Source: Bacilli bacterium
GTDB lineage: Bacteria > Bacillota_I > Bacilli_A > ML615J-28 > CAG-313
Assembly: GCA_035362935.1 (NCBI GenBank)
Contig: DAOSEC010000008.1
Location: forward strand, 12,823 to 76,822
Reading direction: 5' to 3'
DNA: 64,000 bases
In this document: piece after piece, positions 1 through 64,000 of the stretch
Position numbering within the stretch: position 1 is the stretch's first letter
Layout of the letters: every line of letters starts with the position of its first letter
The notes under the pieces: model-generated
Database searches by the model: none
The model's input: the letters and a program-made list of their open reading frames with translations, nothing else
What the model was told of the DNA's origin: nothing
Position numbers and translations under genes: made by a program

Positions 1-19
1 TGGGTTCTTTTTAGATATA

Positions 20-952
20 TTATTTTTTCATTACTTCTAACACAGCTTTAACAATGTGATCTGATGTCATTTCATAGTCAACGATTAAATCTTTTACTTT
101 CCCAACTTGACCGAAGCGATCCTTAATCCCAACTGGTTTTAAGTAGATTGGATGTTCTTCGCTTAACACCTCAGATACCGCTGAGAATAACCCACCAATG
201 ATGTTATGATTTTCACACACAACCGCACGTTTGGTCTTCTTAGCAGATGCTACGACGGTTTCACGATCTATTGGTTTAATCGTATGAACGTTAATCAGTT
301 CAACACTGATGTTTTGTTGTTTTAATACTTCAATTGCTTTGATCGCCTCGGCTACCATAATACCAGTTGCATAAATGGTAACATCGGTTCCTTCTTGGAT
401 AACATCTGCTTTGAATAAATCAAACTTATAATCTTCTTTAAACACATCAGGGAATACTTTTCTACCCATTCTTACCCAAACAGGACCATAGTGGTTTACA
501 ATTTGAGGAAGTGCTTGTTCTAATTGACGATTATCAACTGGTTCAAAGATAACAAACGATGGCATACTTCTTACAATTCCAATGTCTTCAAAACTCATAT
601 GAGTTCCACCATTGTATTCAGCTGTAATTCCTGGATCCGTTGCGATAATTTTTACGTTTTGTTTTGCATAGGCGATTGATATCATTAATTGGTCTGCTAT
701 ACGACGGCTTGCAAATGGTGTAAACGTTGTAATAAATGGAATTAATCCATACGTTGACATCCCAGCAGCAACGCTAGCCATATTTTGTTCGGCAACCCCA
801 ACATTGAATGCACGATCTGGAAACATATCTTTAAATTTTGCGGTACCATTTGCTTTTGAAAGATCAGCGTCTAATACACAAATGCGTTCATCTTTCCGCA
901 TCATTTCTTCTAATGTTTTTGCAAACACTTGTCTCATTTCCATGTGCATCAC
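20..952 (-). CDS. transketolase, C-terminal subunit (pyrimidine-binding + transketolase_C domains)
   Basis: 310-aa ORF. Similarity to the C-terminal half of transketolase/DXS-like enzymes (…GLIPFITTFTPFASRRIADQL…, …VELINVHTIKPIDRE…). Directly follows the N-terminal subunit gene. Confidence 0.85.
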   Translation of the reverse strand: MMHMEMRQVFAKTLEEMMRKDERICVLDADLSKANGTAKFKDMFPDRAFNVGVAEQNMASVAAGMSTYGLIPFITTFTPFASRRIADQLMISIAYAKQNVKIIATDPGITAEYNGGTHMSFEDIGIVRSMPSFVIFEPVDNRQLEQALPQIVNHYGPVWVRMGRKVFPDVFKEDYKFDLFKADVIQEGTDVTIYATGIMVAEAIKAIEVLKQQNISVELINVHTIKPIDRETVVASAKKTKRAVVCENHNIIGGLFSAVSEVLSEEHPIYLKPVGIKDRFGQVGKVKDLIVDYEMTSDHIVKAVLEVMKK

Positions 953-1762
953 CTACTTTAACCCTTCTATAACATCTTTGATCATGTCTTTGGTAACAGG
1001 CATATTGTGACAAGCAGATCCAGCATCTTCTGCGAATTTTGCTCCCTTACCTTTGATCGTGTCTAAAATAATCATATGTGGTTTTCCTGGATTGTTTTTA
1101 GCTTTGATAATTGCTTGGTCAATCGCATCCATATCGTGTCCATCAATGCGTTGTGTGTGCCACCCAAAACTAACCCATTTCCCAACGATATCTCCTGCTT
1201 CGTTGATGTCTTCTACGTTACCATCAATTTGCATTTTATTAAAATCGGTGAATGCGATTAGATTATCTAATTTTTTGTGAGCAGCTAACATCGCAGCTTC
1301 CCAAATTTGGCCTTCTTGTGATTCCCCATCTCCAATGATTGCATAGATATATGCTCCGTCTTTTTTGATTTTTGAACCAATTGCTACGCCAACGGATGCG
1401 GAAAACCCTTGTCCAAGCGACCCTGTTGTCATATCGATTCCTGGAGTTTTGTTCATATCACAATGACTTGGTAAGTTTGTTCCAAATTGATTTAGCGTAA
1501 ACAATAGTTCAACCGGGAAATATCCTTTGCTTGCAAGAGCTGCATATACTCCTGGTCCTGCATGACCTTTTGACACCACGAGCCGATCTCTTCCTTCTAA
1601 TTTCGGATTTTTTGGGTCTACTCTCATATGTTTATAATATAATACTGTAAGTACTTCTACAATCGAAAGTGATCCACCAATGTGGCCAACCCCTAAGTGT
1701 GCAATGCTTTCAAGTGTGTAGCGTCTTATTTCTTTGCTTTTTTCAATTAATAAAGAATTCAT
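953..1762 (-). CDS. transketolase, N-terminal (TPP-binding) subunit
   Basis: ORF 953..1780. The likely start is the second Met (MNSLLIEKSKEIR…), preceded by AAAGGA. TPP-binding motif GDGESQEG is present. The stop abuts the start of the C-terminal subunit gene. Confidence 0.85.
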   Translation of the reverse strand: MNSLLIEKSKEIRRYTLESIAHLGVGHIGGSLSIVEVLTVLYYKHMRVDPKNPKLEGRDRLVVSKGHAGPGVYAALASKGYFPVELLFTLNQFGTNLPSHCDMNKTPGIDMTTGSLGQGFSASVGVAIGSKIKKDGAYIYAIIGDGESQEGQIWEAAMLAAHKKLDNLIAFTDFNKMQIDGNVEDINEAGDIVGKWVSFGWHTQRIDGHDMDAIDQAIIKAKNNPGKPHMIILDTIKGKGAKFAEDAGSACHNMPVTKDMIKDVIEGLK

Positions 1763-1788
1763 TTTTGCCCATCCTTTCATACATCAGT

Positions 1789-1817
1789 ATTATACTTGAT
1801 TTTCGTATTTTTTTCAA
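1789..1817 (-). promoter_or_regulatory. sigma-A-type promoter for the split transketolase operon (TTGAAA-17 nt-TATAAT on the minus strand)
   Basis: Read off the sequence: revcomp 1812-1817 is TTGAAA and revcomp 1789-1794 is TATAAT, with a 17-nt spacer, about 30 nt upstream of the start codon. Confidence 0.4.
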
Positions 1818-1844
1818 TCTCTACGATTCATTTCTTTTTCAATG

Positions 1845-1876
1845 AAAAAGTAAGGCTTGTCTTAGCCTTACTTTAC
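1845..1876 (-). terminator. rho-independent terminator after the 242-aa membrane protein gene
   Basis: Hairpin aagtaaggct-tgtc-ttagccttactt followed by a U-tract on the minus strand. It abuts the stop codon at 1877. Confidence 0.6.
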
Positions 1877-2605
1877 TTACTCAAATGGATCTTCCATAAT
1901 ATTCTTAATCGTTTCCAAATCAACAATGTATTGCTTTGGTTTGTTTTGATTTACCCAAACCGTGATTTTGGATTCACCTGGGACAATTTTGCTATCATCA
2001 AATCCCCAAAGTCGTTGTGTTTTATAGATGGTTTCATTTCCGGTTGCAGAATCTTTGTGTCTACAACTTATGACAATAGGGTGATACGACTTTGACAATG
2101 TGTTTACACTCATCCATCGTTGGTGATCTACTTTTATGATGGTTGCTGATAACTTTTTCCCGTTTAATCTCATGTTTTGTAACAATCGCTCATTTCTCAT
2201 TTGATTTGGATAAATACTAAATCCAATAGCCAAAAAAATCAACGAGAAAAATCCTGGAATTGTTAGAAACACATAATGAGCTAGTTGATACAGTTCTGCA
2301 GGGCTATTCGTTTTTGGATATACCGAAATTCTATCACCAAAGAATATATTTGAATCTAATATATCTAAATCAGCAAAATACGTGATACCACCAACTTGAT
2401 AACTAACCGACACTGTGATCATATCATCATCAGGATCAAAACTTTCTATAATGTCAAACACAGTCCCTGTAACCGGTGTTACCATTGTTACTATCCATAT
2501 CAAACGAACTCCAAGAATCACTACAATGAAAAAAGGAATAATCCCAACAAATTTAAAGATGGTTGACATGTTTTTTAATGTTCTTGTTACTTCCATATTA
2601 CACAC
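1877..2605 (-). CDS. hypothetical membrane protein (two hydrophobic segments)
   Basis: 242-aa ORF with N-terminal and central transmembrane stretches. No family recognised. Confidence 0.5.
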   Translation of the reverse strand: MCNMEVTRTLKNMSTIFKFVGIIPFFIVVILGVRLIWIVTMVTPVTGTVFDIIESFDPDDDMITVSVSYQVGGITYFADLDILDSNIFFGDRISVYPKTNSPAELYQLAHYVFLTIPGFFSLIFLAIGFSIYPNQMRNERLLQNMRLNGKKLSATIIKVDHQRWMSVNTLSKSYHPIVISCRHKDSATGNETIYKTQRLWGFDDSKIVPGESKITVWVNQNKPKQYIVDLETIKNIMEDPFE

Positions 2606-2718
2606 TACCTTTTCTATATCAAATTATACCACTGAACTATTTATTTCAAAATGTTTTTTCATAAATAAAAGCAAGTTAAAAAAACTTGCTTTGATATTAT
2701 CAATTATACTCATTGAAA

Positions 2719-2745
2719 AATGCTAGTTTCCTAGCATCTTTTAGG
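2719..2745. terminator. hairpin terminator just downstream of spoVG
   Basis: atgctag-tttc-ctagcat stem with an A-tract 5' and a T-tract 3'. It lies immediately after the spoVG stop at 2747. Confidence 0.5.
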
Positions 2746-2746
2746 C

Positions 2747-3019
2747 TTACTTTTCTGCTTCTGAGAAATCTTCTTCGGCGTATTTGGCTAAAACGGCTTT
2801 TTCGACTTTTTCTCTAGCGTCTGCATTAATCGGGTGCGCAATATCTCTAAATACGTTTGCTTTAGTTTTGCGACTCGGCATGGCAACGAAAAGACCTTTG
2901 CTTCCTTCAATTACTCGCAATTCATGAATAGCGAATGCATTGTCAATTGTAATTGAAGCGATTGCCTTTAAGCGATTTTGGTCATCGACTTTTCGTAGTC
3001 TAACATCTGTAATTTCCAC
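2747..3019 (-). CDS. spoVG: septation protein SpoVG
   Basis: 90 aa. [11 protein letters not shown]…[15 protein letters not shown]…LFVAMPSRK matches the conserved SpoVG family. Confidence 0.9.
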
Positions 3020-3095
3020 TCAACTCACCCTTTCTGAGTATATGTCCCTTTCATTGTATCATTGATTGTTTATTATTGCAACCGGTTATTTTATT

Positions 3096-3635
3096 TTATT
3101 TTACGTTTTCTTGTGGTTTTTTGAACTTTATTTTTTCTTGAGGAAGTGCATTTGTCACGATTTGTTTGAACGTTTCTAGTTTTTCGTCATCCAAAACACT
3201 CTTATTTAAAATGATGGACTGATTTTTGCCATTGTAGATATAATAGTGAATATCCCCTTCTGTTACGTCATATATTTGACTCCAAGGAAAGAGGTGTTCA
3301 GATTCAAATTGCTCTACTAAGATTTTTACCCCTTCTTCGTTTAAGGTTAATTTTAATTGGTGAGGATCTTTCATGCTAGGGTTGTTCATAATGTTGTTTT
3401 TAACTTTTCGTTTGATGTTTTTTGGATAGATAAAGAAATTATAAACAGCGAACAATATAACAAAACCACCAAGTAAATAATCTTGTGTAGTAGCGAACAC
3501 AAAAGCTCCTAATGCTAAAATGACAGCTCCCGTAATATATGGGAAATACATCATTTTGCTTTTTTTGTTAATGTGATACATGTACTGTTCGTAATAATCT
3601 TCTTTCGTTAACGTTTCTAATACTTCTAATTCCAT
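3096..3635 (-). CDS. hypothetical membrane protein (YcxB-like)
   Basis: The ORF extends to 3770, but the start is taken at MELEVLE so that it does not overlap ispE. Two TM helices followed by a soluble C-terminal domain. Confidence 0.5.
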   Translation of the reverse strand: MELEVLETLTKEDYYEQYMYHINKKSKMMYFPYITGAVILALGAFVFATTQDYLLGGFVILFAVYNFFIYPKNIKRKVKNNIMNNPSMKDPHQLKLTLNEEGVKILVEQFESEHLFPWSQIYDVTEGDIHYYIYNGKNQSIILNKSVLDDEKLETFKQIVTNALPQEKIKFKKPQENVK

Positions 3636-3651
3636 GTTCTTTCCTTCTTTC

Positions 3652-4491
3652 TTATCTAAATTTTGTGATGATGGAATACTGGGTTGGGTGTTGTTTCTTA
3701 TATTCTTTCTCTGCATTTTTTGCTTCTTTTCTAGTTTTAAAAACCGCGAACACACTTGCTCCACTACCACTCATCAATGGTTTGTTAACGCCTAGTTTTA
3801 ATAATGTAACAACTACTTCTAACACTTCTGGATACAGTTCAAACACTTTTTCTTCTAATTCGTTGTAAAAAAACTTGCGCACATATATAATATCACAATT
3901 TTTAAAATCATTCACGTGAAATTGATGAATTGGTTCGCTTTTTACAACATAATTGGTAAAGACTTGTTTGGTCGATACGGATCTGTTTGGATTTACAATC
4001 AGTACATACCCCTTGTATTTGGTCTGTAATGAATATAACACTTCTCCTCTTGAGGTTGCTAATGAGGTTACGTGATGCAAGCAGTATGGGATATCGCTTC
4101 CAAATTGAAGCGCTATTTTTGACAACTCACTATCATTTAACCCTAACTTCCATCGTTTATTCAAGTGTGTTAAGATGGCTGCACCATTGCTTGATCCACC
4201 AGCTAATCCCCCACCAATTGGGATATGTTTTTCGATATGAATGGTAAGTCCCTTTTTAATATGGTATGTGTCTTGTAAATATGATGCAATCCGATAAACC
4301 AAATTGTGTTCATTGGTTGGAACATCTTTATGATTGGATGTGATCACAATATTAGAATCTTTGCGTGATGTAACATATATTTTATCATGAAGGTTCACCG
4401 ATGTCATAATCGATCTTAAGCTATGGTAACCATCTTCACGTTTTCCAACGACTTCTAAATACAAATTTAATTTTGCATAACTTTTTATCAT
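3652..4491 (-). CDS. ispE: 4-diphosphocytidyl-2-C-methyl-D-erythritol kinase (GHMP kinase, MEP pathway)
   Basis: 279 aa. GHMP-kinase motif IPIGGGLAGGSSNGAA. Sits upstream of rsmA, the position ispE occupies in many Firmicutes. Confidence 0.85.
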   Translation of the reverse strand: MIKSYAKLNLYLEVVGKREDGYHSLRSIMTSVNLHDKIYVTSRKDSNIVITSNHKDVPTNEHNLVYRIASYLQDTYHIKKGLTIHIEKHIPIGGGLAGGSSNGAAILTHLNKRWKLGLNDSELSKIALQFGSDIPYCLHHVTSLATSRGEVLYSLQTKYKGYVLIVNPNRSVSTKQVFTNYVVKSEPIHQFHVNDFKNCDIIYVRKFFYNELEEKVFELYPEVLEVVVTLLKLGVNKPLMSGSGASVFAVFKTRKEAKNAEKEYKKQHPTQYSIITKFR

Positions 4492-4502
4492 ATGATTATC
4501 CT

Positions 4503-5351
4503 TTAACTATGAATCAAAGATGATAAAGCAATCATCTGATCTATCGTCAATTCCTCTGCTCTTGTGTTTGTGAGTAACCCACATTTTTCGATTATCTGAA
4601 TCAACTCTTCCTTTGGTTTATTAGAATAGTTTAATAGATTATTTAAAATTGTTTTTCGTTTTTGGGCAAATATTCCTTGAATAAATTCTCGAAATTGGGA
4701 TTCGTCATTTATACTGTATTTTGGTGGTTGATATAATGATAATTGTAACACGACACTATCTACATTAGGACTTGGGTAAAAACAAGTACGATTAACATCT
4801 ATTATTTTAGATATATTCGCATACGTTTGTACCATTACGCTTAAAAATCCATAGTCTTTTGTTTTTGGTTTTGCTGCTAAACGTAACCCCACTTCTTTTT
4901 GCATCATAATGGTTATGTGCTTGATGGTTTCTTTTTCAGCTAGAAGTGCTGTAATAATTGGAGAGGTAATATAGTATGGCAAATTCGCGACCACTACAAT
5001 TTCATAACCTTCTAGAACCCATCTCTCCACATCATTTTTGATATTTGCTTTTAAGATGTCTTGATGTTTTAATGTAACATTTAAAAATGGAGTTAACTCT
5101 TCTTTTAGTATTGCTATCATATCGGAATCAATCTCATAAGCAATCACATGTTTGGCAACACTTGCGAGTCGTTTGGTTAAGTTTCCTAGTCCTGGTCCTA
5201 TTTCAATCACAACTGTATGTTTTGTTATGTTGGATTGAGTTACAATTGCGTGTAAGATGTCTTCTGAAACAAGAAAGTTTTGACCAAACTTTTTCTTCGC
5301 TCTTAATTCATATTTTTGTAACAATTGATACACGTTTTGTTGTTCAGTCAT
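4503..5351 (-). CDS. rsmA: 16S rRNA (adenine1518/1519-N6)-dimethyltransferase RsmA/KsgA
   Basis: 282 aa. FGQNFL and EIGPGLGNLT SAM-binding motifs. Confidence 0.9.
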   Translation of the reverse strand: MTEQQNVYQLLQKYELRAKKKFGQNFLVSEDILHAIVTQSNITKHTVVIEIGPGLGNLTKRLASVAKHVIAYEIDSDMIAILKEELTPFLNVTLKHQDILKANIKNDVERWVLEGYEIVVVANLPYYITSPIITALLAEKETIKHITIMMQKEVGLRLAAKPKTKDYGFLSVMVQTYANISKIIDVNRTCFYPSPNVDSVVLQLSLYQPPKYSINDESQFREFIQGIFAQKRKTILNNLLNYSNKPKEELIQIIEKCGLLTNTRAEELTIDQMIALSSLIHS

Positions 5352-5889
5352 CTTGTTTCACATCCAATACTTTTTTGATTTGTTCGTAGGTTATACCTAG
5401 CGCACTAAGCCTTCTCATTAATTCTTTTGTGTTCGCATAACCTATATGAAAGTGACTCCCTACTTTTATTCGATTTCTTAAACTGTTTGGCGAAGCAGAC
5501 AGTCCTAGTTCAATCATATCAGCCAAACTTAAGTTCGTTATTTCTTGATTGTAACTAATGTGGTTTTTTAATATGTTTGATAGTTCTGTTGGTGATATAT
5601 GTTCAATCCCAATCTTGCGTCTATTTTTCGAATAGGATTTGGTTTGATCCGCATACACATGGGTACAAGGACCCACCTCTTTTTCGACAATTTTACGAAT
5701 CTTTTCTCCTGCGAAATCAGGATCAAGCACGAGTACAATCTCTTTTGTTTTTTTATATTCTTTGATCAATGCAAGGGTGTCTTCTTCAATGTGTGTTCCG
5801 TTGGTCGCAACACAAATCGCATGAGGTATTACCTTGCGGACTTTATCAATATCATGTTTGCCTTCAACGACATATATATATTCTTTCAT
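5344..5889 (-). CDS. rnmV: ribonuclease M5 (Toprim domain)
   Basis: 181 aa. N-terminal Toprim domain (YVVEGKHD…VLDPDFAGE). Conserved rnmV-rsmA adjacency. Confidence 0.8.
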   Translation of the reverse strand: MKEYIYVVEGKHDIDKVRKVIPHAICVATNGTHIEEDTLALIKEYKKTKEIVLVLDPDFAGEKIRKIVEKEVGPCTHVYADQTKSYSKNRRKIGIEHISPTELSNILKNHISYNQEITNLSLADMIELGLSASPNSLRNRIKVGSHFHIGYANTKELMRRLSALGITYEQIKKVLDVKQDD

Positions 5890-5961
5890 AACTTCACCAT
5901 ATGCTATTATAACATAGTTGGTTAAAATTCAAAATAAAAAAGTAGAGTGTGCTTTGTCACT

Positions 5962-6198
5962 CTACTTGATTGATTTTCTCTTTTGATTTTCAATGACTGC
6001 AATGATTCCTAAAAAGACAAAGAAGACAAACATTGCTCCAACAAAACCAAGTAAATATCCAACTACCATACAAATTAGACCAAATATCGCAGTTAATACA
6101 TATTGTTTTTTATGAATCCCGTTTATCACAAGTGGAATGGTAAATATCAGTGCTGAGATGATGTATCCAATCGTTTGAAAAATTGGATTGTCATTCAT
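5962..6198 (-). CDS. small hydrophobic membrane protein
   Basis: 78 aa with two predicted TM helices. Overlaps the upstream gene by 8 nt, suggesting the two are co-transcribed and translationally coupled. Confidence 0.45.
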   Translation of the reverse strand: MNDNPIFQTIGYIISALIFTIPLVINGIHKKQYVLTAIFGLICMVVGYLLGFVGAMFVFFVFLGIIAVIENQKRKSIK

Positions 6199-6655
6199 TT
6201 AGAAAGTTCTTTTCGTAGACTTCTTTTACTCTGACATAAAAGAGATCTAACTCATTCATAAAATCAGTAAACTCAACATAATTTTTAGATATTTTTTCCA
6301 CAGGACACAAATCATCTTTTTGTTTGTTTAAAATATGATCTACCATTTTTTCATATTTTAGTTCAATGTTTCGACGGCTTAACAATTCGTAAGCTTCTTT
6401 GGTAATGACATTCGAATAAACAAAGTGAACATTTTCCATCGCAAGTATCAGTCTTGCTGCTCCAGTACCTGTTACTTTATCATAAATATCAATTGGATAG
6501 TATGGATTGTTCTTCTTATAGTAGTGATAAAGTGGCCATAACCCAAATCCATTGGATTGATAAATAACGTTTCCTTTTTGTTCAATCACAATCGAATGTT
6601 TGTTTGCTTGAATTAACTCTATTAGATTAGATTTCATCAGATAACTCTCGATCAT
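6191..6655 (-). CDS. hypothetical cytosolic protein
   Basis: 154 aa, no TM segment. Overlaps both neighbours. Family not confidently recognised. Confidence 0.5.
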   Translation of the reverse strand: MIESYLMKSNLIELIQANKHSIVIEQKGNVIYQSNGFGLWPLYHYYKKNNPYYPIDIYDKVTGTGAARLILAMENVHFVYSNVITKEAYELLSRRNIELKYEKMVDHILNKQKDDLCPVEKISKNYVEFTDFMNELDLFYVRVKEVYEKNFLNE

Positions 6656-7193
6656 GAATTGAACTTTTTATTTTAATTCGATCATATATAATTGGCGTTA
6701 CAATAAAAGATAAGCTCAATCCGCCAATTCCAACTAATGTGCTTGATGTTACATAAGCCAGAGCTGTTCCACCAAAGGTTACAATGGATAATTCTAATGC
6801 AAGCATAATACCAAGAATTAAAAATACTTTTGTAAAAATAATCGATAAAAACACTAATATATGATAGAAGAATTTTACATTTCCAAGGCGTTTGGCAAAA
6901 ATCGCTTGAAGAGAAGCTAAGATGATTGCTAAAAAGACGAGTTCAATTGTTAAAAATGCTGCAATGTGCGGTGGCATCAAACCAACCATTAAGTTAAATA
7001 ATGGTATCGTAAACCCAAGTATAACTCCAAAGTATCCTGTGGTTAGAACACCCAAGATAACAACAAAATGCATCGGTAATATATATGGACCTATTCCTAA
7101 TCCGGATAAATGGAGTGAAAAGGTAATGACTATTCCAATCGCAAGCAACACTCCACCAATCGTCATCTTTTTGATTAAAATACTATTTTTCAT
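6627..7193 (-). CDS. ECF-transporter S-component-like membrane protein
   Basis: 188 aa, about 5-6 TM helices, and the size and hydropathy expected of an ECF substrate-capture protein. The assignment is tentative. Confidence 0.45.
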   Translation of the reverse strand: MKNSILIKKMTIGGVLLAIGIVITFSLHLSGLGIGPYILPMHFVVILGVLTTGYFGVILGFTIPLFNLMVGLMPPHIAAFLTIELVFLAIILASLQAIFAKRLGNVKFFYHILVFLSIIFTKVFLILGIMLALELSIVTFGGTALAYVTSSTLVGIGGLSLSFIVTPIIYDRIKIKSSIHDRELSDEI

Positions 7194-8319
7194 ATTCTTT
7201 CACAAACTCCAGTTCTTCTCGCATGTTTTGTAACTCAAGTGGTATGTTAATGTGTTGTGGGCATTTTGGAATACATTCTCCACATTCCACACATACACTT
7301 GCATCGGCATTGCGTTTTACTAGCATCCCATAACTCCACTTACCTGCTCCAACATTTTTAAACATAGCATCTTGATTATATATATGAAAGTTTCCAGGAA
7401 TATCAACTCCAGCAGGACAAGGCATACAGTACAAGCAACTTGTACAACCCACTTTTGTTAACGTACTTAGTCTTGTCTCTACTTGTTCGATTAATTCATA
7501 CTCATCCTTATTTAATGGTTCGAATGTTTGAAAAGTGTGTAAGTTGTCTAACAGTTGTGGTAATTCTGTCATTCCACTTAAAATCACTTTTACTTGTTCC
7601 AAACTACCGACCCATCGCATAGCCCAAGAAGCAATTGATCGATTTTTATTATACTCTTTCAAAATGGCTTCTGCATCCGGATGAAAGCTAGCAAGTTTTC
7701 CACCTTTAACTGGTTCCATCACAATGACTGGAATGTTGCGTGCAACGCATTCATAATATCCTTTGATTCCTTGTTGAATCGACTTGTCAATATAGTTTAA
7801 TTGGATTTGACAAAAATCCCAATTGTAATAGTTTAATATATTGATAAATACTTCATAAGAATCGTGAAAAGAAAATCCGATGTATCTAATTTTTCCTTCT
7901 TTTTTCCATGTTTCTAAAATCTCTATAATTCCCCACTCTTTTAACTGATCGAGTCTTGCTTGATTCATCGCATGAACCAAATAAAAATCAATATAATCGG
8001 TTTGTAAATGTGCTAGTTGAATGTCAATTGCTTTTAACACTTCATCTCTTGATTGATAAACTCCTAATGTTAATTTTGTTGCTAAATAAAATGTGCTACG
8101 ATCCCATTTGGAAATAACACTACCCATAAACTCTTCACTTTTTCCGTTGTGATAGACAATCGCAGTATCGTAATAATTAATTCCATTTTGATACGCAACT
8201 TCTAATAATTCCGTTGCTTTTACGGTATCAATTTCACCATTCTTTAGTGGGAATCTCATCCCGCCAAATCCAAGCAAACTTGTCGTTACTCCTAATTTGT
8301 CAAATGTTCGTTTTTCCAT
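7183..8319 (-). CDS. aldo/keto reductase with C-terminal 4Fe-4S ferredoxin domain
   Basis: 378 aa. N-terminal AKR fold (GFGGMRFP…YIDFYLVH). C-terminal CxxCxxCxxxCP plus CVECGECIPKCP Fe-S motifs. Confidence 0.8.
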   Translation of the reverse strand: MEKRTFDKLGVTTSLLGFGGMRFPLKNGEIDTVKATELLEVAYQNGINYYDTAIVYHNGKSEEFMGSVISKWDRSTFYLATKLTLGVYQSRDEVLKAIDIQLAHLQTDYIDFYLVHAMNQARLDQLKEWGIIEILETWKKEGKIRYIGFSFHDSYEVFINILNYYNWDFCQIQLNYIDKSIQQGIKGYYECVARNIPVIVMEPVKGGKLASFHPDAEAILKEYNKNRSIASWAMRWVGSLEQVKVILSGMTELPQLLDNLHTFQTFEPLNKDEYELIEQVETRLSTLTKVGCTSCLYCMPCPAGVDIPGNFHIYNQDAMFKNVGAGKWSYGMLVKRNADASVCVECGECIPKCPQHINIPLELQNMREELEFVKEYEK

Positions 8320-8325
8320 TTGTTG

Positions 8326-9591
8326 TTACCCCAATAACTTTCTTAATTGTTCTTTCAAAACAGAATCTTCTACTGCTTCGATTAAATCTTTTGGATAGTA
8401 CACGCGAACCTCTTCTTTGCGAGCTGCATCGATCAAGGCATTGACAATTTTGGAATAGTCTTTTAGTTCCTTGATTGTACCATCTTCTAGTAAAATCTTA
8501 ATCCCACTTGCCTTTTCAATTGCGAAATTTGAGTTATAAACAATTTGTGCTAAGTTATCACTTTTTAAATAGTATGTTGTGCTAATCCCGGCCTTTTTCA
8601 TTAACTCTTTGATTTGTTGGTATTGTGTTTCTACATTACCAACTAGTAGCTTATCTTTAAATAGTTTTCTAGATAACAACCGATTAGATAAATCCTTTAG
8701 AATGAAATCATCACTAAAGCGAAACTCTGAAATCATTGTTGTAATTAAGTAATCATCTAGCATCAAATAATCATCCAGCACAACACTACCTTCTTGCATA
8801 ATTTTGACTAGATACTTTGCTACTCCATCAAATACATACCCTTGATGATAGAGTACTTTGATCCGTTTGTATATCTTGTCTAACACGATTTCAAAACTGC
8901 GCCCGACTGGATGAAAGTACACTTGCCAATACATGTTATATCTACTCATTAAATAGTCTTCAATCGCATGAACACTAGATGCTTTGTGTACAATTTCTTT
9001 GTTTTTTATTCTCATCGTTCGAATGATGCGATCAACATCAATCTCACCATAGGTTGCTCCTGTAAAATAAGCATCTCTTGCTAAATAATCAAGTCTATCA
9101 ATGTCCAATTGACTTGAAACAATTCCTTCAAGCAAAGGAAACTTACCATCTTTTTTTATGATAGAAACCAAATCAGCAGGTAGGTCCGGATTGGCTTCTT
9201 TTAGTACTTTAGAAACATCTGTTTTCTCTAAGATAACTCTAGTTGAAAACTCTTCATGATCAAATTCAAACGCATCTTCAAATGCATGAGAAAATGGACC
9301 ATGACCGATGTCGTGAAGCAAGCTTGCTGCGTAAAGCAACTTAACTTCATATTCGCTTAATGCTTCTTGTAATCCTTCTACCTCTCTTATAAGACGTACA
9401 GCATTTTGATAAACCCCCAAACTATGAGAAAATCTTGAATGTTCAGCGGTGTGAAATACTGCACTGACTCCACCAAGTTGATGAATTCGTTTTAATCGTT
9501 GAAATTCTTTTGTATTAATGATATTCCAAACAAGTTCATCACTTACGGTGATATACCCGTAAATTGGATCTCTAAATACCTTCTTTTCCAT
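8326..9591 (-). CDS. HD-domain phosphohydrolase (dNTP triphosphohydrolase-like)
   Basis: 421 aa. HD motif …HSRFSHSLGV…LLHDIGHGPFSH…. Confidence 0.8.
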   Translation of the reverse strand: MEKKVFRDPIYGYITVSDELVWNIINTKEFQRLKRIHQLGGVSAVFHTAEHSRFSHSLGVYQNAVRLIREVEGLQEALSEYEVKLLYAASLLHDIGHGPFSHAFEDAFEFDHEEFSTRVILEKTDVSKVLKEANPDLPADLVSIIKKDGKFPLLEGIVSSQLDIDRLDYLARDAYFTGATYGEIDVDRIIRTMRIKNKEIVHKASSVHAIEDYLMSRYNMYWQVYFHPVGRSFEIVLDKIYKRIKVLYHQGYVFDGVAKYLVKIMQEGSVVLDDYLMLDDYLITTMISEFRFSDDFILKDLSNRLLSRKLFKDKLLVGNVETQYQQIKELMKKAGISTTYYLKSDNLAQIVYNSNFAIEKASGIKILLEDGTIKELKDYSKIVNALIDAARKEEVRVYYPKDLIEAVEDSVLKEQLRKLLG

Positions 9592-10489
9592 ATTTGTTTT
9601 TCCCCTTTGATTCTTCTTGTTTCATTTGTGAAACAACAACCGCAACAATAATCAGTGATCCGCCAAGAAACACAAACGGTTTGAATGCAATTGATAACAT
9701 TATGATTTCTAATATGCTCGCAAATACGGCTTCTAAACTAACAATAATGCTTATCTTTGATGGTTCGACATATTTTAATGCAATGTTTTGCCCAAGGTAA
9801 CCAAATCCTGTATTGAATAATCCTAAGAATACAATAGGCCACCACGAGACTACTCCAACTTGTGGTATGGTATCAAATACAAATGCTAAGACAAGTGATA
9901 ATAACCCCACAGTTGCAAATTGAACAATGCTAAACGGAATTGGGTCAATCGGATGTTTGTCCATCACTCTGCTACTTTCAATCAAATACATACTCGAAAA
10001 CACCACAGAGATAAATGTTAACAAATCTCCAAAATTAAATTCGATTAATAGTTGATCATTCAGTGACAACATATAGACACCAAGAAGCGCAATCACTGAT
10101 GCAATATAGATATATTTTGATAGATGTTTCTTATAAACTACAAAACTAATCACCGGAACCACAACAACAATCAATTGAACAATGAATGCATTTTTCGAAG
10201 CTGTTGTATACACTAACCCAAAGGTTTGTAATCCAAAGGCAACAAGTAACAAGATTCCGATCCAAATTCCCTTTGAAAGCGTACGCCCTTTGATTTGTTT
10301 TAGATATCGAAAAAAGATTATACTTAATACAAACGATGCTAGTAAAAATCTACCAGCAAGAATCGTAAAGGTTTGAAAGCCTAAATCATTTGCGATCTTG
10401 TTAATTGGGAATCCACTTCCCCATATAATCGCAACGACTAGAAGTAATATTTCTGCGTTTTTAACTTTAGCAAAGCGGCTCAATTTCAT
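9572..10489 (-). CDS. EamA/DMT-family transporter
   Basis: 305 aa, about 10 TM helices, two EamA-like halves. Confidence 0.7.
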   Translation of the reverse strand: MKLSRFAKVKNAEILLLVVAIIWGSGFPINKIANDLGFQTFTILAGRFLLASFVLSIIFFRYLKQIKGRTLSKGIWIGILLLVAFGLQTFGLVYTTASKNAFIVQLIVVVVPVISFVVYKKHLSKYIYIASVIALLGVYMLSLNDQLLIEFNFGDLLTFISVVFSSMYLIESSRVMDKHPIDPIPFSIVQFATVGLLSLVLAFVFDTIPQVGVVSWWPIVFLGLFNTGFGYLGQNIALKYVEPSKISIIVSLEAVFASILEIIMLSIAFKPFVFLGGSLIIVAVVVSQMKQEESKGKNKYGKEGI

Positions 10490-10555
10490 CCCTCCATATT
10501 GGTAATTATATCATAGCAGAGCTGTTTTTCATAGAAAAAAAGAAAAAGTAGAACT

Positions 10556-12166
10556 CTACTTTTTCCCTTCAATCGCGTGTTTGATAAAATCTTTGAATAA
10601 TGGATGTGGCTTATTCGGTCTAGATAAGAATTCTGGATGAAATTGACATCCAACAAACCATGGGTGATTGCTTAATTCCATCATCTCAACAAGACTAGTT
10701 TGTGGGTTAATTCCACTAACCACCATACCAGCGTTTTCAAATTGTTCTTTAAACTGATTGTTAAACTCGTAACGATGTCTATGTCGTTCCTTGATCTCAT
10801 CGACTCCGTAAGCTTCATACGCTTTTGTTCCTGGTTTGATGATGCAATCATAGAGACCTAAACGCAGTGTCCCACCAATGTTAATTCCTTCGTATTGATC
10901 AGGTAAGTAATCGAAGATTGGATATGGAGTATTTGGATCAAATTCAGTCGAACTTGCGTGGTCTAAACCTAATACATTTCTTGCATATTCTATCATCGCT
11001 ATTTGCATCCCTAAACACAATCCTAAGTATGGAACGAGCTTGGTTCTTGCATATTCTGCTGCTAAGATTTTCCCCTCAATCGCACGCGGTCCAAATCCAC
11101 CAGGCACTAAGATACCACTTACATCATCTAGTTCTTCGGATATGTTATTTAATGTCAATGTTTCTGCATCTACAAACTTGATATGAACCTTATGATTGTG
11201 ATAAATTCCTGCGTGTTTGAGTGATTCCGAAACCGATAAATAAGCATCTGGTAATTCCACATATTTTCCAACAATCGCAACCTTAACTTGTTTTTTAATT
11301 GCTTTGATTCGTTTGATCAAATCATTCCATTCACTCATTTCAAGTGGAGCGGTTTCTAATTCAAAGTGGTTACATATATATTCGTCTAGTCCTTGTCGAG
11401 CAAATCCACTTGCAACTTCATAGATAACATCTACATCTCTTGCTTCAATGATCGCTTTTTCGTTGACATCACATAGAAGTGCAATCTTATCTTTTTGATC
11501 TTGAGGAACTTCAACTTCGGTTCTTAAAATAATCACATCTGGTTGAATTCCTAAACTTCTTAATTCTTTGACTGAGTGTTGTGTTGGTTTGGTTTTTATT
11601 TCTCCAGCAGCCTTTAAGAAGGGAACAAGTGTTGTATGAATATACATCGTATTGTGGAAACCATAATCACGTCTTGTTTGGCGAATTGCTTCTAAAAACG
11701 GTAAACTTTCGATGTCTCCTACGGTTCCACCAATTTCAGTAATGACAACATCAGCTTCACTTGAAATCGCAGCTTTTTGTAAATATCGTTTGATTTGATT
11801 TGTGACATGGGGAACAACTTGGACGGTAGACCCTAAATATTCACCACGACGTTCTTTTTCGATGATTTTTGAATATATTTTTCCAGTGGTTACGTTAGAA
11901 TATTTGCTTAAGTTTTCATCGATAAAACGTTCATAGTGACCTAAGTCGAGATCGGTTTCCGCACCATCGTTGGTCACAAATACTTCACCATGTTGATATG
12001 GTGACATTGTGCCTGGATCATAATTCAAATACGGATCAAATTTAAGCATAAATACTTTTAATCCTCTATTTTTTAATAACCTTCCAATGCTTGCTGCTGA
12101 AATTCCTTTTCCTAAACTCGATACAACTCCACCAGTAACGAATATAAATTTTGTCTGTTTCCCCAT
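10556..12166 (-). CDS. pyrG: CTP synthase
   Basis: Start taken at [22 protein letters not shown]. The glutamine amidotransferase C-terminal region has the GxCLG active-site motif (GLCLGMQ). Confidence 0.95.
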
Positions 12167-12180
12167 AATCTTCCTTCTTT

Positions 12181-12215
12181 CTAAAAAATAAAAAGCCCTC
12201 TTCAACGAAGAGAGC
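12181..12215 (-). terminator. intrinsic terminator in the pyrG leader (also terminates the upstream gene); putative pyrG attenuator
   Basis: Minus-strand hairpin GCUCUCUUC-GUUG-AAGAGGGC followed by UUUUUAUUUUUU. It lies between the promoter at 12243-12270 and the pyrG start. Confidence 0.5.
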
Positions 12216-12242
12216 TAACATTTCTTTTTTGGCTCTTTCTTA

Positions 12243-12270
12243 TTATATCAAAAGATTGTTGTTAAATCAA
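12243..12270 (-). promoter_or_regulatory. sigma-A-type promoter upstream of the pyrG leader (TTGATT-16 nt-TATAAT)
   Basis: Revcomp 12265-12270 is TTGATT and revcomp 12243-12248 is TATAAT. The -35 overlaps the stop codon of the upstream gene. Confidence 0.4.
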
Positions 12271-12953
12271 TCTTTTTTTGTATCTCGCAAAAATGGCATA
12301 ACCAAATATATTAACAAAATGTGTGTAATTACAAGTAAAACAATAAAATAGAAGGCAAAGATGTCAAGTGATGTTATCACATTTGTAATAAGATTAATTG
12401 GACGAAATACATCCCAAGAATTAAATCTTAAAAATCGTCCAATATAGATTCCAATACTCGATAACAAACTAATGTCTAGAATCATATGGTGCTTCCATTT
12501 TGGAAATGTTTCGCACAAAAATGTTAATGCATTATCAATGGATTTACACGCTAGAAACAATCCAATGAGTGCTCCTAGGAAGATATGTATCAAAGCAACA
12601 TATGCCTCAATTTGTCTTACATATTCCATTGGTGCATACGGATGTTCAAATGTGTAAAATGGATAGTTCGTTAAGTGAATAAAATCCGTAATAATATAAA
12701 ATGCATTTGGTAACATAACAAGCCAGATTACAACAATAATCCACTTCATCCACTTGTGTTTGATTGTTTTGTTTCTTAAGAGTAGCGTAACAAGAAGTGG
12801 AATCACTGCTAATATCATATTCCAAGCAAAAAATATATGTAAGAACTGTTTTGTTATGATAAAGACTGGAATCGATAGGAATCCATAAAGGATAGCAAAC
12901 AACAAGAGTCTTCGTTCAACTGGGGTAATAAACTTCCAAAGCTTTGACATCAT
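12267..12953 (-). CDS. DUF1361-like polytopic membrane protein
   Basis: 228 aa with about 6 TM helices. Confidence 0.5.
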   Translation of the reverse strand: MMSKLWKFITPVERRLLLFAILYGFLSIPVFIITKQFLHIFFAWNMILAVIPLLVTLLLRNKTIKHKWMKWIIVVIWLVMLPNAFYIITDFIHLTNYPFYTFEHPYAPMEYVRQIEAYVALIHIFLGALIGLFLACKSIDNALTFLCETFPKWKHHMILDISLLSSIGIYIGRFLRFNSWDVFRPINLITNVITSLDIFAFYFIVLLVITHILLIYLVMPFLRDTKKD

Positions 12954-13945
12954 GATTTTAATATCTCATCGATTCGATCTAATTCTTCTTGTGTAAATGA
13001 CAAGTTATCAATTGCTTTGATGTTTTCATAAAGTTGTTCTACTTTACTTACTCCAAGAACAGTCGATGTCATTTTTGGATTTCTCAATACCCAAGCAATT
13101 GCCATTTGTGAAATGGTTTGGTTTCTTTGTTTGGCAACACTGTTTAGTGCTAATAATTTTTGAATGAGCGGTTCTGTCACAGCCGATTTGTTGATGTGTT
13201 TGATGTGTTCTTTCATCAATCTTGAATCATCTGGAATTCCATCTATATATTTGTTTGATAATAGTCCTTGTGCAAGCGCAACAAAGCAAATGGTACCTCC
13301 ACCGACTTCATATTGGGTATCTAGTAAGTGATCGTCTTCAATCCAACGATTTAACATATTATAACTTGGTTGAGTAATCACATAAGGAACATGCATTGCT
13401 TTTAAGTAAGCCACTGCTTCTTTGATTTGATGTGATTTATAGTTGGACAAACCAACATAAAGGGCTTTTCCGCTTCTAACAATATCAGCAAGTGCGGTCA
13501 TAGTTTCTTCTAAAGAAGTTTCTGCGTCAAAGCGATGATGATAAAAGATATCAACATAAGGAATTCCAAGTCTTGCAAGTGATTGATCAATGCTTGCCAT
13601 TAAATATTTACGAGAACCATAATCTCCATATGGTCCTGGCCACATCAAATACCCAGCCTTGGTTGATATGATAATTTCATCACGATATGCCATTAATTCT
13701 TCTTTTAAAATGTTTCCAAATGTGATTTCAGCCGATCCTGGAGGTGGTCCATAATTATTCGCTAAATCAAAGTGGGTAATTCCGTTGTTAAATGCTTCTA
13801 GTACAATTTGTTTGCATGTTTGATAATCATCCACTGCACCAAAATTCCACCACATTCCAAGCGATATCACAGGAAGTTTTAATCCACTTTTACCGAGTCT
13901 TCTATATAACATTTTTTCGTAACGATTGGGATTTGCTTGATACAT
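12950..13945 (-). CDS. aldo/keto reductase (YajO / L-glyceraldehyde-3-phosphate reductase-like)
   Basis: ORF to 13969, start probably MYQANPNRY. AKR motifs GMWWNFG and HFDLANNYGPPPGSAE. Confidence 0.85.
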   Translation of the reverse strand: MYQANPNRYEKMLYRRLGKSGLKLPVISLGMWWNFGAVDDYQTCKQIVLEAFNNGITHFDLANNYGPPPGSAEITFGNILKEELMAYRDEIIISTKAGYLMWPGPYGDYGSRKYLMASIDQSLARLGIPYVDIFYHHRFDAETSLEETMTALADIVRSGKALYVGLSNYKSHQIKEAVAYLKAMHVPYVITQPSYNMLNRWIEDDHLLDTQYEVGGGTICFVALAQGLLSNKYIDGIPDDSRLMKEHIKHINKSAVTEPLIQKLLALNSVAKQRNQTISQMAIAWVLRNPKMTSTVLGVSKVEQLYENIKAIDNLSFTQEELDRIDEILKS

Positions 13946-13997
13946 ATCTAATTCCTCTCTTTCTGCCAATAATTATATCATATTAGACCATACATGA

Positions 13998-14026
13998 AAA
14001 GAAAAAGCCTATTTCTAGGCTTTTAT
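13998..14026. terminator. hairpin terminator at the rpoE 3' end
   Basis: aaaaagcct-atttct-aggctttt, flanked by an A-tract and a T-tract. Confidence 0.55.
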
Positions 14027-14559
14027 CGTTTTGATAATTCTTCTTCAATGTCGTCAGAGTCTTCTTCAACTTCATCTTCTTCTAAGTCTAGGACGACTTC
14101 TCGAATCTCATCGCTATCTTCATCTTCGTCGGTATCATCCGTTAATCCAAGTTCTAATGCGATGTCGTCGGTTTCTTCTTCTTCGGTATCATCTTCATCG
14201 ACATCATCTTCATCGACTGTTTCAAACGTTGGATAAGTAACACCATCGCGCAACTCATTCTTTAATACATCTTCGTCATCGGAATAAATGTCATCAAAGT
14301 CACCACCATCTTTATCAAGCATCGCTACTGGTTGTCTTTCTTTTAAGTCCCAAAGCGAATCTCCACAAAAAACAAAGTGTCCGCTCATCATAAAATCCAA
14401 ATAAAATTGAGAAACAATTTCTACGTATTCTGAATCCGTATATTTTTTGTTTTTCAAAAGTTCTTTCAAAATCGAGTCGATTGAAAGTGGTTCGTGTTTT
14501 CGTTGTTTTTTAAATAGTTCTACTGCTCGTTCTAGCAGTGATCCATCTTTTATAGCCAT
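14023..14559 (-). CDS. rpoE: DNA-directed RNA polymerase delta subunit
   Basis: 178 aa. N-terminal HARE-HTH-like domain followed by a long poly-acidic tail (DEDDVDEDDTEEEETDD…), the diagnostic architecture. pyrG lies nearby, as in Bacillus. Confidence 0.85.
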   Translation of the reverse strand: MAIKDGSLLERAVELFKKQRKHEPLSIDSILKELLKNKKYTDSEYVEIVSQFYLDFMMSGHFVFCGDSLWDLKERQPVAMLDKDGGDFDDIYSDDEDVLKNELRDGVTYPTFETVDEDDVDEDDTEEEETDDIALELGLTDDTDEDEDSDEIREVVLDLEEDEVEEDSDDIEEELSKR

Positions 14560-14632
14560 TGAATAAGCCTCCTAAAATAATATCCTACATTGTATATGAT
14601 TTTTGTTTTTTTTGCAAGTAAAATCGACAAGC

Positions 14633-15040
14633 TTATTGGTTTTGTACAAATGTATACTTTACTACAAGTTTGTGATATCGTTTGTTCGTTTCACCGACTT
14701 CGGTTTCATAGATAATCGTTAAGGTGTGGTCTTCGAATTGAATCAAATTTGTTGAAGTTGACATCGAGACTTCTAAACCAAAGTTTGTTGTCAAATGCAT
14801 GTTTGTGATTTGACCTTCGATAAACTCTTGTTCCATCGTTATATCACCACTGCGTTTTACAAACACACGGTTTGGATATATATATATGTTTGTTCGTACT
14901 TTTGCTTCAAGCTCTTCAGTAAATTCGAGTTCTTTGTGATCTTCATAAACGTGATAGTCACCTAAGGAATAGTATTCAATTTCCGTGCCATCGCTGATAT
15001 CCATTTTAAAGTGTACTTCAACTGCCTGTTTCATAGTCAC
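14633..15040 (-). CDS. hypothetical beta-rich protein (DUF1934/YwiB-like)
   Basis: 135 aa. Size and conservation pattern fit DUF1934. The assignment is tentative. Confidence 0.45.
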   Translation of the reverse strand: MTMKQAVEVHFKMDISDGTEIEYYSLGDYHVYEDHKELEFTEELEAKVRTNIYIYPNRVFVKRSGDITMEQEFIEGQITNMHLTTNFGLEVSMSTSTNLIQFEDHTLTIIYETEVGETNKRYHKLVVKYTFVQNQ

Positions 15041-15054
15041 CTCTTCAATATCGA

Positions 15055-15786
15055 TTATTTTCTTGTGGATAGTTCTTTTATCTTTTTATAATCTGTTCGG
15101 TCGTTTGTGAGTGGAGTAATGGAAATGTATCCATTCAAATAACTCATAACATCACCTTCTAGATCGTCTAATTTGGTTTTGCGATCTGGTTCACCAACCA
15201 TGTAATGTAATCCGTCCACGAGCTTGAAAATCGTTTGTGTTGCATTTTTCGTCTGATGTGTTATTTTGATACCGGTTGGATTTGAAGGTATGTTGATATT
15301 GTAAAACTGATTGGAATGCAACATGTGATTTTTTTGCATATAATCCATAATGGTTGTGAAGTTTTGTTTGAGCGCTTCTATGTTGCCTTTTGCAACTGAC
15401 AATGCAACTCCAACAGCTCCAAGCATCACACCTTCTGCAGCGCCGGCAACCGTTCCAGAATACATGACGTCATCTGCCATATTTAATCCATCGTTTGCTC
15501 CAGAGAATACCAAATCAAAGTCATATTTTAATGCAACTTTCGCCACCTTTACACAGTCAGCTGGTGTTCCATCTAAACTATAAGTTTTTACTCCTGGAAC
15601 AATATCTTCAAGTTGTTGTAATTTAAGACCATGACGAATTGTAATCGAATGTGATACGGCAGATTTTTCACTGCTTGGTGCGACAACCAATAAATCAACT
15701 TCATAGTCTGTTAAGCATTCAACGAGTGCTTTGATTCCTTTTGAGTGGACGGAATCATCATTTGTCACTAATACTTTTTTTCTCAT
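15055..15786 (-). CDS. surE: 5'/3'-nucleotidase SurE
   Basis: 243 aa. N-terminal VLVTNDDS…G motif and SGANDG…YSGTV motif. Confidence 0.85.
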   Translation of the reverse strand: MRKKVLVTNDDSVHSKGIKALVECLTDYEVDLLVVAPSSEKSAVSHSITIRHGLKLQQLEDIVPGVKTYSLDGTPADCVKVAKVALKYDFDLVFSGANDGLNMADDVMYSGTVAGAAEGVMLGAVGVALSVAKGNIEALKQNFTTIMDYMQKNHMLHSNQFYNINIPSNPTGIKITHQTKNATQTIFKLVDGLHYMVGEPDRKTKLDDLEGDVMSYLNGYISITPLTNDRTDYKKIKELSTRK

Positions 15787-16751
15787 AACAACTCCGGATT
15801 TTTTTGTTTGAATTCTTTTAATTTTTCATCTGCTAATTGTAACAATTCTTTGACTTCTTTGTTGTTATACATCGTAGCTCCTGCTGCTTGTAGGTGACCT
15901 CCACCTCTAAATTGTGAAGCAATGTCATTGATTGCTAAAAAGCGGGAACGAAGACGACCCCTAATCTCTCCATTTGGCTGATCAATAAACGCAATCCAAA
16001 TGAGTGATCCTTTGATGGAATCAATCGTATTTACCATATTTCCTGCTTCGTCTGGTGTTACACCAAATTTCTTTTGTGTTCTTTTTGTAAACCGAATATA
16101 GACAACTCCATTTGGAGTCATCTTGAAATTTTTATAAACAAACCCTTGTAATTTTAACGATTCTTTGTCTTTTAAATACAAAGATGAATATAGTTTTTCT
16201 AAGTCTATTTCTTTGTCTAATAATACACTCGCATTACGTAATACATCGCCACTTACTCCGCGGTAACGGAAACGCCCCGTGTCTGTTACAATTCCAAAAT
16301 ATAATGCATAAGCAGCTTCATATGGCAATTTTAAGTCTTCATCAAAATCATTGTAAAATCTTGCGAGTAACGCACTACAAGATGGACTCTTATTATCAAC
16401 AAAATTAATGTTTCCAAAATCCTCTGAATCATCGTGGTGATCAATCTTAATGACAAACTTTCCTTTTTGCCAATTATCGTTTTGAATGCGCTTTGCGTTT
16501 GATGTATCGACTACAATCACCAAAGCATCTTCATAAACCGATTCTTCCACCTCATCCATCGTTGCGAATCCTCTTAAGTATTCTGGAATTTCATCTCCAC
16601 CAACAGCGTAAATTTTCTTTTCTGGAAACGATGCTTGAAGCATATGTTTTAATCCCATTTGACTTCCAATGCAATCACCATCTGGTCTTACGTGTCTGTG
16701 GATAATAATGGTTTGAAATTCTTTTATTTTATTTAATATTTCTTGTGTCAT
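15783..16751 (-). CDS. nrnA: DHH-DHHA1 phosphoesterase, NrnA-type (nanoRNase/pAp phosphatase), copy 1
   Basis: 322 aa. HRHVRPDGD, DHHDD and C-terminal GGGHLQAAG motifs. Confidence 0.85.
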   Translation of the reverse strand: MTQEILNKIKEFQTIIIHRHVRPDGDCIGSQMGLKHMLQASFPEKKIYAVGGDEIPEYLRGFATMDEVEESVYEDALVIVVDTSNAKRIQNDNWQKGKFVIKIDHHDDSEDFGNINFVDNKSPSCSALLARFYNDFDEDLKLPYEAAYALYFGIVTDTGRFRYRGVSGDVLRNASVLLDKEIDLEKLYSSLYLKDKESLKLQGFVYKNFKMTPNGVVYIRFTKRTQKKFGVTPDEAGNMVNTIDSIKGSLIWIAFIDQPNGEIRGRLRSRFLAINDIASQFRGGGHLQAAGATMYNNKEVKELLQLADEKLKEFKQKNPELL

Positions 16752-16754
16752 TTG

Positions 16755-17693
16755 TTACACCCCTTTTGCTAATTGATTTAGATCTTCAATCATAGCGTCA
16801 ACAACTTCCCAACTTTCTACATTTGCTCCACTTGCTAACTTATGACCACCGCCACCATATTTGGTTGCAATTTCATTGATGTTTGCACCATTTGATCTTA
16901 GCTCTACCCATATCTTACCGGCTTCACTATCTTCTGTGAAATTTGCCCAAATATTGATTCCTTTAATCCCTGCCATAATATTCACCATGCCTCTTGAAAT
17001 AGTGAAGATATCAATGCCATAGGTTTTTACTTCTTCTTTGGTATTTTTTAATACTCCAACACCACTTGATGTGACAATAAATTTTTGCGTTAATGCGGCT
17101 CTTAGTTTAACAATTTCTAAGTCTTCTGAATATAAATTCATATATATACTTTCCAAATCAATTTTTTCTTTTAATAAATAACTTACCAAAGAAAATGTTC
17201 GGTCGGTTGTAGAAGCATATCGGAATCGCCCAGAATCCGTTACTATTCCTGTGAACAAAGACGAAGCTGCTTGTTGATTTAGTTTGAGCCCTGTTTGATA
17301 AAAGAAATCAGCAATGAGCCCCGCACACGATTCATACGATGTATCGACAAATTTTATATTTCCAAAACCTGTTTTTTCAATATGATGATCCATTTTAATC
17401 ACAAACTTAGCAAGCTTATATCGTTCATCACTAATCATAAATTCTTCCGCAACATCAAGGACAATTGCCAGTGCATTTGGATAAATGGAATCCTCTACAA
17501 TATCCATTTCTCCCATGAACTTTAATCGTTCATTCATATCACCAACAGCAACAATCAATTTATCTTTAAAATTTTCAATTAATCCATACTTTAATCCTAG
17601 TTGACAACCAAGCGCATCTCCATCAGGACGACTGTGTCTATGAATAATAATCGTATCAAATTCTTTAATTTTTTGTAATATTTCTTTAAACAT
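16755..17693 (-). CDS. DHH-DHHA1 phosphoesterase, NrnA-type, copy 2 (tandem paralog)
   Basis: 312 aa. HRHSRPDGD, DHH and GGGHKLASG motifs. Clearly homologous to the adjacent gene. Confidence 0.85.
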   Translation of the reverse strand: MFKEILQKIKEFDTIIIHRHSRPDGDALGCQLGLKYGLIENFKDKLIVAVGDMNERLKFMGEMDIVEDSIYPNALAIVLDVAEEFMISDERYKLAKFVIKMDHHIEKTGFGNIKFVDTSYESCAGLIADFFYQTGLKLNQQAASSLFTGIVTDSGRFRYASTTDRTFSLVSYLLKEKIDLESIYMNLYSEDLEIVKLRAALTQKFIVTSSGVGVLKNTKEEVKTYGIDIFTISRGMVNIMAGIKGINIWANFTEDSEAGKIWVELRSNGANINEIATKYGGGGHKLASGANVESWEVVDAMIEDLNQLAKGV

Positions 17694-17751
17694 GAGTTTC
17701 CTCCTACGATTATTTGATTATAGCATAATTATGAAAATTTCTCAAATCATT

Positions 17752-18252
17752 TTAATCATCCATTTGGCCCTTACATAACCGTTCTGCTTTGTATAAATCA
17801 TTGGTGTATAACATATTATCTGCGTAAATTGGTCCAACTCTAGCATAACCTAATCTTACTAAATTATAATTGAGTAGTTCACCATCAACCCATATCCAAG
17901 CAAGCAGACGTTTAAATCCAGAAAAGTCTCTTAACTTATCAAATGGATCGGTTTGCAAATATATATCTTTTGCGTTTGATAAAATCTTTTTTGTATATTC
18001 GGTTGCTTCTTTCCCACCAAATTGGACTGAAAATCTATTATGTTCCGGTGTATCAATATTAAAGAACCGAACGTGTTCGATAATTCCATCTACTAAAAAA
18101 GCAGCTGTGTCTCCATCAACAGGAAATTCAAAACTTACCTTTAGTGCACCACCTAATGGTTTCCCTTGTCGATCAGACCAAAACGGTCTACTCTTAAATT
18201 TATTTGCTAGTCTTGGTCCATCATATATATATGTTTTACGTAGTTCATTCAT
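17752..18252 (-). CDS. SNase-like (thermonuclease-family) protein without signal peptide
   Basis: 166 aa. DGDT…NIDTPE…RLLAWIWVDGELLNYNLVRLGYARV matches the staphylococcal-nuclease fold. No N-terminal hydrophobic segment. Confidence 0.7.
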   Translation of the reverse strand: MNELRKTYIYDGPRLANKFKSRPFWSDRQGKPLGGALKVSFEFPVDGDTAAFLVDGIIEHVRFFNIDTPEHNRFSVQFGGKEATEYTKKILSNAKDIYLQTDPFDKLRDFSGFKRLLAWIWVDGELLNYNLVRLGYARVGPIYADNMLYTNDLYKAERLCKGQMDD

Positions 18253-18299
18253 AATAGTTAATCACCTTTCGTTCATTATAACATATTATGTTTGACAAT

Positions 18300-18335
18300 C
18301 AAAAAAGAAAGAACATATATTTGTTCTTTCTTTCG
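18300..18335 (-). terminator. rho-independent terminator
   Basis: aaagaaagaaca-tatatt-tgttctttcttt hairpin with a U-tract on the minus strand, downstream of the 100-aa membrane protein gene. Confidence 0.55.
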
Positions 18336-18342
18336 TATGGCA

Positions 18343-18645
18343 TTATTTGTTCTTCTGCTTTTCTTTCGCCCAAATAAGAAGTGAGGAAACAAGTGTTCCA
18401 ATAAAAAACAACCCCGTCAATGAACCATACAAAAAATATCCAAGTGCACCCCAACCATCTGTTATAAAGGCCAACCCCCAAAAGATTGCGGATGCAACAC
18501 CAGAAACTATAGGAACAAAGAATGTTAACTTCTTGCTTATCTTTAACAATATTTTCGTAACACCAAATCCAATAAGACCACCCACAAAGATAAACACGAT
18601 AACTGTCAAAATTTCTGTAACAATGTTTGGATACATATCCAACAC
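18343..18645 (-). CDS. small membrane protein (3 TM)
   Basis: 100-aa hydrophobic ORF. Confidence 0.45.
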   Translation of the reverse strand: MLDMYPNIVTEILTVIVFIFVGGLIGFGVTKILLKISKKLTFFVPIVSGVASAIFWGLAFITDGWGALGYFLYGSLTGLFFIGTLVSSLLIWAKEKQKNK

Positions 18646-18711
18646 CTCCTACATCTATTTACACCTTGATTATATCTTTTTTTTAGAGATATTCCATAAA
18701 AACGATAATAT

Positions 18712-18754
18712 AAAAATGCACTTGATTGGATTGCTCCTTTCAAGTGCATTTTTA
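18712..18754 (-). terminator. rho-independent terminator after the 925-aa lipoprotein gene
   Basis: atgcacttga-(15 nt)-tcaagtgcat stem with flanking A- and T-tracts. Confidence 0.6.
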
Positions 18755-18779
18755 ATTAATTTTTTGTTATGCTAACTTG

Positions 18780-21557
18780 TTATTTCCAAGTATAAAGTCT
18801 AGCATCTGAGAAGTTTTGAGCATTCACAATCCATTGATCCCAATTGTTTGTTGCACTTGGTCCCATGAACTCTGGTTTTCTTATTAATGTTTTATCAAAT
18901 GTATATAATGATTCCCAAGCTGTTGAAGTACCTGATGCTGCGACATATGGTTCACCGAAGATACCAATAACATCAATCAAAGCACCATCTTTTAATAAAG
19001 TAACAACGTCTCCACCTTGACCATTGAATGCAATGGCTTCTTGTGTAGTTGAGTTATAAACGATAGAAATGACAGTGTGACCTGCTGCAGTAGCTTCTGC
19101 TAATCTTGCTAAAATTGCTGTGTCAGCTGCTTGTGAACTATGGAGAATTAATGACTTACCATGAGCTAATTCACCAGTTAATGCAACACCCCAGAATTTT
19201 GTTAAGTCAGTAACGCCTGTAATACCATTTGATTCTACAGCGGCATTATTAAATGATCCTAAACGATATCCTGTTAATGTAACAGTTGCACCTGTATTAT
19301 TGTAGATCGCGATTACTTTATTGTTAGATGAACCCTCAATATAGTAAGAAATAAACAAATCAGTTGCATATGTTGGAGCTTCTTCAGGAATAACAACGAT
19401 TGTTACAACTTGAGTTACAGCTTCTGCTGTTCCAACAGTGATTGTTGCTGTTAAAGTGATTGATTTGTTTTCTGTTACAGTTGCTAGAGTTCCTTCAGGT
19501 AATGTAATTAAACCTGCATTATCTCCACTTGCTGCCCAGCTAATTGTACCACCATAAACTGCGCTAGTTGTTGGTAATACAACTGTTGATCCCATATTGT
19601 ATTCTTTGTTATCAAATGCTGCTACTAACTCATCTTGAACTGCTTCTGCTTTTTCAGCATCAGTCATTTCAACTAAATTAATTTGATCTGGATGTCCAAG
19701 AGCGATTTGAGGTCCATTAAACCATCCAATGGTTGCTCCTTCAATTGTAACTTCATTACCAGCAGATAATGTTCCCATCTTAGTATTGATTTCGGTTAAG
19801 TTAGCTAATCTTGAATCTACTCTTAATGTAATGTCTGCAGTACCATTTGTTAATACTACGTTATACCCTGATGTAGAAACAGTAAATGCATCTTTAATAG
19901 TAAATCCGTAAAGATTAATTTTCTTAGCTTGTAGTGGAAGTAAAGTTGTTGCATCTACGGCTGTAATTGTTTCAGCAGCTACTACATTGTTTTGAGAAAT
20001 AACTGTTTTTGAAACAACAAATTCAATTTGATGTAATCCATTAAATGCGTTGTATTGTCCAACAACTTGAACTTTCGCACCAACTACATAATCAGCTACT
20101 GCATTTGCTAAGTCTGTTCCTGATAAACCATAATATACTACGATTCCACCAGTATTATCTTGGATATAAATATTACGTCCTACAACGTTTGTTACAACAC
20201 CTTCAACCATTACGAATGTTCCAACTGCTGTTGATTTTACCGCGTTGATTGTACTTAATTCAACTGGTTTAACCGTGATTGTTACTGTAACTTCTTCGCT
20301 TATTTCACCAACAGTAACGGTTGCTACTAAAGTAACATTTGTATCAGCAGATACGTTTCCTAATTTACCGTTTGTTAAGTTAATAACACTTGCGTTATCT
20401 CCTGTTGCTGCCCACGCGATTGTTGCGTTGAATGATGTGTTTTCTGTCGGAAGTGTTAATGTTGCACCAGATACACGGTTGATATTGTTAAATTGAGATG
20501 TTAACAATGTAGCAACTGCATCTGCTTTTTGTTGATCTGAAAGTTCTGGAGCATCAATTTCAACGATAGAACCTTCTGTTGGTGTATAATCTACTGACCA
20601 ACCAGGAATACGAGTATCATAGTAGTAAACTGAAATACGAATACGTACAAACTTATCGATAAATGCATTTAATCCTGATGCATTTGGATTTGCAGTTGTG
20701 TCTGGTTCATATGTTCTGTAATAAATTTGAATTTCTTTTGCTGTAAATGGATCTTGAATAAAGTAGTCTTTATTTGATCCTGATACTTTTTGGATTAGCT
20801 TACCTTCAACTACATTTAAGTCACCTTGAATAGCAGCACTTGTTGGTGCTTCACTTGCTATTGCATCGACTGTTTTTGGAGTTGGAGTCGGAAGTGTGTT
20901 TCCACTTGATACTTTAACAATACCAACTGTACCACCAATTTGAGGTGCTCCAAAATAAACAGCACGTTTACCAGTAACTCTTACTAAGTCACCTAGTGCA
21001 ACTGTAGTATGTGCTGCGAACACAAAGATTCCACCAGTTGAGTCAGAAATAAAGAATCCTGAGAATCCGCTGTTGAATTTTGCAAATACAACACCTTCAG
21101 TTTCCACATCCGCATTAAGAGCAGCTGCTTTCACTTCTGCAATTGTTTGTGTTGTTACATCTGGTAATGCTCTAACACGTACTGTAAATTCTTTCGTGTC
21201 AGTAATTGTCTTTGTTGTTTTTCCATCCATGTATTGAATGGTTAACGTTGCTGTAATTTTGACAGTTTTGTCTCCTTCAGCGAACACTGGTCTTGTAACA
21301 ACACCTGTATTAGAAATATATGCAGGGCTGTCAGTTTCCCAAGTAATGGTAACATCATGTCTTCCTTCTGCAAGGAATTCAATGTTGTTAACAATATTGC
21401 TCATATCAGCAATAATAAGTGATGTCTTTGCTTCTTCAAGTAATGCTCTTGCTTGTTCTTCTGCCGCTTTATCTGTACATGCAGTTAATGCGATTCCAAA
21501 GAAGAAAATAGCAACTAGACTAAACAATCTTTTCAGATTGAGTTTGGATAATACCAT
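18780..21557 (-). CDS. large surface lipoprotein: 3 Ig-like repeats, 2 OB-fold nucleic-acid-binding-like domains, C-terminal lamin-tail (LTD) domain
   Basis: 925 aa. Lipobox LTAC. Three repeats of T(I/S)WxxxGDNAxxIxL…xTATxTVG. Two segments of the form VxGVVTxVxxxxxYIQDxTGGIxVY (OB-fold, as in extracellular nuclease N-terminal domains). C-terminal YYIEGSSNNKVIAIYNNTGATVTLTGYRL is LTD-like. Strong GGAGG RBS. Confidence 0.7.
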   Translation of the reverse strand: MVLSKLNLKRLFSLVAIFFFGIALTACTDKAAEEQARALLEEAKTSLIIADMSNIVNNIEFLAEGRHDVTITWETDSPAYISNTGVVTRPVFAEGDKTVKITATLTIQYMDGKTTKTITDTKEFTVRVRALPDVTTQTIAEVKAAALNADVETEGVVFAKFNSGFSGFFISDSTGGIFVFAAHTTVALGDLVRVTGKRAVYFGAPQIGGTVGIVKVSSGNTLPTPTPKTVDAIASEAPTSAAIQGDLNVVEGKLIQKVSGSNKDYFIQDPFTAKEIQIYYRTYEPDTTANPNASGLNAFIDKFVRIRISVYYYDTRIPGWSVDYTPTEGSIVEIDAPELSDQQKADAVATLLTSQFNNINRVSGATLTLPTENTSFNATIAWAATGDNASVINLTNGKLGNVSADTNVTLVATVTVGEISEEVTVTITVKPVELSTINAVKSTAVGTFVMVEGVVTNVVGRNIYIQDNTGGIVVYYGLSGTDLANAVADYVVGAKVQVVGQYNAFNGLHQIEFVVSKTVISQNNVVAAETITAVDATTLLPLQAKKINLYGFTIKDAFTVSTSGYNVVLTNGTADITLRVDSRLANLTEINTKMGTLSAGNEVTIEGATIGWFNGPQIALGHPDQINLVEMTDAEKAEAVQDELVAAFDNKEYNMGSTVVLPTTSAVYGGTISWAASGDNAGLITLPEGTLATVTENKSITLTATITVGTAEAVTQVVTIVVIPEEAPTYATDLFISYYIEGSSNNKVIAIYNNTGATVTLTGYRLGSFNNAAVESNGITGVTDLTKFWGVALTGELAHGKSLILHSSQAADTAILARLAEATAAGHTVISIVYNSTTQEAIAFNGQGGDVVTLLKDGALIDVIGIFGEPYVAASGTSTAWESLYTFDKTLIRKPEFMGPSATNNWDQWIVNAQNFSDARLYTWK

Positions 21558-21599
21558 GTTTTTTTCCTCCTATATAACAATTCTAATTGTTATCAAAAA

Positions 21600-22844
21600 T
21601 TAGTTATGAAAAGTGATATCGTTAAACGATCCTAATAATAGTTGGTATTGACCACTATAAACCCCAATCGGAGCTACAATATCAATATTTTTCCCATTAA
21701 AGTATTCCCAAGTTCTTATTCTATTGTCTTGTGGTGCTGGTATGCTTAAATCGCGAATCGCAATATCAGAAGCAACACGCACTTCAATTGTATTGTTTTG
21801 TGAATCACGAATTCGGAACGTAAATGCATTGTTTGCAGAATCATATCCGCTATAAACAGTAACATTTTCTAATTTTACAAATCTTCCCGATATCGTTGGG
21901 TTTGTTGTGCGATTCAATTCACTAATTGTCATAACCGTTGGAACGACTTCATTTCCTGTTGATAAGACAGTAATTTTTGAATCACGAGTATCTGTAATTT
22001 GTGGTGCACCTGTTTCTTGATCTGGATGGTATACCATAGTTCCTTCGATACGAAGTTCAAACCCAACTACAAGTTTTTGTAATTGTGTAAATCCTGCGTA
22101 TACATAGATACCATAGCATCCGGTTTCTCCAGAACAATCTTCAACATATGCACTAAATCCTAAGACTCTAGTCACAATACCTACGACTGCAACTTTTTTA
22201 TTTGCATACTCGGCCTCGTTTGTTCTTAGTTCTTCAAGTGTGACTTGAGTCCCTTCAATTGAATAATTAAATCCAGGGTCTTGTTCTCCCCAAATGCGTT
22301 TTCCTTTGGTTTGAGTTCTCATATCCGCATTGAAGATAACTTCTGCGTATTTAGATCCACTCGCACCTTTTGAGGTTGTAAACGATTCTTCAATCAGTTC
22401 TAAATTTAACAACTTTCCATCAACCCATACCCATGCAAGGTATCTTGTTCCTGTAGAATCAAGAACTGGTTGATTTCCCTCTGCTTCTAATACGATTTTA
22501 GTCGCATTGTTTAATCGGTTAGCTGTATAATCTGAGGCTGCTTTTCCCCACGGGTCAATACGGTATGTTGATTCTGGGGTATCAATACCTAAGAATCTTA
22601 CACGGAATGGTTGACTGGTTGCTGTTTTGAACATTGCTGTATCACCATCTGCGACACTTACAAGTGTAACCTCACCAATACCATGTAAAAAGAAATCTTT
22701 CCCAGTATAATCTCTTTCAAGAGTTGTTCGATTGGTATAATAATGGATCTCCCATTCTTCTTCCCCTGGTTTATTATCACAAGCAGTTAAACTAAATGAG
22801 AATATACCTAGTAGAAGTAGAAGTATGAATTTTTTAAGTTTCAT
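21600..22844 (-). CDS. SNase-family (thermonuclease) surface lipoprotein with C-terminal extension
   Basis: 414 aa. Lipobox LTAC. SNase motifs VADGDTAMF…RFLGIDTPE…RYLAWVWVDGKLLNLELI. Confidence 0.8.
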   Translation of the reverse strand: MKLKKFILLLLLGIFSFSLTACDNKPGEEEWEIHYYTNRTTLERDYTGKDFFLHGIGEVTLVSVADGDTAMFKTATSQPFRVRFLGIDTPESTYRIDPWGKAASDYTANRLNNATKIVLEAEGNQPVLDSTGTRYLAWVWVDGKLLNLELIEESFTTSKGASGSKYAEVIFNADMRTQTKGKRIWGEQDPGFNYSIEGTQVTLEELRTNEAEYANKKVAVVGIVTRVLGFSAYVEDCSGETGCYGIYVYAGFTQLQKLVVGFELRIEGTMVYHPDQETGAPQITDTRDSKITVLSTGNEVVPTVMTISELNRTTNPTISGRFVKLENVTVYSGYDSANNAFTFRIRDSQNNTIEVRVASDIAIRDLSIPAPQDNRIRTWEYFNGKNIDIVAPIGVYSGQYQLLLGSFNDITFHN

Positions 22845-22847
22845 TGA

Positions 22848-24161
22848 TTACCAAACCAATTCGTTGATTGCATCAGCGTAAGCTTGATCGATAGTTTTTC
22901 CACCATATAGAACAGCTCTGATTAATGATTGTGATTCATCACGTGCAAGTGAAGATCCTGGGAATGCTGCTGATGTAAAGAACTTGTCTCTTTGTCCGTA
23001 ACCGATGGTAGCACTCTTAACAAAAATACTATCCGGATTTGCTAAGAATGTTGCATAAGTTGGATGAGTATATGCGCTTTCGCGTACTGGGAAGTATGCT
23101 GTTGATGCTGAGAAGTATGCTGTTTCTGCAGTTGAAGTTAAGAACTTAACAAACAACCAAGAAGCTAAGCGTTGATCATCTGTTGCATTAGAGAAAATAG
23201 TAACGTTTGTCCCTTGTTGAATAACAGCTGGAACTGCTCCTGCTCCATCATATTGAGGGATTGGTGCTACTCCTACTTCGAATGCAGTTGTATTATTGTG
23301 TTGTGCTCCTGCACTTGATCCAACAGTCATATAGATTGTTTCTGCTTTGAATACGTCAGATGCATAGTTTGCACCATCAAAATGAGTTGGTGTTGCAGCT
23401 AAGCGGTCTGTGTATAAATCTTTAAAATAAGTAACAGCTGCTTTTGATTGAGCGTTGTTAAATAAAATTTCTCCATTCACATTTGTGTATTGTCCGCCCC
23501 ATTGTTGTGTCAATGTAATGAAAAGGTTCGCTTCTGAATCGTATGCAAAACCTACTTTTCCGTTTAATGTTTTGATTTGTTGAGAAACGGTTCTAACCTC
23601 AGCCCAAGTTGTTGGAACTGTCAAAGAATTTTGATCAAAGAACGTTTTGTTATAAAACATTACTTCAGTTGATTTGTTAAATGGTAATGAATAATAGGTA
23701 CCCGCTTCATCATAGATGGTTCCTTCAGCTAAGAATGATGGAACAAAATCATCTAAATCCGCTTGTGTAAACCCATGAGTTGCATTTTCCATATATTTAT
23801 CTAAAGGTAATACTGCTCTACCTTGTAAATATACAGCCACATGGTCTGGATATGTTTGAGCAATGTTCGGCTCTGTTCCTGCAGAAATTGCTTTTGTAAT
23901 CTTGTCACGTAAGTCTGTGTATCCACCTTGTCCTGCTTGGATTACTGTAACATTTGGATAAATTACATTAAATCTGTCAATAATGTCTTGGATATATCCT
24001 TGGTTTGCTTGACCCATCGCATGCCAGAACGTGATGGTAATCGGGTCAGTTGTAAGTTGGTCTGGAATAACAATTTCGCGGTCTTTTAAATTTGTGTTTC
24101 CGCAACCTGCTACTACAAACATTGCAACTAGAACGACTAATAAACTTAACAGTTTTTTCAT
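22848..24161 (-). CDS. ABC transporter solute-binding lipoprotein, CUT1 (sugar-type, family 1)
   Basis: 437 aa. Lipobox VAGC. ITFWHAMG signature of family-1 solute-binding proteins. Confidence 0.85.
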   Translation of the reverse strand: MKKLLSLLVVLVAMFVVAGCGNTNLKDREIVIPDQLTTDPITITFWHAMGQANQGYIQDIIDRFNVIYPNVTVIQAGQGGYTDLRDKITKAISAGTEPNIAQTYPDHVAVYLQGRAVLPLDKYMENATHGFTQADLDDFVPSFLAEGTIYDEAGTYYSLPFNKSTEVMFYNKTFFDQNSLTVPTTWAEVRTVSQQIKTLNGKVGFAYDSEANLFITLTQQWGGQYTNVNGEILFNNAQSKAAVTYFKDLYTDRLAATPTHFDGANYASDVFKAETIYMTVGSSAGAQHNNTTAFEVGVAPIPQYDGAGAVPAVIQQGTNVTIFSNATDDQRLASWLFVKFLTSTAETAYFSASTAYFPVRESAYTHPTYATFLANPDSIFVKSATIGYGQRDKFFTSAAFPGSSLARDESQSLIRAVLYGGKTIDQAYADAINELVW

Positions 24162-24215
24162 ATACTTTTCAATCCTCCGTTTGTATATAAATCTATATTC
24201 ACTAAAAACTTAGTT

Positions 24216-25088
24216 TTAGCCTTTAATACCGCTTCTTGATACCCCTTGCATAATGTATTTACGCAAGAACAAGAATACGAGTAATAATGGAACTGTAACC
24301 ACTGTGGTTGCAGCCATTTGTAAATGAATTTGTGAACGACCTTGATCGTCAGTGAATGCTTTTCTCAATCCGTTTGTAATCAAACGCATCGAATCGCTAT
24401 CTGCTACTAGATTTGGCCAAATGTATGCATTCCATGAACCAATTAATTTTAGAATGGTAATTGATATAATGGTTGGCATTGCGATTGGAACCATAACACG
24501 TAGTAGATACTTGAAGTCTCCTGTGCCATCGACTTTCGCTGCTAAATATAATTCATTTGGTATTTGCTTGAAGTTTTGTCTTAATAAGTAGATATAAAAT
24601 ACACTGACAACGAATGGAATAATGAGGGCTTGATAGGTATCAATCCATCCCAATCTAGCAACTGTAATGTAGTTTGTAATAACCATCATTTCCCCTGGAA
24701 TCATCATCGTTGCTAAGAACAAAGTAAATAATATGTTTTTACCTTTGAACTCAAGTCGAGCAAACGCGAATGCTGCAAAAATTGTTGTAACAACGGTACC
24801 AACCGTAGAGACCACACCTACAAAAATTGTGTTGTAGATATATCGTGCAAAATCGGCTTGCATCATTGCATTTGGGAAATTTTGGAAATTTAATAATTGT
24901 GGGAATAGTGTAGGTGGAATCATTTCTGTTTCTGCTTGAGTTTTTAAAGCAGAGATAATCATCCAATAAAACGGAACGACAACGATAATTGCCATAATAC
25001 CTAAGAAACCATATACTAGAATATTTTTTAAAATTAATTCTACTTTATATGATTTTTCTAAATTTTTAACATTCATTTTTTCTGTCAT
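24216..25088 (-). CDS. ABC transporter permease (MalG-like)
   Basis: 290 aa, 6 TM. EAA-loop-like LAAKVDGTGDFKYLLRVMVP. Confidence 0.85.
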   Translation of the reverse strand: MTEKMNVKNLEKSYKVELILKNILVYGFLGIMAIIVVVPFYWMIISALKTQAETEMIPPTLFPQLLNFQNFPNAMMQADFARYIYNTIFVGVVSTVGTVVTTIFAAFAFARLEFKGKNILFTLFLATMMIPGEMMVITNYITVARLGWIDTYQALIIPFVVSVFYIYLLRQNFKQIPNELYLAAKVDGTGDFKYLLRVMVPIAMPTIISITILKLIGSWNAYIWPNLVADSDSMRLITNGLRKAFTDDQGRSQIHLQMAATTVVTVPLLLVFLFLRKYIMQGVSRSGIKG

Positions 25089-25098
25089 AGCGCACCTC

Positions 25099-26007
25099 CT
25101 AGTAATGTACCCGTTTTTTACTGATGTACAAGTTGATGAAGGTGAAGATCAAGATGATCACGAAGAGGAATAACGCAGCTGCGGCTGCCCATCCTGCCGA
25201 CCCTTCTCCAACACGGGGGTCACTCAAACTTCGATATAGGAACCATACTATGGTACCAATTCCTTTGTCGCGAATGCTAGTATCTAGTCCGAATAACGCA
25301 ACAACTGATGTATACTCTTTAAACGCTCCGATAAATGATGTTACAGCAACATAGGCAATCATTGGAGAAAGAAGAGGAACTGTAATTCTTGTGAATACTC
25401 GAACTCTTGGTGTTGAGTCGATTTGAGCTGCTTGATAATATTGTTTATCAATCCCTTGCAAACCACTTAAGAAAATTAGAATCTTAAACGGAAGTGCTTC
25501 CCACACGGAATAAATTAACAACACTGTCATTGCTCTACCCCAACCTGCTCCGTATCCTACCCAGTTAATTGCATTGTCAAGTCCTAACCAACCAATAATG
25601 GTATTGATAAGTCCATAACTTTGATTAAACATAACCGCAAATACCATCCCAATCGCGATTGTATTTGTAACGTATGGTAAGAAGAAAATAGTTTGGAATA
25701 CTTTTTGTAATGGCTTAATGGAGTTTAGTCCAACAGCGATTAACAACGATAACATTATAGATATTGGAACAGATACAAACACGATAAAGAATGTGTTGGA
25801 TACTGTTCTCCAGAATATTTGATTTCGGAATATGAAGGCAAAGTTACCAAATCCGAATTGAGTGAACTCACCTGTCATATAATTGTATTTTTCTTTAAAC
25901 GCGATTAGAATCGTATTAAAGAGGGGATAGAAGATAAATATTGCCATTAATATTAGAGCGGGTGCTAAATATAACCAGGCCTTGAGGTTGTTTTTACTCT
26001 CAACCAT
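25099..26007 (-). CDS. ABC transporter permease (MalF-like)
   Basis: 302 aa, 6 TM. EAA loop YQAAQIDSTPRVRVFTRITVP. Confidence 0.85.
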   Translation of the reverse strand: MVESKNNLKAWLYLAPALILMAIFIFYPLFNTILIAFKEKYNYMTGEFTQFGFGNFAFIFRNQIFWRTVSNTFFIVFVSVPISIMLSLLIAVGLNSIKPLQKVFQTIFFLPYVTNTIAIGMVFAVMFNQSYGLINTIIGWLGLDNAINWVGYGAGWGRAMTVLLIYSVWEALPFKILIFLSGLQGIDKQYYQAAQIDSTPRVRVFTRITVPLLSPMIAYVAVTSFIGAFKEYTSVVALFGLDTSIRDKGIGTIVWFLYRSLSDPRVGEGSAGWAAAAALFLFVIILIFTFINLYISKKRVHY

Positions 26008-27068
26008 TACTTCATTCGCTCCTCGGTTTCTTTGTTAAATACGAAGCATTTATTTGGACGAATGTTTACTTTGATTACCCCGCTATTTGGAACTTCTGTA
26101 TCGGCATCAACAATACCTCTTAATGTGTGACCATCAAAATTAGGATGTTTTGCGATAATCGAAATGTCACGTCCTAAATGTTCAATAGATGCAACTTCGA
26201 TTGAAAGTTTTCCGTCTTTTTTAACGTCAAATCCTTCAGGTCGAATTCCAATTGTTACATCTTGATCTTTTGCTTTAAACGGTAATATTGCTTCATCACC
26301 AATGTATAGTTGATTGTCTTTGATTGAACCATTGAATAGGTTGATCGGTGGCGTTCCTAAGAACTTTGCAACGAATAAATTATCAGGATCGTCATATACA
26401 TGTTGTGGTTGACCTGTTTGTTGCATTAATCCGAGTTTCATAACTACGATATTGTCAGAAATACTCATTGCTTCTTCTTGGTCATGTGTAACGAAGATGG
26501 TTGTGATTCCCGTTTCTTTTTGGATACGACGAATTTCTTCACGTGTTTGTAAACGAAGTCTCGCATCTAGGTTAGATAAGGGCTCATCAAGTAACAACAC
26601 TCTTGGTTCTTTTACGAGTGCTCTTGCGATTGCAACACGTTGTTGTTGACCACCGGATAACTGTTTTGGTTTTCTTCCCATTAGATTTCCAATACCAACT
26701 AAATCAGCGTAATATTGCGCCTTTTTTAATGCTTCATCTTTTGGCATTTTCATGTTTTCAAGTGGAAACAAAATGTTTTGCTTTACTGTCATATGAGGGT
26801 ATAACGCATAGTTTTGAAACACAAGACCAATTCCTCGTTTTTCTGGTGGTGTTTTTGTAACATCCTCATCCCCAAAGAAGATTTCTCCTTCTGTGGGTTG
26901 TAGTAAGCCAGCAATCATATAGAGTGTTGTTGATTTACCACAGCCAGAAGGACCGAGTAGACCAATTAGTTTTCCTGATGGAATGGTGATGTCTAAATTA
27001 TCTACAGCACGAACCTCTGCATCTTTTTCCGAAAAAATCTTGGTCAATTTTTTCAATGTAATTTCCAT
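26007..27068 (-). CDS. ABC transporter ATP-binding protein (MalK/UgpC-type with C-terminal TOBE domain)
   Basis: 353 aa. Walker A GPSGCGKST, signature LSGGQQQRVAIARAL, Walker B LLLDEPLSNLD. Confidence 0.9.
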   Translation of the reverse strand: MEITLKKLTKIFSEKDAEVRAVDNLDITIPSGKLIGLLGPSGCGKSTTLYMIAGLLQPTEGEIFFGDEDVTKTPPEKRGIGLVFQNYALYPHMTVKQNILFPLENMKMPKDEALKKAQYYADLVGIGNLMGRKPKQLSGGQQQRVAIARALVKEPRVLLLDEPLSNLDARLRLQTREEIRRIQKETGITTIFVTHDQEEAMSISDNIVVMKLGLMQQTGQPQHVYDDPDNLFVAKFLGTPPINLFNGSIKDNQLYIGDEAILPFKAKDQDVTIGIRPEGFDVKKDGKLSIEVASIEHLGRDISIIAKHPNFDGHTLRGIVDADTEVPNSGVIKVNIRPNKCFVFNKETEERMK

Positions 27069-27119
27069 ATAAATCCTCCAATACGTATTTTCTCAATACA
27101 TACATAAATTATGTAGCAT

Positions 27120-27132
27120 TGAAATCGTTTGC
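27120..27132. promoter_or_regulatory. cre-like (CcpA-box-like) element just downstream of the -10
   Basis: TGAAATCGTTTGC resembles the cre consensus TGWAANCGNTNWCA with 2-3 mismatches. Its position, overlapping the transcription start, is typical for repression. Confidence 0.25.
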
Positions 27133-27138
27133 TTAATA

Positions 27139-27167
27139 ATTATACCATATTTGACAATAACATGCAA
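27139..27167 (-). promoter_or_regulatory. promoter of the ABC/nuclease operon (TTGCAT-17 nt-TGgTATAAT, extended -10)
   Basis: Revcomp 27162-27167 is TTGCAT and revcomp 27139-27147 is TGGTATAAT. Confidence 0.45.
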
Positions 27168-27299
27168 AGGTAAAAACGATACATTTTCGAAATTTTACAT
27201 GAATTTTACCCACATATAAAACAAAAAAAACCACCTAAAAAGATGGTTTTTCACATTTTAATTTTAATTGCACGTTTGATACTTAAAAATTATTTCCTA

Positions 27300-27572
27300 C
27301 TATGGTTTAATGACAAAGAAGTATATTGCAGCCCCGATTCCACCAATAATAGCTAGCGTAACAAAAAACTTAATGAACTTTTTAATAATGACAAAGATTC
27401 CTAATACACTTAACAACCCTGCAGCAATCACGATTGCGGCTTGGAGATACGGTGCTAAGTTATTGAAAAAAGGCATAATTAAATTCATTAATTGGGTTCC
27501 CCATTGGTTCAGAGTACTTTGAACGGTACCCCATAGTTCAGAAAATGAAAATAAAAATTGCATTGATTTCAC
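27300..27572 (-). CDS. small membrane protein (2 TM)
   Basis: 90 aa. It occupies the slot downstream of recR where yaaL/bofA sit in Bacillus. Identity not established. Confidence 0.45.
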   Translation of the reverse strand: MKSMQFLFSFSELWGTVQSTLNQWGTQLMNLIMPFFNNLAPYLQAAIVIAAGLLSVLGIFVIIKKFIKFFVTLAIIGGIGAAIYFFVIKP

Positions 27573-27578
27573 CTCAAT

Positions 27579-28178
27579 TTAAAATTCTTTGCGTCCTTCA
27601 ATTGCTTTTTTCAAAGTAATCTCATCCGCATAATCTATATCGCCACCTGCTGGTAGCCCGTAACCAATCCGCGTTATTAATAGGTGATCTTTCTTTAGGA
27701 TTTTAGCCAAATAGGAAGCAGTTGTGTCTCCTAATGCTGTTAAGCTGGTTGCTAAAATGATTTCTTCAATCGGGTCTTTTGTAATACGTTCTTCTAGTGT
27801 TTTGATATTAATATCATCTGGACCTATTCCATCTAGCGGAGAAATGACACCATACAACACATGATATACGCCATTATATTGTTTGGTTTCCTCTAATATT
27901 ATAACATTCTTTGCTGATTCTACAACCATTATTTTATTTTTATTACGAGTGATGTCTCTACATATCGAGCAAATTTCTTGTTCTGTTAGCATACCACATA
28001 TCTTACACTTACGAATTTTAGTGGTTGACTCTGCTAAAGCTACTTGAAAATCAACAACATCTTGACTGCTGAATTTATCTATTGTGAAAAACGCCATCCT
28101 GCTTGCCGTTTTTGGACCAACTCCTGGATACTTTTGAAATGCCTCTATTAATTTTTGAAGCGATTTTAAATCATTCAA
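27579..28178 (-). CDS. recR: recombination protein RecR
   Basis: 199 aa. HhH plus C4 zinc finger (CKICGMLTEQEICSIC) plus Toprim. Confidence 0.9.
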   Translation of the reverse strand: MNDLKSLQKLIEAFQKYPGVGPKTASRMAFFTIDKFSSQDVVDFQVALAESTTKIRKCKICGMLTEQEICSICRDITRNKNKIMVVESAKNVIILEETKQYNGVYHVLYGVISPLDGIGPDDINIKTLEERITKDPIEEIILATSLTALGDTTASYLAKILKKDHLLITRIGYGLPAGGDIDYADEITLKKAIEGRKEF

Positions 28179-28187
28179 CGTCTGCTC

Positions 28188-28502
28188 CTAAAATAGATTT
28201 CCCATTCCGCCCAAGAATGATTGGAACTTCGCCATCTTAGTTTTGGTAAATTTATCGATCTCTGTATATGCTTGGCTGCATGCAGCGACAACCATTTCCC
28301 CCAACATTTCAAGATCTTCTGCTCCATCTACAGTAAAATCATCACTGACTTTAACGTTTTGTAATTGTTTGTTTCCAAGCATTTCAATTGTAACCACACC
28401 ACCAGCACTTGATGTGAATACCGTTTCTTCGATTTCTTTTTGTGTGCGCTCCATATCTTCTTGCATTTTTTTAAGTTGTCTTAACATAGCTTGTTGATTC
28501 AT
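28188..28502 (-). CDS. ybaB: nucleoid-associated protein YbaB/EbfC
   Basis: 104 aa. Conserved dnaX-ybaB-recR order. Confidence 0.9.
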   Translation of the reverse strand: MNQQAMLRQLKKMQEDMERTQKEIEETVFTSSAGGVVTIEMLGNKQLQNVKVSDDFTVDGAEDLEMLGEMVVAACSQAYTEIDKFTKTKMAKFQSFLGGMGNLF

Positions 28503-28515
28503 GTATCGGTACCTC

Positions 28516-31398
28516 TTATTCTTCGATTTTAATTAGACCTTCTCCAAATAAGGATCTAGCCTTTTCTACTGTCTTATTTTTCTCAGTTGTTAGTGGAGAT
28601 TCTATCTCATCTGCTACTCTTAAATCTGGATTGTCAATTGGTTTTAATTTTGGGAATTTAACTCCCATATTGTATTGACCAACGTATTCGCTTCGTTTTT
28701 CTACCCATATATCATTTGGTAAGGCAATGTACGATAATGGTTTCCCTAGTTTTGTTTTAAAAATTAGGTTTGCCTCATCTTTCATTTTCTTACTCATAAC
28801 ATGATTGCACATACTAATGGATGGATAGGTTATAATAATGGAGTTAATCCCAATTGCTGAAACAGTTGCATTCATTAACAGTCGTGCAATGTTTTCAAGA
28901 GAAACGCTTATTCCTTTGTCAAGATTTCTCCACTCAGAAATAATACGACTACGTTCACTTTTTGCCTCATCCGATCTTGAGTCATGTAAAATTTGTTCTA
29001 TGTATGATACATCATACGGATCCTTGATTTCTTTTTCAACAACAGGTGGTTCAGCTTTGATCACTTCTTTTTCTTTGTGTGGTTCTGATGCACCAGATTT
29101 CCCAATGATAATCGGCTTTTCTTCACGAACTTGCTTTTCTGTCTTTGGTGATATCACTGTTGTTGGCACTTCTTTTATTGGTGCTGTTTTTTCGGGTTGT
29201 ATCTCTATAGGGATTTTCTGGGCTTCTTGCTTGTCTTGTTTTGAAATGTTTTCAAACATTGAAAGTGTGGATAGGTTTTCGTGTTCTACAATTTGTAGTT
29301 TTCCTTCTACTTCACTTAATTTACTTCCAAGTTTTTTTACAAATTCGCTCAATTGTGCAAGTTTTATATCAATCTTGTCTACAAACACTTGTTTTTCATC
29401 TACTTGGTCAAACTTAGCATTTATACTTACCAACATCTCTTTGATTGTTTGTTTTAATTCTTCAATTAAATTTAGCAAATCATTGTTTTCGGTCGTCCAT
29501 TTAAGATTGAGTTCGGCAATCATTTTTTCATTTTCGTCGATTGATAGATTCACTTTTTCGATTGACAACTTTAAGTTTTCGTCGCTTTGTGTCATTGACT
29601 CACTTAGTTCAGTCATCAGATTAAGCATTTTGGTGTGATCGTTTTCAATATGTTCGATTTTATCATATACCAAATCGAGATTGACTTCTTTTTCTAAGGA
29701 GAACAAATCGGGAGCATCTATACTTGTTTGATCTATCTTACTTGTCTTATCTGCTACTTGTGTCAAATCTATCGAATCAATCACTTGTTTTAATTCTTTG
29801 ATTTCCTTTTGAACTTTTTCATGTTGGTGCTTCAACTGCTTTTCAAGTGTGATTTTATCTTCTTCTAGTTGATTCACTTTTAGATATAAATCATCAAACT
29901 TGATTGTTGAGTTTTCCAAATCAAACACTGGTTTTTCTTCTTCGTCTAATGTGAATAATTCTTGACCGCTGTTTTTCAGTTGGTTTAGTTCCGTTCTTAT
30001 GTTTTCTATTTCTATTGAATAATCAATTACTGGTTCGTTATACTTTAAGTTGGCTAGTTGTTTTTTAATTTCATCTAGTTCAACTGAATAATCATGACCA
30101 CCTTGTTGTGAAATCATTTCGTTCGCATCTATTTTTTGCTTTAATTTTGGAAGTTCTAATTTTGTAATTTCACTGATGAGTTTATTTACTTTTGCATCAA
30201 TCATCTCAATTTTAGAATTATCCACAGTCCCATTTTCAACGTGATGAGATACTCCCTTCATATTGAGAAGACGTTCTTCGATTTGATGTATTTTATGTTG
30301 AATGTCTAGATCGTCATCGGTCATATTAATAATCTTCATAACACCAACTTCTAAATAGATTCTTGGGTTATTTGAGTATTTTAATTTGTTTTGAATATCC
30401 ATAATAACATCGATGTAAAAATATACTCGCTTTTTGTCAATCTTTGATGCTAACTTTTTAAATTCTGGATTATCAAATATATATTTAAAGACGGTTTGTC
30501 CTGTTGTATTTTGATATAGTAAGATATCTCTACAGAATTGAAGCAACCCTGAAACAAGACGGTTCACTTCTTTTCCAAGTTCTAAAATTTCATCCACAAT
30601 TTTTATTGCTTCTGCTACATTGGTTCCCTCAAAACTATTTACCAAATCAATTAACTTATAATTTGAGATGCGACCAGTCACGCTATTGACATCATCAATT
30701 GAAATGACATCATCACTATACGAAATCGATTGGTCTAAAATACTTAACGCATCGCGCATACCGCCTTCAGCTGTTTCAGCGATAGCATCAAGTGCATCTT
30801 CTTTCACTTTAATGGCTTCTCGTTTTGTCACTTCTTGTAATTTTATTTTAATTTCTTGACTAGATAGTGCCTTGAAATCAAATCGTTGGCATCTTGATAT
30901 GATTGTCATAGGTATCTTATGGGCTTCGGTGGTTGCTAAAATAAATATGACGTGTGCAGGCGGTTCCTCTAATGTTTTAAGCAACGCATTAAATGCAGAA
31001 GTTGATAACATATGTACTTCATCAATAATATATACTTTAAACTTAGAATTGGATGGTAGATAATTCACCTTTTCTAAGATTTGACGAATCTCTTCTACCC
31101 CATTGTTGCTTGCGGCATCGAGCTCAATGATATCTGTGGATTGGTTGTACATAATAGACAAACAACTAGCACATTGATTGCATGGTTCTTTGGTTGGAGC
31201 AGACGCACAATTGACCGCTTTCGCTAGAAGTCTGGCAATCGTTGTTTTTCCGATACCTCTTGGACCACTAAACAAATACGCATGGCTAATCTTATTTGCC
31301 TTGAGTGCGTTTTGTAATGTTTTTTTAATGTGGTTTTGTCCTGCTACTTCGGAAAACGTGGATGGTCTATATGTTCTATATAATGCTTTATATGCCAT
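28516..31398 (-). CDS. dnaX: DNA polymerase III subunit tau (DnaX), unusually long with internal coiled-coil insertion
   Basis: 960 aa. N-terminal AAA+ clamp-loader module (GPRGIGKTT, zinc-binding CNQCASC, SRC). About 350 aa of heptad-rich, K/E/L/N-rich sequence follows domain III. The C-terminal tau-specific domain is retained. Confidence 0.85.
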   Translation of the reverse strand: MAYKALYRTYRPSTFSEVAGQNHIKKTLQNALKANKISHAYLFSGPRGIGKTTIARLLAKAVNCASAPTKEPCNQCASCLSIMYNQSTDIIELDAASNNGVEEIRQILEKVNYLPSNSKFKVYIIDEVHMLSTSAFNALLKTLEEPPAHVIFILATTEAHKIPMTIISRCQRFDFKALSSQEIKIKLQEVTKREAIKVKEDALDAIAETAEGGMRDALSILDQSISYSDDVISIDDVNSVTGRISNYKLIDLVNSFEGTNVAEAIKIVDEILELGKEVNRLVSGLLQFCRDILLYQNTTGQTVFKYIFDNPEFKKLASKIDKKRVYFYIDVIMDIQNKLKYSNNPRIYLEVGVMKIINMTDDDLDIQHKIHQIEERLLNMKGVSHHVENGTVDNSKIEMIDAKVNKLISEITKLELPKLKQKIDANEMISQQGGHDYSVELDEIKKQLANLKYNEPVIDYSIEIENIRTELNQLKNSGQELFTLDEEEKPVFDLENSTIKFDDLYLKVNQLEEDKITLEKQLKHQHEKVQKEIKELKQVIDSIDLTQVADKTSKIDQTSIDAPDLFSLEKEVNLDLVYDKIEHIENDHTKMLNLMTELSESMTQSDENLKLSIEKVNLSIDENEKMIAELNLKWTTENNDLLNLIEELKQTIKEMLVSINAKFDQVDEKQVFVDKIDIKLAQLSEFVKKLGSKLSEVEGKLQIVEHENLSTLSMFENISKQDKQEAQKIPIEIQPEKTAPIKEVPTTVISPKTEKQVREEKPIIIGKSGASEPHKEKEVIKAEPPVVEKEIKDPYDVSYIEQILHDSRSDEAKSERSRIISEWRNLDKGISVSLENIARLLMNATVSAIGINSIIITYPSISMCNHVMSKKMKDEANLIFKTKLGKPLSYIALPNDIWVEKRSEYVGQYNMGVKFPKLKPIDNPDLRVADEIESPLTTEKNKTVEKARSLFGEGLIKIEE

Positions 31399-31453
31399 AA
31401 TCGTGCCTACCCTTCATAAATTTCAAATAATTGGTCCAGTTATATTAATTATA

Positions 31454-33301
31454 TCATAGCTTTCTTTGCTTTTGTATAGGTTTTTTCGAAAAGTTAGTGT
31501 GTTGTTGATGCGAACTCGGTGTAATTGGTCGAATTAAACAGTTTGGGCCATACCCAATTAAATCTTTACGATTTGCTTTCACAAGTGCATCATAAACAAG
31601 TTGATAATTTTTTGGATTTTTAAATTGCATCAAAGCTCGTTGCATTGCTTTTTCTTCCTTTGTGTCTGCAACATACACAGGTTCTAGGGTTCTTGGATCC
31701 ACTTTAGTGTAATACATACATGTTGCAAGTGTAGATGGAGTCGGATAGAAATCTTGTACCTGTTCGATGTATAGATTGTGTTTCTTGATGTATTCTGCAA
31801 GCATGATCGCATCCTTTAAAGTAGACCCCGGATGAGAACTCATCAAATATGGAACTAAGAATTGATTTTTATTGTGTTCTTTGTTGATTTTCTCATACTT
31901 TTGGACAAACGATTCATACAATTCAAAATTTGGTTTTTGCATATACTTCAAAACCTGATTGCTTACATGTTCTGGTGCGACTTTTAGTTGCCCCGAAATG
32001 TGGTGTTCCACAAGTTCGTGAAAAAACGTATCGTTTTTATCATACATCAAATAATCATATCGAATTCCGCTACGAATAAATACCTTTTTCACTTTATCTA
32101 ATTTACGAACTGCTCTTAATATATCTAAATAATTGTCATGACTCACTTTTAAGTTCTTACAACGAACCGGATGCAAACATTCTTTACCAATGCATGCTCC
32201 TTTTTGTAGTTGTTTATCACATGCTGGATCGTAAAAGTTTGCCGTTGGACCACCAATGTCGTGGATGTACCCTTTGAACTCTTTGTCATTGATGATTTTT
32301 TGTGCTTCTTCAACAACAGAATCTTTGCTTCTAGATTGCATGATTCTTCCTTGATGTTGTGTAATCGCACAAAAACTACAACTTCCATAGCATCCACGAT
32401 TCACCACTATGCTATGTCTAACTTCATCGATTGCAGGAATATGTTCTTTATAACTATAGTGATAATTTCGTTCATACGGAAGGCTATAAACCCAATCTAA
32501 GTATTCTTGATTGAGTGGTTCACTTGGTTTATTTTGAATAACATATATATCTTTGTATGGTTCTACTAATATTTTGCTTGTAAAGAAGTCATTATTTTGG
32601 TGTTGAATATAGAAACTTTTCGCATAATTTAACTTATCTGCTAATAATTCATCATAACTGGGTAGCATCACTTTGGAATTAGGCAAGAATGTTTCATTCT
32701 TTGATTTCCATACCGTACCTTTGATGAAATTCAAATCTTTGATGCTCATGCCAGTGTTTAAGTAGTCAGCAATCTCAACAATTGTCTTTTCGGCCATTCC
32801 ATAAACCAACAAATCAGCACTTGCATCAAGTAGAATCGATCTTCTTAAACTGTTTTGAATATAGTCATAATGAGCAAGCCTACGCAAACTCGATTCAATA
32901 CCACCAATAATAATCGCAGAATCAGAAAACAAGTTACGAACAATCTTACTATATGTAATGGTAGTTTTATCAGGGCGCTTCCCCATAACCCCACCTGGAG
33001 TATAATAATCTTTTTCACGTCTTCTTTTACTAGCTGTATAATGATTCACCATCGAATCTATGTTACCGGCTGTAATTAAAAATCCTAGCCTTGGTTTTCC
33101 AAATTGTTTAAATACGTTTGGATTATTGATGTCTGGTTGTGCAAGTATGGCTACTTTATAACCAAATGCTTCTAGTACTCGTGATATAATGGCTGCACCG
33201 AATGAGGGATGATCGATATAAGCATCCCCACTGATTAATATAAAATCAACAAAATCCCAGTTTCGGTTGATAAGATCTTGCTTACAAATTGGTAAAAACA
33301 T
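31454..33301 (-). CDS. ygiQ: YgiQ-family radical SAM protein (UPF0313)
   Basis: The ORF extends to 33478, but the start is taken at MFLPICKQD (33301). CxxxCxxC-type radical SAM cluster motif CYGSCSFC plus a YgiQ-type C-terminal region. Confidence 0.75.
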   Translation of the reverse strand: MFLPICKQDLINRNWDFVDFILISGDAYIDHPSFGAAIISRVLEAFGYKVAILAQPDINNPNVFKQFGKPRLGFLITAGNIDSMVNHYTASKRRREKDYYTPGGVMGKRPDKTTITYSKIVRNLFSDSAIIIGGIESSLRRLAHYDYIQNSLRRSILLDASADLLVYGMAEKTIVEIADYLNTGMSIKDLNFIKGTVWKSKNETFLPNSKVMLPSYDELLADKLNYAKSFYIQHQNNDFFTSKILVEPYKDIYVIQNKPSEPLNQEYLDWVYSLPYERNYHYSYKEHIPAIDEVRHSIVVNRGCYGSCSFCAITQHQGRIMQSRSKDSVVEEAQKIINDKEFKGYIHDIGGPTANFYDPACDKQLQKGACIGKECLHPVRCKNLKVSHDNYLDILRAVRKLDKVKKVFIRSGIRYDYLMYDKNDTFFHELVEHHISGQLKVAPEHVSNQVLKYMQKPNFELYESFVQKYEKINKEHNKNQFLVPYLMSSHPGSTLKDAIMLAEYIKKHNLYIEQVQDFYPTPSTLATCMYYTKVDPRTLEPVYVADTKEEKAMQRALMQFKNPKNYQLVYDALVKANRKDLIGYGPNCLIRPITPSSHQQHTNFSKKPIQKQRKL

Positions 33302-33476
33302 ATGACACCTCAATACAATGAATATAGTATCATAATCATTGGGTTTTTTCAATCTATTCATAGAAGTTTGATAGAGGCAAAACAAGTAAACGTTTTTAAT
33401 TGTGAATCTATCATTTACTTGATTCTTAATATCGTGTATAATTACGTTGGAATTTATGAACCTGTAGGAGGTATCC

Positions 33477-35141
33477 ATGGGGATCTTACTAACGACGATT
33501 GATGTACAAAAAATGATCTTTTATATTTTAGGTGGGTTGGGTATTTTCTTATACGGCCTTCATCTAATGGGAGAATCACTAAAAAATCTCGCTGGTGCTA
33601 AATTAAAAATACTTATTGAAAAAACAACTAACACCCCTTTAAAAGGAATTTTAATGGGGATTGCTATCACCGTATTAATTCAATCTTCCTCTGGAACAAC
33701 CGCATTAACCGTTGGATTAATTGGTGCAGGATTAATGACACTACCTCAAGCAATCGCTGTCATCATCGGTGCTAACATTGGTACAACTGTAACCTCATTC
33801 TTAATCGGCCTAAAAATCGCAAATTATGCACTCCCGATGATCGGGGTTGGAGCGTTTGCAATCTTCTTCTCAAAACGAAAAAAAATATCCTTAATGGGAA
33901 GCGCTTTGATGGGATTTGGAATGTTATTTTTTGGATTAGAAATGATGGGTCAACAGCTAAAGGTGTTGACAACAATGGATTTCTTTCAATCAACAATGAT
34001 TACATTATCAACCCACCCTATATTAGGAGTATTAGTGGGTACCACCTTAACTGCACTTGTTCAATCATCAAGCGCATCTATTGGTATTTTACAAGAACTA
34101 TACTCCACCGAAACGATTCCTCTGATTGCTGCAGTACCAATTCTTCTTGGATCAAACATCGGTACAACCATAACTGCAATTCTTGCATCCATGGGTTCTT
34201 CCAAAGATGCAAAACGATCCGCTCTTGCCCATGTGTATTTTAATACCATAGGTACTTTAGCCTTCTTATTGTTCTTAAAACCATATACACAACTGTTCAT
34301 TTGGATTGAACGTAACTATTTAGAGGCGGGAGACAAATTAACCATTGCCTTTGCACATATGGGGTTTAACATTATAACAACCATTATTATGTTTTTCTTG
34401 ATTAAATACCTTGTTTTAATAGTAGAAAAATCAATACCAAAATCACCGTCTGAAACATTTGTTGTATCGGTCGATCAGTTGAATCATAATTTAATTCAAT
34501 CTGCTCCAATCCTTGCATTAGAAAATGTCAAAAAAGTGATTTCTGATATGGGATGCTCGGTGCTTAAGATGTTTAAGATTACCAAAGATTATATCAATGC
34601 AGATGTTCATAAGTATTTCGAAGATATTACTATTCTTGAAAACATTACAGATACCTACGATAATAAGTGTCACGATTATCTTGTAAAATTAAGTGGTCAA
34701 TCTTTATCAAAGGAAGAACAACATTTGCAATCCATTTGTTTTGATACTATTCGTGATTTTGAACGTATCGCAGACCATTGTTTAAACATTGCACAATTCA
34801 TGAATGACCGCTATGAAAATAAGGTCGTCGTTAATAAAGATGTGTTAGAAGATTTAAACACCATGGTTGATTCATTATCCGATATGCTTGTTGATGCAAT
34901 CACAGCTTTCCAAGAATTTGACAAACGAAAAGCAGAGTTTGTTTTAGAAAAAGAACCACTCATTGATATGATGGAGAAGAAGTATCGAAAAGCACATTTA
35001 AAACTCGTTAGTGATGGTGTCATTAGCACAGTAGATTTACACTTTGTTGATATCTTAGCGAATCTCGAACGAATCGGAGATCACGCAGAAAACATCGCAG
35101 AGAATGTATTAAACGAAAGCATTCACGACATAGAAGACTAA
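33477..35141 (+). CDS. Na+/phosphate cotransporter (NptA family) with C-terminal PhoU-like domains
   Basis: 554 aa. Duplicated QSSS(G/A)T motifs in the transmembrane part. The C-terminal soluble region is PhoU-like. Confidence 0.8.
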   Translation: MGILLTTIDVQKMIFYILGGLGIFLYGLHLMGESLKNLAGAKLKILIEKTTNTPLKGILMGIAITVLIQSSSGTTALTVGLIGAGLMTLPQAIAVIIGANIGTTVTSFLIGLKIANYALPMIGVGAFAIFFSKRKKISLMGSALMGFGMLFFGLEMMGQQLKVLTTMDFFQSTMITLSTHPILGVLVGTTLTALVQSSSASIGILQELYSTETIPLIAAVPILLGSNIGTTITAILASMGSSKDAKRSALAHVYFNTIGTLAFLLFLKPYTQLFIWIERNYLEAGDKLTIAFAHMGFNIITTIIMFFLIKYLVLIVEKSIPKSPSETFVVSVDQLNHNLIQSAPILALENVKKVISDMGCSVLKMFKITKDYINADVHKYFEDITILENITDTYDNKCHDYLVKLSGQSLSKEEQHLQSICFDTIRDFERIADHCLNIAQFMNDRYENKVVVNKDVLEDLNTMVDSLSDMLVDAITAFQEFDKRKAEFVLEKEPLIDMMEKKYRKAHLKLVSDGVISTVDLHFVDILANLERIGDHAENIAENVLNESIHDIED

Positions 35142-35151
35142 AATATATATA

Positions 35152-35188
35152 TAAAACCGACTCTTATTAATAAAGAGTCGGTTTTTTT
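35152..35188. terminator. bidirectional terminator between convergent genes
   Basis: aaccgactctt-attaataa-agagtcggtt with an A-tract and a T-tract. Confidence 0.65.
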
Positions 35189-35189
35189 A

Positions 35190-37457
35190 TTATCTTCTTA
35201 AGGCATCAATTGGTGGTTTTTTAGCAGCTTTAGAAGCTGGAATTAATCCACCTAGTATCGCAATCACAATACTACCAATAATTGCATTGATTACTGATGA
35301 TACTTTTAAATATAAGAATGTTCCATCGTTGTATGGGAACGAACTTGAGATAACGTCTCCAAAATGCTTATAAATCAGTGTGTCACCAAATGCCATTAAG
35401 ACAAGAGTGAATATTACACTCATGATTCCAGCAAGAAGGCCAATCATTGCAGTTTCAGAAACAAAGATATTTTTGATATCTGTTTTAGTTGCACCAAGGC
35501 TTCTTAACAATCCGATTTCTCGCTTTCGTTCCAAAATCGAAATATAAAGTACCATGATTAACATGATAATTGCTGTTATTAAAGCAACTCCGACAATTAA
35601 ACTAATACCAAACTGAATAATGTGTGTAATAATTTTAATTAGTAGTTGCCACTCTCCATTCACATTTCCTTGTTCTCTAACTGCGATGCCAGCATTTTCA
35701 AGTTTTGTAATAATGGATGTTTTTTGATTAATTTTGTTTTGAAATAAATATGCTACATATGAATTTGAACTATAGTCAAAAGTTTTATTGTTAAAATAAA
35801 CTACGCCTTCTTCTGTGAAATATAGTTCTGCATTTTGTGGAGAACTTATAACCCCTACAATCGTGTATGCTTTCATCGAAACAATTTTGTCTGCTTCATA
35901 CCAACCATACCGATCTATGTTTGCTTTCACATGGTATGTTTCGTTTTGATAAACCTCCAATGTACAAACAACAATTTCATAATTTTTTGTCATTAAAATC
36001 GGTGTGCCAAAGATTTCTAGTGCCCATTGCATATTTTGTTCTTTGGTTCCATACTTTACTTCATCGATGTTATCAATATCATAAACAATACTACAACTAT
36101 TATAATGAATTGGATCATTACTTCTATAATCAAAGTCTGGTTTCAACTCATCTACAAAATATATTGGTTGATCTTTCACAATTTGCCACAACTGTTCAAC
36201 TGGTAATGTATATTGCTTGGTTAGTTGTCTTGCCATATTTGGACTTATCACAACCTCAGTATCTGATATTGGCATACGACCATCTTCAATGAGTTCCTTG
36301 CTTCGCCCTAGATAGTCAATATTACTCGGCACAACTTTATAATTATTGGCCATTGCAATATCCGTCATTGTAGACTGTTCTAGAGGTTTGCTTGAATAAA
36401 TAAATGATGTTCGTTTGTATTGATAGATTTCATCGATTTCAGGAATCAGTTGTTTTATCTTTTGATAGGATGAACTCATATCTTGTTGTGGAGTTGGATT
36501 GTAATAATTTGTGGATGTCTCCTCTACTTCTAAAAATAGTTCTGGAGAACGCAAAATTTGATTTTGTTCAGCATCAATTTCTCTACGAATTCCACTTCCA
36601 ACAGTATCAATTGCTAATAATCCGGTTAGTCCGATTGATAACCCTAGGGCAATCAGTAGTGTTCTCCATTTTCGATTCATTATGTTTCGAAAAGCTAGTC
36701 GGAAACTATCCATAAATCCGAATTTTGTTTTTTCTATTTTTGATTTTAATTCTACTTTTACTTTTTGATTTGAAGATGATTCCCCTTTGGAATCAGATGT
36801 AATCACACCATCATCTAATCGTATTACTCTATCCGCATAACTGTTAGCAATTTTTTTGTTATGCGTTACGATGATTACAAGCTTATCTTTGCTTATCTCT
36901 TTGATTAGATTCATCACTTCATCACTTGTCTTTGAATCAAGTGCACCAGTTGGTTCGTCTGCCATAATAATGTCAGGGTTATTGATTAAAGCTCGTGCAA
37001 TCGCAACTCTTTGGCGTTGCCCACCTGATAGTTTTTTAGGTGTTTTGTGTAAATGATCTTTTAATCCAAATTGAACTAGTAAGTCCGTTGCTTTTTGCAT
37101 ACATTCGTGTTGCGTGATTCCTTGAAGTTTGGATGCAAGTGCGACGTTTTCCACAATATTTAAATTATCAAGTAGATTATATTGTTGAAATACAAATCCG
37201 ATTTTATGATTGCGAAAATAATCCCACTCATCGTCTTTGAATTTTGTTGTGATTTTGCCATCTATAACCATATCACCGCTTGATGGTTCATCTAATCCAC
37301 CAATGATATTTAGAAGTGTTGTTTTCCCGCATCCTGATGGTCCAAGAATCGCAACAAACTCGCCACGATCTAGTTCTAAATTAATTCCTTTTAACGCATG
37401 AAATCCAATGTTGTTGGTACGATATATTTTGTGAATATCTACAAGTTTAATTAACAT
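35190..37457 (-). CDS. fused ABC ATPase + FtsX-type permease (MacB-like), copy A
   Basis: 755 aa. N-terminal Walker A/B and LSGGQRQRVAIARAL. C-terminal large extracytoplasmic domain plus 4 TM FtsX fold. Confidence 0.8.
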   Translation of the reverse strand: MLIKLVDIHKIYRTNNIGFHALKGINLELDRGEFVAILGPSGCGKTTLLNIIGGLDEPSSGDMVIDGKITTKFKDDEWDYFRNHKIGFVFQQYNLLDNLNIVENVALASKLQGITQHECMQKATDLLVQFGLKDHLHKTPKKLSGGQRQRVAIARALINNPDIIMADEPTGALDSKTSDEVMNLIKEISKDKLVIIVTHNKKIANSYADRVIRLDDGVITSDSKGESSSNQKVKVELKSKIEKTKFGFMDSFRLAFRNIMNRKWRTLLIALGLSIGLTGLLAIDTVGSGIRREIDAEQNQILRSPELFLEVEETSTNYYNPTPQQDMSSSYQKIKQLIPEIDEIYQYKRTSFIYSSKPLEQSTMTDIAMANNYKVVPSNIDYLGRSKELIEDGRMPISDTEVVISPNMARQLTKQYTLPVEQLWQIVKDQPIYFVDELKPDFDYRSNDPIHYNSCSIVYDIDNIDEVKYGTKEQNMQWALEIFGTPILMTKNYEIVVCTLEVYQNETYHVKANIDRYGWYEADKIVSMKAYTIVGVISSPQNAELYFTEEGVVYFNNKTFDYSSNSYVAYLFQNKINQKTSIITKLENAGIAVREQGNVNGEWQLLIKIITHIIQFGISLIVGVALITAIIMLIMVLYISILERKREIGLLRSLGATKTDIKNIFVSETAMIGLLAGIMSVIFTLVLMAFGDTLIYKHFGDVISSSFPYNDGTFLYLKVSSVINAIIGSIVIAILGGLIPASKAAKKPPIDALRR

Positions 37458-37465
37458 ATCATCAC

Positions 37466-39457
37466 CTACTCATTTCTCAATGCATCAATCGCTTTTAAGT
37501 TTGATGCTTGAATTGCTGGAATTAATCCACATAGAATACTATATAGGGTTGCTACTACAAAAATGATAGCTACTACAACAACATTCACTTGAATGATTTG
37601 CATATTTGAACCAAGTCCTACCATATCAGATACCATACCGCCTAATCCGTTAGAAAAAGAACGGTTGACAAATTGCCCGATGATAAACGATACTGCGAAT
37701 GCAAATACTGTGCTAACAAATCCGATTAATCCAGATTCAAATATGAACAAACTTTGAATGTTGCTTTTTCTTGCTCCTAGGGCATTTAAAATACCAATTT
37801 CTTTCGTGCGCTCAATGACCGATATATACATGATTAGTCCAATTAAGATACCTGATACAATTAGTGATAGGCTTGAAATAATAGTTAATACCGTTTGTGC
37901 AATGGATAAAAATTGTTTGATTTCTCGAACAGTGTTTTCGAACATGTTATATATTACAATACCATGATCATCTAGCAGGGTTGTTTGAATTCTAGATTTT
38001 AATTCATCCGTATCGTTATCCAAATAAATTACAATAGTTCCACTAACTATTTGTTGATAATCATCTTGTATGTTAATGTGATTTAACACATCTTGTTCTG
38101 TTGATAAAACACTTACACTTTGCATATCCAAAACACCAACAACTTTATATGTAATGGTTTCGGATAATCCCCATGTGGGTTCGCCTGTAATTGGGTTGAC
38201 AGAGGTTACGTTTCGAAGTGTAATTGATATGTTTGGATTTTCACTAATGCGATTATAAAGCTCTCTCGTTGGGATGGTTCCAGTTGTTGCATAAAACTTA
38301 TTTGCAAGCCCAGCTGAAACAATGATTTCGTTTGGTTGAGCTGGATATGCTCCAATTAAAAACGCATTTAAAGAAAAATTACTGCGTTTTGTTGGAATGG
38401 TTGTAATCGATGTTTCCACCTCTTCTCCAACGCTACGTTTTACAACAACATTTTGAACCACAAATTGATTTAGTGTTTCATCAATTCCATCAATTTGTTT
38501 TATTGTATTTCTTTTTTCTTCCGTCATTTCTTGCATATTAACGACTTGATATTCATTCGGTGGAACAACTTGAGAAATTGATCCTATAATATTATTTTCC
38601 AAGCCAAACAACATAAAGGACAATAAGAAAAATGTAATCATACCAATTGACATAGTTATGCTTGTAAATAGGGTTCTCATAGCCCTAGTTCTTAAATTGT
38701 TAGCGGCAAATTTTGCTGCCATGCTTAAGTTCATCTTTGGTCTTTTTTGATCTAAATGTCTTGAACCTTGCTTTTCAACTAGAACAACTTGATTTGAATC
38801 ACTCACAATTTCTCCATCATGTAATCGAATGATTCGGTTCGCATACGTGTTTGCAATTTCCTCTTCATGAGTAACCATAATGACAATCTTGTCTTTTGCT
38901 AATGTTTTCAAGATTCGCATTATGATTTCGCTCGTTTCGGAATCAAGAGCACCCGTTGGTTCATCAGCCATTATAATTAACGGATCAGTGACTAAACTTC
39001 TTGCGATGGACACGCGTTGTTGTTGCCCACCACTAATCTCACCAGGTCGTTTATAAAGATGTTTTTTCAGCCCAACAATTTCTAATTGTTCGATTGCTTT
39101 TTTGCGAGCTATTGATTTTTTCATTCCTTGAAGAAGAAGTGGTAACTCAACGTTCTCTACTAAGTTAAGATGATTGATCAAGTTAAATTCTTGAAAGACA
39201 AATCCAATGTAATAGTTACGATAAATAGCATAGTCTTTGCTGGTAAAATGTTTTGTTGAAGTTTCTTCGATAATAATCTCACCACTATCGATTTTGTCTA
39301 ATCCACTAATGACATTAAGTAGTGTACTTTTCCCACTACCCGATTCACCAAGAACTGCTACAAATTCTCCTGGTTTGATTGTCATGTTTATGTTTTTTAG
39401 TGCGTGAAAATCAACTGGTCCATAATATGTTTTATTTACGTTTTTTAGTGTCAGCAT
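37466..39457 (-). CDS. fused ABC ATPase + FtsX-type permease (MacB-like), copy B
   Basis: 663 aa. Same architecture as the adjacent paralog (GESGSGKST, ISGGQQQRVSIARSL). Confidence 0.8.
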   Translation of the reverse strand: MLTLKNVNKTYYGPVDFHALKNINMTIKPGEFVAVLGESGSGKSTLLNVISGLDKIDSGEIIIEETSTKHFTSKDYAIYRNYYIGFVFQEFNLINHLNLVENVELPLLLQGMKKSIARKKAIEQLEIVGLKKHLYKRPGEISGGQQQRVSIARSLVTDPLIIMADEPTGALDSETSEIIMRILKTLAKDKIVIMVTHEEEIANTYANRIIRLHDGEIVSDSNQVVLVEKQGSRHLDQKRPKMNLSMAAKFAANNLRTRAMRTLFTSITMSIGMITFFLLSFMLFGLENNIIGSISQVVPPNEYQVVNMQEMTEEKRNTIKQIDGIDETLNQFVVQNVVVKRSVGEEVETSITTIPTKRSNFSLNAFLIGAYPAQPNEIIVSAGLANKFYATTGTIPTRELYNRISENPNISITLRNVTSVNPITGEPTWGLSETITYKVVGVLDMQSVSVLSTEQDVLNHINIQDDYQQIVSGTIVIYLDNDTDELKSRIQTTLLDDHGIVIYNMFENTVREIKQFLSIAQTVLTIISSLSLIVSGILIGLIMYISVIERTKEIGILNALGARKSNIQSLFIFESGLIGFVSTVFAFAVSFIIGQFVNRSFSNGLGGMVSDMVGLGSNMQIIQVNVVVVAIIFVVATLYSILCGLIPAIQASNLKAIDALRNE

Positions 39458-39510
39458 AGAAGCCTCCTTAGTTTCTTAGATTATACACGTTATGCTTCCT
39501 TTTTACAACC

Positions 39511-39546
39511 TTAAATAAAAATGAGGGGTGTTATTTCACCCCTCAC
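39511..39546 (-). terminator. rho-independent terminator after SPFH gene
   Basis: tgaggggtg-ttattt-cacccctca with a U-tract on the minus strand. Confidence 0.6.
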
Positions 39547-39555
39547 AATTCGTTA

Positions 39556-40491
39556 TTATTTTTTTGTCACTTCTGTTGGATCTGCTATCATTTCTTTCGC
39601 GGAAACGATTAATCCAGCAAGAGATTGAATTTCAGATGGGATAATAATTTTTGTTGCTTGTCCTTTAGAAACTTCTGCTAAAGCATCTAGTGCTTTGATT
39701 TGAAGAGCTGCTTTACTTGGTACTGATTTATTAATCATTTGAATACCATCAGCAGTTGCTTGTTGAACTTTTAGAATTGCTTCAGCTTCCCCTTCGGCAA
39801 CCAATACTTGTACAGCTTTCTTCGCTTCTGCCTCTAAAATTTGAGCTGCTTTAAACCCTTCAGCTTTTAAAATTTGAGATTGTTTTTCCCCTTCAGCAAT
39901 TAAGATCGCTTGACGTTTTTCACGTTCTGCACGCATTTGTTTTTCCATTGCGTCGCGAATATCTTTTGGCGGAATAATGTTTTTAACTTCAACACGAATA
40001 ACTCTTAATCCCCATGGATCTGTTGCTTCATCTAGAATGATTCGCATTTTTCCATTGATAAGTTCGCGGCTTGTTAATGCTTGGTCCAAATCAATTTCCC
40101 CTATAATGTTACGTAATGTGGTTGCAGTTAAGTTTTCCAAAGCTCTGTTTGGATTTTCAACACCATATAAATATAATTTTGGATCACTGATTTGATAATA
40201 AACAACGGTGTCAATTTGCATTGTTACGTTATCTTTTGTGATAACTGGTTGTGGGTCAAAGTCATGTACTTGTTCCTTTAAAGATACTCGTTTGACTTCT
40301 CTGTCAATAAATGGAATTAACCAATGAATTCCTGTACCCCATGTTTGGTGGTATCTACCCAATCGTTCAATAATGTACGCTTGAGCTTGTCTAACAATAC
40401 GAATACTTGATAGAGCGATGATTACTGCTAATATTAATAGAATAATAAATATTACAGCAATAATTTCTCCTGCAGCTAAAAATAAATTCAT
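39556..40491 (-). CDS. SPFH/band-7 (stomatin/QmcA-like) protein
   Basis: 311 aa. N-terminal TM, SPFH core, and an A/E/K-rich coiled-coil tail. Confidence 0.85.
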   Translation of the reverse strand: MNLFLAAGEIIAVIFIILLILAVIIALSSIRIVRQAQAYIIERLGRYHQTWGTGIHWLIPFIDREVKRVSLKEQVHDFDPQPVITKDNVTMQIDTVVYYQISDPKLYLYGVENPNRALENLTATTLRNIIGEIDLDQALTSRELINGKMRIILDEATDPWGLRVIRVEVKNIIPPKDIRDAMEKQMRAEREKRQAILIAEGEKQSQILKAEGFKAAQILEAEAKKAVQVLVAEGEAEAILKVQQATADGIQMINKSVPSKAALQIKALDALAEVSKGQATKIIIPSEIQSLAGLIVSAKEMIADPTEVTKK

Positions 40492-40513
40492 AAATTTCTC
40501 TCCTCCTATTTAT

Positions 40514-40987
40514 TTATTCTTTTTTTAACCAAATTTTTTCGTCTTGATCCACTTTTGAAACCAATAACTTGATTCCAACAATGTCTTGAACCACGACTTT
40601 TGTTCCAACAGGAATGATTTCTTCTGATGAAGAAAATGCAATCCATTTTGAATTGTCAACCAAAACTTCACCTCTTCCACCTACAGGAACATCAACGGTA
40701 ATAGTACCTATCATTCCTACGAAGCGGTCGGCATTAGTTTTAATAACTGTTTTATCCATAAAGCGTTTGGTCATTGGGCGAGTTAATACAATTAATACCA
40801 ATGATACCGCAATAAAGATTCCTATCTGCATAACTACATTCTGATCTAGTGCTGCTGCAATCAAAGCTCCGATTGCACCGACAGAAAACCATATAGTTAC
40901 CATATCTGCTGTTTCAAATTCAATTACAATTGTTGCAATTAATACAAGTGACCATATTACGATCATTAATATTTGCATTGTTGACAT
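40514..40987 (-). CDS. NfeD-family membrane protein (partner of SPFH)
   Basis: 157 aa. 3 TM plus a C-terminal OB-fold beta domain. Canonical nfeD-SPFH operon order. Confidence 0.7.
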   Translation of the reverse strand: MSTMQILMIVIWSLVLIATIVIEFETADMVTIWFSVGAIGALIAAALDQNVVMQIGIFIAVSLVLIVLTRPMTKRFMDKTVIKTNADRFVGMIGTITVDVPVGGRGEVLVDNSKWIAFSSSEEIIPVGTKVVVQDIVGIKLLVSKVDQDEKIWLKKE

Positions 40988-41367
40988 TATGCATCGTCTC
41001 CCTTCAAATCGACTATAAGCATCTTTTCAGCTGGATGCCATGTTGCTTTAAACTTATAGTTTGGTTCCTTTGTAAAATCAAACTTCGTAAATTGCGAAAT
41101 TTCATTTACAACCTTCTTCCCATTTATTCTACCATAACTTGGTTTAATTGCAACATCATGTATACTATTTTTATCAATATCACCACGAAGTGCTTCTTCT
41201 TTGTTAATGTTCTTGATGATAAGTCGTTTGTTTGACCTATCTAATCCCACTAAAACAGCATAAGCATCTACGAAATATGTCGAAGCGACTTTGTTCAATG
41301 TGATGTTTGTGTCATAGAAGGTAACCATACCACCTTCATCTTTTCGATAAATCCAATCTATTTTCAT
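40987..41367 (-). CDS. hypothetical protein translationally coupled to nfeD
   Basis: 126 aa. Its stop codon TGA overlaps the nfeD start codon (ATGA). No family recognised. Confidence 0.5.
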   Translation of the reverse strand: MKIDWIYRKDEGGMVTFYDTNITLNKVASTYFVDAYAVLVGLDRSNKRLIIKNINKEEALRGDIDKNSIHDVAIKPSYGRINGKKVVNEISQFTKFDFTKEPNYKFKATWHPAEKMLIVDLKGDDA

Positions 41368-41581
41368 TTTCCATTACCCCTTTCGATTCTATTATATCAC
41401 TAATTTTTGAATATGCAAGAGTTTTGTAAAATATTTTTGAATTATTTTGAATTTTTGTATTGATTAAATTTTTGCTGCTTCTTCTCAATTCTACTTTGTT
41501 TTCTTTCTACAAAATAAAAAATAGTTGAAATAAATACTTGGAGGTGTTATAATACCTTAGAAAACTTTGGAGGTCATCATT

Positions 41582-42388
41582 ATGAAAATAGCAAAAATAA
41601 TAGGTTTAATCATTTTAATCCTAATACCACTAACCATTACAACGTTCGTAGGGTTCTACTCGTATGATCGTTATCGCAATACTTGGTTACCAAATTATAT
41701 CGACCAAGCAACGACTACTGAAGATAAAATAGAACGTGTTGTTCGCTTTGATTCCATTGCGTATACACTTGATCCTGTGTTTGAATACACCGATCCAAAT
41801 CATATGTTTAAACTTGTAGTCTATGGCCGTTTGTTACAAAGCCAAGCAGTCACTCGTTATGTTGATTACGTAATATATATGTATGCAATTGATTATGCTC
41901 AACTCCCAGAAACCCCAAAACCTAAGATTAAATTAGAATATGGAGATGATGAGGTATCTATATTAACATTTGGGTATGAGGCGCGTTTCGAAGACAAAGA
42001 AGCAATCCCCGCAGTTAATGCTCCTGCGAATGCACAATATATGTCATATAAGATTACTTTCGCAGCTAGTGTTGATATGGGTGGACAAGTTGATTTCACT
42101 ATCTTTACTGGTGATACGGTAACAGAGAACCTAAACGAATTTGCTCAAGGAACAATAACTGGAATTATTCATCATCCTGTAACCTTTGAAAATAGTGCAC
42201 TTGTCGTTGAAGGATACAGCCAAGATATCATAGTTGGTGGTTATACACAATATGTCATTTCAAAATACATTTGGTGGCAAGCATTGATCAGTATTGTGTT
42301 GAGTGGAGCATTAAGTTATTTATTTTATTTAGTTTGGAATGTCGATACCGTTACTCCAACAACAAAAAAATATACAACGAAACGATAA
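41582..42388 (+). CDS. hypothetical membrane-anchored protein (N- and C-terminal TM helices)
   Basis: The ORF begins at 41567, but MKIAKIIG is the likely start. Followed by the hairpin ggaatcg-(13 nt)-cgattcc plus a T-tract at 42403-42440. Confidence 0.5.
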   Translation: MKIAKIIGLIILILIPLTITTFVGFYSYDRYRNTWLPNYIDQATTTEDKIERVVRFDSIAYTLDPVFEYTDPNHMFKLVVYGRLLQSQAVTRYVDYVIYMYAIDYAQLPETPKPKIKLEYGDDEVSILTFGYEARFEDKEAIPAVNAPANAQYMSYKITFAASVDMGGQVDFTIFTGDTVTENLNEFAQGTITGIIHHPVTFENSALVVEGYSQDIIVGGYTQYVISKYIWWQALISIVLSGALSYLFYLVWNVDTVTPTTKKYTTKR

Positions 42389-42444
42389 AGTAAGAGGGAA
42401 TCGCATACAATGTATCCGATTCCTTTGTTTTTGAAAGGATATAT

Positions 42445-43278
42445 ATGAATATACAAGATATAGAACGTTCTATTATTAAAAAATACCGTCGCGAACTGTG
42501 GAGTCCATTTGTAAAAGCGATCAAAGAATACGAATTAATCAACGAAGGCGATCACATAGCAGTTTGTGTGTCTGGTGGGAAGGATAGTTTGCTTTTAGCA
42601 AAACTTGTACAAGAACTCCATAGACACTCGGATGTCAAATTTGATGTTTCTTTTATTTCGATGAATCCAGGTTTTAGTGATTATAATCTAACCGAATTAA
42701 CGAAAAACTGTGAGTTGATGGGAATTCCTATTCAAGTGTTTAACTCGAACGTGTTTGAAGTTGCTGAAAAATTAGGCAAAGATTATCCCTGTTATCTATG
42801 TGCTAGAATGAGAAGAGGATTTTTATACAACGCAGCACAGCAATTAGGATGTAACAAAATTGCTCTTGGACACCATATGGATGATGTAATTGAAACAACG
42901 CTTCTAAATGTGTTTTATGCATCAAACTATAAAACAATGCTACCAAAACTCAAATCAACCAATTTCAAAGGAATGGAACTCATACGCCCAATGGTATATA
43001 TCAAAGAAGAGCATATATTCCGTTTTATTGAGAATGCTGAAATTGTTCCAATGAACTGTGGGTGTACCATTGCTTGTAAAGTTACACCTTCCAAACGTAG
43101 AGAAATTAAAAACTTAATTACAAACCTTAGGAGTGTGTTTCCTGATGTTGATAAATCAATTTTCAATTCTGCGAAAAACGTTAACTTAAATTGTGTACTT
43201 GGTTGGAAACACAAAGACACAAAATATAATTATTTAGATTTTTACAAAGAGATCGAATTAGATGAAGAAAACGAGTAA
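42445..43278 (+). CDS. ttcA: PP-loop ATPase, TtcA-like tRNA 2-thiocytidine synthetase family
   Basis: 277 aa. SGGKDS PP-loop plus CxxC pairs (CYLC and CGC). Confidence 0.75.
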   Translation: MNIQDIERSIIKKYRRELWSPFVKAIKEYELINEGDHIAVCVSGGKDSLLLAKLVQELHRHSDVKFDVSFISMNPGFSDYNLTELTKNCELMGIPIQVFNSNVFEVAEKLGKDYPCYLCARMRRGFLYNAAQQLGCNKIALGHHMDDVIETTLLNVFYASNYKTMLPKLKSTNFKGMELIRPMVYIKEEHIFRFIENAEIVPMNCGCTIACKVTPSKRREIKNLITNLRSVFPDVDKSIFNSAKNVNLNCVLGWKHKDTKYNYLDFYKEIELDEENE

Positions 43279-43301
43279 CATTTTTGTTACCCGTTTTTTT
43301 G

Positions 43302-44684
43302 TTAAAATTCACAATTTTTTGGAGTTCTTGCATAAGGGATGACATCGCGAATGTTTTCAACTCCGGTGACATACATAATGAGGCGTTCAAATCCTAAACC
43401 AAACCCTGCATGTTTACATCCACCATATCTTCTTAGATCTAAATACCAATACATATCTTCTGGTGAGATGTGGAATTCTTTCATACGGTCAATCAACACA
43501 TCAAGACGTTCTTCTCTTTGGGATCCACCGACCAACTCTCCTGCTCCAGGAACAAGTAAGTCCATCGCTGCTACTGTTTTTTGGTCGTCGTTTAATCTCA
43601 TATAAAATGCCTTGATTTCTTTTGGCCAATTGATCACAAACACAGGGGATTTAAAATGAACGTCCGTTAAATACTTTTCGTGCTCTGTTGCTAAGTCCTC
43701 ACCCATTTTCGGTTCATTCTCAAACTTCACTTTTGATTGTTGTAAGATTTTAATCGCATCAGCATATTCACATTTTGTAACCTTTGATTGAATCAAGTCT
43801 TCTAATTGTTTGAGTTTTCCAGGACTTACAAACTTATCAAAAAACTCCATCTCTTCTTTGGCGTTATTTAATATATATGTAACGACATATTTGACCATGT
43901 CTTCGGCAAGTTGCATGTCATCGTTTAAATCCGCAAAACTTATTTCTGGTTCGATCATCCAAAACTCAGACGCATGTCTTGTTGTGTTTGAGTTTTCTGC
44001 ACGAAATGTTGGGCCAAACGTATACACATTTTTAAATGCTAGCGCAAATGTTTCTGCTTCTAGTTGACCAGATACCGTGAGGTTTGTCATTTTTCCAAAG
44101 AAATCTTTTGAATAATCCACTTCACCACTTTTCGCAATTCGCTCTAAATCAAGTGTGGTAACTTGGAACATTTGTCCTGCCCCTTCAGCATCGCTTGCTG
44201 TAATGATTGGTGCGTGAACATATATGAACTCTCTTTTATTAAAAAATTCATGAATCGCAAATGCCAATAAACTACGAACACGGAACACTGCACTAAATAA
44301 ATTTGTTCTTGGTCTTAAATGAGCCTTTTCTCTTAAAAACTCTCGCGAATGTTTTTTTGGTTGAATCGGATAATCTTCCGGACTATCTCCTTCTAAAACG
44401 ATTTTTGTTGCGTGAAGTTCTACTGGTTGTTTCATGTGTGGAGTTGCTTTGACAACTCCTTGCACTGTGATGCTTGCACCTACTCTAAACTTTCTAATTT
44501 CTTCAAAGTTTTCTACCTTTGTATCGTAGACAATCTGAAGATTTTCAAAGAATGATCCATCGTTTAAATTGATGAAACCGAATTCTTTTTGATCGCGATT
44601 GGTTCGAATCCACCCTTGTACTGTGACATGTTGCCCATCAAGACCACTTGGTGTTCTGAATAATTGTTTTACATTTACTAACAT
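43302..44684 (-). CDS. asnS: asparagine--tRNA ligase
   Basis: 460 aa. Class II aaRS with an N-terminal OB anticodon-binding domain and a catalytic core (…[12 protein letters not shown]…). Confidence 0.85.
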
Positions 44685-44697
44685 ATGCTTCTCCTCC

Positions 44698-44946
44698 TAA
44701 AGAAAAAGTCCTTAGAGTTCACTCTAAGGACGAAAATTCGCGGTACCACCTTAGTTCACAAATGTCTTTGTGCACTTTCATCTTTGTTAACGCTAAAGTA
44801 GCGGTTAGTTCTACTAATTCATTTGGAAATGAAGGTTCTTCTAACGACTCCAGACTGTTCTTCAATAAACCATATATCCCAAGTTCTCACTATCCTTAGG
44901 TCACTTTACCATAGCGGATTTATTTACTCATGTCCTTCAAAGTCTT
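44698..44946 (-). ncRNA. T-box riboswitch leader of asnS
   Basis: On the minus strand the T-box motif is AACUAAGGUGGUACCGCGAA (revcomp of 44737-44756). Immediately after it comes the terminator GUCCUUAGAG-UGAAC-CUCUAAGGAC plus UUUUUCUUU. AAC triplets are present in the putative specifier region. Confidence 0.75.
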
Positions 44947-44953
44947 TGGTAAG

Positions 44954-44981
44954 ATTATACCATAACAATTTATTTTGTCAA
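44954..44981 (-). promoter_or_regulatory. promoter of the asnS T-box leader (TTGACA-16 nt-TGgTATAAT)
   Basis: Revcomp 44976-44981 is TTGACA and revcomp 44954-44962 is TGGTATAAT. Confidence 0.5.
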
Positions 44982-44988
44982 AGTAATT

Positions 44989-47900
44989 TTAAAATGGTTT
45001 GCGTTTGAATAATTTAAACAACCCAAATCCAATTCCACCAAGCAATATTGGAGAACCCACACTTGCAGCGATAATGATTCCTGTGTTGTTTGGTTCCTTC
45101 AGTGTTGTTACTTCTAAAAGTGTTGCATCTGATGCCTCAAACATGGAGCTTTGTGCGATTCGAACATATATCCTGTATACGGTATTTGGTTCTAGTTTTG
45201 TATAGTAAGTTACTCTTGACCAATTAACTTGATCAAAACTATACTCATAACCCGGAACACCAATAATGCGAATCGTTGTTTGCGTCACTTCAACATTTGG
45301 AGCAGCTGGAGCGTCTTGGAAATTTCGCTCTACTCTAACTTGTTGAACTAGAGGATTTGATGGAGCAAACTCTACTGTTTCTTTGGTTCGAACATAAACA
45401 GTATATCGAACCATCGTTTCTAATCCAACAAACACATTTGATGATTGATACGTTACTCCGTTTAAACTATATTCATACGAAACGTTTGCTTCAACCGTGA
45501 TGGTATTACCATACACGATAATAGATGCGCTTGTCGGCGTTACATTCTTTGTCTTTAATGTAACAATCGTTACAACGAGTGGAGTAGATGGATTTGCTTG
45601 TTCGGTTTCCATTGTGCGGATATAGAATGTATATGATGTGTTTGGAGACAGCGACAAGAAGCTAGATCCTTCTTGATAATTGATTCCATCCATACTATAT
45701 TCATATTCGGCAAACTTCACGAAAACTACTCGATCCTCATCTACTTGATAATTGATGTTTATAGGGCTGCTAGAGGTCATCTTTTGCGTTGTAATCGATT
45801 TTTGGTATACCGGCGATGAATAAGTTACCCCCGTTTCTTTCAAGCGAACAGAAACGATATATTCTGTCATCGGTAATAACTGATCAAAATAAATAGTATC
45901 ACTAAAATTAATCCCATCGATCGAATATTCTCCATTTTCGATTGGAGTAATTGTGATTGTATTATCGATTACTAAAACATCAAGTGAGGTTGGCGCAACC
46001 TGACTCATTTTTTTCGTTTTTGCGAACACAACAAAATCATCGGATGCAAGACTTAATCCTGTTTCTTTGTATCTTACATAAACTGTATATTCTGTAAAGA
46101 TTTCTAACCCAGTAAATACATTACTTGATTGATAATCAACTCCATCTAAACTATATTCAAATGCCGCATTCGCTTCAAGAATAATGCTATTGTGTGTTGT
46201 ATCAAATGTTACGTTTTCTGGCGCGTCCGTAGGCCATTTTTGTGTTTGAACAACGCGACTAAAATGAGGAGATGCTTGAAGGTTACTTGTTTCTCTAAAG
46301 CGTATATAAACAGTATAGTTTGCTAAAACATCCAGGTTGTTATAAAACGTTGTTTGATTAAAGGTAACACCATTCAAACTATACTCTGCATTTGGCTGTG
46401 GAGTAATGGTGATTTGATTTCCATATACCAATACATCTACATGTGTTGGAGCAGCCTGTGGATTTTTTAGTGTTGTGAAATTTCTTACAAAATAATCGCT
46501 TGCTAAAACCCCTTCGGTTGCTTTCTTTCGAACATAAAATGCATAGGTTGTTCCTGGCTGTAAATTATAGAATGTTGGACTATCTTGATAGTTCACACCA
46601 TTCATTGAATACTCTGCATTTTCTTGTGTTTCTAGTGTTATTTGTGTATTGGTAATCGATGCTGCATTCAAGTATGTTGGCATCGGCCATATGATGTTTT
46701 CTGGCTGAGACGCAGTTGATAAGTTGTTTGCTTGTGACACTGATTTTATATAGTATTTGTAATTCGCAACTTGTGCGCCACTGTCCACAAACTGTGTTGT
46801 ATTTGTAACATATTGTAACAAATGAGTTTGATTTGAAAAGTTAATGGTTTCTGCCATAGGTACACGATAAATCATATACCCTCTTGCATCATTAACGGCA
46901 TTCCAGGTTAGTTTTACTCCCCCGTTTTCGTTAACTGCGTGGAAGTTTGTAACCGCATCGGTTACCAAATCTGGATAACGTTGTAGTGGCGCAGCAGGAA
47001 CTTTCTTTGCCCAATAAGTTTGTAGTGTTGAAACTCCATTTTGAACGACTTGATTCGTTGTATTTCTAAATGTTCCAAAGGTATAGAAACTACTACCTTT
47101 GACGGTATTATATTTACTTAAAAATAATAGTTCATTTTGAACTTCATCCCATTTGTTTTCCCAGTCAGACGCCGCAGTAGGCAGTGCTCTATAGATTCCA
47201 TGAGCTGCGATTAAGTTAACGTTAATCCCGGGACGATTCACAACCTTTACCCACCAATCAACTACATCAGCATAACCCGCCACAGTATGTTCAAATCCCC
47301 AATATGTTTGAGGCATAATATAATCAATCCAATTGCTTTCAACCCAACGTTTTGAGTCGGCATATAGATAGGATTGGTAGTGTTCTTGCCCTGCTGTATT
47401 AGATCCTGATTCTACAGTACCATTTCCATTTCGGTAAATCCCTGTTGGACTAATACCAAACTGAACTGCTTTGTTGTTAGAGGCATTGTAATTTGCGATA
47501 ACTTGGCTAATTCCTTGAACCAATAAACTTGTTTGTTCTCTTCGCCAATTCGCAATTCCTGCACTCGTATTTGGAAACGATCCTTGATACGCTAAAAACG
47601 TACTATAATCCGCATCGTCCATTCGGTTGTCACTTGATCCGCCACTTGCGGCGTCAAATTTATAATAGAAATAATCATCCATATGAACTGCATCTAAATT
47701 ATAATTGGTTACTAATTCTTCAACAACATTATAAATAAATTGTCTTACTTGTGGAAGTCCTGGATTTAAAGCAAATCCACTTGTTGTTGCGGATGCATAA
47801 TATTTGTAAAACATATTAGGATCGCTTGCTATATTGTAGCTTGGCATCGTAGCAGCAAACTGTTCTCTAGTTTGACCGTGCGCTGTTGTGGTTGCTCCAG

Positions 47901-48405
47901 TTAAACGATAAGGATTAATCCAAGCATGTAATTCAATTCCACGTTTATGTGCTTCTTCAATAATCCACTCAAGTGGGTCCCATCCAGGATTTGATCTTGT
48001 TTGAATTAAGTGACTTGACCATTGTGAGTATTCCGAAGGATACGTCGCATCGTTCATTGGTCTTACTTGGTAAATCATTGTATTCATTCCTAGTTGTTCC
48101 ATCTTATCAAAAATAAACAACATACGATTTTTGTATGCGTTGATTTCTGTGATGCTTGCATCTTTTTGAGCTGCGATATCACCGGTTACGGTCGGTACCC
48201 AAACAGCTCTCATTTCTTGTGTGCGATAATTGTAGTCTGAAGCTTTTGTAACAACCGTTGATGTATTACGATATGTAACAGGAGTTGTGGTTCCTGTGCG
48301 ATAAATTGTTTGTTCTGTCGAAGCATTAATATGTGTTGTCCCCAGCATTAATCCTCCTACTAAAATTCCTATTACAAGTAATAGTGTTTTAATAGTTATT
48401 CTCAT
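44989..48405 (-). CDS. C-terminally anchored surface protein: N-terminal GHL10/DUF187-like TIM-barrel hydrolase domain + seven tandem FN3-like repeats
   Basis: 1138 aa. Signal peptide. N-terminal ~450 aa resemble the glycoside-hydrolase-like family 10 (YngK/YddW-type). Seven ~85-aa repeats of the form (E/Y)YSxxG(V/I)x(Y/F)…Y(T/A)(V/F)Y(V/I)R. C-terminal TM plus KRKPF. Confidence 0.7.
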   Translation of the reverse strand: MRITIKTLLLVIGILVGGLMLGTTHINASTEQTIYRTGTTTPVTYRNTSTVVTKASDYNYRTQEMRAVWVPTVTGDIAAQKDASITEINAYKNRMLFIFDKMEQLGMNTMIYQVRPMNDATYPSEYSQWSSHLIQTRSNPGWDPLEWIIEEAHKRGIELHAWINPYRLTGATTTAHGQTREQFAATMPSYNIASDPNMFYKYYASATTSGFALNPGLPQVRQFIYNVVEELVTNYNLDAVHMDDYFYYKFDAASGGSSDNRMDDADYSTFLAYQGSFPNTSAGIANWRREQTSLLVQGISQVIANYNASNNKAVQFGISPTGIYRNGNGTVESGSNTAGQEHYQSYLYADSKRWVESNWIDYIMPQTYWGFEHTVAGYADVVDWWVKVVNRPGINVNLIAAHGIYRALPTAASDWENKWDEVQNELLFLSKYNTVKGSSFYTFGTFRNTTNQVVQNGVSTLQTYWAKKVPAAPLQRYPDLVTDAVTNFHAVNENGGVKLTWNAVNDARGYMIYRVPMAETINFSNQTHLLQYVTNTTQFVDSGAQVANYKYYIKSVSQANNLSTASQPENIIWPMPTYLNAASITNTQITLETQENAEYSMNGVNYQDSPTFYNLQPGTTYAFYVRKKATEGVLASDYFVRNFTTLKNPQAAPTHVDVLVYGNQITITPQPNAEYSLNGVTFNQTTFYNNLDVLANYTVYIRFRETSNLQASPHFSRVVQTQKWPTDAPENVTFDTTHNSIILEANAAFEYSLDGVDYQSSNVFTGLEIFTEYTVYVRYKETGLSLASDDFVVFAKTKKMSQVAPTSLDVLVIDNTITITPIENGEYSIDGINFSDTIYFDQLLPMTEYIVSVRLKETGVTYSSPVYQKSITTQKMTSSSPININYQVDEDRVVFVKFAEYEYSMDGINYQEGSSFLSLSPNTSYTFYIRTMETEQANPSTPLVVTIVTLKTKNVTPTSASIIVYGNTITVEANVSYEYSLNGVTYQSSNVFVGLETMVRYTVYVRTKETVEFAPSNPLVQQVRVERNFQDAPAAPNVEVTQTTIRIIGVPGYEYSFDQVNWSRVTYYTKLEPNTVYRIYVRIAQSSMFEASDATLLEVTTLKEPNNTGIIIAASVGSPILLGGIGFGLFKLFKRKPF

Positions 48406-48417
48406 TTTGTGCTATAC

Positions 48418-49776
48418 CTACTTTCCTAAGCAAAATTTTGTAAATAGTTCGTCAAGCAACGAATCGCTTTTTGTATCGCCAATGATTTCTCCTAAGGATA
48501 ACCAAGCGGCATACAAATCGATGTTGATAATATCAACAGGCATTTCTTGATCAATCGATGCGAGTGCATCTTGAAGCGATTTTCTCGCTTCTTTTAATTT
48601 TGTGATATGACGAACATTACTGATGTAAGTTGCGTCAGATGCATTAAACTCATTGATTTTTGTGTATTGCTTTATTTTGTTTTCTAATTGATAAATATCT
48701 TCAATTTTATTTGCTGATATCAAAATATATTCAGGCAAATTCGATAAATCAATTTTTGATTTTAAATCCACTTTGTTCACAATGACAATTCGTTTTTTGT
48801 GTTTGGATAATTCTAACAATTCATAATCCATATCTGTTAACGGACTAGAATTATCAAGAACCAAGAAAATAATTTCTGCTTCTTCAATTGCTTTTTTACT
48901 GCGTGAAACACCAATCGATTCAACGACATCTTCTGTCTTGCGAATCCCAGCAGTATCAATTAAGTTGAGTACAACTCCACCTATGTTGATACTTCCTTCA
49001 ATTGTATCTCTTGTAGTTCCTTCTATGTCAGTAACAATGGCTCGGTTCTCTCTTAACATAGCATTTAATAAACTACTCTTCCCAACATTTGGTCTTCCGA
49101 TAATTGCTGTTTTGATTCCTTCTCTAATAATTCTTGATGTATTTGCTTTCTCAAGAATGACATTCATTTTATTGATTTGTGTTACAACAATTGGACGAAT
49201 TAATTCGTTTGTCATAACAACTGCGTCATCATATTCTGGATAATCAATGTTTACTTCAATGCTTGCTATTGATGTTAATATATCTTGTCGAAACGACTCA
49301 ATTAATTGCTTGACATCACCTAGCAAACCTTGATTTGCGAGTGACAAAGCATTCTCGTTTTGAGCCTCAATCACATCCATGACAGCCTCTGCTTGAGTCA
49401 AATCAATTCTTCCATTTAAATATGCACGCTTTGTAAATTCACCAGGTTCTGCCATGCGTGCTCCATGTATCAATGAAAGTTCCAAAATCTTATTTGTTAC
49501 ATAGATTCCACCGTGACAATTGATTTCAACAATATCTTCTTTTGTGAATGTTTTTGGAGACCGAAAGATTGAAACCAAGACCTCATCGACAATTTGCCCA
49601 TTTTCTGAATTTACGATATGGCCATAACTTATTGTGTGACTTTTTGCTTTTGCCAAATCTTTTCCTTTAAACATTTTTTTCACAATGGAAATTGCATCGT
49701 TTCCACTTAATCTAACAATGGAAATTGCGCCTTTTCCAAGTGCGGTTGAGATCGAAACTATTGTATCATCGAACAT
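48418..49776 (-). CDS. mnmE: tRNA modification GTPase MnmE
   Basis: 452 aa. G1-G4 GTPase motifs (GRPNVGKSS, DTAG, NKVD) and a C-terminal CxGK. Confidence 0.9.
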   Translation of the reverse strand: MFDDTIVSISTALGKGAISIVRLSGNDAISIVKKMFKGKDLAKAKSHTISYGHIVNSENGQIVDEVLVSIFRSPKTFTKEDIVEINCHGGIYVTNKILELSLIHGARMAEPGEFTKRAYLNGRIDLTQAEAVMDVIEAQNENALSLANQGLLGDVKQLIESFRQDILTSIASIEVNIDYPEYDDAVVMTNELIRPIVVTQINKMNVILEKANTSRIIREGIKTAIIGRPNVGKSSLLNAMLRENRAIVTDIEGTTRDTIEGSINIGGVVLNLIDTAGIRKTEDVVESIGVSRSKKAIEEAEIIFLVLDNSSPLTDMDYELLELSKHKKRIVIVNKVDLKSKIDLSNLPEYILISANKIEDIYQLENKIKQYTKINEFNASDATYISNVRHITKLKEARKSLQDALASIDQEMPVDIINIDLYAAWLSLGEIIGDTKSDSLLDELFTKFCLGK

Positions 49777-50489
49777 TATGATCTCCTAACCCATGGGTCA
49801 TCCTCATCATCTTCTTCGGCTTGTTTTGTTTTATTTTTTGATGGTTGATCTTTCCATGGATCTGATTCTTTTTCTACATCAACAACTTCTACCCATGATT
49901 TCATACTTTCAATTTCTGCGAGTTTGTGTTGGATCATATCAAACGAGGATGGCACGACTCTTGTGCTCGCAATCTTATCGTGAAATCCCATTCCTTCTTT
50001 TGAAACAAGCGTAGTGATTAACACAACAATTTGTATGATGGATGTAATAAATCCGATGATATAACTTGAAGCAATAAATGCAATCATACCTTCACTATTG
50101 TTAACGTCTTTTGGCAAATAAAACAATATGAATCCGCTAATCAAAGCCATCCATAATGTAAAATTTCTTATCACGTGTTGATAAAATTTCACTGGTTCAT
50201 ACTCTTTGTTTAATACTTTTAGATGAAATACTTTTTTGAATATTGTTTGACCTTTCATCAATTGTGGAATCACACTAAAGTAAAGAAATGCGAATACAAT
50301 ATTCGAAATTAAGATTGGAAGTGTTACTACCCCAAGAATGGTGTTCTCATCCACATTTGAAAGATCTCCATTTTGAAATATTTGCAGAAGTGAAAAAGCT
50401 CCACCCACAATTGTCGCAATTAAACTATAAACAAGATTGTCAATGATTGCAGCTACTAGCCGTTCTCCTCTAATATCCTTCAGGTTCAT
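49776..50489 (-). CDS. RDD-family membrane protein with acidic C-terminal tail
   Basis: 237 aa. RLVAAIID…-type RDD signature and 3 TM helices. Confidence 0.55.
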   Translation of the reverse strand: MNLKDIRGERLVAAIIDNLVYSLIATIVGGAFSLLQIFQNGDLSNVDENTILGVVTLPILISNIVFAFLYFSVIPQLMKGQTIFKKVFHLKVLNKEYEPVKFYQHVIRNFTLWMALISGFILFYLPKDVNNSEGMIAFIASSYIIGFITSIIQIVVLITTLVSKEGMGFHDKIASTRVVPSSFDMIQHKLAEIESMKSWVEVVDVEKESDPWKDQPSKNKTKQAEEDDEDDPWVRRS

Positions 50490-51720
50490 CTACTTCACCT
50501 TCTTCTAGCTCATCCACAAACGAAACTGTTTTTATTCTTTCAAATTGTGATGATATTTTTTTACTTGAAACATTAATATCTTTGGTATCTTTAACCACTT
50601 TTTCAATTGATTTTTCCAGTGAGTTCCAACGTTCTGCGTACAGTTTAAAGTCTTTACCTAGTTTATCTAACTCTTCAAAAATTAGTTTTGCATATTTTGT
50701 TTTTTGTGCATCTCTGATTAATACTTGCAACACTCTTAATAATGCCATTAGAGTCGTTGGTGATGTGAGAATAACTTTCTTCTTTTGAGCATGATCGATG
50801 ATGTCTGTGTGATAAGCATTGATCTCAGAGAAGACTGCTTCAGCAGGTAGAAATAGTATTGCTTGAAACGATGTTTCTTCTTCAATAATATATTTTTTTG
50901 CAATATCATCTATGTGTTTTTTTACATCACTCTTGAATAGTTTTTTGCTGTCTTCGCGTTCTTTGTCTGATAGTTCTTTGTCCATCATTCTACGATAATT
51001 TTCTAGTGGAAACTTTGAATCAATCGGAACACTACCATTGGTGTCAGGCAAGTGAATGATTGCATCAACAATGCTACCATTACTTAATTTCTTTTGTGTT
51101 TCGAACAACTTTCCTTCCGCTTCTCCAAACACTGCGTGTAGTATTTGTTTTAACTGAACCTCACCAAAATTTCCTCGCGTTTTTTTGTCTGTTAGTACAT
51201 CTTGTAACGACACAATGTCGGTTGATAAACTTTCAATTTTTCGTTGAGCTTCTTTGATTTCCGCGAGTCTTTCGGTTACGGATTGAAATGTATCTGTTGT
51301 TGTTTTAAAACCATCTTTTAGTCGTTGTTCAACACTTGCGTTAATCTTTTCTAATTGCTCGTTTACGTTTTGAACAATACCAATTCTACTCTCAGTAAAC
51401 TCTTTTTGAATGATTGCAAGTTTATCCAATACTTGAGTTAACTCTTCGACATTTTCTTTTGTGGATTTATCAAGACGTTCTTCGAGATTGGTTCTAATAC
51501 GATCAATTTGTTCGTTTAAATTTTTGTTGATTAAGTTGGTTGAACTTACATTCATTTCTGATTGATTTTTCACAACTTCAAAACTAATTTTGTTTTTCAT
51601 TTCTTCTATGTTTAATGGTTGTTCTTTTTTTCGGATTAACACAATAAACATAGTAATTGTTCCTGCGATTAAAACAACAACTAATCCTAAAATAATATTA
51701 ACAATTAATTCTATATCCAT
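50470..51720 (-). CDS. rmuC: DNA recombination protein RmuC
   Basis: 416 aa. N-terminal TM, long coiled coil, C-terminal RmuC nuclease-like domain. Confidence 0.75.
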   Translation of the reverse strand: MDIELIVNIILGLVVVLIAGTITMFIVLIRKKEQPLNIEEMKNKISFEVVKNQSEMNVSSTNLINKNLNEQIDRIRTNLEERLDKSTKENVEELTQVLDKLAIIQKEFTESRIGIVQNVNEQLEKINASVEQRLKDGFKTTTDTFQSVTERLAEIKEAQRKIESLSTDIVSLQDVLTDKKTRGNFGEVQLKQILHAVFGEAEGKLFETQKKLSNGSIVDAIIHLPDTNGSVPIDSKFPLENYRRMMDKELSDKEREDSKKLFKSDVKKHIDDIAKKYIIEEETSFQAILFLPAEAVFSEINAYHTDIIDHAQKKKVILTSPTTLMALLRVLQVLIRDAQKTKYAKLIFEELDKLGKDFKLYAERWNSLEKSIEKVVKDTKDINVSSKKISSQFERIKTVSFVDELEEGEVDEPEGY

Positions 51721-51729
51721 CTTATCCTC

Positions 51730-52536
51730 CTATGTGTGATAGATGTGACGGTTACCGGTTGCATCAGTATACGCATACAAATAAATATACGTGTTAGGAC
51801 TAACAATTAAGTCTAGTCCAGATACAGGACCTCTATCATAATCCAAATGAAATCCGGCTTGCTTGTATGCTTGAAACACCAAGTCAGTACAACCTTTTTT
51901 GTTTTGGCGATCGATGATAAGAGTGTAGTTGAAATCTTGTCCTAAAAAAGTTTTGGCTTGTTCTACGGCTTCATTGTAATCTTCCATAGTTGCATCTTTA
52001 ACTCTAACTCCAATGATATCGCCTCTTAAGTTGTGCCATCTATTTACATCTGTACGTACCGCCTTAACGAGTTGCTCATTCCCAAGTCCTATTTGGCTTC
52101 CAACAGCGTGAATGATGGAAGAACCGTCATCTTCAGAGACAAGCACAACATGACCTCCCCAAACAGCACTTAAGAAACTACCTAACATAAATGGAGGGTC
52201 CACATCATATTGTCCGTCGTGATTTCTATCATAAGCAAATGGGTTTTCGTTTGTAATTAGGATATCACCTTTTTTACCAAAAAACGGGTCTGCCGGACTT
52301 GTGAAAAGTGGTTTCGATAACTCTCCATCTTTCAAAGCGACTTGGTAATATGTTATCGTTCTAACTGCACTTCCTACTGAATAAGAGACTTCTCTTGTTG
52401 CGATAACTTCTCTACTCATAAACTCTTGTAGTTGTTGATCAACTATCATATTTTGAGCTGTGATATAAACACTAGTCGCAACTAAAAATAAAAATATACT
52501 AACAACGATTCCACTTATAATCTTAATCGCTTTCAT
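51730..52536 (-). CDS. hypothetical membrane-anchored protein, possibly a permuted papain-like (YiiX/C92-type) hydrolase
   Basis: 268 aa. N-terminal TM. A conserved-looking His (SIIHAVG) precedes a Cys (KKGCTDLVFQAY). The assignment is weak. Confidence 0.4.
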   Translation of the reverse strand: MKAIKIISGIVVSIFLFLVATSVYITAQNMIVDQQLQEFMSREVIATREVSYSVGSAVRTITYYQVALKDGELSKPLFTSPADPFFGKKGDILITNENPFAYDRNHDGQYDVDPPFMLGSFLSAVWGGHVVLVSEDDGSSIIHAVGSQIGLGNEQLVKAVRTDVNRWHNLRGDIIGVRVKDATMEDYNEAVEQAKTFLGQDFNYTLIIDRQNKKGCTDLVFQAYKQAGFHLDYDRGPVSGLDLIVSPNTYIYLYAYTDATGNRHIYHT

Positions 52537-52683
52537 AATCGTCCTCCAAACACATCCTCAATATCTCTTTTTTTAAATCTATTGTGATTATATCAAATTA
52601 TTCTCCTTTTTAAAATAAAAATCATAACTAAATTCTGCTGCTAAAAAACAAAAACACGATTGTGCATCGTGTTTCTTGGTTTG

Positions 52684-53301
52684 TTATTTTGGTTCCACAA
52701 TCAAATATCGATTTGGTTCTTCGCCTTCTGATCTTGTTTTGACAACCTTTGATTCAGATAACTTATTATGAATGATTCTGCGTTCGTATGCATTCATAGA
52801 GTCGATTTTAACTGGCACTTTTGTTGAGTTCACTTCACGAGCAATACGATCTGCCATCGCTTCTAATTGCATTTCGCGTTTTTTCTTATATCCACCTACA
52901 TCAATTTTAACAATTTTTTGATCTTCTTTGTCATAGTATAAATTTACAAGAATGCTAACTAGTGTTTGTAGTGATACTAGGTATCTTGAATTTTTACCAA
53001 TCAAAAATCCGTTTTCAGAATCAGCATGAATATCAAATTCTACGACATTACCGCGAACTCTTTTTTCAATTTGACCTTTGATTTTATTTTGTTTTAAAAT
53101 CATTTCAAGATAGTCTTTTCCAATCTTTATTCCATCACCAACAACGGTTGCTTTGATTTCTAATTTTGAACCAATACCTAAAAATCCTTTTTTATCGGTT
53201 ACTGTTTCAAATTCGATGTGTTCTAATGCAACACCAAACTCTTTCACAGCAACTTGTTTTACGTCTTCTAATGTAATTCCATTATATAATTTTTCTTTCA
53301 T
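52684..53301 (-). CDS. jag: Jag/KhpB (KH + R3H RNA-binding protein)
   Basis: 205 aa. Conserved position downstream of yidC. R3H-like C-terminus. Confidence 0.8.
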   Translation of the reverse strand: MKEKLYNGITLEDVKQVAVKEFGVALEHIEFETVTDKKGFLGIGSKLEIKATVVGDGIKIGKDYLEMILKQNKIKGQIEKRVRGNVVEFDIHADSENGFLIGKNSRYLVSLQTLVSILVNLYYDKEDQKIVKIDVGGYKKKREMQLEAMADRIAREVNSTKVPVKIDSMNAYERRIIHNKLSESKVVKTRSEGEEPNRYLIVEPK

Positions 53302-53311
53302 AAAACCATCC

Positions 53312-54712
53312 TTATTTATGTTTCGCCATTAATTTTAACATTCTTTGATCGCTAAACTTTTGACCAATGTATGTTTGTGCAGCAGAATAAATATTACCTA
53401 TTAACCAGTAGAACCCCAAACCTGCTGGACTTTGTAATACAAACACAGCCATCATGAGTGTCATAAAGTACATCATCATTTGTGTTTGTTTTTGAATGTT
53501 TTGTGTTTGTTCTGTTTGTTTTTTTCTATAGTCAGGAACATCACTTTGTGCTTCGTTTCTTAGTTTCTTCTGACGTTTCATCATTAACCATTGCATTAAT
53601 AATTGAGTCGCAACAACTAATAGTGCTAAAATCCAAATACCAATTTTTTGTGCAGTATCTGTTTGGCCTAAGAATAAATCCACTCCTAAAACTTTTGTTA
53701 AAAAGTTTCCATTTGAACTCCAAGTGTCTGGTGCTCTTCGAATGACATTATAAATACTTAAGAAGATTGGCATTTGTAAAAACGGTAATAAACATCCACC
53801 AATTCCAACTTTATACTTTTTGTATAGTTGTAAGGTTTCCATTTGCATCATGCGTTGTGATTCTGGATCTTGTCTTCCGGCATATTTTTCTTGTAACTTC
53901 GCTTGTTCTGGCTGCATGATTTGCATCTTTAATGTCATGTCGTTTGTTTTGGCATAAATCGGCCATGCCAATGTACGAATAATGATTGTGGTAAAAATAA
54001 TACCTATTGCGTATAATCCACCAAACAAATCTGAAATAAATTTAAGCATCATCCCAACCGGATAAACAAAGAATTTATCGAAGAATCCCCCGTCAAAAAC
54101 AATTGGTGTTAAGTTTGGTAACACTTCTTCTGTAAAGCGAAAATCGTCAAGATAGAACGTTCCTGTTTCTGATGCATCCGTTGTTTCGTATCCAATTGCA
54201 AAACCAGTTAAGTCACTTGCCTTTTTTCCTGCTTCAACATCTGTAATTTTAACGTGTACGTATCCACCATATGATTTGACTTCAGAAACATCGACTTCTT
54301 TTACTGCTTCCCCATCGCTCCACACTAATTTAACTAATAGGTTTTCAATGGTTCCTTTGTACCAAAACGAAAAATAAATATGTTGATTTGTAATATCTTC
54401 AATATTAATTGTGCTTGAAACAAATTCAGTACCAACTCCATTTGATCCATAAGTAAAAGCAAGACCTTTTCCTTGTCTAACTCCACCTTCTTGTGTGAAT
54501 GAAATGGAAGTACCATCTTGTGTAACATTGTCAAACAAATGTTGAAAGTCGCTTCGAATTTCTTCGGATGAGTTGTACTCGTACAACGAGTTAATTTCGA
54601 GTGGTTTTGTTTTAGGGACTGCTTGTGTACTACATCCAGAAAGAATGGTAGTCAGCCCTAAGAATAACACAAGGATCAAGAAATATTTGATTCGTGTTTT
54701 ATGTGTTTTCAT
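53312..54712 (-). CDS. yidC: membrane protein insertase YidC (lipoprotein form) with ~200-aa N-terminal extracytoplasmic extension
   Basis: 466 aa. Lipobox LSGC. The C-terminal ~260 aa are the YidC/Oxa1 core. The N-terminal extension is beta-rich (…FYLDDFRF…). Confidence 0.8.
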   Translation of the reverse strand: MKTHKTRIKYFLILVLFLGLTTILSGCSTQAVPKTKPLEINSLYEYNSSEEIRSDFQHLFDNVTQDGTSISFTQEGGVRQGKGLAFTYGSNGVGTEFVSSTINIEDITNQHIYFSFWYKGTIENLLVKLVWSDGEAVKEVDVSEVKSYGGYVHVKITDVEAGKKASDLTGFAIGYETTDASETGTFYLDDFRFTEEVLPNLTPIVFDGGFFDKFFVYPVGMMLKFISDLFGGLYAIGIIFTTIIIRTLAWPIYAKTNDMTLKMQIMQPEQAKLQEKYAGRQDPESQRMMQMETLQLYKKYKVGIGGCLLPFLQMPIFLSIYNVIRRAPDTWSSNGNFLTKVLGVDLFLGQTDTAQKIGIWILALLVVATQLLMQWLMMKRQKKLRNEAQSDVPDYRKKQTEQTQNIQKQTQMMMYFMTLMMAVFVLQSPAGLGFYWLIGNIYSAAQTYIGQKFSDQRMLKLMAKHK

Positions 54713-55087
54713 TTATTGTGTTTCCTCCGATGAATTTTTATTTGTTGTTTTTCGTAATACGGGTGATTTTGCATTTCGTAGTAGTTTTTCTAACTGTTCT
54801 TTTTTTTGTAAATATGGCAACTCTTCTGATGCTTTTTTTACAACAATTACCAAAGAAACATCTTCTAGGGAGTTGAGCATTGGTCGCACAATTTCTCGTA
54901 CAACTCTCTTTGCATAATTACGCTCTACTGCGGTTCCATACTTCTTTGAAACCGAGATCGCAATTTTCGCAGTTTGTCCACCGACTAACTTTCGATAAAC
55001 AACATAATACTTATTCCCTAAACTTTGTCTTAAATCTACAATATTTTTGATATCATGGTTTTTTGTTAATCTAAATCTTTTTTTCAT
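54713..55087 (-). CDS. rnpA: ribonuclease P protein component
   Basis: The ORF extends to 55135, but the start is taken at MKKRFRLTKNHD. Conserved rpmH-rnpA-yidC order. Confidence 0.8.
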   Translation of the reverse strand: MKKRFRLTKNHDIKNIVDLRQSLGNKYYVVYRKLVGGQTAKIAISVSKKYGTAVERNYAKRVVREIVRPMLNSLEDVSLVIVVKKASEELPYLQKKEQLEKLLRNAKSPVLRKTTNKNSSEETQ

Positions 55088-55189
55088 GTGTATCACCCAA
55101 AATAAAAACCTCTTGCTTGCAACTAAATTTGACAAACAAGAGGTCCAAGAAAATGTTTATTAAGTTTTTCTTTTTTTGCTTTAATAAAA

Positions 55190-55324
55190 TTAAGCTGATA
55201 ATACTTCTCTACCTTTTCGACGTCTACGCGATAAAACCGCTCTTCCGCCTGGCGTTGCCATTCTCGCGCGAAAACCGTGTGTTTTACTATGTTTACGTTT
55301 ATTAGGTTGGTATGTTCTTTTCAT
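55190..55324 (-). CDS. rpmH: 50S ribosomal protein L34
   Basis: A 44-aa ORF absent from the ORF track because it is under 60 aa. Hand translation gives [44 protein letters not shown]. Confidence 0.85.
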
Positions 55325-55358
55325 ATGAGCACCTCCCAATCAAAAACCATGCTGCTAC

Positions 55359-55387
55359 ATTGTATAATAACTTAACCCAAATGTCAA
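55359..55387 (-). promoter_or_regulatory. rpmH promoter (TTGACA-17 nt-TACAAT)
   Basis: Revcomp 55382-55387 is TTGACA and revcomp 55359-55364 is TACAAT. Confidence 0.45.
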
Positions 55388-55413
55388 CTGTTTTTGTTTT
55401 TAATTATAATGCA

Positions 55414-56346
55414 TTAATATGTTGGTAAAGTAGTGACAGGAAACTTATAGAAAAATGTCTCACTTTGTCCATTGGTGAATGTTATCTTTAATTCAAAATA
55501 TAAGTCAGTAGGATTATAGTCGATGCGAAGATCCCCGTTAAAGGTTGCAAGTGCTTTTAGTAAGGATCCTCTATACTCTACATATTTCAATGTGTTAGTA
55601 ATGTTTTCATTTGTGTCACTTTCGTGATTTTCAATCATCATAAATCCAACAAGAGAGATGGAATTTACTTCTTGATTTGTTTTCGGGCTTATGATTAACT
55701 GAACTCTTCTGGTTGTGGATGAAGTTAATCTTGTTCGTAGTGTCATTGAGATATAGTCATTGCTAATAACTCCACTTGTTGTTTGACTTGGGGTGGTATA
55801 TTGTGAAGTTGTTTGAGTTAACTCCTGCTTTAAATTGACTTTAATTTTTAATTCTTTTTCTGTTTTCTCAGAGTTGTTTTCTATGACTTCGTATATTACC
55901 TTTATATACACTGTTTTTGGTGTTTCATTTGGAGTGTTGTTGATTGTTTTTCTGAGCACGTTTGGTTTCCAGTTCGTAACTGTATTTGTGTTTTGTGGTA
56001 CATCTTCTTTAAAAAGATGTTTTCCCTCTGTGGTAACAATGGTATAGTACACAATAGTGCGATTTATTTCGATTTGGTCTTTTGCGTTAATTACAGTATA
56101 AAAACTATAGTAAGCAATCTCGTTTGCTCCCGACAATGATCTTGTTTCATTCACTCGAAAATTCACATGAATATCGTTGTTTTCATAAATTTCTTTGAAC
56201 TCTTTGTAAGGGTTGTTTGCGTTCTCAACTAAACTAACTATCCCGAATGTGATAAGACCAAGAATGATTGTGATAAATAAAAATAAAAATGTTTTTGTAG
56301 TTTTGTTCAGTTTGTTGATTGTCTCGATAATTGTCATTTCATTCAC
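55414..56346 (-). CDS. hypothetical N-terminally anchored T/N-rich protein inserted between rpmH and dnaA
   Basis: 310 aa. One N-terminal TM. Thr/Asn/Gln-rich extracellular part. No family recognised. Confidence 0.5.
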   Translation of the reverse strand: MNEMTIIETINKLNKTTKTFLFLFITIILGLITFGIVSLVENANNPYKEFKEIYENNDIHVNFRVNETRSLSGANEIAYYSFYTVINAKDQIEINRTIVYYTIVTTEGKHLFKEDVPQNTNTVTNWKPNVLRKTINNTPNETPKTVYIKVIYEVIENNSEKTEKELKIKVNLKQELTQTTSQYTTPSQTTSGVISNDYISMTLRTRLTSSTTRRVQLIISPKTNQEVNSISLVGFMMIENHESDTNENITNTLKYVEYRGSLLKALATFNGDLRIDYNPTDLYFELKITFTNGQSETFFYKFPVTTLPTY

Positions 56347-56573
56347 TCCTTTTGGTTCGTGTTCATTTTACTTTAAGGGCTTGTTTTTTGCAAGTAGTTT
56401 TTCCACTTTTCCAAATGTGCAAAAGTTTTGACAAATTATGGAAAAGTGAATAAGGTGATATTTTTTGTAAAACTCTGTGGAAAACTTAAAATTGCAGGTT
56501 TTTTATTTTATTGTTTATTATTTTTTTTCTTTGTGGTATTATTAAAATGATGAAATTTTAATGAGGTGGTAGT
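56347..56573. promoter_or_regulatory. oriC part 1: DnaA-box cluster upstream of dnaA
   Basis: DnaA-box variants TTTTCCACT (56399-56407), TGTGGAAAA (revcomp TTTTCCACA, 56476-56484), TATGGAAAA (56437-56445) and TGTGGTATT (56532-56540), embedded in AT-rich DNA. Gene strand bias switches here. Confidence 0.6.
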
Positions 56574-57980
56574 ATGAGGTCAGGAAAAGAGTTGTGGGAT
56601 TTAGTAAAAAATCAGTTAAAGTTAGAGATGGCTTCGACAGATTTTTCTGAAATTTTCGATCCAATAACTGAAATACATAAAATACACAACAAATATATTT
56701 TTTTAATTGTTCCAGATATTTTAACAAAATTTCGTATTGAAAAATTCTATTTGGATACAATGAATAAGTTATTAGTGCAAATTGAAGAAGATAAACACAA
56801 CTTTAAATTAATAACAAGAGAAGTCGCTGACAAAGAAAACTCAGACAACCAAAAGCTTGGTTTAACAAGTGTGGACTCAGTAGACAGACAAGTCAGTAAA
56901 CGAAACCTAAGGAGTGAGTATACATTCGACAATTTTGTTACCGGTGAGTCGAACCGTTTTGCATGGATGAATGCAATCAAGGTTGCAGAGAGCCCTCATG
57001 TAACAGTCAATCCTCTTTACATCTTTGGGGATGTTGGTCTAGGGAAAACACATTTGATGATGGCAATTGGACACTACATATTAGATAACAACATCCACGC
57101 TAACGTTGTTTATACTACCGCTCAACAATTTGCTGAAGATTACTTTTTAGCAACCAACAAAAAAAACATTAACGATATTGAGAAGTTTTACAATTATCAT
57201 CGAGCAGCTGATATTTTACTAGTTGATGATATTCAATTTTTAAGTGGCAAGAACTCTACACAAGAAGAATTCTTTAAAGTGTTTGAACATTTATTTGAAA
57301 CAAACAAGCAAATTGTTATTACATCAGATAGAGCAGCAAGTGATTTAGAGAATATGATGGCAAGACTTAAGTCAAGGTTTGCATGGGGAATGCTCGTAGA
57401 TATTAAAAGCCCCGATCTAAACCTAAGAATATCTATCTTGAAAAGAAAATTAGCATTCTTGATTCCAAATCCAATAGATGTTCCTAATAATGTATTGGAG
57501 TTTATTGCAACAACATTTGATCAAAATGTAAGAGATTTAGAAGGTGCTTTAAGAAGATTTGTGTCTTTTTGTGTTTCGTTTAATTTGCCTTTTACATTAG
57601 AAAGTGCAAAGCAATCATTAGAAGGAATCACACCTAAAAACAAATTGGATTCATTTGTAACAAACGATACCAATATTGATAAAATAAAACAAACAGTTGC
57701 ATCTTATTATAAAATAACTGTTTCTGACTTAGAATCAACAAGTAGAAAACAACACATAACATATCCAAGACAAGTTGCGATATATTTGATTCGGTCACGC
57801 TATGACATTCCTCTAAAAAAGATTGGTGAGTTTTTTGGAAACAGAGATCATGCTACAATATCACACTCTTATGATAAAATTATTAACGATATTAATTCGA
57901 ATTTACAAATCAAAAATGACATTAACATTATAGAGTCTAAAATCGAGGAAAGTTTAAAGAAAAAAGAAAAAAATAATTAA
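56574..57980 (+). CDS. dnaA: chromosomal replication initiator DnaA
   Basis: 468 aa. AAA+ (GDVGLGKTHL) and a C-terminal DnaA-box binding domain. Confidence 0.95.
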   Translation: MRSGKELWDLVKNQLKLEMASTDFSEIFDPITEIHKIHNKYIFLIVPDILTKFRIEKFYLDTMNKLLVQIEEDKHNFKLITREVADKENSDNQKLGLTSVDSVDRQVSKRNLRSEYTFDNFVTGESNRFAWMNAIKVAESPHVTVNPLYIFGDVGLGKTHLMMAIGHYILDNNIHANVVYTTAQQFAEDYFLATNKKNINDIEKFYNYHRAADILLVDDIQFLSGKNSTQEEFFKVFEHLFETNKQIVITSDRAASDLENMMARLKSRFAWGMLVDIKSPDLNLRISILKRKLAFLIPNPIDVPNNVLEFIATTFDQNVRDLEGALRRFVSFCVSFNLPFTLESAKQSLEGITPKNKLDSFVTNDTNIDKIKQTVASYYKITVSDLESTSRKQHITYPRQVAIYLIRSRYDIPLKKIGEFFGNRDHATISHSYDKIINDINSNLQIKNDINIIESKIEESLKKKEKNN

Positions 57981-58117
57981 AATCATGTTTCATTATTTAT
58001 TTATTTATGGTATAATATAGCTATGAAAAATGTGGTGTTTTACATGTTTTCCACATTTCCACACACCCTAATAATAAAAACTAATTTAAAAGAATGAAAT
58101 AGGAGGTAGTTTCTGGT
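57981..58117. promoter_or_regulatory. oriC part 2: dnaA-dnaN intergenic region with DnaA boxes and an AT-rich unwinding-like stretch
   Basis: The AT-rich run ttatttatttatttatgg (58002-58019) overlaps the -10 TATAAT at 58011-58016. DnaA boxes: TGTGGTGTT (58031-58039), TTTTCCACA (58047-58055) and ATTTCCACA (58055-58063). Confidence 0.6.
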
Positions 58118-59242
58118 ATGAAATTTACTATTAATCGAGATTTATTACTTTCAGAATTAAATCATGTGTCGAAAGGGTTGTCTACAAAAACTCCTATGCC
58201 AATACTAACTGGTATAAAAATTGCTGTAGAAATGGATGGATTAACGCTAACAACCTCAAACACTGAAATATCCATTCAAGTTAAGATTCCAAAGTCACAA
58301 TACCTAACTATAGAAGAAGTTGGTGAGTGTGTTGTTCCTGGTAAATACTTTTTAGAGATTATTCGTAAGATTGATGCTAGAGACGTTGACTTCGCAATTT
58401 TCGAAGAAAATATGATTAAGATTCTTGCAGACAGGTCAAACTTTACATTGATTGGATTAGATAAGGATGATTATCCATTGATTAATTTTAACGATTCTTC
58501 TGAAAATGTTGTTCTTGATGGAAACACTTTAAAACAAATAATCAAACAAACTTCATTTGCTACAGGTGTTAGTGAAACTAGAATTATACTAACAGGGATT
58601 TCGTTTGTAATAAATGAAAATCGCCTGACCGCAACTGCAACAGATAGTTTTAGATTGGCGAAAAAAACAATTAAGTTACCTAAAAATTATGAGAAAATTA
58701 GCGTTGTTGTTCCTTCAAAAGCATTAGATGATTTGAATAAAATCATCGATGATGCAGACGAAAAAGTTTATGTTCACCTTATGAATAATAAAGTTTTATT
58801 TAAATATAAAAACATTTCATTCCTAACTCGACTTATTGAAGGTACTTACCCAGACACATCAAGTTTAATTCCAAAAGAATTCTTTACAGATTTGAAATTT
58901 AATAAGCAAGAGCTTATTTCAGCGATTGATCGTGCAGCTTTATTCACTGTGTTGGATGCTGCAAACATAGTTAAATTGACTTTAAAGAGCGATAAAGTGG
59001 TCGAAATTGCTTCTAATTCTAACGAAATCGGAAAAGTCGTAGAAGAAGTTTATCCAACAGAGTGTAGTGTGTTAAAACCGTTCCAAATCGCGTTTAGTTC
59101 AAAATACTTCTTAGATGCTATAAAATCGTTCGATTCAAATGAAATTACAATCCATTTTACAGGAGAAATTAAACCTTTTGTTGTAAGTGGAGAATATGAT
59201 CCAAATTTAACCCAATTAATCCTTCCAGTAAGGGTTTCATAG
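58118..59242 (+). CDS. dnaN: DNA polymerase III beta sliding clamp
   Basis: 374 aa with the three-domain beta-clamp pattern. Follows dnaA. Confidence 0.9.
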   Translation: MKFTINRDLLLSELNHVSKGLSTKTPMPILTGIKIAVEMDGLTLTTSNTEISIQVKIPKSQYLTIEEVGECVVPGKYFLEIIRKIDARDVDFAIFEENMIKILADRSNFTLIGLDKDDYPLINFNDSSENVVLDGNTLKQIIKQTSFATGVSETRIILTGISFVINENRLTATATDSFRLAKKTIKLPKNYEKISVVVPSKALDDLNKIIDDADEKVYVHLMNNKVLFKYKNISFLTRLIEGTYPDTSSLIPKEFFTDLKFNKQELISAIDRAALFTVLDAANIVKLTLKSDKVVEIASNSNEIGKVVEEVYPTECSVLKPFQIAFSSKYFLDAIKSFDSNEITIHFTGEIKPFVVSGEYDPNLTQLILPVRVS

Positions 59243-59254
59243 CAAAAAAGACAT

Positions 59255-59284
59255 CAAAAAACCACCTTTCGGTGGTTTTTTTCT
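59255..59284. terminator. bidirectional terminator between dnaN and parA-like gene
   Basis: aaaaaccacc-tttc-ggtggttttttt. Confidence 0.65.
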
Positions 59285-59299
59285 GCTTTTAAGGTATAA

Positions 59300-60085
59300 T
59301 TATAACGAAAACTCGCTGAAAATCTCTCTCATCTCTTCTTCCATTTGATCTCTGTTCTTTTGGTGAAAATTTGACGACATTTGGTAGTTATCAAAGATAC
59401 TAATACCTTCACTTTGTAAATTCTGAATTACAGACTTTTCACTGATTGGAGTAATCACTTTTGCACTTGGGGTATACTTCTTAGCAGACTCCACCAAATT
59501 GTTTAAATATTTGTTCGGAGCAATCTTAACTTTGTGGTATCCAGTGGGTACAATATAGTTGATTTTTGTCACATCGATATCAGAATCAACAAAATATTGA
59601 ATTGTACTTAAATATCCATCCATTCCTAAACTATCTAAGCCTACCACAATAATAATATCATCACTTATGTCCAACAAAACTTCTGTCAAACGACTACTTG
59701 AAGGTGGAAAATCGATAAAAATATAGTCAAAGAAACGCTTAAAACTATTCATTATGTCCTTTAAACGCTTTTCTTGTGATCTTTCTAAGGTCAATCTCAT
59801 CGAAAGTTTGTCTGTATTTAAGGTTTTAATTAAATACATATTTATTCTTGCCTCAAAAACCACATCTTTGGGCTCTATTAACCCCGCCAACAAGTGTTCT
59901 AAGTAATTAGAGTCGTTATTGTAGATTTGATCCTCTACTCCAAAGATTTTGAACACACTATTTTGATCATCTGCACTGATTACCAACACTGTTTTCCCTT
60001 GGAGTGCATAGTAGTGAGCTAAGTAACCAATGAAGGTTGTTTTACCAACACCACCCTTTTTGCAAAAGGTTGATACAATTGCCAT
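59300..60085 (-). CDS. small ParA-family partition ATPase (type Ib-like, no N-terminal HTH)
   Basis: 261 aa. Deviant Walker A KGGVGKTT at residues 9-16. Opposite strand to all neighbouring origin genes. Confidence 0.8.
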   Translation of the reverse strand: MAIVSTFCKKGGVGKTTFIGYLAHYYALQGKTVLVISADDQNSVFKIFGVEDQIYNNDSNYLEHLLAGLIEPKDVVFEARINMYLIKTLNTDKLSMRLTLERSQEKRLKDIMNSFKRFFDYIFIDFPPSSSRLTEVLLDISDDIIIVVGLDSLGMDGYLSTIQYFVDSDIDVTKINYIVPTGYHKVKIAPNKYLNNLVESAKKYTPSAKVITPISEKSVIQNLQSEGISIFDNYQMSSNFHQKNRDQMEEEMREIFSEFSL

Positions 60086-60086
60086 A

Positions 60087-60344
60087 CTACTTTACTCCTT
60101 CCCTTGTTAATTTCTCTTTACATGCTTCCTCAATGAACTCTGAAAACATCATTCCACTCATTGCGCAAGCTATTTTGATTCTTTTTCTCAGTGTTGGATC
60201 CATAGTAGCAGTATATTTGTCTCTTTCGGGGGTTTTAACCTGCTCGATTGGTGCTGGTTTTGCCACAGGTGCTACAAATTCTTGCTTTTCTGGAGATACA
60301 CCCGCTCTTTCAAACGGATTTGTACGTTTTTTAATTTGATTCAT
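60087..60344 (-). CDS. ribbon-helix-helix protein (ParG/omega-like putative centromere-binding partner/regulator)
   Basis: 85 aa. Unstructured N-terminal tail. The C-terminus KYTATMDPTLRKRIKIACAMSGMMFSEFIEEACKEKL follows a beta-alpha-alpha RHH pattern. Strong RBS AGAGGAGG. Lies 1 nt upstream of parA. Confidence 0.6.
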   Translation of the reverse strand: MNQIKKRTNPFERAGVSPEKQEFVAPVAKPAPIEQVKTPERDKYTATMDPTLRKRIKIACAMSGMMFSEFIEEACKEKLTREGVK

Positions 60345-60371
60345 ATCATAACCTCCTCTTTTTCACCCGAA

Positions 60372-60380
60372 ATTATAGCA
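60372..60380 (-). promoter_or_regulatory. extended -10 promoter (TGcTATAAT) driving the RHH-parA operon
   Basis: Revcomp is gtTGcTATAATt, about 25 nt upstream of the RBS. An identical 12-mer recurs at 60636-60647. Confidence 0.5.
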
Positions 60381-60637
60381 CAACAACCTAAAAAGCACAA
60401 GTACTTATTTTAGTATTTACCAATATACATACATATGTAAATAAGTATATAAGGTAAAAAAGCAATTTTCGAAGTTTGACACCACAAACACATTGTCTTT
60501 CAGATCAAAACCATGCTTTTGCATCAAAACACAAAATCGCACAGGAATACAACAAAGTCAACACCTGAAGACCTGAGGGAATCCAAAAATCAGCTTCAAA
60601 TTTTAGTTTAAATCGATTTTCCAAAGTTGAATGAAAA

Positions 60638-60646
60638 ATTATAGCA
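60638..60646 (-). promoter_or_regulatory. second copy of the same extended -10 element (TGcTATAAT), 266 bp further upstream
   Basis: The 12-mer aaattatagcac occurs at both 60370-60381 and 60636-60647. Confidence 0.35.
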
Positions 60647-60888
60647 CCCCCACCCTCGTAAATCGTCAAAAACGAAATTATGGTGATGACACAACACTCA
60701 CAGTGGAGAAGCTAAACCGAGCCAGCAACACCTCAAGACCGATCGATAGAATTTAAAAACCACAACTTAAAAACCACCCACAAATACGTAAAAACATAAA
60801 TAAATAAAAAAGTAAATACCAAAAAACACGGAACACTTAATGCAAACAGATGCCTTAACCTGGTCAAAAAAACGAAAAAATCTAAAAA

Positions 60889-61074
60889 TTAATTTGAACA
60901 ACAAACAAAAACGCACAAAAACCAAGCCAATAAATTTGAAGTTCAAACAAAAAGAGCCAAATCAATTTTGAAATTCAAATAAAAAAACCATAAAAAAGCA
61001 GATTTTACTTTTAAGTTCAAATAAAAAAGCTAGGTTTTCGGATGAGTTGCCTGATTAAAGGTTTTAACTTCAAA
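60889..61074. repeat. array of about four ~24-bp direct repeats, each carrying a TTTGAA-N-TTCAAA palindrome (iteron/centromere-like)
   Basis: tttgaaGttcaaa (60935-60947) and tttgaaAttcaaa (60967-60979) are perfect palindromes. Degenerate copies lie at 61010-61021 and 61063-61074. Each is followed by (a/c)AAAAAG. Further TTTGA-tat-TCAAA at 61427-61439. Confidence 0.55.
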
Positions 61075-61462
61075 CTAAAGAGACAGCATAAAGTGCGTTG
61101 AGTCGTTGAATCGAATCATAATGGAACGTTGTTGTTTGGTTCTGGGTATGTGCTTCAATCAATAACAGGACTCGCTGTCTAATAACGATCTGCACTGAAA
61201 TCAACATCATTCGACTTTGAATATCTCTTAGAGACCCAACGTAAGGTTTGAAACAGTAAAAAACACACCACTTTACACATAAACACAAAAAAGTAAATAC
61301 ATAAAAACGTATATAAGTAAAAATAATCGCAATATTTAATAAAATTAAGTATAAACGTAAAAGAGTAAATAAGTAAATACATAAAAACACAAAAAAAGTC
61401 AACCAGATCTTGTTTTTGGTGCATAGTTTGATATTCAAACAACACAAAAAACATCAATTATG

Positions 61463-61497
61463 ACGTGGTTTTCGCATAAAAAACCACTCTTTTTATA
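61463..61497 (+). terminator. plus-strand rho-independent terminator at the end of the A+C-rich block
   Basis: gtggtttt-cgcata-aaaaccac followed by tcttttta. It is not needed by dnaN, which has its own terminator, so it would terminate a plus-strand transcript of the non-coding block. Confidence 0.5.
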
Positions 61498-61696
61498 AAA
61501 ATTCTTTATAAACACTCTTTTATGTATAATATATAATAAGGACAATCGTTTTAAATAGAAAAATTATGATTAAAAAGGGATTGCTTGTTAATATCAAGCA
61601 AGTTTTAATAATTTGATAGGAAATAATCAAAAAACAAATTAAAAAACATAAACTTTCAAAAAACTTAAAAAATCACTGGTGTTTTTTGATTTTTTA

Positions 61697-61705
61697 TGTT
61701 ATAAT
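61697..61705 (+). promoter_or_regulatory. extended -10 promoter (TGtTATAAT) for yaaA-recF
   Basis: 27 nt upstream of the yaaA ATG. The RBS AAAGAGG lies 8 nt before the ATG. Confidence 0.5.
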
Positions 61706-61732
61706 AAATTAACGAATAAAGAGGTCCAAAAT

Positions 61733-61963
61733 ATGAAAAAAATTAACATAAAAACAGAGTTTATAACACTTGGACAACTACTTAAAATACTTGATATAGT
61801 TTCAAGCGGTGGAGAAGCGAAATTTTACATAAAAGAGCATAAAATATTTGTAAATGGCACTCTAGAAGATAGAAGAGGGCGAAAACTCAGAAAGGGAGAT
61901 TTAGTGGTTTTATCTGACCTAAAAATCTTAATTGATGATCAAAATGATGATTCAAAACATTAA
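61733..61963 (+). CDS. yaaA: S4-domain RNA-binding protein YaaA
   Basis: 76 aa. S4-like (…GEAKFYIKEHKIFVNGTLEDRRGRKLRKGDLV…). Canonical position between dnaN and recF. Confidence 0.8.
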   Translation: MKKINIKTEFITLGQLLKILDIVSSGGEAKFYIKEHKIFVNGTLEDRRGRKLRKGDLVVLSDLKILIDDQNDDSKH

Positions 61964-63029
61964 ATCTTGGAATTTTCGTAATTTCACGCGGTCTACCCAT
62001 GTATTCTCTGAAGGAATAAACATCATTTGTGGCGATAATGCAACAGGGAAAACATCTTTATTAGAGCAAATCTATGTTCTTTGCTTGACTAAGTCGCATC
62101 GAGCTAAAAAGGATATTGAAATGATAAAATTGGGATCTGACTTCTTGGTTTTGAAAGGTAGTTTTGTGTCTCCTGTCAAATCTATAGACTTGCAGCTTTC
62201 TTTATCAGACAAAGGTAAAATCGCCAAGATTGGAACAAAAGAAGTAAAAAACCTAAGCTCTTATATTGGAGTCGTCAATGTTGTGTTGTTCTGTCCTGAG
62301 GATTTGTTGATTGTTAAAGGATCTCCCGGAGACAGAAGAAAATTTTTGGATGTGGAAATGGGACAAATATCTCCAAACTACCTTCGAGACTTAATTGAAT
62401 ACAAAGATTTAATCAAACAAAGAAACGCTTTGTTAAAGGACTTCTCCTCAACAACCCCAAAAAACAAAACATTACTTGATGTTTTGGATGAAAAAATAGT
62501 TCTTGTAGGCATAAAGATAATACAAGCTCGAACAAAGTTTCTTAACATGTTAAACCAAATCGCTGTTGATAAGATGACAGCGATTAGTCGCAACAACGAA
62601 ACCCTTAGAATAGTTTATAAACAAAATGTTGCTGTTGAACAATTTTCTGAAACATTGAAACAAAGTCTTGAAAGCGACTTAGCAAAAGGATCGACGTCTG
62701 TGGGTCCGCACAGAGATGATTTTGTTATTGAAATAAATGATCAGGATGTTTCTTTGTTTGGTTCACAAGGACAGCAAAGATCGTCTGTGTTAGCTCTCAA
62801 GTTTTCATTGCTGCAATTAATTTCAAACGTCAAAAAAGAGATGCCAATATTATTGCTAGATGATGTGTTTAGTGAACTTGACGAATACAGACAAAACGAA
62901 ATACTAAAGTTAATTAATAAAGGTGTGCAAACATTTATTACCACAACAACTATAAACGAAATTGATAAAGAGATATTAAATAAATCTAACTTGATTTATT
63001 TGACAAAGGAGAATGGCAATGAAAGATAA
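61947..63029 (+). CDS. recF: DNA replication and repair protein RecF
   Basis: The ORF begins at 61932, but the start is taken at MIQNIKSWNFRNF. Walker A GDNATGKTS and signature/Walker B at the C-terminus (LLLDDVFSELD). Confidence 0.9.
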   Translation: MIQNIKSWNFRNFTRSTHVFSEGINIICGDNATGKTSLLEQIYVLCLTKSHRAKKDIEMIKLGSDFLVLKGSFVSPVKSIDLQLSLSDKGKIAKIGTKEVKNLSSYIGVVNVVLFCPEDLLIVKGSPGDRRKFLDVEMGQISPNYLRDLIEYKDLIKQRNALLKDFSSTTPKNKTLLDVLDEKIVLVGIKIIQARTKFLNMLNQIAVDKMTAISRNNETLRIVYKQNVAVEQFSETLKQSLESDLAKGSTSVGPHRDDFVIEINDQDVSLFGSQGQQRSSVLALKFSLLQLISNVKKEMPILLLDDVFSELDEYRQNEILKLINKGVQTFITTTTINEIDKEILNKSNLIYLTKENGNER

Positions 63030-64000
63030 CAAATCAGTTGATAGTAAACACTATGATTCCAGTAGTATACAAGTACTCGAAGGATTAGAGGGAGTTAGAA
63101 AACGCCCAGCTATGTATATTGGATCTACTTCCGCAAGAGGACTTCATCATTTGGTTTGGGAAATTGTGGATAATGCGATTGATGAAGCATTGGCCGGATA
63201 CGCAACCGAAATCAATGTAGAGATCATGGATGACAACGTTATTAAAGTTGTTGACAACGGTCGCGGAATCCCTACAGATATTCACCCAAAAACAAAGATA
63301 TCGACAGTGGAAACGATATTTACGGTTTTACATGCTGGTGGGAAATTTGACGGGAAAAGCTATAAGGTGTCTGGAGGGCTTCATGGTGTCGGGGCATCGG
63401 TAGTTAACGCCCTAAGTGAATGGTTAAGAGTTGAGATTAAAAAAGACGGACACACTTACGAACAACTATTCCGTAGAGGGAAAAGAGAGTATGAGTTAAA
63501 GCAAGTTGGGGATAGCGAAGAAACCGGTACGACAGTAATGTTTAAAGCGGATGCTGAAATCTTTAAAGAAACTGTGGAATATGATTATGAAACTTTACGC
63601 CAACGGATTCAACAACTTGCGTTTTTGAACAAAGGATTAAGAGTCATTGTTAAAGATTCTAGATTTGACAAACCAAATAAAGAACACAATTACTACTATG
63701 AAGGTGGAATTAAAGAGTACGTTGCATTTTTAAACAAAAGCAAATCAGTTCTACATAATCAAATTATTTATTTTGAAGATGAAGTAGATAACGTTCAATT
63801 AGAAATTGCAATGCAATATACAGATGACTATAACAGTAATATTTACTCGTTTACAAATAACATCCACACACACGAAGGTGGAACCCATGAAGAAGGATTT
63901 AGAAACAGCTTAACTAGAATTCTAAACAACTATGCAAAAAATCATCCAACTTTCAAAAAAGAAGAAGCTTTAAGTGGTGATGACGTTCGTGAAGGATTAA
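63019..64000 (+). CDS. gyrB: DNA gyrase subunit B (5' part; continues beyond the window)
   Basis: Hand translation from the ATG at 63019 (GGAG 7 nt upstream) gives MKDNKSVDSKHYDSSSIQVLEGLEGVRKRPAMYIGST…HHLVWEIVDNAIDEA…, the GHKL ATPase N-terminus of GyrB. Absent from the ORF track because there is no stop in the window. Confidence 0.9.
   Translation, partial: MKDNKSVDSKHYDSSSIQVLEGLEGVRKRPAMYIGSTSARGLHHLVWEIVDNAIDEALAGYATEINVEIMDDNVIKVVDNGRGIPTDIHPKTKISTVETIFTVLHAGGKFDGKSYKVSGGLHGVGASVVNALSEWLRVEIKKDGHTYEQLFRRGKREYELKQVGDSEETGTTVMFKADAEIFKETVEYDYETLRQRIQQLAFLNKGLRVIVKDSRFDKPNKEHNYYYEGGIKEYVAFLNKSKSVLHNQIIYFEDEVDNVQLEIAMQYTDDYNSNIYSFTNNIHTHEGGTHEEGFRNSLTRILNNYAKNHPTFKKEEALSGDDVREGL

Follow-up and report, generated by a model that had tools for sequence, protein, structure and literature searches.

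The window analyzed here, a stretch of 64,000 nt from a Bacilli bacterium (contig DAOSEC010000008.1, assembly GCA_035362935.1), contains four adjacent genes for nucleic acid-degrading enzymes, which raises the question whether they form one pathway and whether this pathway handles imported nucleic acids. A preliminary description had seen them as a single operon that takes polymers through oligonucleotides and mononucleotides to nucleosides, fed by imported oligonucleotides. Our analysis favors a region composed of three elements: a core cassette, an upstream foraging module and, between both, a staphylococcal nuclease homolog (SNase) without leader. We assign this explanation as a whole a probability of roughly 0.6. 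What the sequences show directly is the identity of the genes, their motifs, the synteny statistics, the conservation of promoters and terminators, and selection; promoters and terminators are pattern matches, i.e. putative sites rather than mapped transcripts. In the direction of transcription the features are:

26007..27068 (-), MalK-like ATPase of the ABC transporter, heading the importer/surface module (PF00005, E 8.7e-38; OB_MalK)
25099..26007 (-), ABC permease 1 (PF00528), syntenic in L015, L028, L046, L058 and other loci
24216..25088 (-), ABC permease 2 (PF00528), syntenic
22848..24161 (-), solute-binding lipoprotein of a sugar/glycerophosphate-type family, SBP_bac_8 (PF13416, E 1.2e-40), lipobox VAGC, hydropathy 3.17
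21600..22844 (-), surface lipoprotein with an SNase domain (PF00565, E 2.9e-10) and a C-terminal OB-like region (DUF5689), lipobox LTAC
18780..21557 (-), lipoprotein of 925 aa with three aBig_2 domains, a lamin-tail domain (LTD) and an ExeM/NucH N-terminal-like region, lipobox LTAC
18343..18636 (-), small protein with three transmembrane (TM) segments, 97 aa from its ATG, with three stops between it and the SNase
18303..18334 (-), intrinsic terminator-like hairpin 5' of the SNase gene (13-bp stem and T-run)
18275..18302 (-), promoter-like site of the SNase gene, TTGATT-16-TGtTATAAT (pattern match)
17752..18252 (-), leaderless SNase, 166 aa (PF00565, E 3e-11), active-site residues kept
17717..17745 (-), internal promoter-like site of nrnA1-nrnA2-surE, TTGAGA-17-TGcTATAAT (11 of 12 consensus matches, extended -10)
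16755..17693 (-), NrnA-1, DHH/DHHA1 phosphoesterase, 312 aa, with a W-V-E-L-R motif
15783..16751 (-), NrnA-2, DHH/DHHA1 phosphoesterase, 322 aa, with the canonical I-R-G-R-L-R-S
15055..15786 (-), SurE 5'/3'-nucleotidase, 243 aa (PF01975, E 1.7e-48; TIGR00087, 152 bits, above the cutoff of 135)
14633..15034 (-), YwiB/DUF1934 beta-barrel protein after surE, 133 aa from its ATG within the ORF 14633-15040 (PF09148, E 9.5e-9)
14023..14559 (-), RNA polymerase delta subunit RpoE, last gene ahead of the terminator (TIGR04567, 56 against a cutoff of 42)
14003..14024 (-), terminator-like hairpin closing the unit (-11.4 kcal/mol, z -4.1)

All four ORFs (SNase, NrnA-1, NrnA-2 and SurE) are present on the minus strand, and the matches to PF00565, DHH with DHHA1 and TIGR00087 bear out the enzyme identities given in the preliminary description; the SurE sequence also contains the motifs NDDS and SGANDGLN. 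The SNase gene ends 58 bp before nrnA1, nrnA1 and nrnA2 are 3 bp apart, and nrnA2 and surE share 4 bp, the start of surE overlapping the stop of nrnA2 as had been noticed. For this reason the tight minus-strand series that had been described shrinks to nrnA1-nrnA2-surE, with the SNase gene standing apart; surE and the DUF1934 gene are separated by 14 bp. The same gene order was found in the congener (L091/L092) and in three relatives that are 74-79% identical, so the arrangement did not arise by chance. Terminator-like hairpins flank the block from SNase to rpoE on both ends, and by pattern match and folding energy we found no further terminator inside it on the minus strand.

Judging from the sequence comparison, nrnA1-nrnA2-surE(-ywiB)-rpoE is an old and widespread core operon of uncultured low-GC Bacilli with a conserved putative promoter of its own. 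The 64-nt spacer that contains the nrnA1 promoter is 100% identical to that of L091, although dS of the flanking genes is 0.4-0.7, and TGCTATAAT of this promoter-like site is invariant across five relatives. Transcription from here would take in nrnA1-nrnA2-surE together with ywiB and rpoE. Of 55 metagenome loci with an NrnA-1 ortholog, 54 have a second DHH gene after it; SurE comes next in 24 of 39, and RpoE is found after SurE/YwiB in 15 of 30 and also in L093-L095, with the order HIT-HpreDiP-DHH-DHH-SurE-RpoE and neither SNase nor importer in L094 and L095. When we considered the 32 metagenome loci having at least 5 kb of upstream sequence, the foraging module was located upstream of nrnA1 in seven (in addition to L093 and the window clade) and was absent beside the cassette in 25. 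The proposed complete catabolic route in one operon is thus borne out for the identity of its enzymes but not for the operon, as the core unit is widespread, has its own promoter and mostly occurs without SNase or importer, while the SNase is separately promoted. The cassette itself would convert short oligonucleotides to mononucleotides and these to nucleosides in the cytoplasm, with SurE stripping 5' or 3' phosphates off the mononucleotides.

The two NrnA genes are indeed paralogs (43% identity over 307 aa, E 2e-78), and both miss the NCBIfam NrnA equivalog cutoff of 350 with scores of 243 and 240. In B. subtilis NrnA, R262 and R264 contact the 5'-phosphate of the substrate (PMC5593865). NrnA-2 retains these arginines and, by its motif, would be the canonical nanoRNase type with an R-x-R-x-R clamp; its orthologs in L093-L095 carry IRVRLRS or IRVRIRS. 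In NrnA-1 the two positions are occupied by Trp and Glu, so that W-V-E-L-R replaces the 5'-phosphate clamp, and Glu is found at the R264 position in all of the best 120 NrnA-1 homologs. NrnA-1 thus looks like an old paralog that has lost the clamp (W-x-E-x-R) and therefore presumably acts on another substrate class. Canonical NrnA requires a 5'-phosphate, whereas SNase-type enzymes leave 5'-OH/3'-P ends (PMC9757072, PMC5593865), and such products are poor substrates for it (PMC9757072). The chemistry does not amount to the simple relay from SNase to NrnA that the preliminary description implies.

Next to the cassette lies the foraging module, made up of a sugar-type ABC importer, the surface SNase+OB lipoprotein and the LTD/aBig lipoprotein. 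Loci of Haloplasma, Izemoplasmatales and Clostridia have such a module too, headed by ATPase orthologs of 55-63% identity. Domain searches detected no nuclease domain in the 925-aa LTD/aBig lipoprotein, and a strong hairpin with T-run is located 3' of its gene (~18711-18752, -22.9 kcal/mol, z -8.4). Across loci of Clostridia, Izemoplasmatales, Haloplasma and other lineages, 10 of 11 assessable ABC plus SNase-lipoprotein modules had an NrnA downstream, compared to none of the four that lack the binding protein. The module adjoins the cassette in lineages sharing only ~50-60% protein identity (window clade, L093, L100-102, L108, L117, L122 and L158), and in L126 and L162 both are close by in convergent orientation. 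A link between the locus and the uptake of extracellular nucleic acids is therefore plausible, and as the cassette lies directly downstream of the module, it most likely serves imported extracellular fragments as well as endogenous RNA decay products. Extracellular nucleic acid would be cut at the surface, and its fragments would be imported and then processed by the cassette; here we infer the substrates, the import of phosphodiester-containing fragments and the cytoplasmic activity of the SNase. The earlier suggestion that imported oligonucleotides are processed intracellularly gains from the importer and the two lipoproteins directly upstream and from the NrnA counts, but loses from the cassettes that elsewhere mostly lack an importer; with 25 of 32 loci without the module, adjacency may be lineage history. 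Moreover, Wasmund et al. favored nucleosides or bases as the form of import (PMC8289736), and if only nucleosides were imported, NrnA and SurE would not be needed for imported material.

It is possible, though in our judgment doubtful, that the cassette has a pure housekeeping role and clears only endogenous nanoRNA and/or linear or cyclic dinucleotide messengers (e.g. pApA, c-di-AMP), one paralog being a DhhP/PdeM-type enzyme, and that importer, nuclease and SNase are adjacent by accident. The cassette's own conserved promoter would agree with this, as would its conservation with rpoE/pyrG but without nuclease or importer in L094, L095 and the 25 loci mentioned above, and a precedent exists in M. 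bovis, whose two adjacent NrnA paralogs comprise a plain nanoRNase and a cyclic-dinucleotide phosphodiesterase (PMC7373297). However, the adjacency of module and cassette recurs in the several divergent lineages named above, 10 of the 11 cases among unrelated Clostridia, Izemoplasmatales and Haloplasma loci have a single NrnA after this module, in Haloplasmataceae MBL-fold and calcineurin-like phosphoesterases stand in for SurE after the NrnA pair, and c-di-AMP was not cleaved by B. subtilis-type NrnA (PMC9757072).

The third element of the composite, the SNase gene, has its own putative promoter located behind a terminator. The TATGnTATAAT core is conserved in four of five clade members (the L007 sequence in the alignment ends before the motif does), the RBS AAAGGTGA precedes the ATG, and the hairpin at 18303..18334 (-14.1 kcal/mol, z -5.6) is conserved in L091, with hairpin and T-run present in all five relatives. 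The gene of the 97-aa 3-TM protein, for which profile and family searches gave no family match, is present in L010 and L091 and absent in L007-L009. As had been claimed, the 166-aa protein has no signal peptide: the ORF is maximal, since in-frame stops (TAA, TAA, TGA) and the terminator hairpin lie between it and the 3-TM ORF, no Cys or lipobox occurs in the sequence ahead of the SNase fold, and the peak 15-residue Kyte-Doolittle hydropathy of residues 1-65 is 1.2, within a beta strand, compared to 2.5-3.2 for the three neighboring lipoproteins. Every catalytic and Ca-site residue is retained (D48/R62/D67/T68/E70/R115, corresponding to D21/R35/D40/T41/E43/R87 of S. aureus nuclease), so the preliminary description is not upset by a dead active site. 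The AF2 model (pLDDT 90.5) matches staphylococcal nuclease with Foldseek TM scores of 0.84-0.91.

We observed that the SNase is under purifying selection, with a dN/dS of 0.093 to the congener and ~0.15 to two relatives that are 72-78% identical and have unsaturated dS. Its leaderless clade is small (~6 of 18,128 SNase-like 50%-identity clusters) and isolated by a score gap, six full-length clusters reaching 203-238 bits and the remaining ones at most 167 bits. In relatives the slot 5' of nrnA1 is either empty (L100-102, L108, L122) or taken by a lipoprotein SNase of 327-498 aa (L158, L175, L015, L040). The SNase is a lineage-specific, separately promoted neighbor of the core cassette, and it possibly derives from the lipoprotein SNase of the same slot, with weak phylogenetic support (NJ bootstraps of 58/100 and 38/100). 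That it is a functionless, decaying remnant of such a lipoprotein with a lost 5' end is barely credible. The longer proteins in the same slot would fit, and so would a dS that is higher in the SNase gene and the small TM gene than in neighboring ones; the selection and conservation data contradict this reading, namely the low dN/dS values, the putative promoter and RBS, the intact catalytic residues and a short architecture that is kept across at least six 50%-identity clusters and includes an N-terminal extension modeled as well ordered (pLDDT 94-98).

The Ca2+ need of S. aureus nuclease is about millimolar and far above cytoplasmic levels. Because of this need, and because growth of E. coli was slowed by leaderless SNase (PMC13522737), an active cytoplasmic SNase is not self-evident; most likely it would attack oligo- or polynucleotides within the cell, its activity being low and controlled. 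A latent, Ca2+-dependent enzyme that comes into play only once the membrane is damaged or the cell has lysed, salvaging the nucleic acids of the dead cell for its kin, or else after non-classical export, seems unlikely to us. In its favor the complete Ca-site (D21/D40/T41 equivalents) is kept, no inhibitor gene accompanying the leaderless clade was found at the clade loci, and leaderless S. aureus nuclease was tolerated by poorly growing E. coli and used for DNA degradation in lysed ghosts (PMC13522737). On the other hand, some SNase homologs such as MAG_5040 work with Mg2+ and are inhibited by Ca2+ (PMC3585158), so that gating by Ca2+ is not assured, and in one sub-branch of the leaderless clade another residue stands in for the general-base Glu (5 of 18, compared to 1 of 71 signal-bearing proteins), which looks like an adaptation to work inside rather than outside the cell; a secretion partner was sought nearby and none was found.

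Control of the SNase by the DUF1934 protein, which had been put forward as its inhibitor, is very improbable. Such a barnase-barstar-like pair, restraining a dangerous cytoplasmic nuclease, would be in line with DUF1934 being part of the unit in the two lineages with a leaderless SNase at the locus, L093 and the window clade, and missing from L094 and L095, which have none. The protein is, however, the ortholog of B. subtilis YwiB (PDB 1R0U, E 6.7e-10), a protein widespread in Bacilli, and thus a co-transcribed housekeeping neighbor, its gene being four genes from the SNase and beside rpoE. Near the ~14 leaderless-SNase loci that belong neither to L093 nor to the window clade, a tblastn search of low sensitivity over 8-10 kb detected no DUF1934, and L100-L102 and L122 carry it at loci without leaderless SNase. 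Since each occurs without the other, the inhibitor idea is unsupported.

Regarding known enzymes, the SNase shares fold and Ca-binding/catalytic residues with S. aureus nuclease A of the thermonuclease family (PF00565) but has neither signal peptide nor membrane anchor. It carries instead a conserved, ordered N-terminal extension of ~35 residues (Y-x-G-P-x-L...P-F...G-G), which lipoprotein relatives also have after their signal sequence, and Y113 is replaced by Pro in the leaderless clade. B. subtilis NrnA (PDB 5J21/5IUF) is the best solved match of NrnA-1 (E 7e-58) and, for NrnA-2 (E 1.6e-63), just behind S. haemolyticus SH1221; its DHH, DxD and GGGH motifs are present in both paralogs, its R-x-R-x-R only in NrnA-2. 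B. subtilis has a single nrnA away from surE, whereas the window has a tandem pair with surE. As neighboring paralogs the two genes are like Mbov_0327/Mbov_0328 of M. bovis, a wall-less relative of Bacilli; these stand-alone DHH/DHHA1 genes are subfunctionalized, with different substrate ranges, and required for nucleotide recycling (PMC7373297). There the split is between nanoRNase and cyclic-dinucleotide phosphodiesterase and neither SurE nor rpoE was reported at the locus, while what visibly differs in the window is that NrnA-1 has lost the arginines that bind the 5'-phosphate.

The upstream importer and its two nucleic-acid lipoproteins resemble two known kinds of loci. Mycoplasma operons (MAG_5040, Mhp379, Mpn133, MHO_0730), proposed to supply nucleic-acid precursors to salvage-dependent organisms, likewise combine the gene of a membrane-anchored SNase homolog with those of a sugar-like ABC importer and its solute-binding lipoprotein, but their nuclease gene is upstream of the transporter and no conserved downstream partner was reported (PMC3585158, PMC9740415). 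All these nucleases carry lipoprotein signals, unlike the 166-aa SNase. The "DNA-degradation loci" of Candidatus Izemoplasmatales (Wasmund et al. 2021, PMC8289736; Zheng et al. 2021, PMC8397711), whose expression in the cultured strain zrk13 rises on DNA, have in common with the window co-localized extracellular nuclease genes, a large lamin-tail-domain protein and an ABC transporter plus "phosphohydrolases / 3'-5' nucleases"; in one of them (L058) the order ATPase-permease-permease-SBP-SNase lipoprotein-NrnA is as in the window. In contrast to these loci, the window has no adjacent phosphate transporter and its LTD protein no detectable nuclease domain, whereas it possesses an extra SNase without export signal, not described in PMC8289736 and PMC8397711, and two NrnA paralogs with SurE that are joined to the ywiB-rpoE housekeeping block.

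We favour, with a probability of roughly 60%, a composite reading of this region, which consists of a core nrnA1-nrnA2-surE cassette with a putative promoter of its own, an upstream foraging module (a sugar-type ABC importer, a surface SNase lipoprotein and an LTD/aBig lipoprotein) and, between the two, a probably separately promoted leaderless SNase. The four minus-strand ORFs named in the preliminary description are present exactly at 15055-18252:

17752-18252, minus strand: SNase, 166 aa; PF00565, E 3e-11
16755-17693, minus strand: NrnA-1, 312 aa; DHH and DHHA1 domains, top NCBIfam model NrnA
15783-16751, minus strand: NrnA-2, 322 aa; DHH and DHHA1 domains, NCBIfam NrnA model
15055-15786, minus strand: SurE, 243 aa; TIGR00087 with 152.1 bits (cutoff 135.1), PF01975 E 1.7e-48

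In SurE the N-terminal DD metal motif could be read (VTNDDS, also SGANDGLN). A spacer of 58 bp lies between SNase and nrnA1 and one of 3 bp between nrnA1 and nrnA2, nrnA2 and surE overlap by 4 bp, and surE is followed after 14 bp by a DUF1934 gene (ywiB) and after a further 73 bp by rpoE. Tight packing is thus limited to nrnA1, nrnA2, surE and ywiB.

We examined whether the SNase, for which an export signal or membrane anchor is typical but not strictly defining among bacterial family members, is leaderless as proposed. Its ORF is maximal, with three in-frame stops upstream (TAA, TAA, TGA), and cannot be extended. Residues 1-45 form a charged stretch free of Cys, and the hydropathy within residues 1-65 peaks at 1.2, compared to 2.5–3.2 in the three upstream lipoproteins and more than 2.0 at the N-terminus of 71 signal-bearing SNase homologues. 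The ATG is preceded by a promoter-like TTGATT-16-TGtTATAAT and a AAAGGTGA ribosome-binding site, and the gene in front, which encodes a small TM protein, has a predicted terminator hairpin of 13 bp behind it. We rejected the possibility that the SNase was split from, or is fused with, this upstream 3-TM ORF: both share a frame, but the three stops, the terminator and the promoter lie between them, genetic code 4 offers no rescue because two of the three stops are TAA, and the small TM gene is missing in the comparison loci L007-L009. When window positions 17752-18645 were compared with the congener contig L091, dS was 0.68 for the SNase and 0.61 for the small TM gene, markedly above the 0.15–0.39 of the flanking genes; recombination, or a history of its own for this stretch, could be the cause.

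The family assignment is based on PF00565 (44.1 bits, cutoff 21) and on phmmer matches to staphylococcal nuclease chains (E 1.4e-15), while the NCBIfam equivalog models NucI (56 of the 250 bits set as cutoff) and EcnA (42 of 180 bits) do not apply. A catalytically dead protein would have undermined the initial proposal; in the alignment, however, all Ca2+-ligand and catalytic positions are kept, D48, R62, D67, T68, E70 and R115 corresponding to D21, R35, D40, T41, E43 and R87 of the S. aureus nuclease, where D21, D40 and T41 are Ca2+ ligands and R35, E43 and R87 are catalytic. The AlphaFold (AF2) model is confident including the N-terminal extension of ~35 residues (mean pLDDT 90.5), and its top Foldseek matches were all S. 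aureus nuclease (TM (target) 0.84–0.91, rmsd 1.3–2.8). The dN/dS of 0.093 against L091 lies within the range of the neighbouring genes (0.02–0.21). The 166-aa protein is thus genuinely leaderless and looks functional.

A total of 1.84 billion cluster representatives were searched. Among the 18,128 SNase-like clusters six full-length ones scored 203–238 bits and the next at most 167 bits; among GTDB representatives the top match was an Acholeplasmataceae MAG with 51% identity. Clade members have 160–175 aa, and in all of them a conserved Y-x-G-P-x-L...P-F...G-G motif starts only a few residues after the N-terminus; in longer relatives this motif follows a signal peptide or anchor. When 89 homologues taken from genomes of species representatives were screened for hydropathy, 18 without a hydrophobic N-terminus were separated from 71 with one by a clean gap. 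The general-base Glu is replaced in 5 of the 18 leaderless proteins, within one sub-branch, compared to 1 of the 71 exported ones; the window SNase retains it. In the sub-branch (L001, L021, L022, L025 and L083) the E43 position reads S, K, R or Q, often together with D40 changed to N, and these proteins may be inactive and nucleic-acid-binding.

The slot directly upstream of nrnA1 is empty in L100-L102, L108 and L122, is filled by a lipoprotein SNase of 327–498 aa in L158, L175 and Haloplasma, and is occupied by a leaderless SNase in just two lineages, the window clade and L093, in which the full locus is shared. Other leaderless SNases have htrA and an ABC-F gene as neighbours or come after rluD. 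Of the 14 loci that do not belong to the window clade, ~10 show the order htrA, SNase, ABC-F ATPase (or htrA, ABC-F, SNase) (among L003-L006, L011-L014 and L016-L019), at times with overlapping stops and starts; the 64-kb window contains no ABC-F orthologue. In one lineage a 293-aa TIR_2-domain protein is encoded ~115 bp 3' of the leaderless SNase gene (L001 8626-9507, L002 1871-2752). NJ trees group the leaderless SNases in 58/100 bootstraps, with the Haloplasma lipoprotein SNases of that slot adjacent in 38/100. This suggests, at support too low for proof, that the leaderless clade may have arisen by loss of a lipoprotein N-terminus.

Next, we inferred the transcription architecture from sequence patterns alone. 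Terminator-like hairpins were found behind the gene of a 925-aa lipoprotein, the small TM gene and rpoE, and none on the minus strand from 18303 to 14024. The top promoter match of the region, TTGAGA-17-TGcTATAAT (11 of 12 positions), lies in the spacer between SNase and nrnA1. The 64-nt stretch 17694-17757, which runs from the stop codon of the SNase up to the start of nrnA1, is identical throughout in L091 despite a dS of 0.4–0.7 in the flanking genes, pointing to strong constraint that extends past the promoter hexamers, and TGCTATAAT as well as the AGGAGG of the spacer are retained in relatives with ~75%-identical proteins. A conserved strong internal promoter-like site thus stands before nrnA1, and possibly another before rpoE. 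For a single operon the picture is mixed: no terminator-like site was found from SNase to rpoE, but promoter-like sites lie inside this block and its tight packing is confined to nrnA1 through ywiB. On this pattern the SNase is probably a separately promoted gene from which read-through can occur into nrnA1-nrnA2-surE-ywiB-rpoE, itself promoter-bearing.

Riboswitch control of the gene set was discarded, as Rfam found nothing except a T-box at 44.7 kb; this leader (44723-44949, minus strand, 113.9 bits, E 2e-24) precedes a 460-aa ORF (43302-44684). Elsewhere in the window, a DnaX (clamp-loader tau/gamma) ORF of 960 aa (28516-31398, minus strand) is covered by Pfam domains only over about its first 360 residues and has a long unassigned C-terminal remainder. 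A 421-aa HD and HD_assoc_2 protein with dNTP triphosphohydrolase-like architecture (8326-9591, minus strand; L091 15444-16709) is encoded two genes past pyrG, with an EamA-type gene between, as a further nucleotide-economy gene of the same co-directional array.

The DUF1934 protein (Pfam 35.8 bits, cutoff 22.5) matches B. subtilis YwiB (1R0U) with E 6.7e-10 and is assigned as its orthologue. It had been put forward as a candidate inhibitor of the SNase. In inhibitor pairs of the barnase-barstar type the inhibitor gene is adjacent to the nuclease gene and co-occurs with it across genomes, a pattern that SNase and DUF1934 do not show. The DUF1934 gene adjoins rpoE, not SNase; tblastn, with low sensitivity for so small a protein, found no DUF1934 near ~14 other leaderless-SNase loci; and DUF1934 is present in four loci without a leaderless SNase (L100-L102 and L122). 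The sole point in favour of an inhibitor is that DUF1934 is co-present in the window clade and L093 and missing in L094 and L095, two 'Bacilli bacterium' MAGs. S. aureus nuclease without secretion signal is tolerated in E. coli, although overexpressing cells grow poorly (PMC13522737), and therefore an inhibitor is no logical necessity for a leaderless SNase.

With 43% identity over 307 residues the two NrnA proteins are indeed paralogs. Both are stand-alone DHH and DHHA1 proteins with DxD, DHH and GGGH motifs, their top solved-structure matches are B. subtilis NrnA and S. haemolyticus SH1221, and a scan found neither a signal peptide nor any TM, PAS or GGDEF region. As both score below the NF053633 NrnA equivalog cutoff of 350 bits (NrnA-1 242.8, NrnA-2 240.2), they are better named NrnA-like. 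We compared both with the R262/R264/R266 clamp of Bacillus-type NrnA. In the B. subtilis NrnA-pAp complex R262 and R264 each hold one oxygen of the substrate 5'-phosphate, and the double mutant loses activity on short substrates (PMC5593865); according to Weiss et al., dinucleotides without a 5'-phosphate fail to compete for NrnA binding (PMC9757072). NrnA-2 keeps the R-x-R-x-R clamp (IRGRLRS), and its orthologues likewise read I-R-x-R-x-R-S, as does B. subtilis NrnA. NrnA-1 reads IWVELRS; R-x-R-x-R occurs in none of its 120 closest homologues, all of which have Glu at the middle position (R264). From the lost clamp residues together with the published mutant and competition data it may reasonably be inferred that NrnA-1 would take a different substrate class. 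Adjacent NrnA paralogs with different substrate ranges, required for nucleotide recycling, are known from M. bovis (PMC7373297). Single NrnAs after the foraging module in other lineages have Glu or Asp at the R264 position. The notion that the Glu variant is a subclass specific to foraging loci was weakened by a wider survey, where it is the general NrnA-1 type, also without the module. A shared origin of the window pair and the tandem pair of Haloplasma was rejected as well: the four Haloplasma copies are monophyletic in 100/100 bootstraps, and that pair is independent.

The 120 closest NrnA-1 homologues share 55–96% identity with it, above the 43% of NrnA-2. In the three long contigs L093-L095 orthologues of NrnA-1 (57–60%), NrnA-2 (48–57%), SurE (40–48%) and then RpoE follow each other; in L094 and L095 the cassette is placed after HIT and heptaprenyl-diphosphate-synthase genes, and no nuclease, importer or DUF1934 was found near it. 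BofA and a YabG-like (Peptidase_U57) protein, both of sporulation-associated families, are encoded nearby in L093 (11691-11873, 16875-17651), and for this reason this lineage may be spore-forming rather than wall-less.

Genes relative to the NrnA-1 orthologue in a scan of 80 metagenome loci, counted per assessable locus
Second DHH gene after it: 54/55
SurE after it: 24/39
RpoE near it: 15/30
DUF1934 near it: 4/30
Importer and SNase-lipoprotein module upstream: 7/32

The second DHH gene in 54 of 55 loci argues for an ancient arrangement instead of a local duplication, and we regard the tandem pair as near-universal in these uncultured low-GC Bacilli.

The SNase (thermonuclease) family is defined by Ca2+-dependent hydrolysis of DNA and RNA, enzymes of this class (EC 3.1.31.1) leave 3'-phosphorylated, 5'-OH products, and S. 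aureus nuclease requires millimolar Ca2+. The linear route from polymer to nucleoside suggested initially has to be tempered because of this end chemistry and Ca2+ need: 5'-OH/3'-P ends misfit canonical NrnA, although they fit the 3'-nucleotidase activity of SurE. For at least one mycoplasma SNase homologue, Mg2+ is the metal used and Ca2+ is inhibitory (PMC3585158). A further, rather unlikely reading is that the cassette fits the chemistry of SNases and forms a '3'-phosphate branch' of nucleotide salvage. In that case the surface lipoprotein and the leaderless SNase would leave 5'-OH/3'-P oligonucleotides poorly bound by canonical NrnA, and the leaderless enzyme would be a true intracellular endonuclease feeding the branch from imported oligonucleotides. 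NrnA-1, its clamp arginines exchanged for a hydrophobic residue and Glu, would represent a large undescribed NrnA subclass specialised for 5'-OH fragments, NrnA-2 would stay an ordinary nanoRNase, and SurE would provide the 3'-nucleotidase step.

Under the composite arrangement that we prefer, the cytoplasmic end of foraging loci in free-living mycoplasma-like Bacilli would be an old, widespread nrnA1-nrnA2-surE-rpoE operon rather than an ad-hoc assembly, and some lineages would have joined this operon to modules for import and surface nucleases. In sediments and guts, much P and N comes from extracellular DNA, a major source of both. The concept of a nucleic-acid foraging locus and tandem NrnA paralogs are already published; new, as far as the literature consulted shows, are the leaderless SNase clade, the breadth of the operon and the clamp-less NrnA-1 subclass. 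Our literature search on EcnA, DUF1934 and leaderless bacterial SNases found nothing useful. Weiss et al. (2022) raised the question whether NrnA subclasses with distinct substrates exist, and a near-universal tandem pair in which one paralog lacks both 5'-phosphate arginines gives a concrete handle on it. The leaderless clade offers a small, clean case of a normally secreted non-specific nuclease kept intracellular, and the loss of the catalytic Glu in one sub-branch adds to this test case.

Finally, we compared the upstream module with known systems. It comprises, co-directionally, a MalK-like ATPase, two permeases and an SBP_bac_8 lipoprotein, then a 414-aa lipoprotein with SNase and OB-like domains, and then the 925-aa lipoprotein (18780-21557), which carries three aBig_2 domains together with a lamin-tail domain and a part resembling the N-terminus of ExeM/NucH nucleases. 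Domain searches detected no nuclease catalytic domain in the latter, whose role may be to bind or retain nucleic acid instead of cleaving it. No Pst-like phosphate transporter genes were found among the ORFs scanned at 10.5-31.4 kb. An origin in anti-phage defence or a prophage was dismissed, PADLOC giving only a domain-level 'SNc+LTD' match and PHROGs only generic nuclease matches. The module order recurs in Haloplasmataceae, Izemoplasmatales, Christensenellaceae, Vallitaleaceae and other MAGs, and there the gene after the SNase lipoprotein encodes an NrnA in 10 of the 11 lineages that could be assessed and have the binding protein upstream, but in none of four without it. In Haloplasmataceae an MBL-fold hydrolase and a calcineurin-like phosphoesterase take the place of SurE; in the Haloplasmataceae MAG L015 (12559-14294), where the two are translationally coupled and follow tandem NrnAs, this looks like a non-orthologous replacement of the last step.

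The window holds the Izemoplasmatales-type combination of an exported nuclease, an LTD protein, an ABC transporter and cytoplasmic phosphohydrolases in one direction, and L058 and L015 share its gene order of a DNA-degradation-type locus. In the Izemoplasmatales strain zrk13 the DNA-degradation locus responds to DNA (PMC8397711). The module of the window thus matches both the Izemoplasmatales 'DNA-degradation loci' (PMC8289736) and the long-noted mycoplasma operons of SNase and sugar-type ABC genes (PMC3585158, PMC9740415).

Follow-up and report, generated by a model that had tools for sequence, protein, structure and literature searches.

A probable nucleic acid utilization locus with a putative dinucleotide-type ABC importer in an uncultured Bacilli bacterium

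A "DNA-degradation locus" with the same parts as the one reported here has been described in Izemoplasmatales (Wasmund et al., 2021, Nat Microbiol; PMC8289736, Fig. 6). It contains, in the same order, CUT1-type ABC genes, a solute-binding protein (SBP), a staphylococcal nuclease (SNase) lipoprotein, a large lipoprotein with OB-fold and lamin-tail (LTD) domains, a second SNase, and NrnA-type DHH genes. According to a hypothesis put forward in the same work, the large OB/LTD protein keeps DNA at the surface of the cell. Xianfuyuplasma coldseepsis zrk13 (Zheng, 2021; PMC8397711) and Hujiaoplasma nucleasis zrk29 (Zheng, 2023; PMC10470597) grow on DNA, and in both strains the locus is up-regulated on DNA.

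Related SNase-ABC operons occur in mycoplasmas: mhp379, MAG_5040, MGA_0676 with MslA, and M. bovis MBOVPG45_0307-0311 with P81. By description, they share with our locus a surface SNase-family lipoprotein that is co-oriented with "oligosaccharide"-type (CUT1) ABC genes and with a noncatalytic polynucleotide-binding lipoprotein. In M. bovis, where an MslA/P81 homologue that binds DNA is part of the set, the genes were named a "putative nucleotide transporter operon," and the same logic of binding, cutting, and importing was proposed (PMC4045577). The mycoplasma model assumes mononucleotide import. The locus studied here has a canonical SBP; a link to the mycoplasma lipoproteins is the weak match of its N-terminus to "P68 family surface lipoprotein" in NCBIfam (E 2e-9).

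The locus lies in a window of 64,000 nucleotides (the whole stretch of DNA analyzed) from the metagenome-assembled genome (MAG) of an uncultured "Bacilli bacterium," which reads TGA as stop and is no classical mycoplasma. The six genes are on the minus strand (18780-27068), and all their ORFs are intact under table 11, with exactly the coordinates and strand given in the preliminary description. From the 5′ end of the operon they encode an ABC ATPase of the UgpC/MalK type (353 aa, 26007-27068; Pfam ABC_tran 1e-37 and a weak OB_MalK match), a UgpA/MalF-like permease (302 aa, 25099-26007; BPD_transp_1), a UgpE/MalG-like permease (290 aa, 24216-25088; BPD_transp_1), a 437-aa solute-binding lipoprotein (22848-24161; SBP_bac_8 1e-40), a 414-aa surface SNase lipoprotein (21600-22844), and a 925-aa lipoprotein (18780-21557). 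The Pfam and NCBIfam calls agree with the earlier assignment of a MalK-type ATPase, two permeases, and a family-1 solute-binding lipoprotein. Three lipoboxes were read in the sequence: VAGC20 in the SBP, LTAC22 in the SNase, and LTAC27 in the 925-aa protein. The ATPase and first permease genes overlap by 1 nt, and the following gaps are 10, 54, 3, and 42 nt, so the gaps of 3-55 nt first given were essentially right.

Two strong terminator hairpins flank the operon. At the 5′ side, a hairpin with a 12-bp stem and a T-run (27225..27252, minus strand; z −4.0), conserved in sequence in a relative (L001; protein identities to the window 47-88%, most of them 66-88%), ends the upstream unit of recR and a small ORF and sets the operon boundary. 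The promoter expected ahead of the ATPase gene was found between this hairpin (27252-27225) and a GGAGG ribosome-binding site. It is of the sigma-70 type (27139..27168, minus strand), with a −35 TTTGCA, an 18-nt spacer, and an extended −10 TGgTATAAT. About 20 nt further upstream there is a conserved TTTCGAAA palindrome. L001 has exactly the same −35, extended −10, and AAGCAAAC box but a different spacer and different flanking bases. Promoter-like sites were not enriched across the region (30 found vs. 45 expected), and an Rfam search of the operon leader returned no element. At the 3′ side, a hairpin with a U-run (18706..18758, minus strand; −23.3 kcal/mol, z −7.0; none of 200 shuffles folded as well) closes the unit. 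The six genes, from 27068 to 18780, are predicted to form one transcript.

The 414-aa protein had been described as a lipoprotein with an SNase domain, and it matches PF00565 with 41 bits (cut-off 21). The domain covers about residues 59-189 (Pfam match 81-185) and is followed by a C-terminal OB-type module. A residue alignment showed a complete Ca2+ and catalytic set, in which D68, R83, D88, T89, E91, and R134 correspond to D21, R35, D40, T41, E43, and R87 of S. aureus nuclease. In its C-terminal half, this protein is similar to each of the two OB modules found in the 925-aa protein. Bacillus subtilis YhcR likewise joins OB domains to an SNase domain, and a CDD YhcR_OBF_like assignment was reported in PMC8289736; unlike YhcR, the window SNase is a lipoprotein and has no 5′-nucleotidase domain or sortase signal.

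The 925-aa lipoprotein is composed of aBig_2 (residues 42-130), OB module 1 (134-335), aBig_2 (341-430), OB module 2 (435-630), aBig_2 (633-723), and a lamin-tail region (731-925; LTD match in the domain search, 731-866). This agrees with its first description as Ig-like repeats, two OB folds, and a lamin tail. Structure prediction and fold search confirmed both OB folds; the LTD and residues 551-630 were modeled with low confidence. Domain searches, structure prediction, and fold search detected no nuclease or other catalytic fold. The ExeM/NucH model gives a match of its N-terminal segment to residues 153-254, and those extracellular nucleases share the LTD and the OB-type N-terminal segment with the 925-aa protein, which lacks their endonuclease/exonuclease/phosphatase catalytic domain. 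The Izemoplasma protein of 1,049 aa is reported to have a "C-terminal endonuclease I domain" (PMC8289736), which is absent from the 925-aa protein. A candidate role of the latter is to capture DNA on the cell surface or to serve as a scaffold for it; its OB folds are of the secreted BOF/YgiW type, whose members are not proven nucleic acid binders.

The six genes form a real operon, and the functional unit is larger than first described, with a second SNase, two NrnA-like phosphoesterases, and SurE downstream in conserved order. All are on the minus strand. The second SNase (166 aa, 17752..18252; PF00565 3e-11) keeps its catalytic residues and has no signal peptide. By the residue alignment and a comparison of N-termini across loci, it is a truncated counterpart of the SNase lipoprotein of about 480 aa found at the same position in other lineages. 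It is followed by NrnA-like DHH/DHHA1 phosphoesterase 1 (312 aa, 16755..17693; Pfam DHH and DHHA1; NCBIfam NrnA 243 bits, below the 350 cut-off), by phosphoesterase 2 (322 aa, 15783..16751; 43% identical to the first and named NrnA by PGAP), and by a SurE 5′/3′-nucleotidase (243 aa, 15055..15786; PF01975 2e-48; TIGR00087 152 bits, above the cut-off of 135), whose gene overlaps that of phosphoesterase 2 by 4 nt. Neither DHH protein nor SurE has a signal peptide, and all three are predicted to be cytoplasmic. The DHH and SurE genes have promoters and terminators of their own and form separate transcription units. Between the operon and the second SNase there is a gene for a small membrane protein (100 aa, 18343..18645, minus strand) with its own ribosome-binding site and terminator (18334-18303); it had no family match in Pfam or NCBIfam, and it is annotated as 97 aa in another assembly of the same contig type.

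Most of 80 genome loci, spread across Acholeplasmataceae, Haloplasmataceae, Izemoplasmatales, and gut Bacilli MAGs, follow the order ATPase, permease, permease, SBP, SNase, big protein, (SNase), DHH, DHH, (SurE), as do an ENA metagenome contig and X. coldseepsis. ABC genes were upstream in 71 of 74 loci, and in 57 of 74 the SNase lay directly 3′ of the SBP. The big protein was no more than 5 kb away in 52 of 56 loci, and 40 of 46 had a DHH gene downstream. The recurrence of the same order in dozens of genomes places the six-gene arrangement far beyond chance. However, gene order is weak evidence in these lineages, because the housekeeping genes dnaX-ybaB-recR and rpoE adjoin the locus and are likewise conserved. 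A stand-alone DHH pair in M. pneumoniae is housekeeping, namely NrnA and the c-di-AMP phosphodiesterase PdeM (PMC5508000). The ABC, DHH, and SurE genes occur without the nuclease or the big protein in a Turicibacter-labeled locus (L055) and in one from a Bacillota MAG (L077), which ties the transporter to the cytoplasmic enzymes.

The dnaX-ybaB-recR flank is common to the window and X. coldseepsis, but identity is low (27% for the big protein, 34% for the SBP). Unlike the Izemoplasmatales loci, ours has a truncated second SNase without a signal peptide, has no adjacent Pst operon, and has SurE after the DHH genes instead, and its closest loci come from gut or digester-type MAGs, not from marine sediment. 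The reading of the cluster as a surface system for DNA foraging is supported, but it is not new: the locus matches published DNA-degradation loci. Nor does a DNA-capture protein extend the Mollicutes pattern, since the OB/LTD protein and its proposed role were published for Izemoplasmatales (PMC8289736) and mycoplasmas have the polynucleotide-binding MslA/P81.

The new point concerns the transporter, which most resembles a dinucleotide-binding system, not a sugar or glycerol-phosphate one. By sequence, the SBP is assigned to cluster D of CUT1 and is closest to the Thermus thermophilus dinucleotide (UpG)-binding protein U3GBP (PDB 7C0F and 17 related entries; Chandravanshi et al., 2021, FEBS J, as cited in PMC12718374). 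The latter source confirms a UgpB-related CUT1 protein of T. thermophilus that binds U3G. In a PDB sequence search the 7c0x/7c0f series gave 2e-34, vs. 7e-22 or weaker for UgpB. With the AF2 model (pLDDT 93), the best 25 Foldseek matches were 7C0* entries titled [quoted passage not shown] (best match E 6e-30, TM 0.85).

The predicted ligand-site residues of the SBP are Y81, Y104, D106, S164, Y266, S282, H288, and Q316. Eight positions mutated in the Thermus protein, which to judge from the PDB entry titles probably contact the ligand, are identical or conservatively replaced in the window SBP or its family; one of them is His in the window and Tyr in at least 90% of the family. The tryptophan clamp of E. 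coli UgpB (Trp169/Trp172) is replaced by the family-invariant Ser209/Asn212, and the equivalents of Y224, Q274, and N81 agree with the dinucleotide binder, not with UgpB. The Tyr and Ser positions given as phosphate ligands in PMC12718374 are kept, and the SBP belongs to the phosphate-recognizing UgpB/GPC/U3G branch of CUT1. These results suggest that it binds di- or short oligonucleotides, and they do not fit the earlier proposal that the importer recognizes its substrate by the sugar moiety. Against the dinucleotide assignment, identity to the Thermus protein is only 28.5%, a level at which specificity often shifts. U3GBP also belongs to a different subfamily, centered on Thermaceae, and its gene has no nuclease or NrnA neighbors in Thermus, so that UpG is no more than its putative physiological ligand.

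Other substrates were considered. Uptake of nucleosides or nucleobases after complete extracellular digestion would leave the foraging role the same, as in Wasmund et al., who saw nuclease and nucleosidase neighbors beside the best SBP matches and spoke of "probable nucleoside or nucleobase transporters" on that basis (PMC8289736). The nucleoside option of the preliminary description is compatible with it. We regard this as rather unlikely: the locus encodes no secreted phosphatase or nucleotidase that could turn SNase products into nucleosides, and the SBP lies in the phosphate-recognizing branch. Known nucleoside ABC importers, moreover, belong to a different family, the CUT2/BmpA type.

The best NCBIfam models of the four transporter proteins, UgpC, UgpA, UgpE, and UgpB, could instead indicate that the transporter is a genuine Ugp importer of sn-glycerol-3-phosphate or glycerophosphodiesters. 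In that case the cluster would represent a phosphate-starvation regulon, combining organophosphate uptake with phosphate release from DNA, and not a DNA-carbon or nucleotide pathway. The X. coldseepsis locus adjoins a Na/Pi cotransporter, a PhoB-like regulator, Pst, and PhoU, and the window itself has a Na/Pi-cotransporter-PhoU gene at a distance of 6 kb. Yet every Ugp score is far under its curated cut-off (UgpC 355 bits vs. 432, UgpB 83 vs. 411), the clamp is missing, and domain and family searches found no glycerophosphodiesterase gene (UgpQ/GlpQ) in the locus, which makes this alternative improbable. An ordinary oligosaccharide uptake operon, with a glycan-binding 925-aa protein and a nuclease that is an unrelated neighbor or a factor degrading biofilms or NETs, seems very improbable indeed. 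The source annotations read "multiple sugar transport system," the aBig_2 domains come from glycoside hydrolases, as does the best structural match of the 925-aa protein (the GH43 arabinanase AbnA), and a few relatives carry CBM_4_9. However, domain searches found no glycoside hydrolase in or adjoining the operon, maltose and oligosaccharide binders are further from the SBP than the U3G and UgpB proteins, SNase, OB/LTD protein, and NrnA stay associated in deeply separated lineages, and homologous loci respond to DNA (PMC8397711, PMC10470597).

The mechanism that we predict as most likely is the uptake of di- or short oligonucleotides, whose breakdown NrnA and SurE would complete. The 925-aa lipoprotein, given its folds and the absence of a catalytic one, would bind polymeric nucleic acid and hold it at the membrane, where the 414-aa SNase, with the same OB-type module, would cut it into short 3′-phosphorylated products, as expected from its family. 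The SBP would capture di- or short oligonucleotides through the phosphodiester and the bases, because its closest solved relative binds UpG, the eight mutated sites are identical or conservatively replaced in it or its family, and the tryptophans that clamp glycerol in UgpB are missing. The UgpA/E-like permeases would pass them inward, driven by the UgpC/MalK-like ATPase. In the cytoplasm, the two NrnA-like enzymes and SurE may reduce the oligomers to mononucleotides, nucleosides, and phosphate, a step suggested by their conserved adjacency and the known activities of their families. The locus is thus probably a nucleic acid utilization locus of an uncultured Bacilli/Mycoplasmatota-like bacterium, importing dinucleotides or short oligonucleotides, and it would be organized like a polysaccharide utilization locus, but for DNA or RNA.

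The preliminary description had placed six minus-strand open reading frames at 18780-27068 and assigned domains to each product. All six were found at exactly those positions, and every assignment was borne out by Pfam and NCBIfam. The genes encode, in order of transcription, a UgpC/MalK-type ATPase, two BPD_transp_1 permeases resembling UgpA and UgpE, an SBP_bac_8 lipoprotein (the solute-binding protein, SBP; 22848-24161), a 414-aa lipoprotein with a staphylococcal nuclease (SNase) domain at residues 81-185 (Pfam; 21600-22844), and a 925-aa lipoprotein with three aBig_2 stretches and a lamin-tail domain (LTD) at 731-866 (18780-21557). Successive genes are separated by a 1-nt overlap and then by gaps of 10, 54, 3, and 42 nt. 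The three extracytoplasmic proteins all carry a lipobox (LTAC27, LTAC22, and VAGC20).

A promoter lies 5' of the ATPase gene at 27168-27139 on the minus strand (TTTGCA, an 18-nt spacer and TATAAT, with a TG before the latter that makes it an extended -10), and the ATPase start codon is preceded by a GGAGG ribosome-binding site. Upstream of the promoter, a terminator hairpin (27252-27225, minus strand; z -4.0) closes the recR unit; 3' of the 925-aa gene, a 53-nt minus-strand hairpin with a U-run (18758-18706; -23.3 kcal/mol, z -7.0) marks the other boundary. Because the unit has its own promoter and is bounded by terminators, transcription of the six genes as a single mRNA is well supported by sequence. 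The feature is genuine, has clear limits, and makes functional sense as a whole. In L001, the locus of a close relative whose proteins are 47-88% identical to those of the window (most of them 66-88%), the promoter hexamers are unchanged, as are a AAGCAAAC box downstream of them and a TTTCGAAA palindrome upstream, and the adjacent bases have diverged. The palindrome shared by the two loci is at ~27185-27195 (minus strand), upstream of the -35 hexamer, and could be an operator for some regulator. A riboswitch or leader RNA at the operon was rejected, as the Rfam search of 13000-32000 gave no match at E <= 0.1.

The six genes had been taken as the full extent of the unit, which proved too narrow: five more genes follow directly on the same strand. 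They encode a 100-aa membrane protein (18343-18645), a second SNase of 166 aa (17752-18252, Pfam), two NrnA-like DHH/DHHA1 proteins identified by family search (16755-17693 and 15783-16751), and a SurE 5'/3'-nucleotidase (15055-15786, family search). These downstream genes (15055-18645) have promoter-like sites and terminators of their own. The two DHH proteins are paralogues sharing 43% identity; both have the DHH and DHHA1 domains with the DHH and GGGH motifs, and NrnA is by far their best NCBIfam model, at 243 and 240 bits against a cut-off of 350. By sequence inspection, the 166-aa SNase, both DHH/DHHA1 proteins, and SurE lack a signal peptide.

Upstream of the operon are recR, ybaB, and dnaX. 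Two small hydrophobic ORFs that match no family flank the operon, one of 90 aa (27300-27572, minus strand) and the other the 100-aa membrane protein; the small ORF between recR and the ATPase gene also occurs in L001, where tblastn matches it to the window ORF, and in the Candidatus Xianfuyuplasma coldseepsis locus by position only. On the opposite strand, 6.4 kb upstream of the operon and beyond recR, dnaX, and a radical-SAM gene, a gene encodes a Na/Pi-cotransporter-PhoU fusion (33477-35141, plus strand). The same gene type stands directly 3' of the DHH genes in X. coldseepsis, where it is followed by a response regulator, Pst, and PhoU; no Pst operon adjoins the locus in the window. Farther away, two adjoining minus-strand genes (35190-39457) encode fused ABC-ATPase and FtsX-permease proteins of 755 and 663 aa that are MacB-type-like, and the product of 44989-48405 (minus strand), 1,138 aa long, has a GHL10 glycosyl-hydrolase-like domain at its N-terminus and ~750 residues lacking a domain match. 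The replication origin is probably inside the window, as dnaA (56574-57980, plus strand) sits at the sign change of the GC and AT skews (~56-62 kb). The operon is ~30 kb from dnaA and is transcribed away from this probable origin.

The Mollicute genetic code, in which TGA is read as Trp, was rejected: every ORF is intact under table 11, with TGA as a stop, so the host is not a classical mycoplasma. Six proteins of the window are identical to NCBI entries in the range HOI46759-HOI46770, from a 'Bacilli bacterium' MAG. The closest genome match to the window SBP was only 49% identical, which indicates that this lineage has no close representative in the genome collection.

The 925-aa family is a small one of 43 matches, including a protein of X. 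coldseepsis and one of an Acholeplasmataceae MAG. Two loci with a member of this family, one of them that of X. coldseepsis, showed the same order: dnaX, ybaB, recR, a small ORF, ATPase, permease, permease, SBP, SNase, big OB/LTD protein, SNase, DHH, DHH. We then scanned reference genomes with the SBP alignment as anchor, which gave 487 related loci, and mapped the gene order of the best 80 by tblastn, with loci of sufficient sequence as denominators. Among these best 80 of 487, the ABC genes were upstream of the SBP in 71 of 74 loci, an SNase was directly 3' of it in 57 of 74, a homologue of the 925-aa protein was found within 5 kb in 52 of 56, and a DHH gene downstream in 40 of 46. The hosts of the same 80 loci include Acholeplasmataceae, Acholeplasma equifetale, Haloplasma (Haloplasmataceae), Mariniplasma, Izemoplasmatales, 'Mycoplasmatota bacterium WC44', and many animal-gut 'Bacilli' or 'Mollicutes' MAGs. 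The locus type is not limited to marine Izemoplasmatales. In two loci, one labelled Turicibacter sp. UBA7094 (L055) and the other from a Bacillota MAG (L077), a DHH gene and SurE come immediately after the related ABC genes and SBP, and both the SNase and the big OB/LTD protein are absent; L077 has two tandem SBP genes.

The locus belongs to a published type and is not a new kind of system. 'DNA-degradation loci' have been described in Izemoplasmatales (Wasmund et al., PMC8289736), and the supplement to that study reports YhcR-like OB domains and hypothesises that a large protein keeps polymeric DNA near the cell during digestion. Zheng et al. described the X. coldseepsis locus with the same components that we list for it, and showed that the organism degrades DNA, that DNA stimulates its growth, and, by qRT-PCR, that the cluster is induced (PMC8397711); the X. 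coldseepsis 'EddB', which rose 20-fold on DNA, is not equated here with the homologue of the 925-aa protein. Equivalent results were obtained for Hujiaoplasma nucleasis (PMC10470597). The window locus resembles these in having surface SNase(s) beside an ABC importer with its own SBP, a large secreted OB/LTD protein (the 925-aa protein is homologous to X. coldseepsis P0014), and adjoining DHH/NrnA genes. It differs in that the 925-aa protein lacks the endonuclease I domain of the 1,049-aa Izemoplasma protein. In Mycoplasma bovis, MBOVPG45_0307-0311 form a putative nucleotide transporter operon with 'oligosaccharide' ABC genes, a nuclease lipoprotein, and P81 (PMC4045577), and the window operon shares with this family of operons an SNase lipoprotein gene apparently co-transcribed with CUT1-like ABC genes. 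The claim that a dedicated non-catalytic DNA-capture protein is a new addition to the SNase-ABC pattern thus does not stand, as it had been anticipated twice, in the Izemoplasmatales and in the mycoplasma literature.

The 414-aa protein matched PF00565 at 41 bits (cut-off 21). The Ca2+ and catalytic residues D21, R35, D40, T41, E43, and R87 of the S. aureus nuclease align with D68, R83, D88, T89, E91, and R134, and Thr takes the place of Y85. The C-terminal half of the protein is similar to each of the two OB modules in the 925-aa protein (E 8e-4 and 4e-3), so a copy of this putative DNA-binding module is part of the SNase itself. The 166-aa SNase retains all catalytic motifs. The gene at its position encodes a ~480-aa lipoprotein in most other lineages, and the short form occurs only in the window and L001; it could be a relic in decay, or else a nuclease that acts in the cytoplasm.

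The OB and lamin-tail domains claimed for the 925-aa protein are present according to Pfam, NCBIfam, the structure model, and a fold search. The AlphaFold model averages a pLDDT of 73.5, with confident stretches at residues 30-550 and 630-725, a poor one at 551-630, and only moderate to poor values over the LTD. Its layout is a signal peptide with lipobox (1-27), aBig_2 (42-130), OB module 1 (134-335), aBig_2 (341-430), OB module 2 (435-630), aBig_2 (633-723), and the LTD (731-925). A duplicated aBig_2-plus-OB module is evident from internal repeats: residues 338-417 and 630-709 share 44% identity (E 2e-21), and residues 138-232 and 436-536 share 32% (E 2e-5).

That this protein is apparently non-catalytic also held up. 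Pfam, NCBIfam, and the fold search revealed no nuclease domain and no C-terminal endonuclease I domain, the C-terminus being the LTD, and neither domain nor fold searches found an endonuclease/exonuclease/phosphatase (EEP) domain. The ExeM and NucH models match only an N-terminal OB-like segment (residues 153-254) and the LTD, with 39-46 bits where the cut-offs are 300 and 1300; since the EEP domain, the defining feature of that group, is absent, membership was rejected. Close relatives of the protein carry only aBig_2, LTD, OB, and carbohydrate-binding/Flg_new domains by Pfam, and it is therefore most likely non-catalytic.

The transporter is a CUT1 (TC 3.A.1.1) set with a MalK/UgpC-type ATPase, two permeases of the MalF/G-UgpA/E type, and a family-1 (cluster D) SBP; the C-terminal OB_MalK domain of the ATPase scored 26 bits against a cut-off of 27. 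By sequence, the closest solved relatives of the 437-aa SBP are the Thermus 7C0* entries (E 2e-34), followed by UgpB proteins (7e-22 to 6e-16) and maltose/oligosaccharide binders (1e-13 and weaker). Its AlphaFold model (pLDDT 93) gave 7C0* entries as the top 25 Foldseek matches (E 6e-30, TM 0.85). The identity of these entries is that given by their PDB titles ('dinucleotide-binding protein ... uridylyl-3'-5'-phospho-guanosine', endogenously bound) and by a citing paper, which places a T. thermophilus U3G-binding protein (U3GBP) within the UgpB branch of CUT1 (PMC12718374). According to that paper, the UgpB, GPC-binding, and U3G-binding proteins have four conserved phosphate ligands in common, two Tyr and two Ser, and two Trp that clamp glycerol arose in UgpB only (PMC12718374). 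The title of PDB 6X84 also implies the clamp role of Trp in UgpB.

Eight U3GBP mutants are named in the PDB titles, from which we infer that the mutated residues contact the ligand, and we mapped them to the SBP through a HMMER alignment at 28.5% overall identity. Four are identical (Y56, S127, Y224, and Q274, corresponding to Y81, S164, Y266, and Q316), two are replaced conservatively (N81 by D106, T240 by S282), F79 keeps its aromatic character as Y104, and Y246 corresponds to H288, a position occupied by Tyr in at least 90% of the SBP family. Seven of the eight sites are invariant in this family (53 invariant columns in a 28-sequence alignment). E. coli UgpB Trp169 and Trp172 align with Ser209 and Asn212 of the SBP, both also invariant, and where U3GBP has Y224, Q274, and N81, UgpB has Glu, Gly, and Val. 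With the Trp clamp missing and these three positions occupied differently in UgpB, the SBP pocket resembles that of the dinucleotide binder and is unlike that of UgpB. We rejected a true UgpB identity, given the missing clamp and a score of 83 bits against the NCBIfam UgpB equivalog (cut-off 411). The suggestion that the transporter recognises its substrate by the sugar moiety also loses ground, as the pocket is likened here to that of a dinucleotide binder. SBP residues 4-172 weakly match NCBIfam NF045826, 'P68 family surface lipoprotein' (E 2e-9, 36 bits), a match that may be inflated by the signal peptide within this region; a descent of large Mycoplasma surface lipoproteins of the P68/P81/MslA kind from such an SBP is a possibility.

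Foraging for DNA or RNA is very probably the general function of the locus. In the mechanism that we propose, the 925-aa OB/LTD lipoprotein would capture the polymer at the surface, the OB-bearing 414-aa SNase lipoprotein would cut it, di- or short oligonucleotides would enter via the SBP and CUT1 transporter, and the cytoplasmic NrnA paralogues and SurE would complete digestion. The products of SNase-type enzymes are mono- and oligonucleotides with a 3'-phosphate. No gene for a secreted phosphatase is present in the locus, every phosphoesterase that it encodes being predicted to be cytoplasmic, and this arrangement of compartments supports oligonucleotide import.

The gene neighborhood bears on this step in more than one way. 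The linkage of ABC, DHH, and SurE genes is kept even in L055 and L077, where the nucleases are absent, a conservation to be read with caution as the housekeeping genes dnaX-ybaB-recR and rpoE are also conserved beside the locus. A stand-alone DHH pair in M. pneumoniae is housekeeping, consisting of NrnA and the c-di-AMP phosphodiesterase PdeM (PMC5508000), and one of the NrnA-like paralogues could likewise be a PdeM/Pde2-type c-di-AMP or pApA phosphodiesterase. The Thermus U3GBP gene lies with two permease genes, and neither a nuclease nor NrnA is encoded in its vicinity, a context that counts neither for nor against the dinucleotide inference. We consider the chances of the specific di- or oligonucleotide import step to be about even. 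The full proposal stands slightly below that: tentatively, the UgpB-like CUT1 system of this locus and of hundreds of related ones would import SNase-made di- and short oligonucleotides intact via a U3GBP-like SBP, with the NrnA pair and SurE finishing. Such a 'selfish', PUL-like system for nucleic-acid utilisation would be the ancestor of the Mycoplasma nuclease-ABC operon and would occur widely among wall-less Bacilli of the gut and the environment.

Extracellular DNA is a major pool of phosphorus, nitrogen, and carbon, and a nucleotide source for bacteria unable to make nucleotides. The present analysis adds how far the locus extends in this genome, how widely it occurs outside marine Izemoplasmatales, and a testable substrate hypothesis. 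Published work leaves a choice between nucleosides, bases, and nucleotides as the transported species; the resemblance to a dinucleotide binder, together with the cytoplasmic phosphoesterases, gives a simple testable prediction for it. The hypothesis of a dinucleotide or oligonucleotide substrate differs both from recognition by the sugar moiety and from the published suggestion of a 'nucleoside or nucleobase'. If it is true, a large set of transporters annotated as 'sugar' or 'Ugp' would need reannotation, the tracking of these operons by NrnA genes would be explained, possibly in mycoplasmas too, and an otherwise orphan class of dinucleotide-binding SBPs would gain a physiological role.

Follow-up and report, generated by a model that had tools for sequence, protein, structure and literature searches.

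The tau subunit of DNA polymerase III, encoded by dnaX, organizes the bacterial replisome as its hub, and the linker of tau determines how far the polymerases, the helicase and the clamp loader can shift against one another. The clamp loader holds three DnaX protomers, and in model bacteria the C-terminal domain of DnaX is the part that binds the polymerase. The tether of E. coli tau is short, basic and mostly unstructured, and E. coli also makes a gamma form of the protein by frameshift. Indeed, every tau studied to date has, to our knowledge, a short flexible tether. The DnaX proteins of the PRK14949 and PRK07764 type have long linkers that are Pro/Ala/Gln-rich and of low complexity. NCBIfam has DnaX models of 800-1000 positions (984 in PRK14949), and DnaX proteins, such as these of Proteobacteria and Actinobacteria, are known to differ in length through the region that separates domain III from the C-terminal domain. 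We know of no description of long heptad helices, of a subclade-conserved distal helix or of LF/MF motifs in B. subtilis DnaX, nor of any earlier case of a bacterial tau tether with its own clamp-docking motif. A literature search likewise found no paper on a tau linker that is a coiled coil or bears clamp motifs.

The DnaX of B. subtilis is made as tau only and functions in a DnaX3-HolA-HolB clamp loader. Its partners include the helicase and PolC (PMC13220808, PMC11470591). The window analyzed here, a stretch of 64,000 nucleotides from a Bacilli bacterium, encodes a DnaX that shares with the B. subtilis type the AAA+ module, the zinc module, the collar and, judged by phmmer matches, the kind of C-terminal domain, as well as the dnaX-ybaB-recR operon and a short heptad helix after the collar. 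The difference lies in the linker, which measures 432 aa in the window protein and 25-141 aa in ordinary relatives. The layout of the window protein follows the logic of E. coli tau, with a clamp-loader core, a variable tether (which contacts the helicase in E. coli) and a putative polymerase-binding domain at the C-terminus. However, its tether consists of about 350 helical residues followed by an 80-residue disordered tail, the gamma frameshift site is absent, and sequence searches detect no similarity in either the linker or domain V. The long DnaX proteins of the PRK14949 type are also different, in that the window protein scores 329 bits against this model (cutoff 1016) and has a heptad-patterned linker that is poor in Pro and Gly.

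The gene and its two conserved modules

The dnaX gene (28516..31398, (-) strand) is a single ATG-initiated ORF of 960 aa plus stop. Its product is 100% identical to NCBI HOI46772.1, "DNA polymerase III subunit gamma/tau [Bacilli bacterium]", and begins with the sequence MAYKALYR, which is kept in all homologs. The best NCBIfam equivalog is PRK05563, at 555.3 bits against a cutoff of 400, and TIGR02397 is matched at 467.6 bits against a cutoff of 250. Directly downstream lies ybaB/ebfC (28188..28502, (-)), which encodes a nucleoid-associated protein of 104 aa (PF02575, 76 bits), and the classic operon order dnaX-ybaB-recR is completed by recR (27579..28178, (-)), whose 199-aa product contains the RecR HhH, zinc finger, Toprim_4 and RecR_C domains. 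Because dnaA and dnaN are about 25 kb away in the same window (dnaN at 58118..59242), the dnaX region belongs to the core chromosome.

The AAA+ clamp-loader module, domains I-III, takes up residues 1-360 (30319..31398, (-)) and is recognized both by Pfam and by invariant motifs. DNA_pol3_delta2 (PF13177) covers residues 20-178, the ATPase lid (PF22608) residues 183-229, and gamma/tau domain III (PF12169) residues 233-359. The invariant columns in the homologs include the P-loop GPRGIGKT, the zinc ligands C64, C73, C76 and C79, the DEVH of the DExx box, and S168-R169-C170, the SRC of the arginine finger; all AAA+ clamp-loader hallmarks are present in the window protein. The collar, domain III, is all-helical in the AF2 model, with pLDDT of 78-89 apart from a loop block at residues 301-310 (68). 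Nearly all homologs have a module of the same 360-aa length, and the exceptions are annotated N-terminal extensions.

At the other end of the protein, residues 793-960 (28519..29022, (-)) form an alpha/beta domain that phmmer identifies as the counterpart of the C-terminal domain, putatively of the domain V type, in ordinary DnaX. These 168 residues match the C-termini of DnaX proteins of 530-670 aa at 15-50 bits, the domain measures 164-170 aa across all homologs, and its AF2 model has a pLDDT of 86 and a pTM of 0.74. Foldseek returned only weak, non-significant fold matches (E of at least 0.08), the top six of which include E. coli tau domain V (5fku_E and 2aya, E 0.3-0.5), DciA and DnaA domain I. 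A PDB sequence search with the window protein found no match for the C-terminal domain or the linker. The position of the domain, its homology to DnaX C-termini and the non-significant fold matches suggest that it corresponds to domain V of E. coli tau. Judged by its sequence, the ORF is a bona fide, intact DnaX/tau clamp-loader subunit; on this point Pfam, NCBIfam and phmmer agree with the first-pass annotation, which had described a tau with intact clamp-loader and C-terminal modules.

An E. coli-type gamma/tau frameshift was considered and ruled out, because no suitable site lies shortly after domain III. Codons 360 to 640 of the window dnaX contain no slippery heptamer in frame; heptamers occur only at codons 643, 688 and 916, and the one at codon 688 is not kept in relatives, which encode KR or RR at this place. 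Given the lack of a heptamer and the precedent of B. subtilis, which makes full-length DnaX only (PMC13220808), no gamma-type truncated product is expected here.

The linker and its segments

The extra stretch between the two modules comprises residues 361-792 (nt 29023-30318), or 432 aa, and the window DnaX exceeds the usual length by about 400 residues because the tether between its two ends has expanded. The helical part spans residues 361-711 (nt 29266-30318), which matches the roughly 350 extra in-frame residues placed by the first-pass annotation at "roughly 29,250-30,300 nt". The Lys/Glu/Leu/Asn/Ile-rich composition that it had noted is also borne out, since L (12.6%), E (12.6%), K (12.4%), I (9.1%) and N (6.8%) are all high in residues 361-700, along with D (9.1%); Pro and Gly together make up 3.2% of these residues.

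The AF2 monomer model contains about seven linker helices (residues 366-380, 392-413, 416-430, 437-452, 461-480, 494-554 and 574-711), separated by low-confidence loops and followed by a disordered Pro/Glu/Lys segment of about 80 residues (712-792). The two longest helices have 138 residues (574-711) and 61 residues (494-554). The pLDDT is 54-86 per 10-residue block, reaching 72-86 over residues 621-700, and falls below 50 at 479-498, 550-573 and 704-739. The earlier proposal of a heptad coiled coil is thus right as to helicity and heptad pattern but not as to continuity.

The hydrophobic periodicity of helix 574-711 has its maximum at 3.5 residues (z +4.8), and in the linker the z of the 7/3 harmonic is +3.7 to +4.4, with values of +4.0 to +4.4 in residues 431-620. 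No heptad periodicity (7/2 or 7/3) was found in the N- and C-terminal domains. Periodicity over the whole linker is modest (z 1.2-3.7), and Fourier analysis of whole linkers across homologs gives a weak signal (mean z ~1), since helices that are out of register with one another cancel; windowed scoring was therefore used instead. An in-house heptad score flags 37% of the residues of the window linker, versus 4% in shuffles, and 99 of 103 non-redundant long linkers score above their own shuffles (median 25% vs 3%). In these 103 linkers, position a is occupied by I (25%), L (22%), V (15%) and N (9%), position d by L (38%), I (20%) and V (10%), position e by E (23%) and K (20%), and position g by K (21%) and E (17%). 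The scoring scheme weights a and d alike, and so the asymmetry between them is not built in. The long helices, the heptad periodicity beyond composition and the a/d residue pattern predict a linker of the coiled-coil type, and the monomer model and sequence pattern make a supercoiled assembly of several helices a candidate arrangement.

The proximal helical module, residues 361-430 (30109..30318, (-); AF2 helices 366-380, 392-413 and 416-430), is conserved clade-wide, with a mean BLOSUM score of 1.17 versus ~0 in the remaining linker. Helix 366-380 also occurs in short-linker DnaX, where one post-collar heptad helix is kept. The next segment, residues 431-620 (29539..30108, (-)), is a fast-evolving heptad helical region with indels, defined by the AF2 model and the 7/3 harmonic and including helix 494-554. 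Residues 426-562 are only 14-31% identical in relatives whose N-terminal module is 89-96% identical. Near the start of this region, residues 436-475 (29974..30093, (-)) contain a 23-aa helical unit in two degenerate tandem copies, DYSVELDEIKKQLANLK (residues 436-452) and DYSIEIENIRTELNQLK (residues 459-475). The corresponding direct repeat, D1, is 40 nt long with 73% identity and a spacing of 69 nt (23 aa), and its window score of 47 compares with shuffled maxima of 33.6 +/- 3.5. The earlier statement that the insert has no repeats at the DNA level is therefore nearly correct, but for this one degenerate 69-nt duplication. Internal repeats were also considered as the origin of the entire linker and rejected, because this 23-aa duplication was the single significant one found; a BLASTP self-comparison of the linker was empty off the diagonal.

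Three short motifs lie in low-confidence breaks. The first, GQELFTLDEEE (residues 478-488; 29935..29967, (-)), falls in a gap between helices with pLDDT <50 and is common to relatives P0002 and P0003 only. The second, PDLFSLEKE (residues 563-571; 29686..29712, (-)), occupies the gap between the two long helices, again with pLDDT <50; the subclade of the window protein keeps L565, F566, L568 and E569 without exception, and the short-linker relatives P0166 and P0172 have the similar motifs DLDLFSL and FDLFEEE. The third, (Q/L)STLSMFENISK (residues 706-720; 29239..29283, (-)), lies where the pLDDT is <50 from residue 704. This last segment is 93/100/73/60% identical within the subclade, in which S710, T711, L712, M714, F715 and E716 are invariant. 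It is preceded by the distal part of the 138-residue helix, residues 621-705 (29284..29538, (-)), which has canonical 3-4 hydrophobic spacing according to the AF2 model and periodicity; here the identity in the subclade is 78/76/69/51%, versus 81/78/74/68% for the C-terminal domain. Residues 621-720 as a whole are 51-100% identical in the subclade, and the adjoining linker 11-35%. The final segment, residues 721-792 (29023..29238, (-)), is by AF2 and composition a disordered tether rich in Pro, Glu, Lys, Ile and Val (E 17.8, K 14.4, I 12.2 and P 10.0% in residues 701-790), with no predicted secondary structure, a pLDDT of 31-38 and 11-35% identity in the subclade. Over most of its length the linker lacks conservation and has many indels, which is compatible with a mere spacer too.

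Distribution of the long linker

A local phmmer search with the linker alone recovers relatives P0001-P0005, the immediate subclade, at 143-874 bits, and beyond the subclade gives faint matches of 20-33 bits via the proximal module. Pfam finds no domain in residues 361-792, a UEV match at E 0.022 being taken as noise. Derivation of the linker from another protein was rejected on these grounds.

The best 120 matches to the window DnaX are all 772-1190 aa long, and in an exhaustive search the best 51 representatives at 50% identity have 785-1173 aa, after which length falls sharply to 500-670 aa. Relatives down to ~38% identity, with 772-1303 aa, have the same N-linker-C order, which excludes the scenario that the first-pass annotation had named as its refutation, namely short relatives beside a frameshift fusion in this genome. 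The long linker occurs in all 41 GTDB species loci found (complete DnaX ORFs of 782-1303 aa) and in about 55 of the best 150 clusters at 50% identity. The supposed genome-specific insertion is in fact a clade-wide linker expansion, and because the whole clade of uncultured Bacilli has it, it is a real lineage-wide variant and not a one-off oddity. The expectation that the usual tau is shorter holds for ordinary relatives, and the suggested comparison with relatives finds the long linker throughout this clade, outgroup DnaX having 500-670 aa. All carriers that have a name are MAGs of uncultured Bacilli, Acholeplasmatales or "Mollicutes", and the clade as a whole comes from gut, rumen and digester. 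No cultured carrier was found: when the protein of an Acholeplasmatales MAG served as the query of a further homolog search, all names obtained were MAG-derived.

Within the long clade the linker ranges from 245 to 665 aa in one set of homologs and up to ~780 aa elsewhere, and the N- and C-terminal modules are constant in length; helical heptad character is kept across the clade, whereas most of the linker sequence and length is not. Linkers of the short-linker outgroups (DnaX of 530-670 aa) are 25-141 aa long, and no member of the long clade falls below 245 aa, arguing that linker length is maintained. Since the C-terminal domain is homologous to that of 530-670-aa DnaX, and since it is the linker and not the flanking modules that varies in length, these sequence comparisons identify the long linker as an expansion of the naturally variable tau linker, rather than a foreign insertion or a fusion.

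Candidate docking motifs and possible roles

The motifs of the linker invite comparison with the QL[SD]LF class of clamp-binding motifs. Sister subclades carry perfect versions in the linker (QIVLF, QLSFF and QMSLF), the second of which is the clamp motif of B. subtilis MutS, while the window protein has the degenerate DLFSLE, TLSMF and QELFTL, which fail the strict pattern. Indeed, strict Q[LIMV]x[LFM]F is not found in the window linker, and the relaxed pattern alone is matched, by LSMF at residues 712-715, a core that resembles the clamp-binding core L[SD]LF. The LF/MF motifs of the window protein are in low-pLDDT, flexible gaps and are conserved over their flanks within the subclade. Among the 103 long linkers, 34 contain Q[LIMV]x[LFM]F exactly once; shuffled linkers give 1.5 +/- 1.2 and the reversed pattern gives 0. 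The pentapeptide is preceded by a Lys/Arg patch. It is near-universal in Acholeplasmatales-like clusters (56/64, 11/11 and 3/3) and essentially absent from the large CAG:324-like cluster (1/28). Long linkers give 0 matches to the hexapeptide form of the clamp motif, Q[LIM]x[LF]x[LF], versus 4.4 expected. Because the window protein is without the strict pentapeptide, as is essentially all of the CAG:324-like cluster, clamp docking is not the general purpose of the expansion. The putative motifs of the sister subclades would nonetheless be the first known clamp-docking motifs on a bacterial tau tether.

The reading that we prefer, and to which we give an even chance, is that the gene encodes a single functional tau whose linker has been expanded into a coiled-coil-type stalk carrying candidate docking motifs. 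The linker, equivalent to the domain IV tether, would have lengthened by a factor of about five to ten in the ancestor shared by this clade of uncultured Bacilli. Because three linkers exit the collar side by side, their heptad helices most likely pair, bundle or fold back. The result would be a semi-rigid stalk of tens of nanometres that keeps the C-terminal domains away from the clamp loader, with the disordered end segment contributing the rest of the flexibility. Candidate docking sites for replisome partners would be offered by the conserved islands and by the LF/MF motifs in the helix breaks; by analogy with the sister subclades the beta clamp is the leading candidate, with the replicative helicase as the alternative. 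An altered replisome geometry can reasonably be inferred from the predicted helix lengths (the 138-residue helix alone would measure ~20 nm). The clade maintains a predicted helical heptad arm of 250-780 residues with conserved islands, and if this arm forms a stalk, the replisome geometry of these Bacilli would be very different.

A more specific version, which seems unlikely, is that the three tau linkers form a defined coiled-coil stalk that also bears clamp-docking motifs and serves as a holder for beta clamps (spare or recycled) or for a different partner. The motifs would then be the canonical QxxLF of the Acholeplasmatales-like subclades and the degenerate DLFSLE/TLSMF of the window protein. 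If true, such a clamp-holding rigid arm would be a replisome architecture undescribed in bacteria, loosely like the C-terminal PIP box of the archaeal RFC large subunit, which is likewise a short hydrophobic motif in a flexible part of a clamp loader.

The linker might instead be a neutral or entropic spacer without partners, arising where AT-rich coding sequence with many Lys and Glu codons underwent slippage and duplication, and tolerated because any flexible tether suffices, with helicity as a by-product of composition. This would fit the spread of linker lengths among relatives (245 to ~780 aa), the 11-53% identity of residues 431-620 and 721-792 in relatives with an 89-96% identical N-terminal module, the recent 23-aa tandem duplication, and the restriction of linker-only homology to the immediate subclade. 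It does not account for the floor of 245 aa in the long clade (versus 25-141 aa in outgroups), for a heptad phase and a/d asymmetry above the composition expectation, or for the conservation of residues 361-430 clade-wide and of 621-720 at the level of the C-terminal domain in the subclade, and we consider it improbable. Were it correct, the arm would be a lineage-specific length variant, which annotators should not call a fusion or an error.

It is rather more doubtful that the linker is an enlarged helicase-binding platform, that is, a counterpart of domain IVa of E. coli tau that binds the DnaB-type helicase (Bacillus DnaC) instead of an inter-tau stalk. Binding alone does not call for 350 residues in a heptad pattern, and neither Pfam nor the PDB sequence search detects similarity to characterized helicase-binding segments. 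In favor of this reading, the linker has the same position as domain IVa, after domain III and before the C-terminal domain, the islands 361-430 and 621-705 could form an interface, and B. subtilis DnaX does bind helicase as well as PolC (PMC13220808, PMC11470591). The helicase-platform and stalk readings are mutually compatible.

The first-pass annotation had also raised the possibility that the coiled coil fastens the replisome to another structure, such as the membrane or the cytoskeleton-like filaments found in cells without a wall. Long coiled coils often act as tethers, and some MAGs of the clade bear the label Mollicutes or Acholeplasmatales. However, no evidence supporting this proposal emerged: on inspection the linker has no long hydrophobic or amphipathic segment of the membrane type, it has no Pfam domain, and the far end of the arm is a normal tau C-terminal domain rather than an anchoring module, all of which makes an anchor very improbable. 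Finally, an artefact (mis-assembly, a frameshift-fused neighbor, or a mobile or intein-like insertion) can be dismissed with near certainty, as the first-pass annotation had held for mis-assembly, because the gene is one uninterrupted ORF without intein or transposase domains, the N-linker-C architecture recurs in 41 species with a normal C-terminal domain after the extra segment, base composition is even along the whole gene, and the identical 960-aa protein is found on several independent contigs and assemblies.

The dnaX gene and its expanded linker

The dnaX gene (28516..31398, - strand) is a single open reading frame with an ATG start, 960 codons and a stop, and its product is DnaX (tau). 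Pfam recognizes DNA_pol3_delta2 (residues 20-178), the clamp-loader lid (183-229) and gamma/tau domain III (233-359), and the protein passes the NCBIfam equivalogs PRK05563 (555 bits vs a cutoff of 400) and TIGR02397 (468 bits vs a cutoff of 250). The database protein HOI46772.1, named 'DNA polymerase III subunit gamma/tau [Bacilli bacterium]', is identical to the product. Codons 360 to 640 contain no slippery heptamer, and the A AAA AAA at codon 688 is not kept in relatives; a gamma-type product is therefore not expected.

The classic dnaX-ybaB-recR arrangement is present, with a YbaB/EbfC gene (28188..28502, -) immediately downstream and recR (27579..28178, -) following on the same strand. 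Directly upstream lies a YgiQ-type radical SAM reading frame (31454-33478, -), listed as 674 aa; its Radical_SAM_N domain begins at residue 61, and the true start is probably an internal Met. A strongly hydrophobic 90-aa ORF with a GTG start just downstream of recR (27300-27572, -) has no Pfam match and may be a small membrane protein. The 266-aa, Ser/Phe/Ile/Leu-rich ORF antisense to the dnaX linker (28838-29638, +) is almost certainly not a gene but a shadow ORF to which the Lys/Glu-rich codons of the coding strand give rise.

When the window protein was aligned with 23 and then 51 homologs, two near-constant modules, the N-terminal 360 aa and the C-terminal 164-170 aa, were found to flank a linker that varies from 245 to 665 aa and measures 432 aa (residues 361-792) in the window protein. 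An AlphaFold2 model based on a 52-sequence alignment (mean pLDDT 71.9) shows a confident clamp-loader module, a series of predicted linker helices (366-380, 392-413, 416-430, 437-452, 461-480, 494-554 and 574-711) parted by low-confidence breaks, a stretch without predicted structure (712-796, pLDDT 31-38), and a confident alpha/beta domain at residues 797-951; the C domain modelled alone reaches pLDDT 86 and pTM 0.74. Leu, Glu, Lys, Asp, Ile and Asn abound in the helical part of the linker, where Pro plus Gly make up 3.2%, and the final 90 residues are rich in Glu, Lys, Ile and Pro. The expanded linker is made of heptad-patterned helices; its character is conserved, its sequence only in part, and it leads through a disordered tether to a normal C domain.

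The first-pass annotation had described the extra segment as a coiled-coil insertion of about 350 residues. In phmmer searches, the C domain finds the C-termini of ordinary 530-670-aa DnaX proteins (15-50 bits), in which 25-141 residues separate domain III from the C-terminal domain. These short linkers contain one heptad-like helix right after the collar (e.g. INKLEQRIKELEQKIKTLQ) followed by Glu/Lys/Pro/Val-rich sequence, and the 366-380 helix and 721-792 tether of the window protein are the counterparts of these two elements. The extra segment is thus the native tau tether in expanded form. It is neither a foreign element nor a fused gene, and it contains no Pfam domain, intein or transposase signature. 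A degenerate 23-aa tandem duplication (residues 436-452 / 459-475) scores 47, compared with shuffled maxima of 33.6 ± 3.5, and is also seen in the DNA (40 nt, 73% identity, spacing 69 nt), which hints at linker growth by local duplication. The duplication is the sole real exception to the earlier statement that the segment has no repeats at the DNA level, which is thus nearly but not fully correct.

Distribution of the long linker

The best 120 matches in a 5.8-billion-protein collection are all 772-1190 aa long. Among 1.84 billion 50%-identity representatives searched exhaustively with phmmer, the best 51 proteins are 785-1173 aa; beyond them, at 42-48% identity, lengths drop sharply to 500-670 aa, apart from four more long proteins lower down. 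A third search, which started from an Acholeplasmatales MAG protein, again gave MAG-derived names only, with lengths of 772-1141 aa. A GTDB scan using the C-domain alignment as query, with one genome per species, returned 41 loci in MAGs labelled Bacilli, Mollicutes, Acholeplasmatales/Acholeplasmataceae, 'Staphylococcus sp. CAG:324', 'uncultured Staphylococcaceae', Bacillales UBA, Tenericutes, Bacillota and 'uncultured Coprobacillus sp.'. The dnaX frames at these loci are 782-1303 aa in all but one (L023), where a 454-aa frame without an N-terminus is probably interrupted. No member of the long-linker clade found in these searches has a linker below 245 aa. A sizeable clade of uncultured bacteria therefore shares and maintains the long linker. 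The extra segment first noticed in this genome is real, and it represents a lineage-wide linker expansion instead of a unique insertion or a peculiarity of one genome; the tau subunit with a coiled-coil-type arm is a lineage-wide variant. No published description of such a coiled-coil-type tau linker was found.

The longest DnaX proteins (1169-1303 aa, with linkers of 647-780 aa) form one subclade, comprising the GTDB loci L001 (2566-6501) and L002 and the homologs P0096, P0101, P0112 and P0124. Their linkers carry (E)LTLFDF motifs and repeated EELFP(E/V) units, and they stand at the extreme of the same expansion trend.

Heptad pattern, motifs and constraint along the arm

The coiled-coil character was assessed by three independent tests, with home-made heptad scoring. 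In a Fourier analysis of hydrophobic positions, the strongest periods of the 138-residue helix lie at 3.4-3.5 residues (z +3.8 and +4.8). The 7/3 harmonic, typical of a/d spacing, stands at z +4.0 to +4.4 in the other helices and at z +3.7 when the linker is taken as a whole; both signals are absent from the N and C domains. The windowed heptad score marks 37% of the linker residues of the window protein compared with 4% in shuffles, and it exceeds that of their own shuffles in 99 of the 103 non-redundant long linkers (median 25% vs 3%). Residue preferences are classical, with Ile/Leu/Val and 9% Asn at a, 38% Leu at d, and Glu/Lys at e and g, and they emerged although the register scheme scores a and d identically. 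The initial description of the linker as heptad-patterned is borne out by all three tests. As modelled, the linker is a chain of helices with breaks and not a single continuous rod; the 138-residue helix, if extended, would span about 20 nm at 1.5 Å per residue.

Phe is scarce in the long linkers and, where present, tends toward short LF/MF motifs. The window protein has three, all in low-pLDDT gaps: GQELFTLDEEE (residues 478-488) and PDLFSLEKE (563-571) between helices, and STLSMFENI (710-718), the last two being invariant across the subclade. The Acholeplasmatales-like subclades have exactly one Q[LIMV]x[LFM]F pentapeptide per linker (e.g. QIVLF, QLSFF, QMSLF, QIGLF), with a Lys/Arg patch before it and acidic residues after it, as in KKPKxKxNEGQIVLFGDE, EGQLSFFS and EGQMSLFD. 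The pattern occurs in 34/103 non-redundant long linkers, where shuffling gives 1.5 ± 1.2 and reversing the pattern gives 0; carriers include the homologs P0066, P0073, P0089, P0092 and P0094 and the GTDB loci L006, L012, L014, L021, L026, L028, L035 and L037. When representatives are clustered by their N and C domains, it is near-universal in three clusters (56/64, 11/11 and 3/3) and essentially absent from a CAG:324-like cluster (1/28), cluster 6 (0/11) and the window's own cluster (0/3). The beta-clamp-binding consensus is QL[SD]LF, and at the sequence level the pentapeptide pattern matches it. The motifs of the window protein fit this pattern only in relaxed form, through an LSMF core, and are therefore not classed as clamp-binding. 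In short-linker relatives, DLDLFSL and FDLFEEE immediately precede the C domain, so the ancestor of this part of the DnaX tree may already have had an acidic LF motif. In the alignment, the five homologs named as carriers share a second conserved motif further along the linker, xSQLVRK(L/I)N (PNSQLVRKLN, ENSQLVRRLN, PQSRLVRKIN).

In the Bacillus-type replisome the clamp loader is DnaX3-HolA-HolB, with DnaX bridging the helicase and PolC (PMC13220808). For three linkers leaving the collar together, the most plausible arrangement would be a stalk formed by pairing or bundling, in which the conserved proximal (361-430) and distal (621-720) segments would serve for assembly or for binding partners. 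Docking of the clamp, by analogy with the sister clades, or else of the helicase, would fall to the LF/MF motifs in the breaks; a rival reading takes the arm as a pure helicase-binding platform. The variant would gain in significance if the arm is a defined stalk, and likewise if the sliding clamp is bound by the LF motifs and by the canonical clamp motifs that sister clades carry.

Another rival reading takes the arm as a neutral spacer. In comparison with 47 distant homologs, conservation is clear for residues 361-430 (mean BLOSUM 1.17), and 431-792 score about zero. Within the window protein's own subclade, P0002, P0003, P0004 and P0005 are 61-73% identical to it overall. In that order, identity is 96, 96, 96 and 89% in the N module (1-360), 28, 31, 15 and 14% in the variable helical region (426-562), 78, 76, 69 and 51% in the distal helix (621-705), 93, 100, 73 and 60% in (Q/L)STLSMFENISK (706-720), 33, 35, 24 and 11% in the tether (721-792), and 81, 78, 74 and 68% in the C domain (793-960). 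Part of the arm is thus constrained comparably to a folded domain, which argues against a purely neutral spacer. The earlier suggestion of a membrane or cytoskeleton tether is unsupported, since no feature favouring it was found. An artefact is excluded. Several independent contigs, up to 249 kb long, carry identical or near-identical copies of the 960-aa protein, which rules out mis-assembly.

The origin region and other features of the window

The window contains mnmE (48418..49776, -), yidC (53312..54712, -), dnaA (56574..57980, +) and dnaN (58118..59242, +), and the GC skew changes sign near 56 kb; dnaX therefore lies in the core chromosome, about 25 kb from the origin. GC content falls to 0.30-0.32 across 56-62 kb, and the intervals 54713-58117 and 48418-59242 are the chromosomal origin region.

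YidC is 466 aa, much longer than the usual 260-280 aa or so of Firmicutes; it has a lipoprotein-type signal (LSGC), and an extra N-terminal domain of about 190 residues, presumably extracytoplasmic, precedes the 60KD_IMP domain (residues 234-450). Two large, possibly surface-associated proteins are encoded at 18780-21557 (-) and 44989-48405 (-); one, of 925 aa, has an atrophied bacterial Ig domain and a lamin-tail domain, and the other, of 1138 aa, a GHL10 glycosyl-hydrolase-like domain. A T-box leader (44723-44949, -; 113.9 bits, above the gathering score) lies upstream of a 460-aa ORF (43302..44684).
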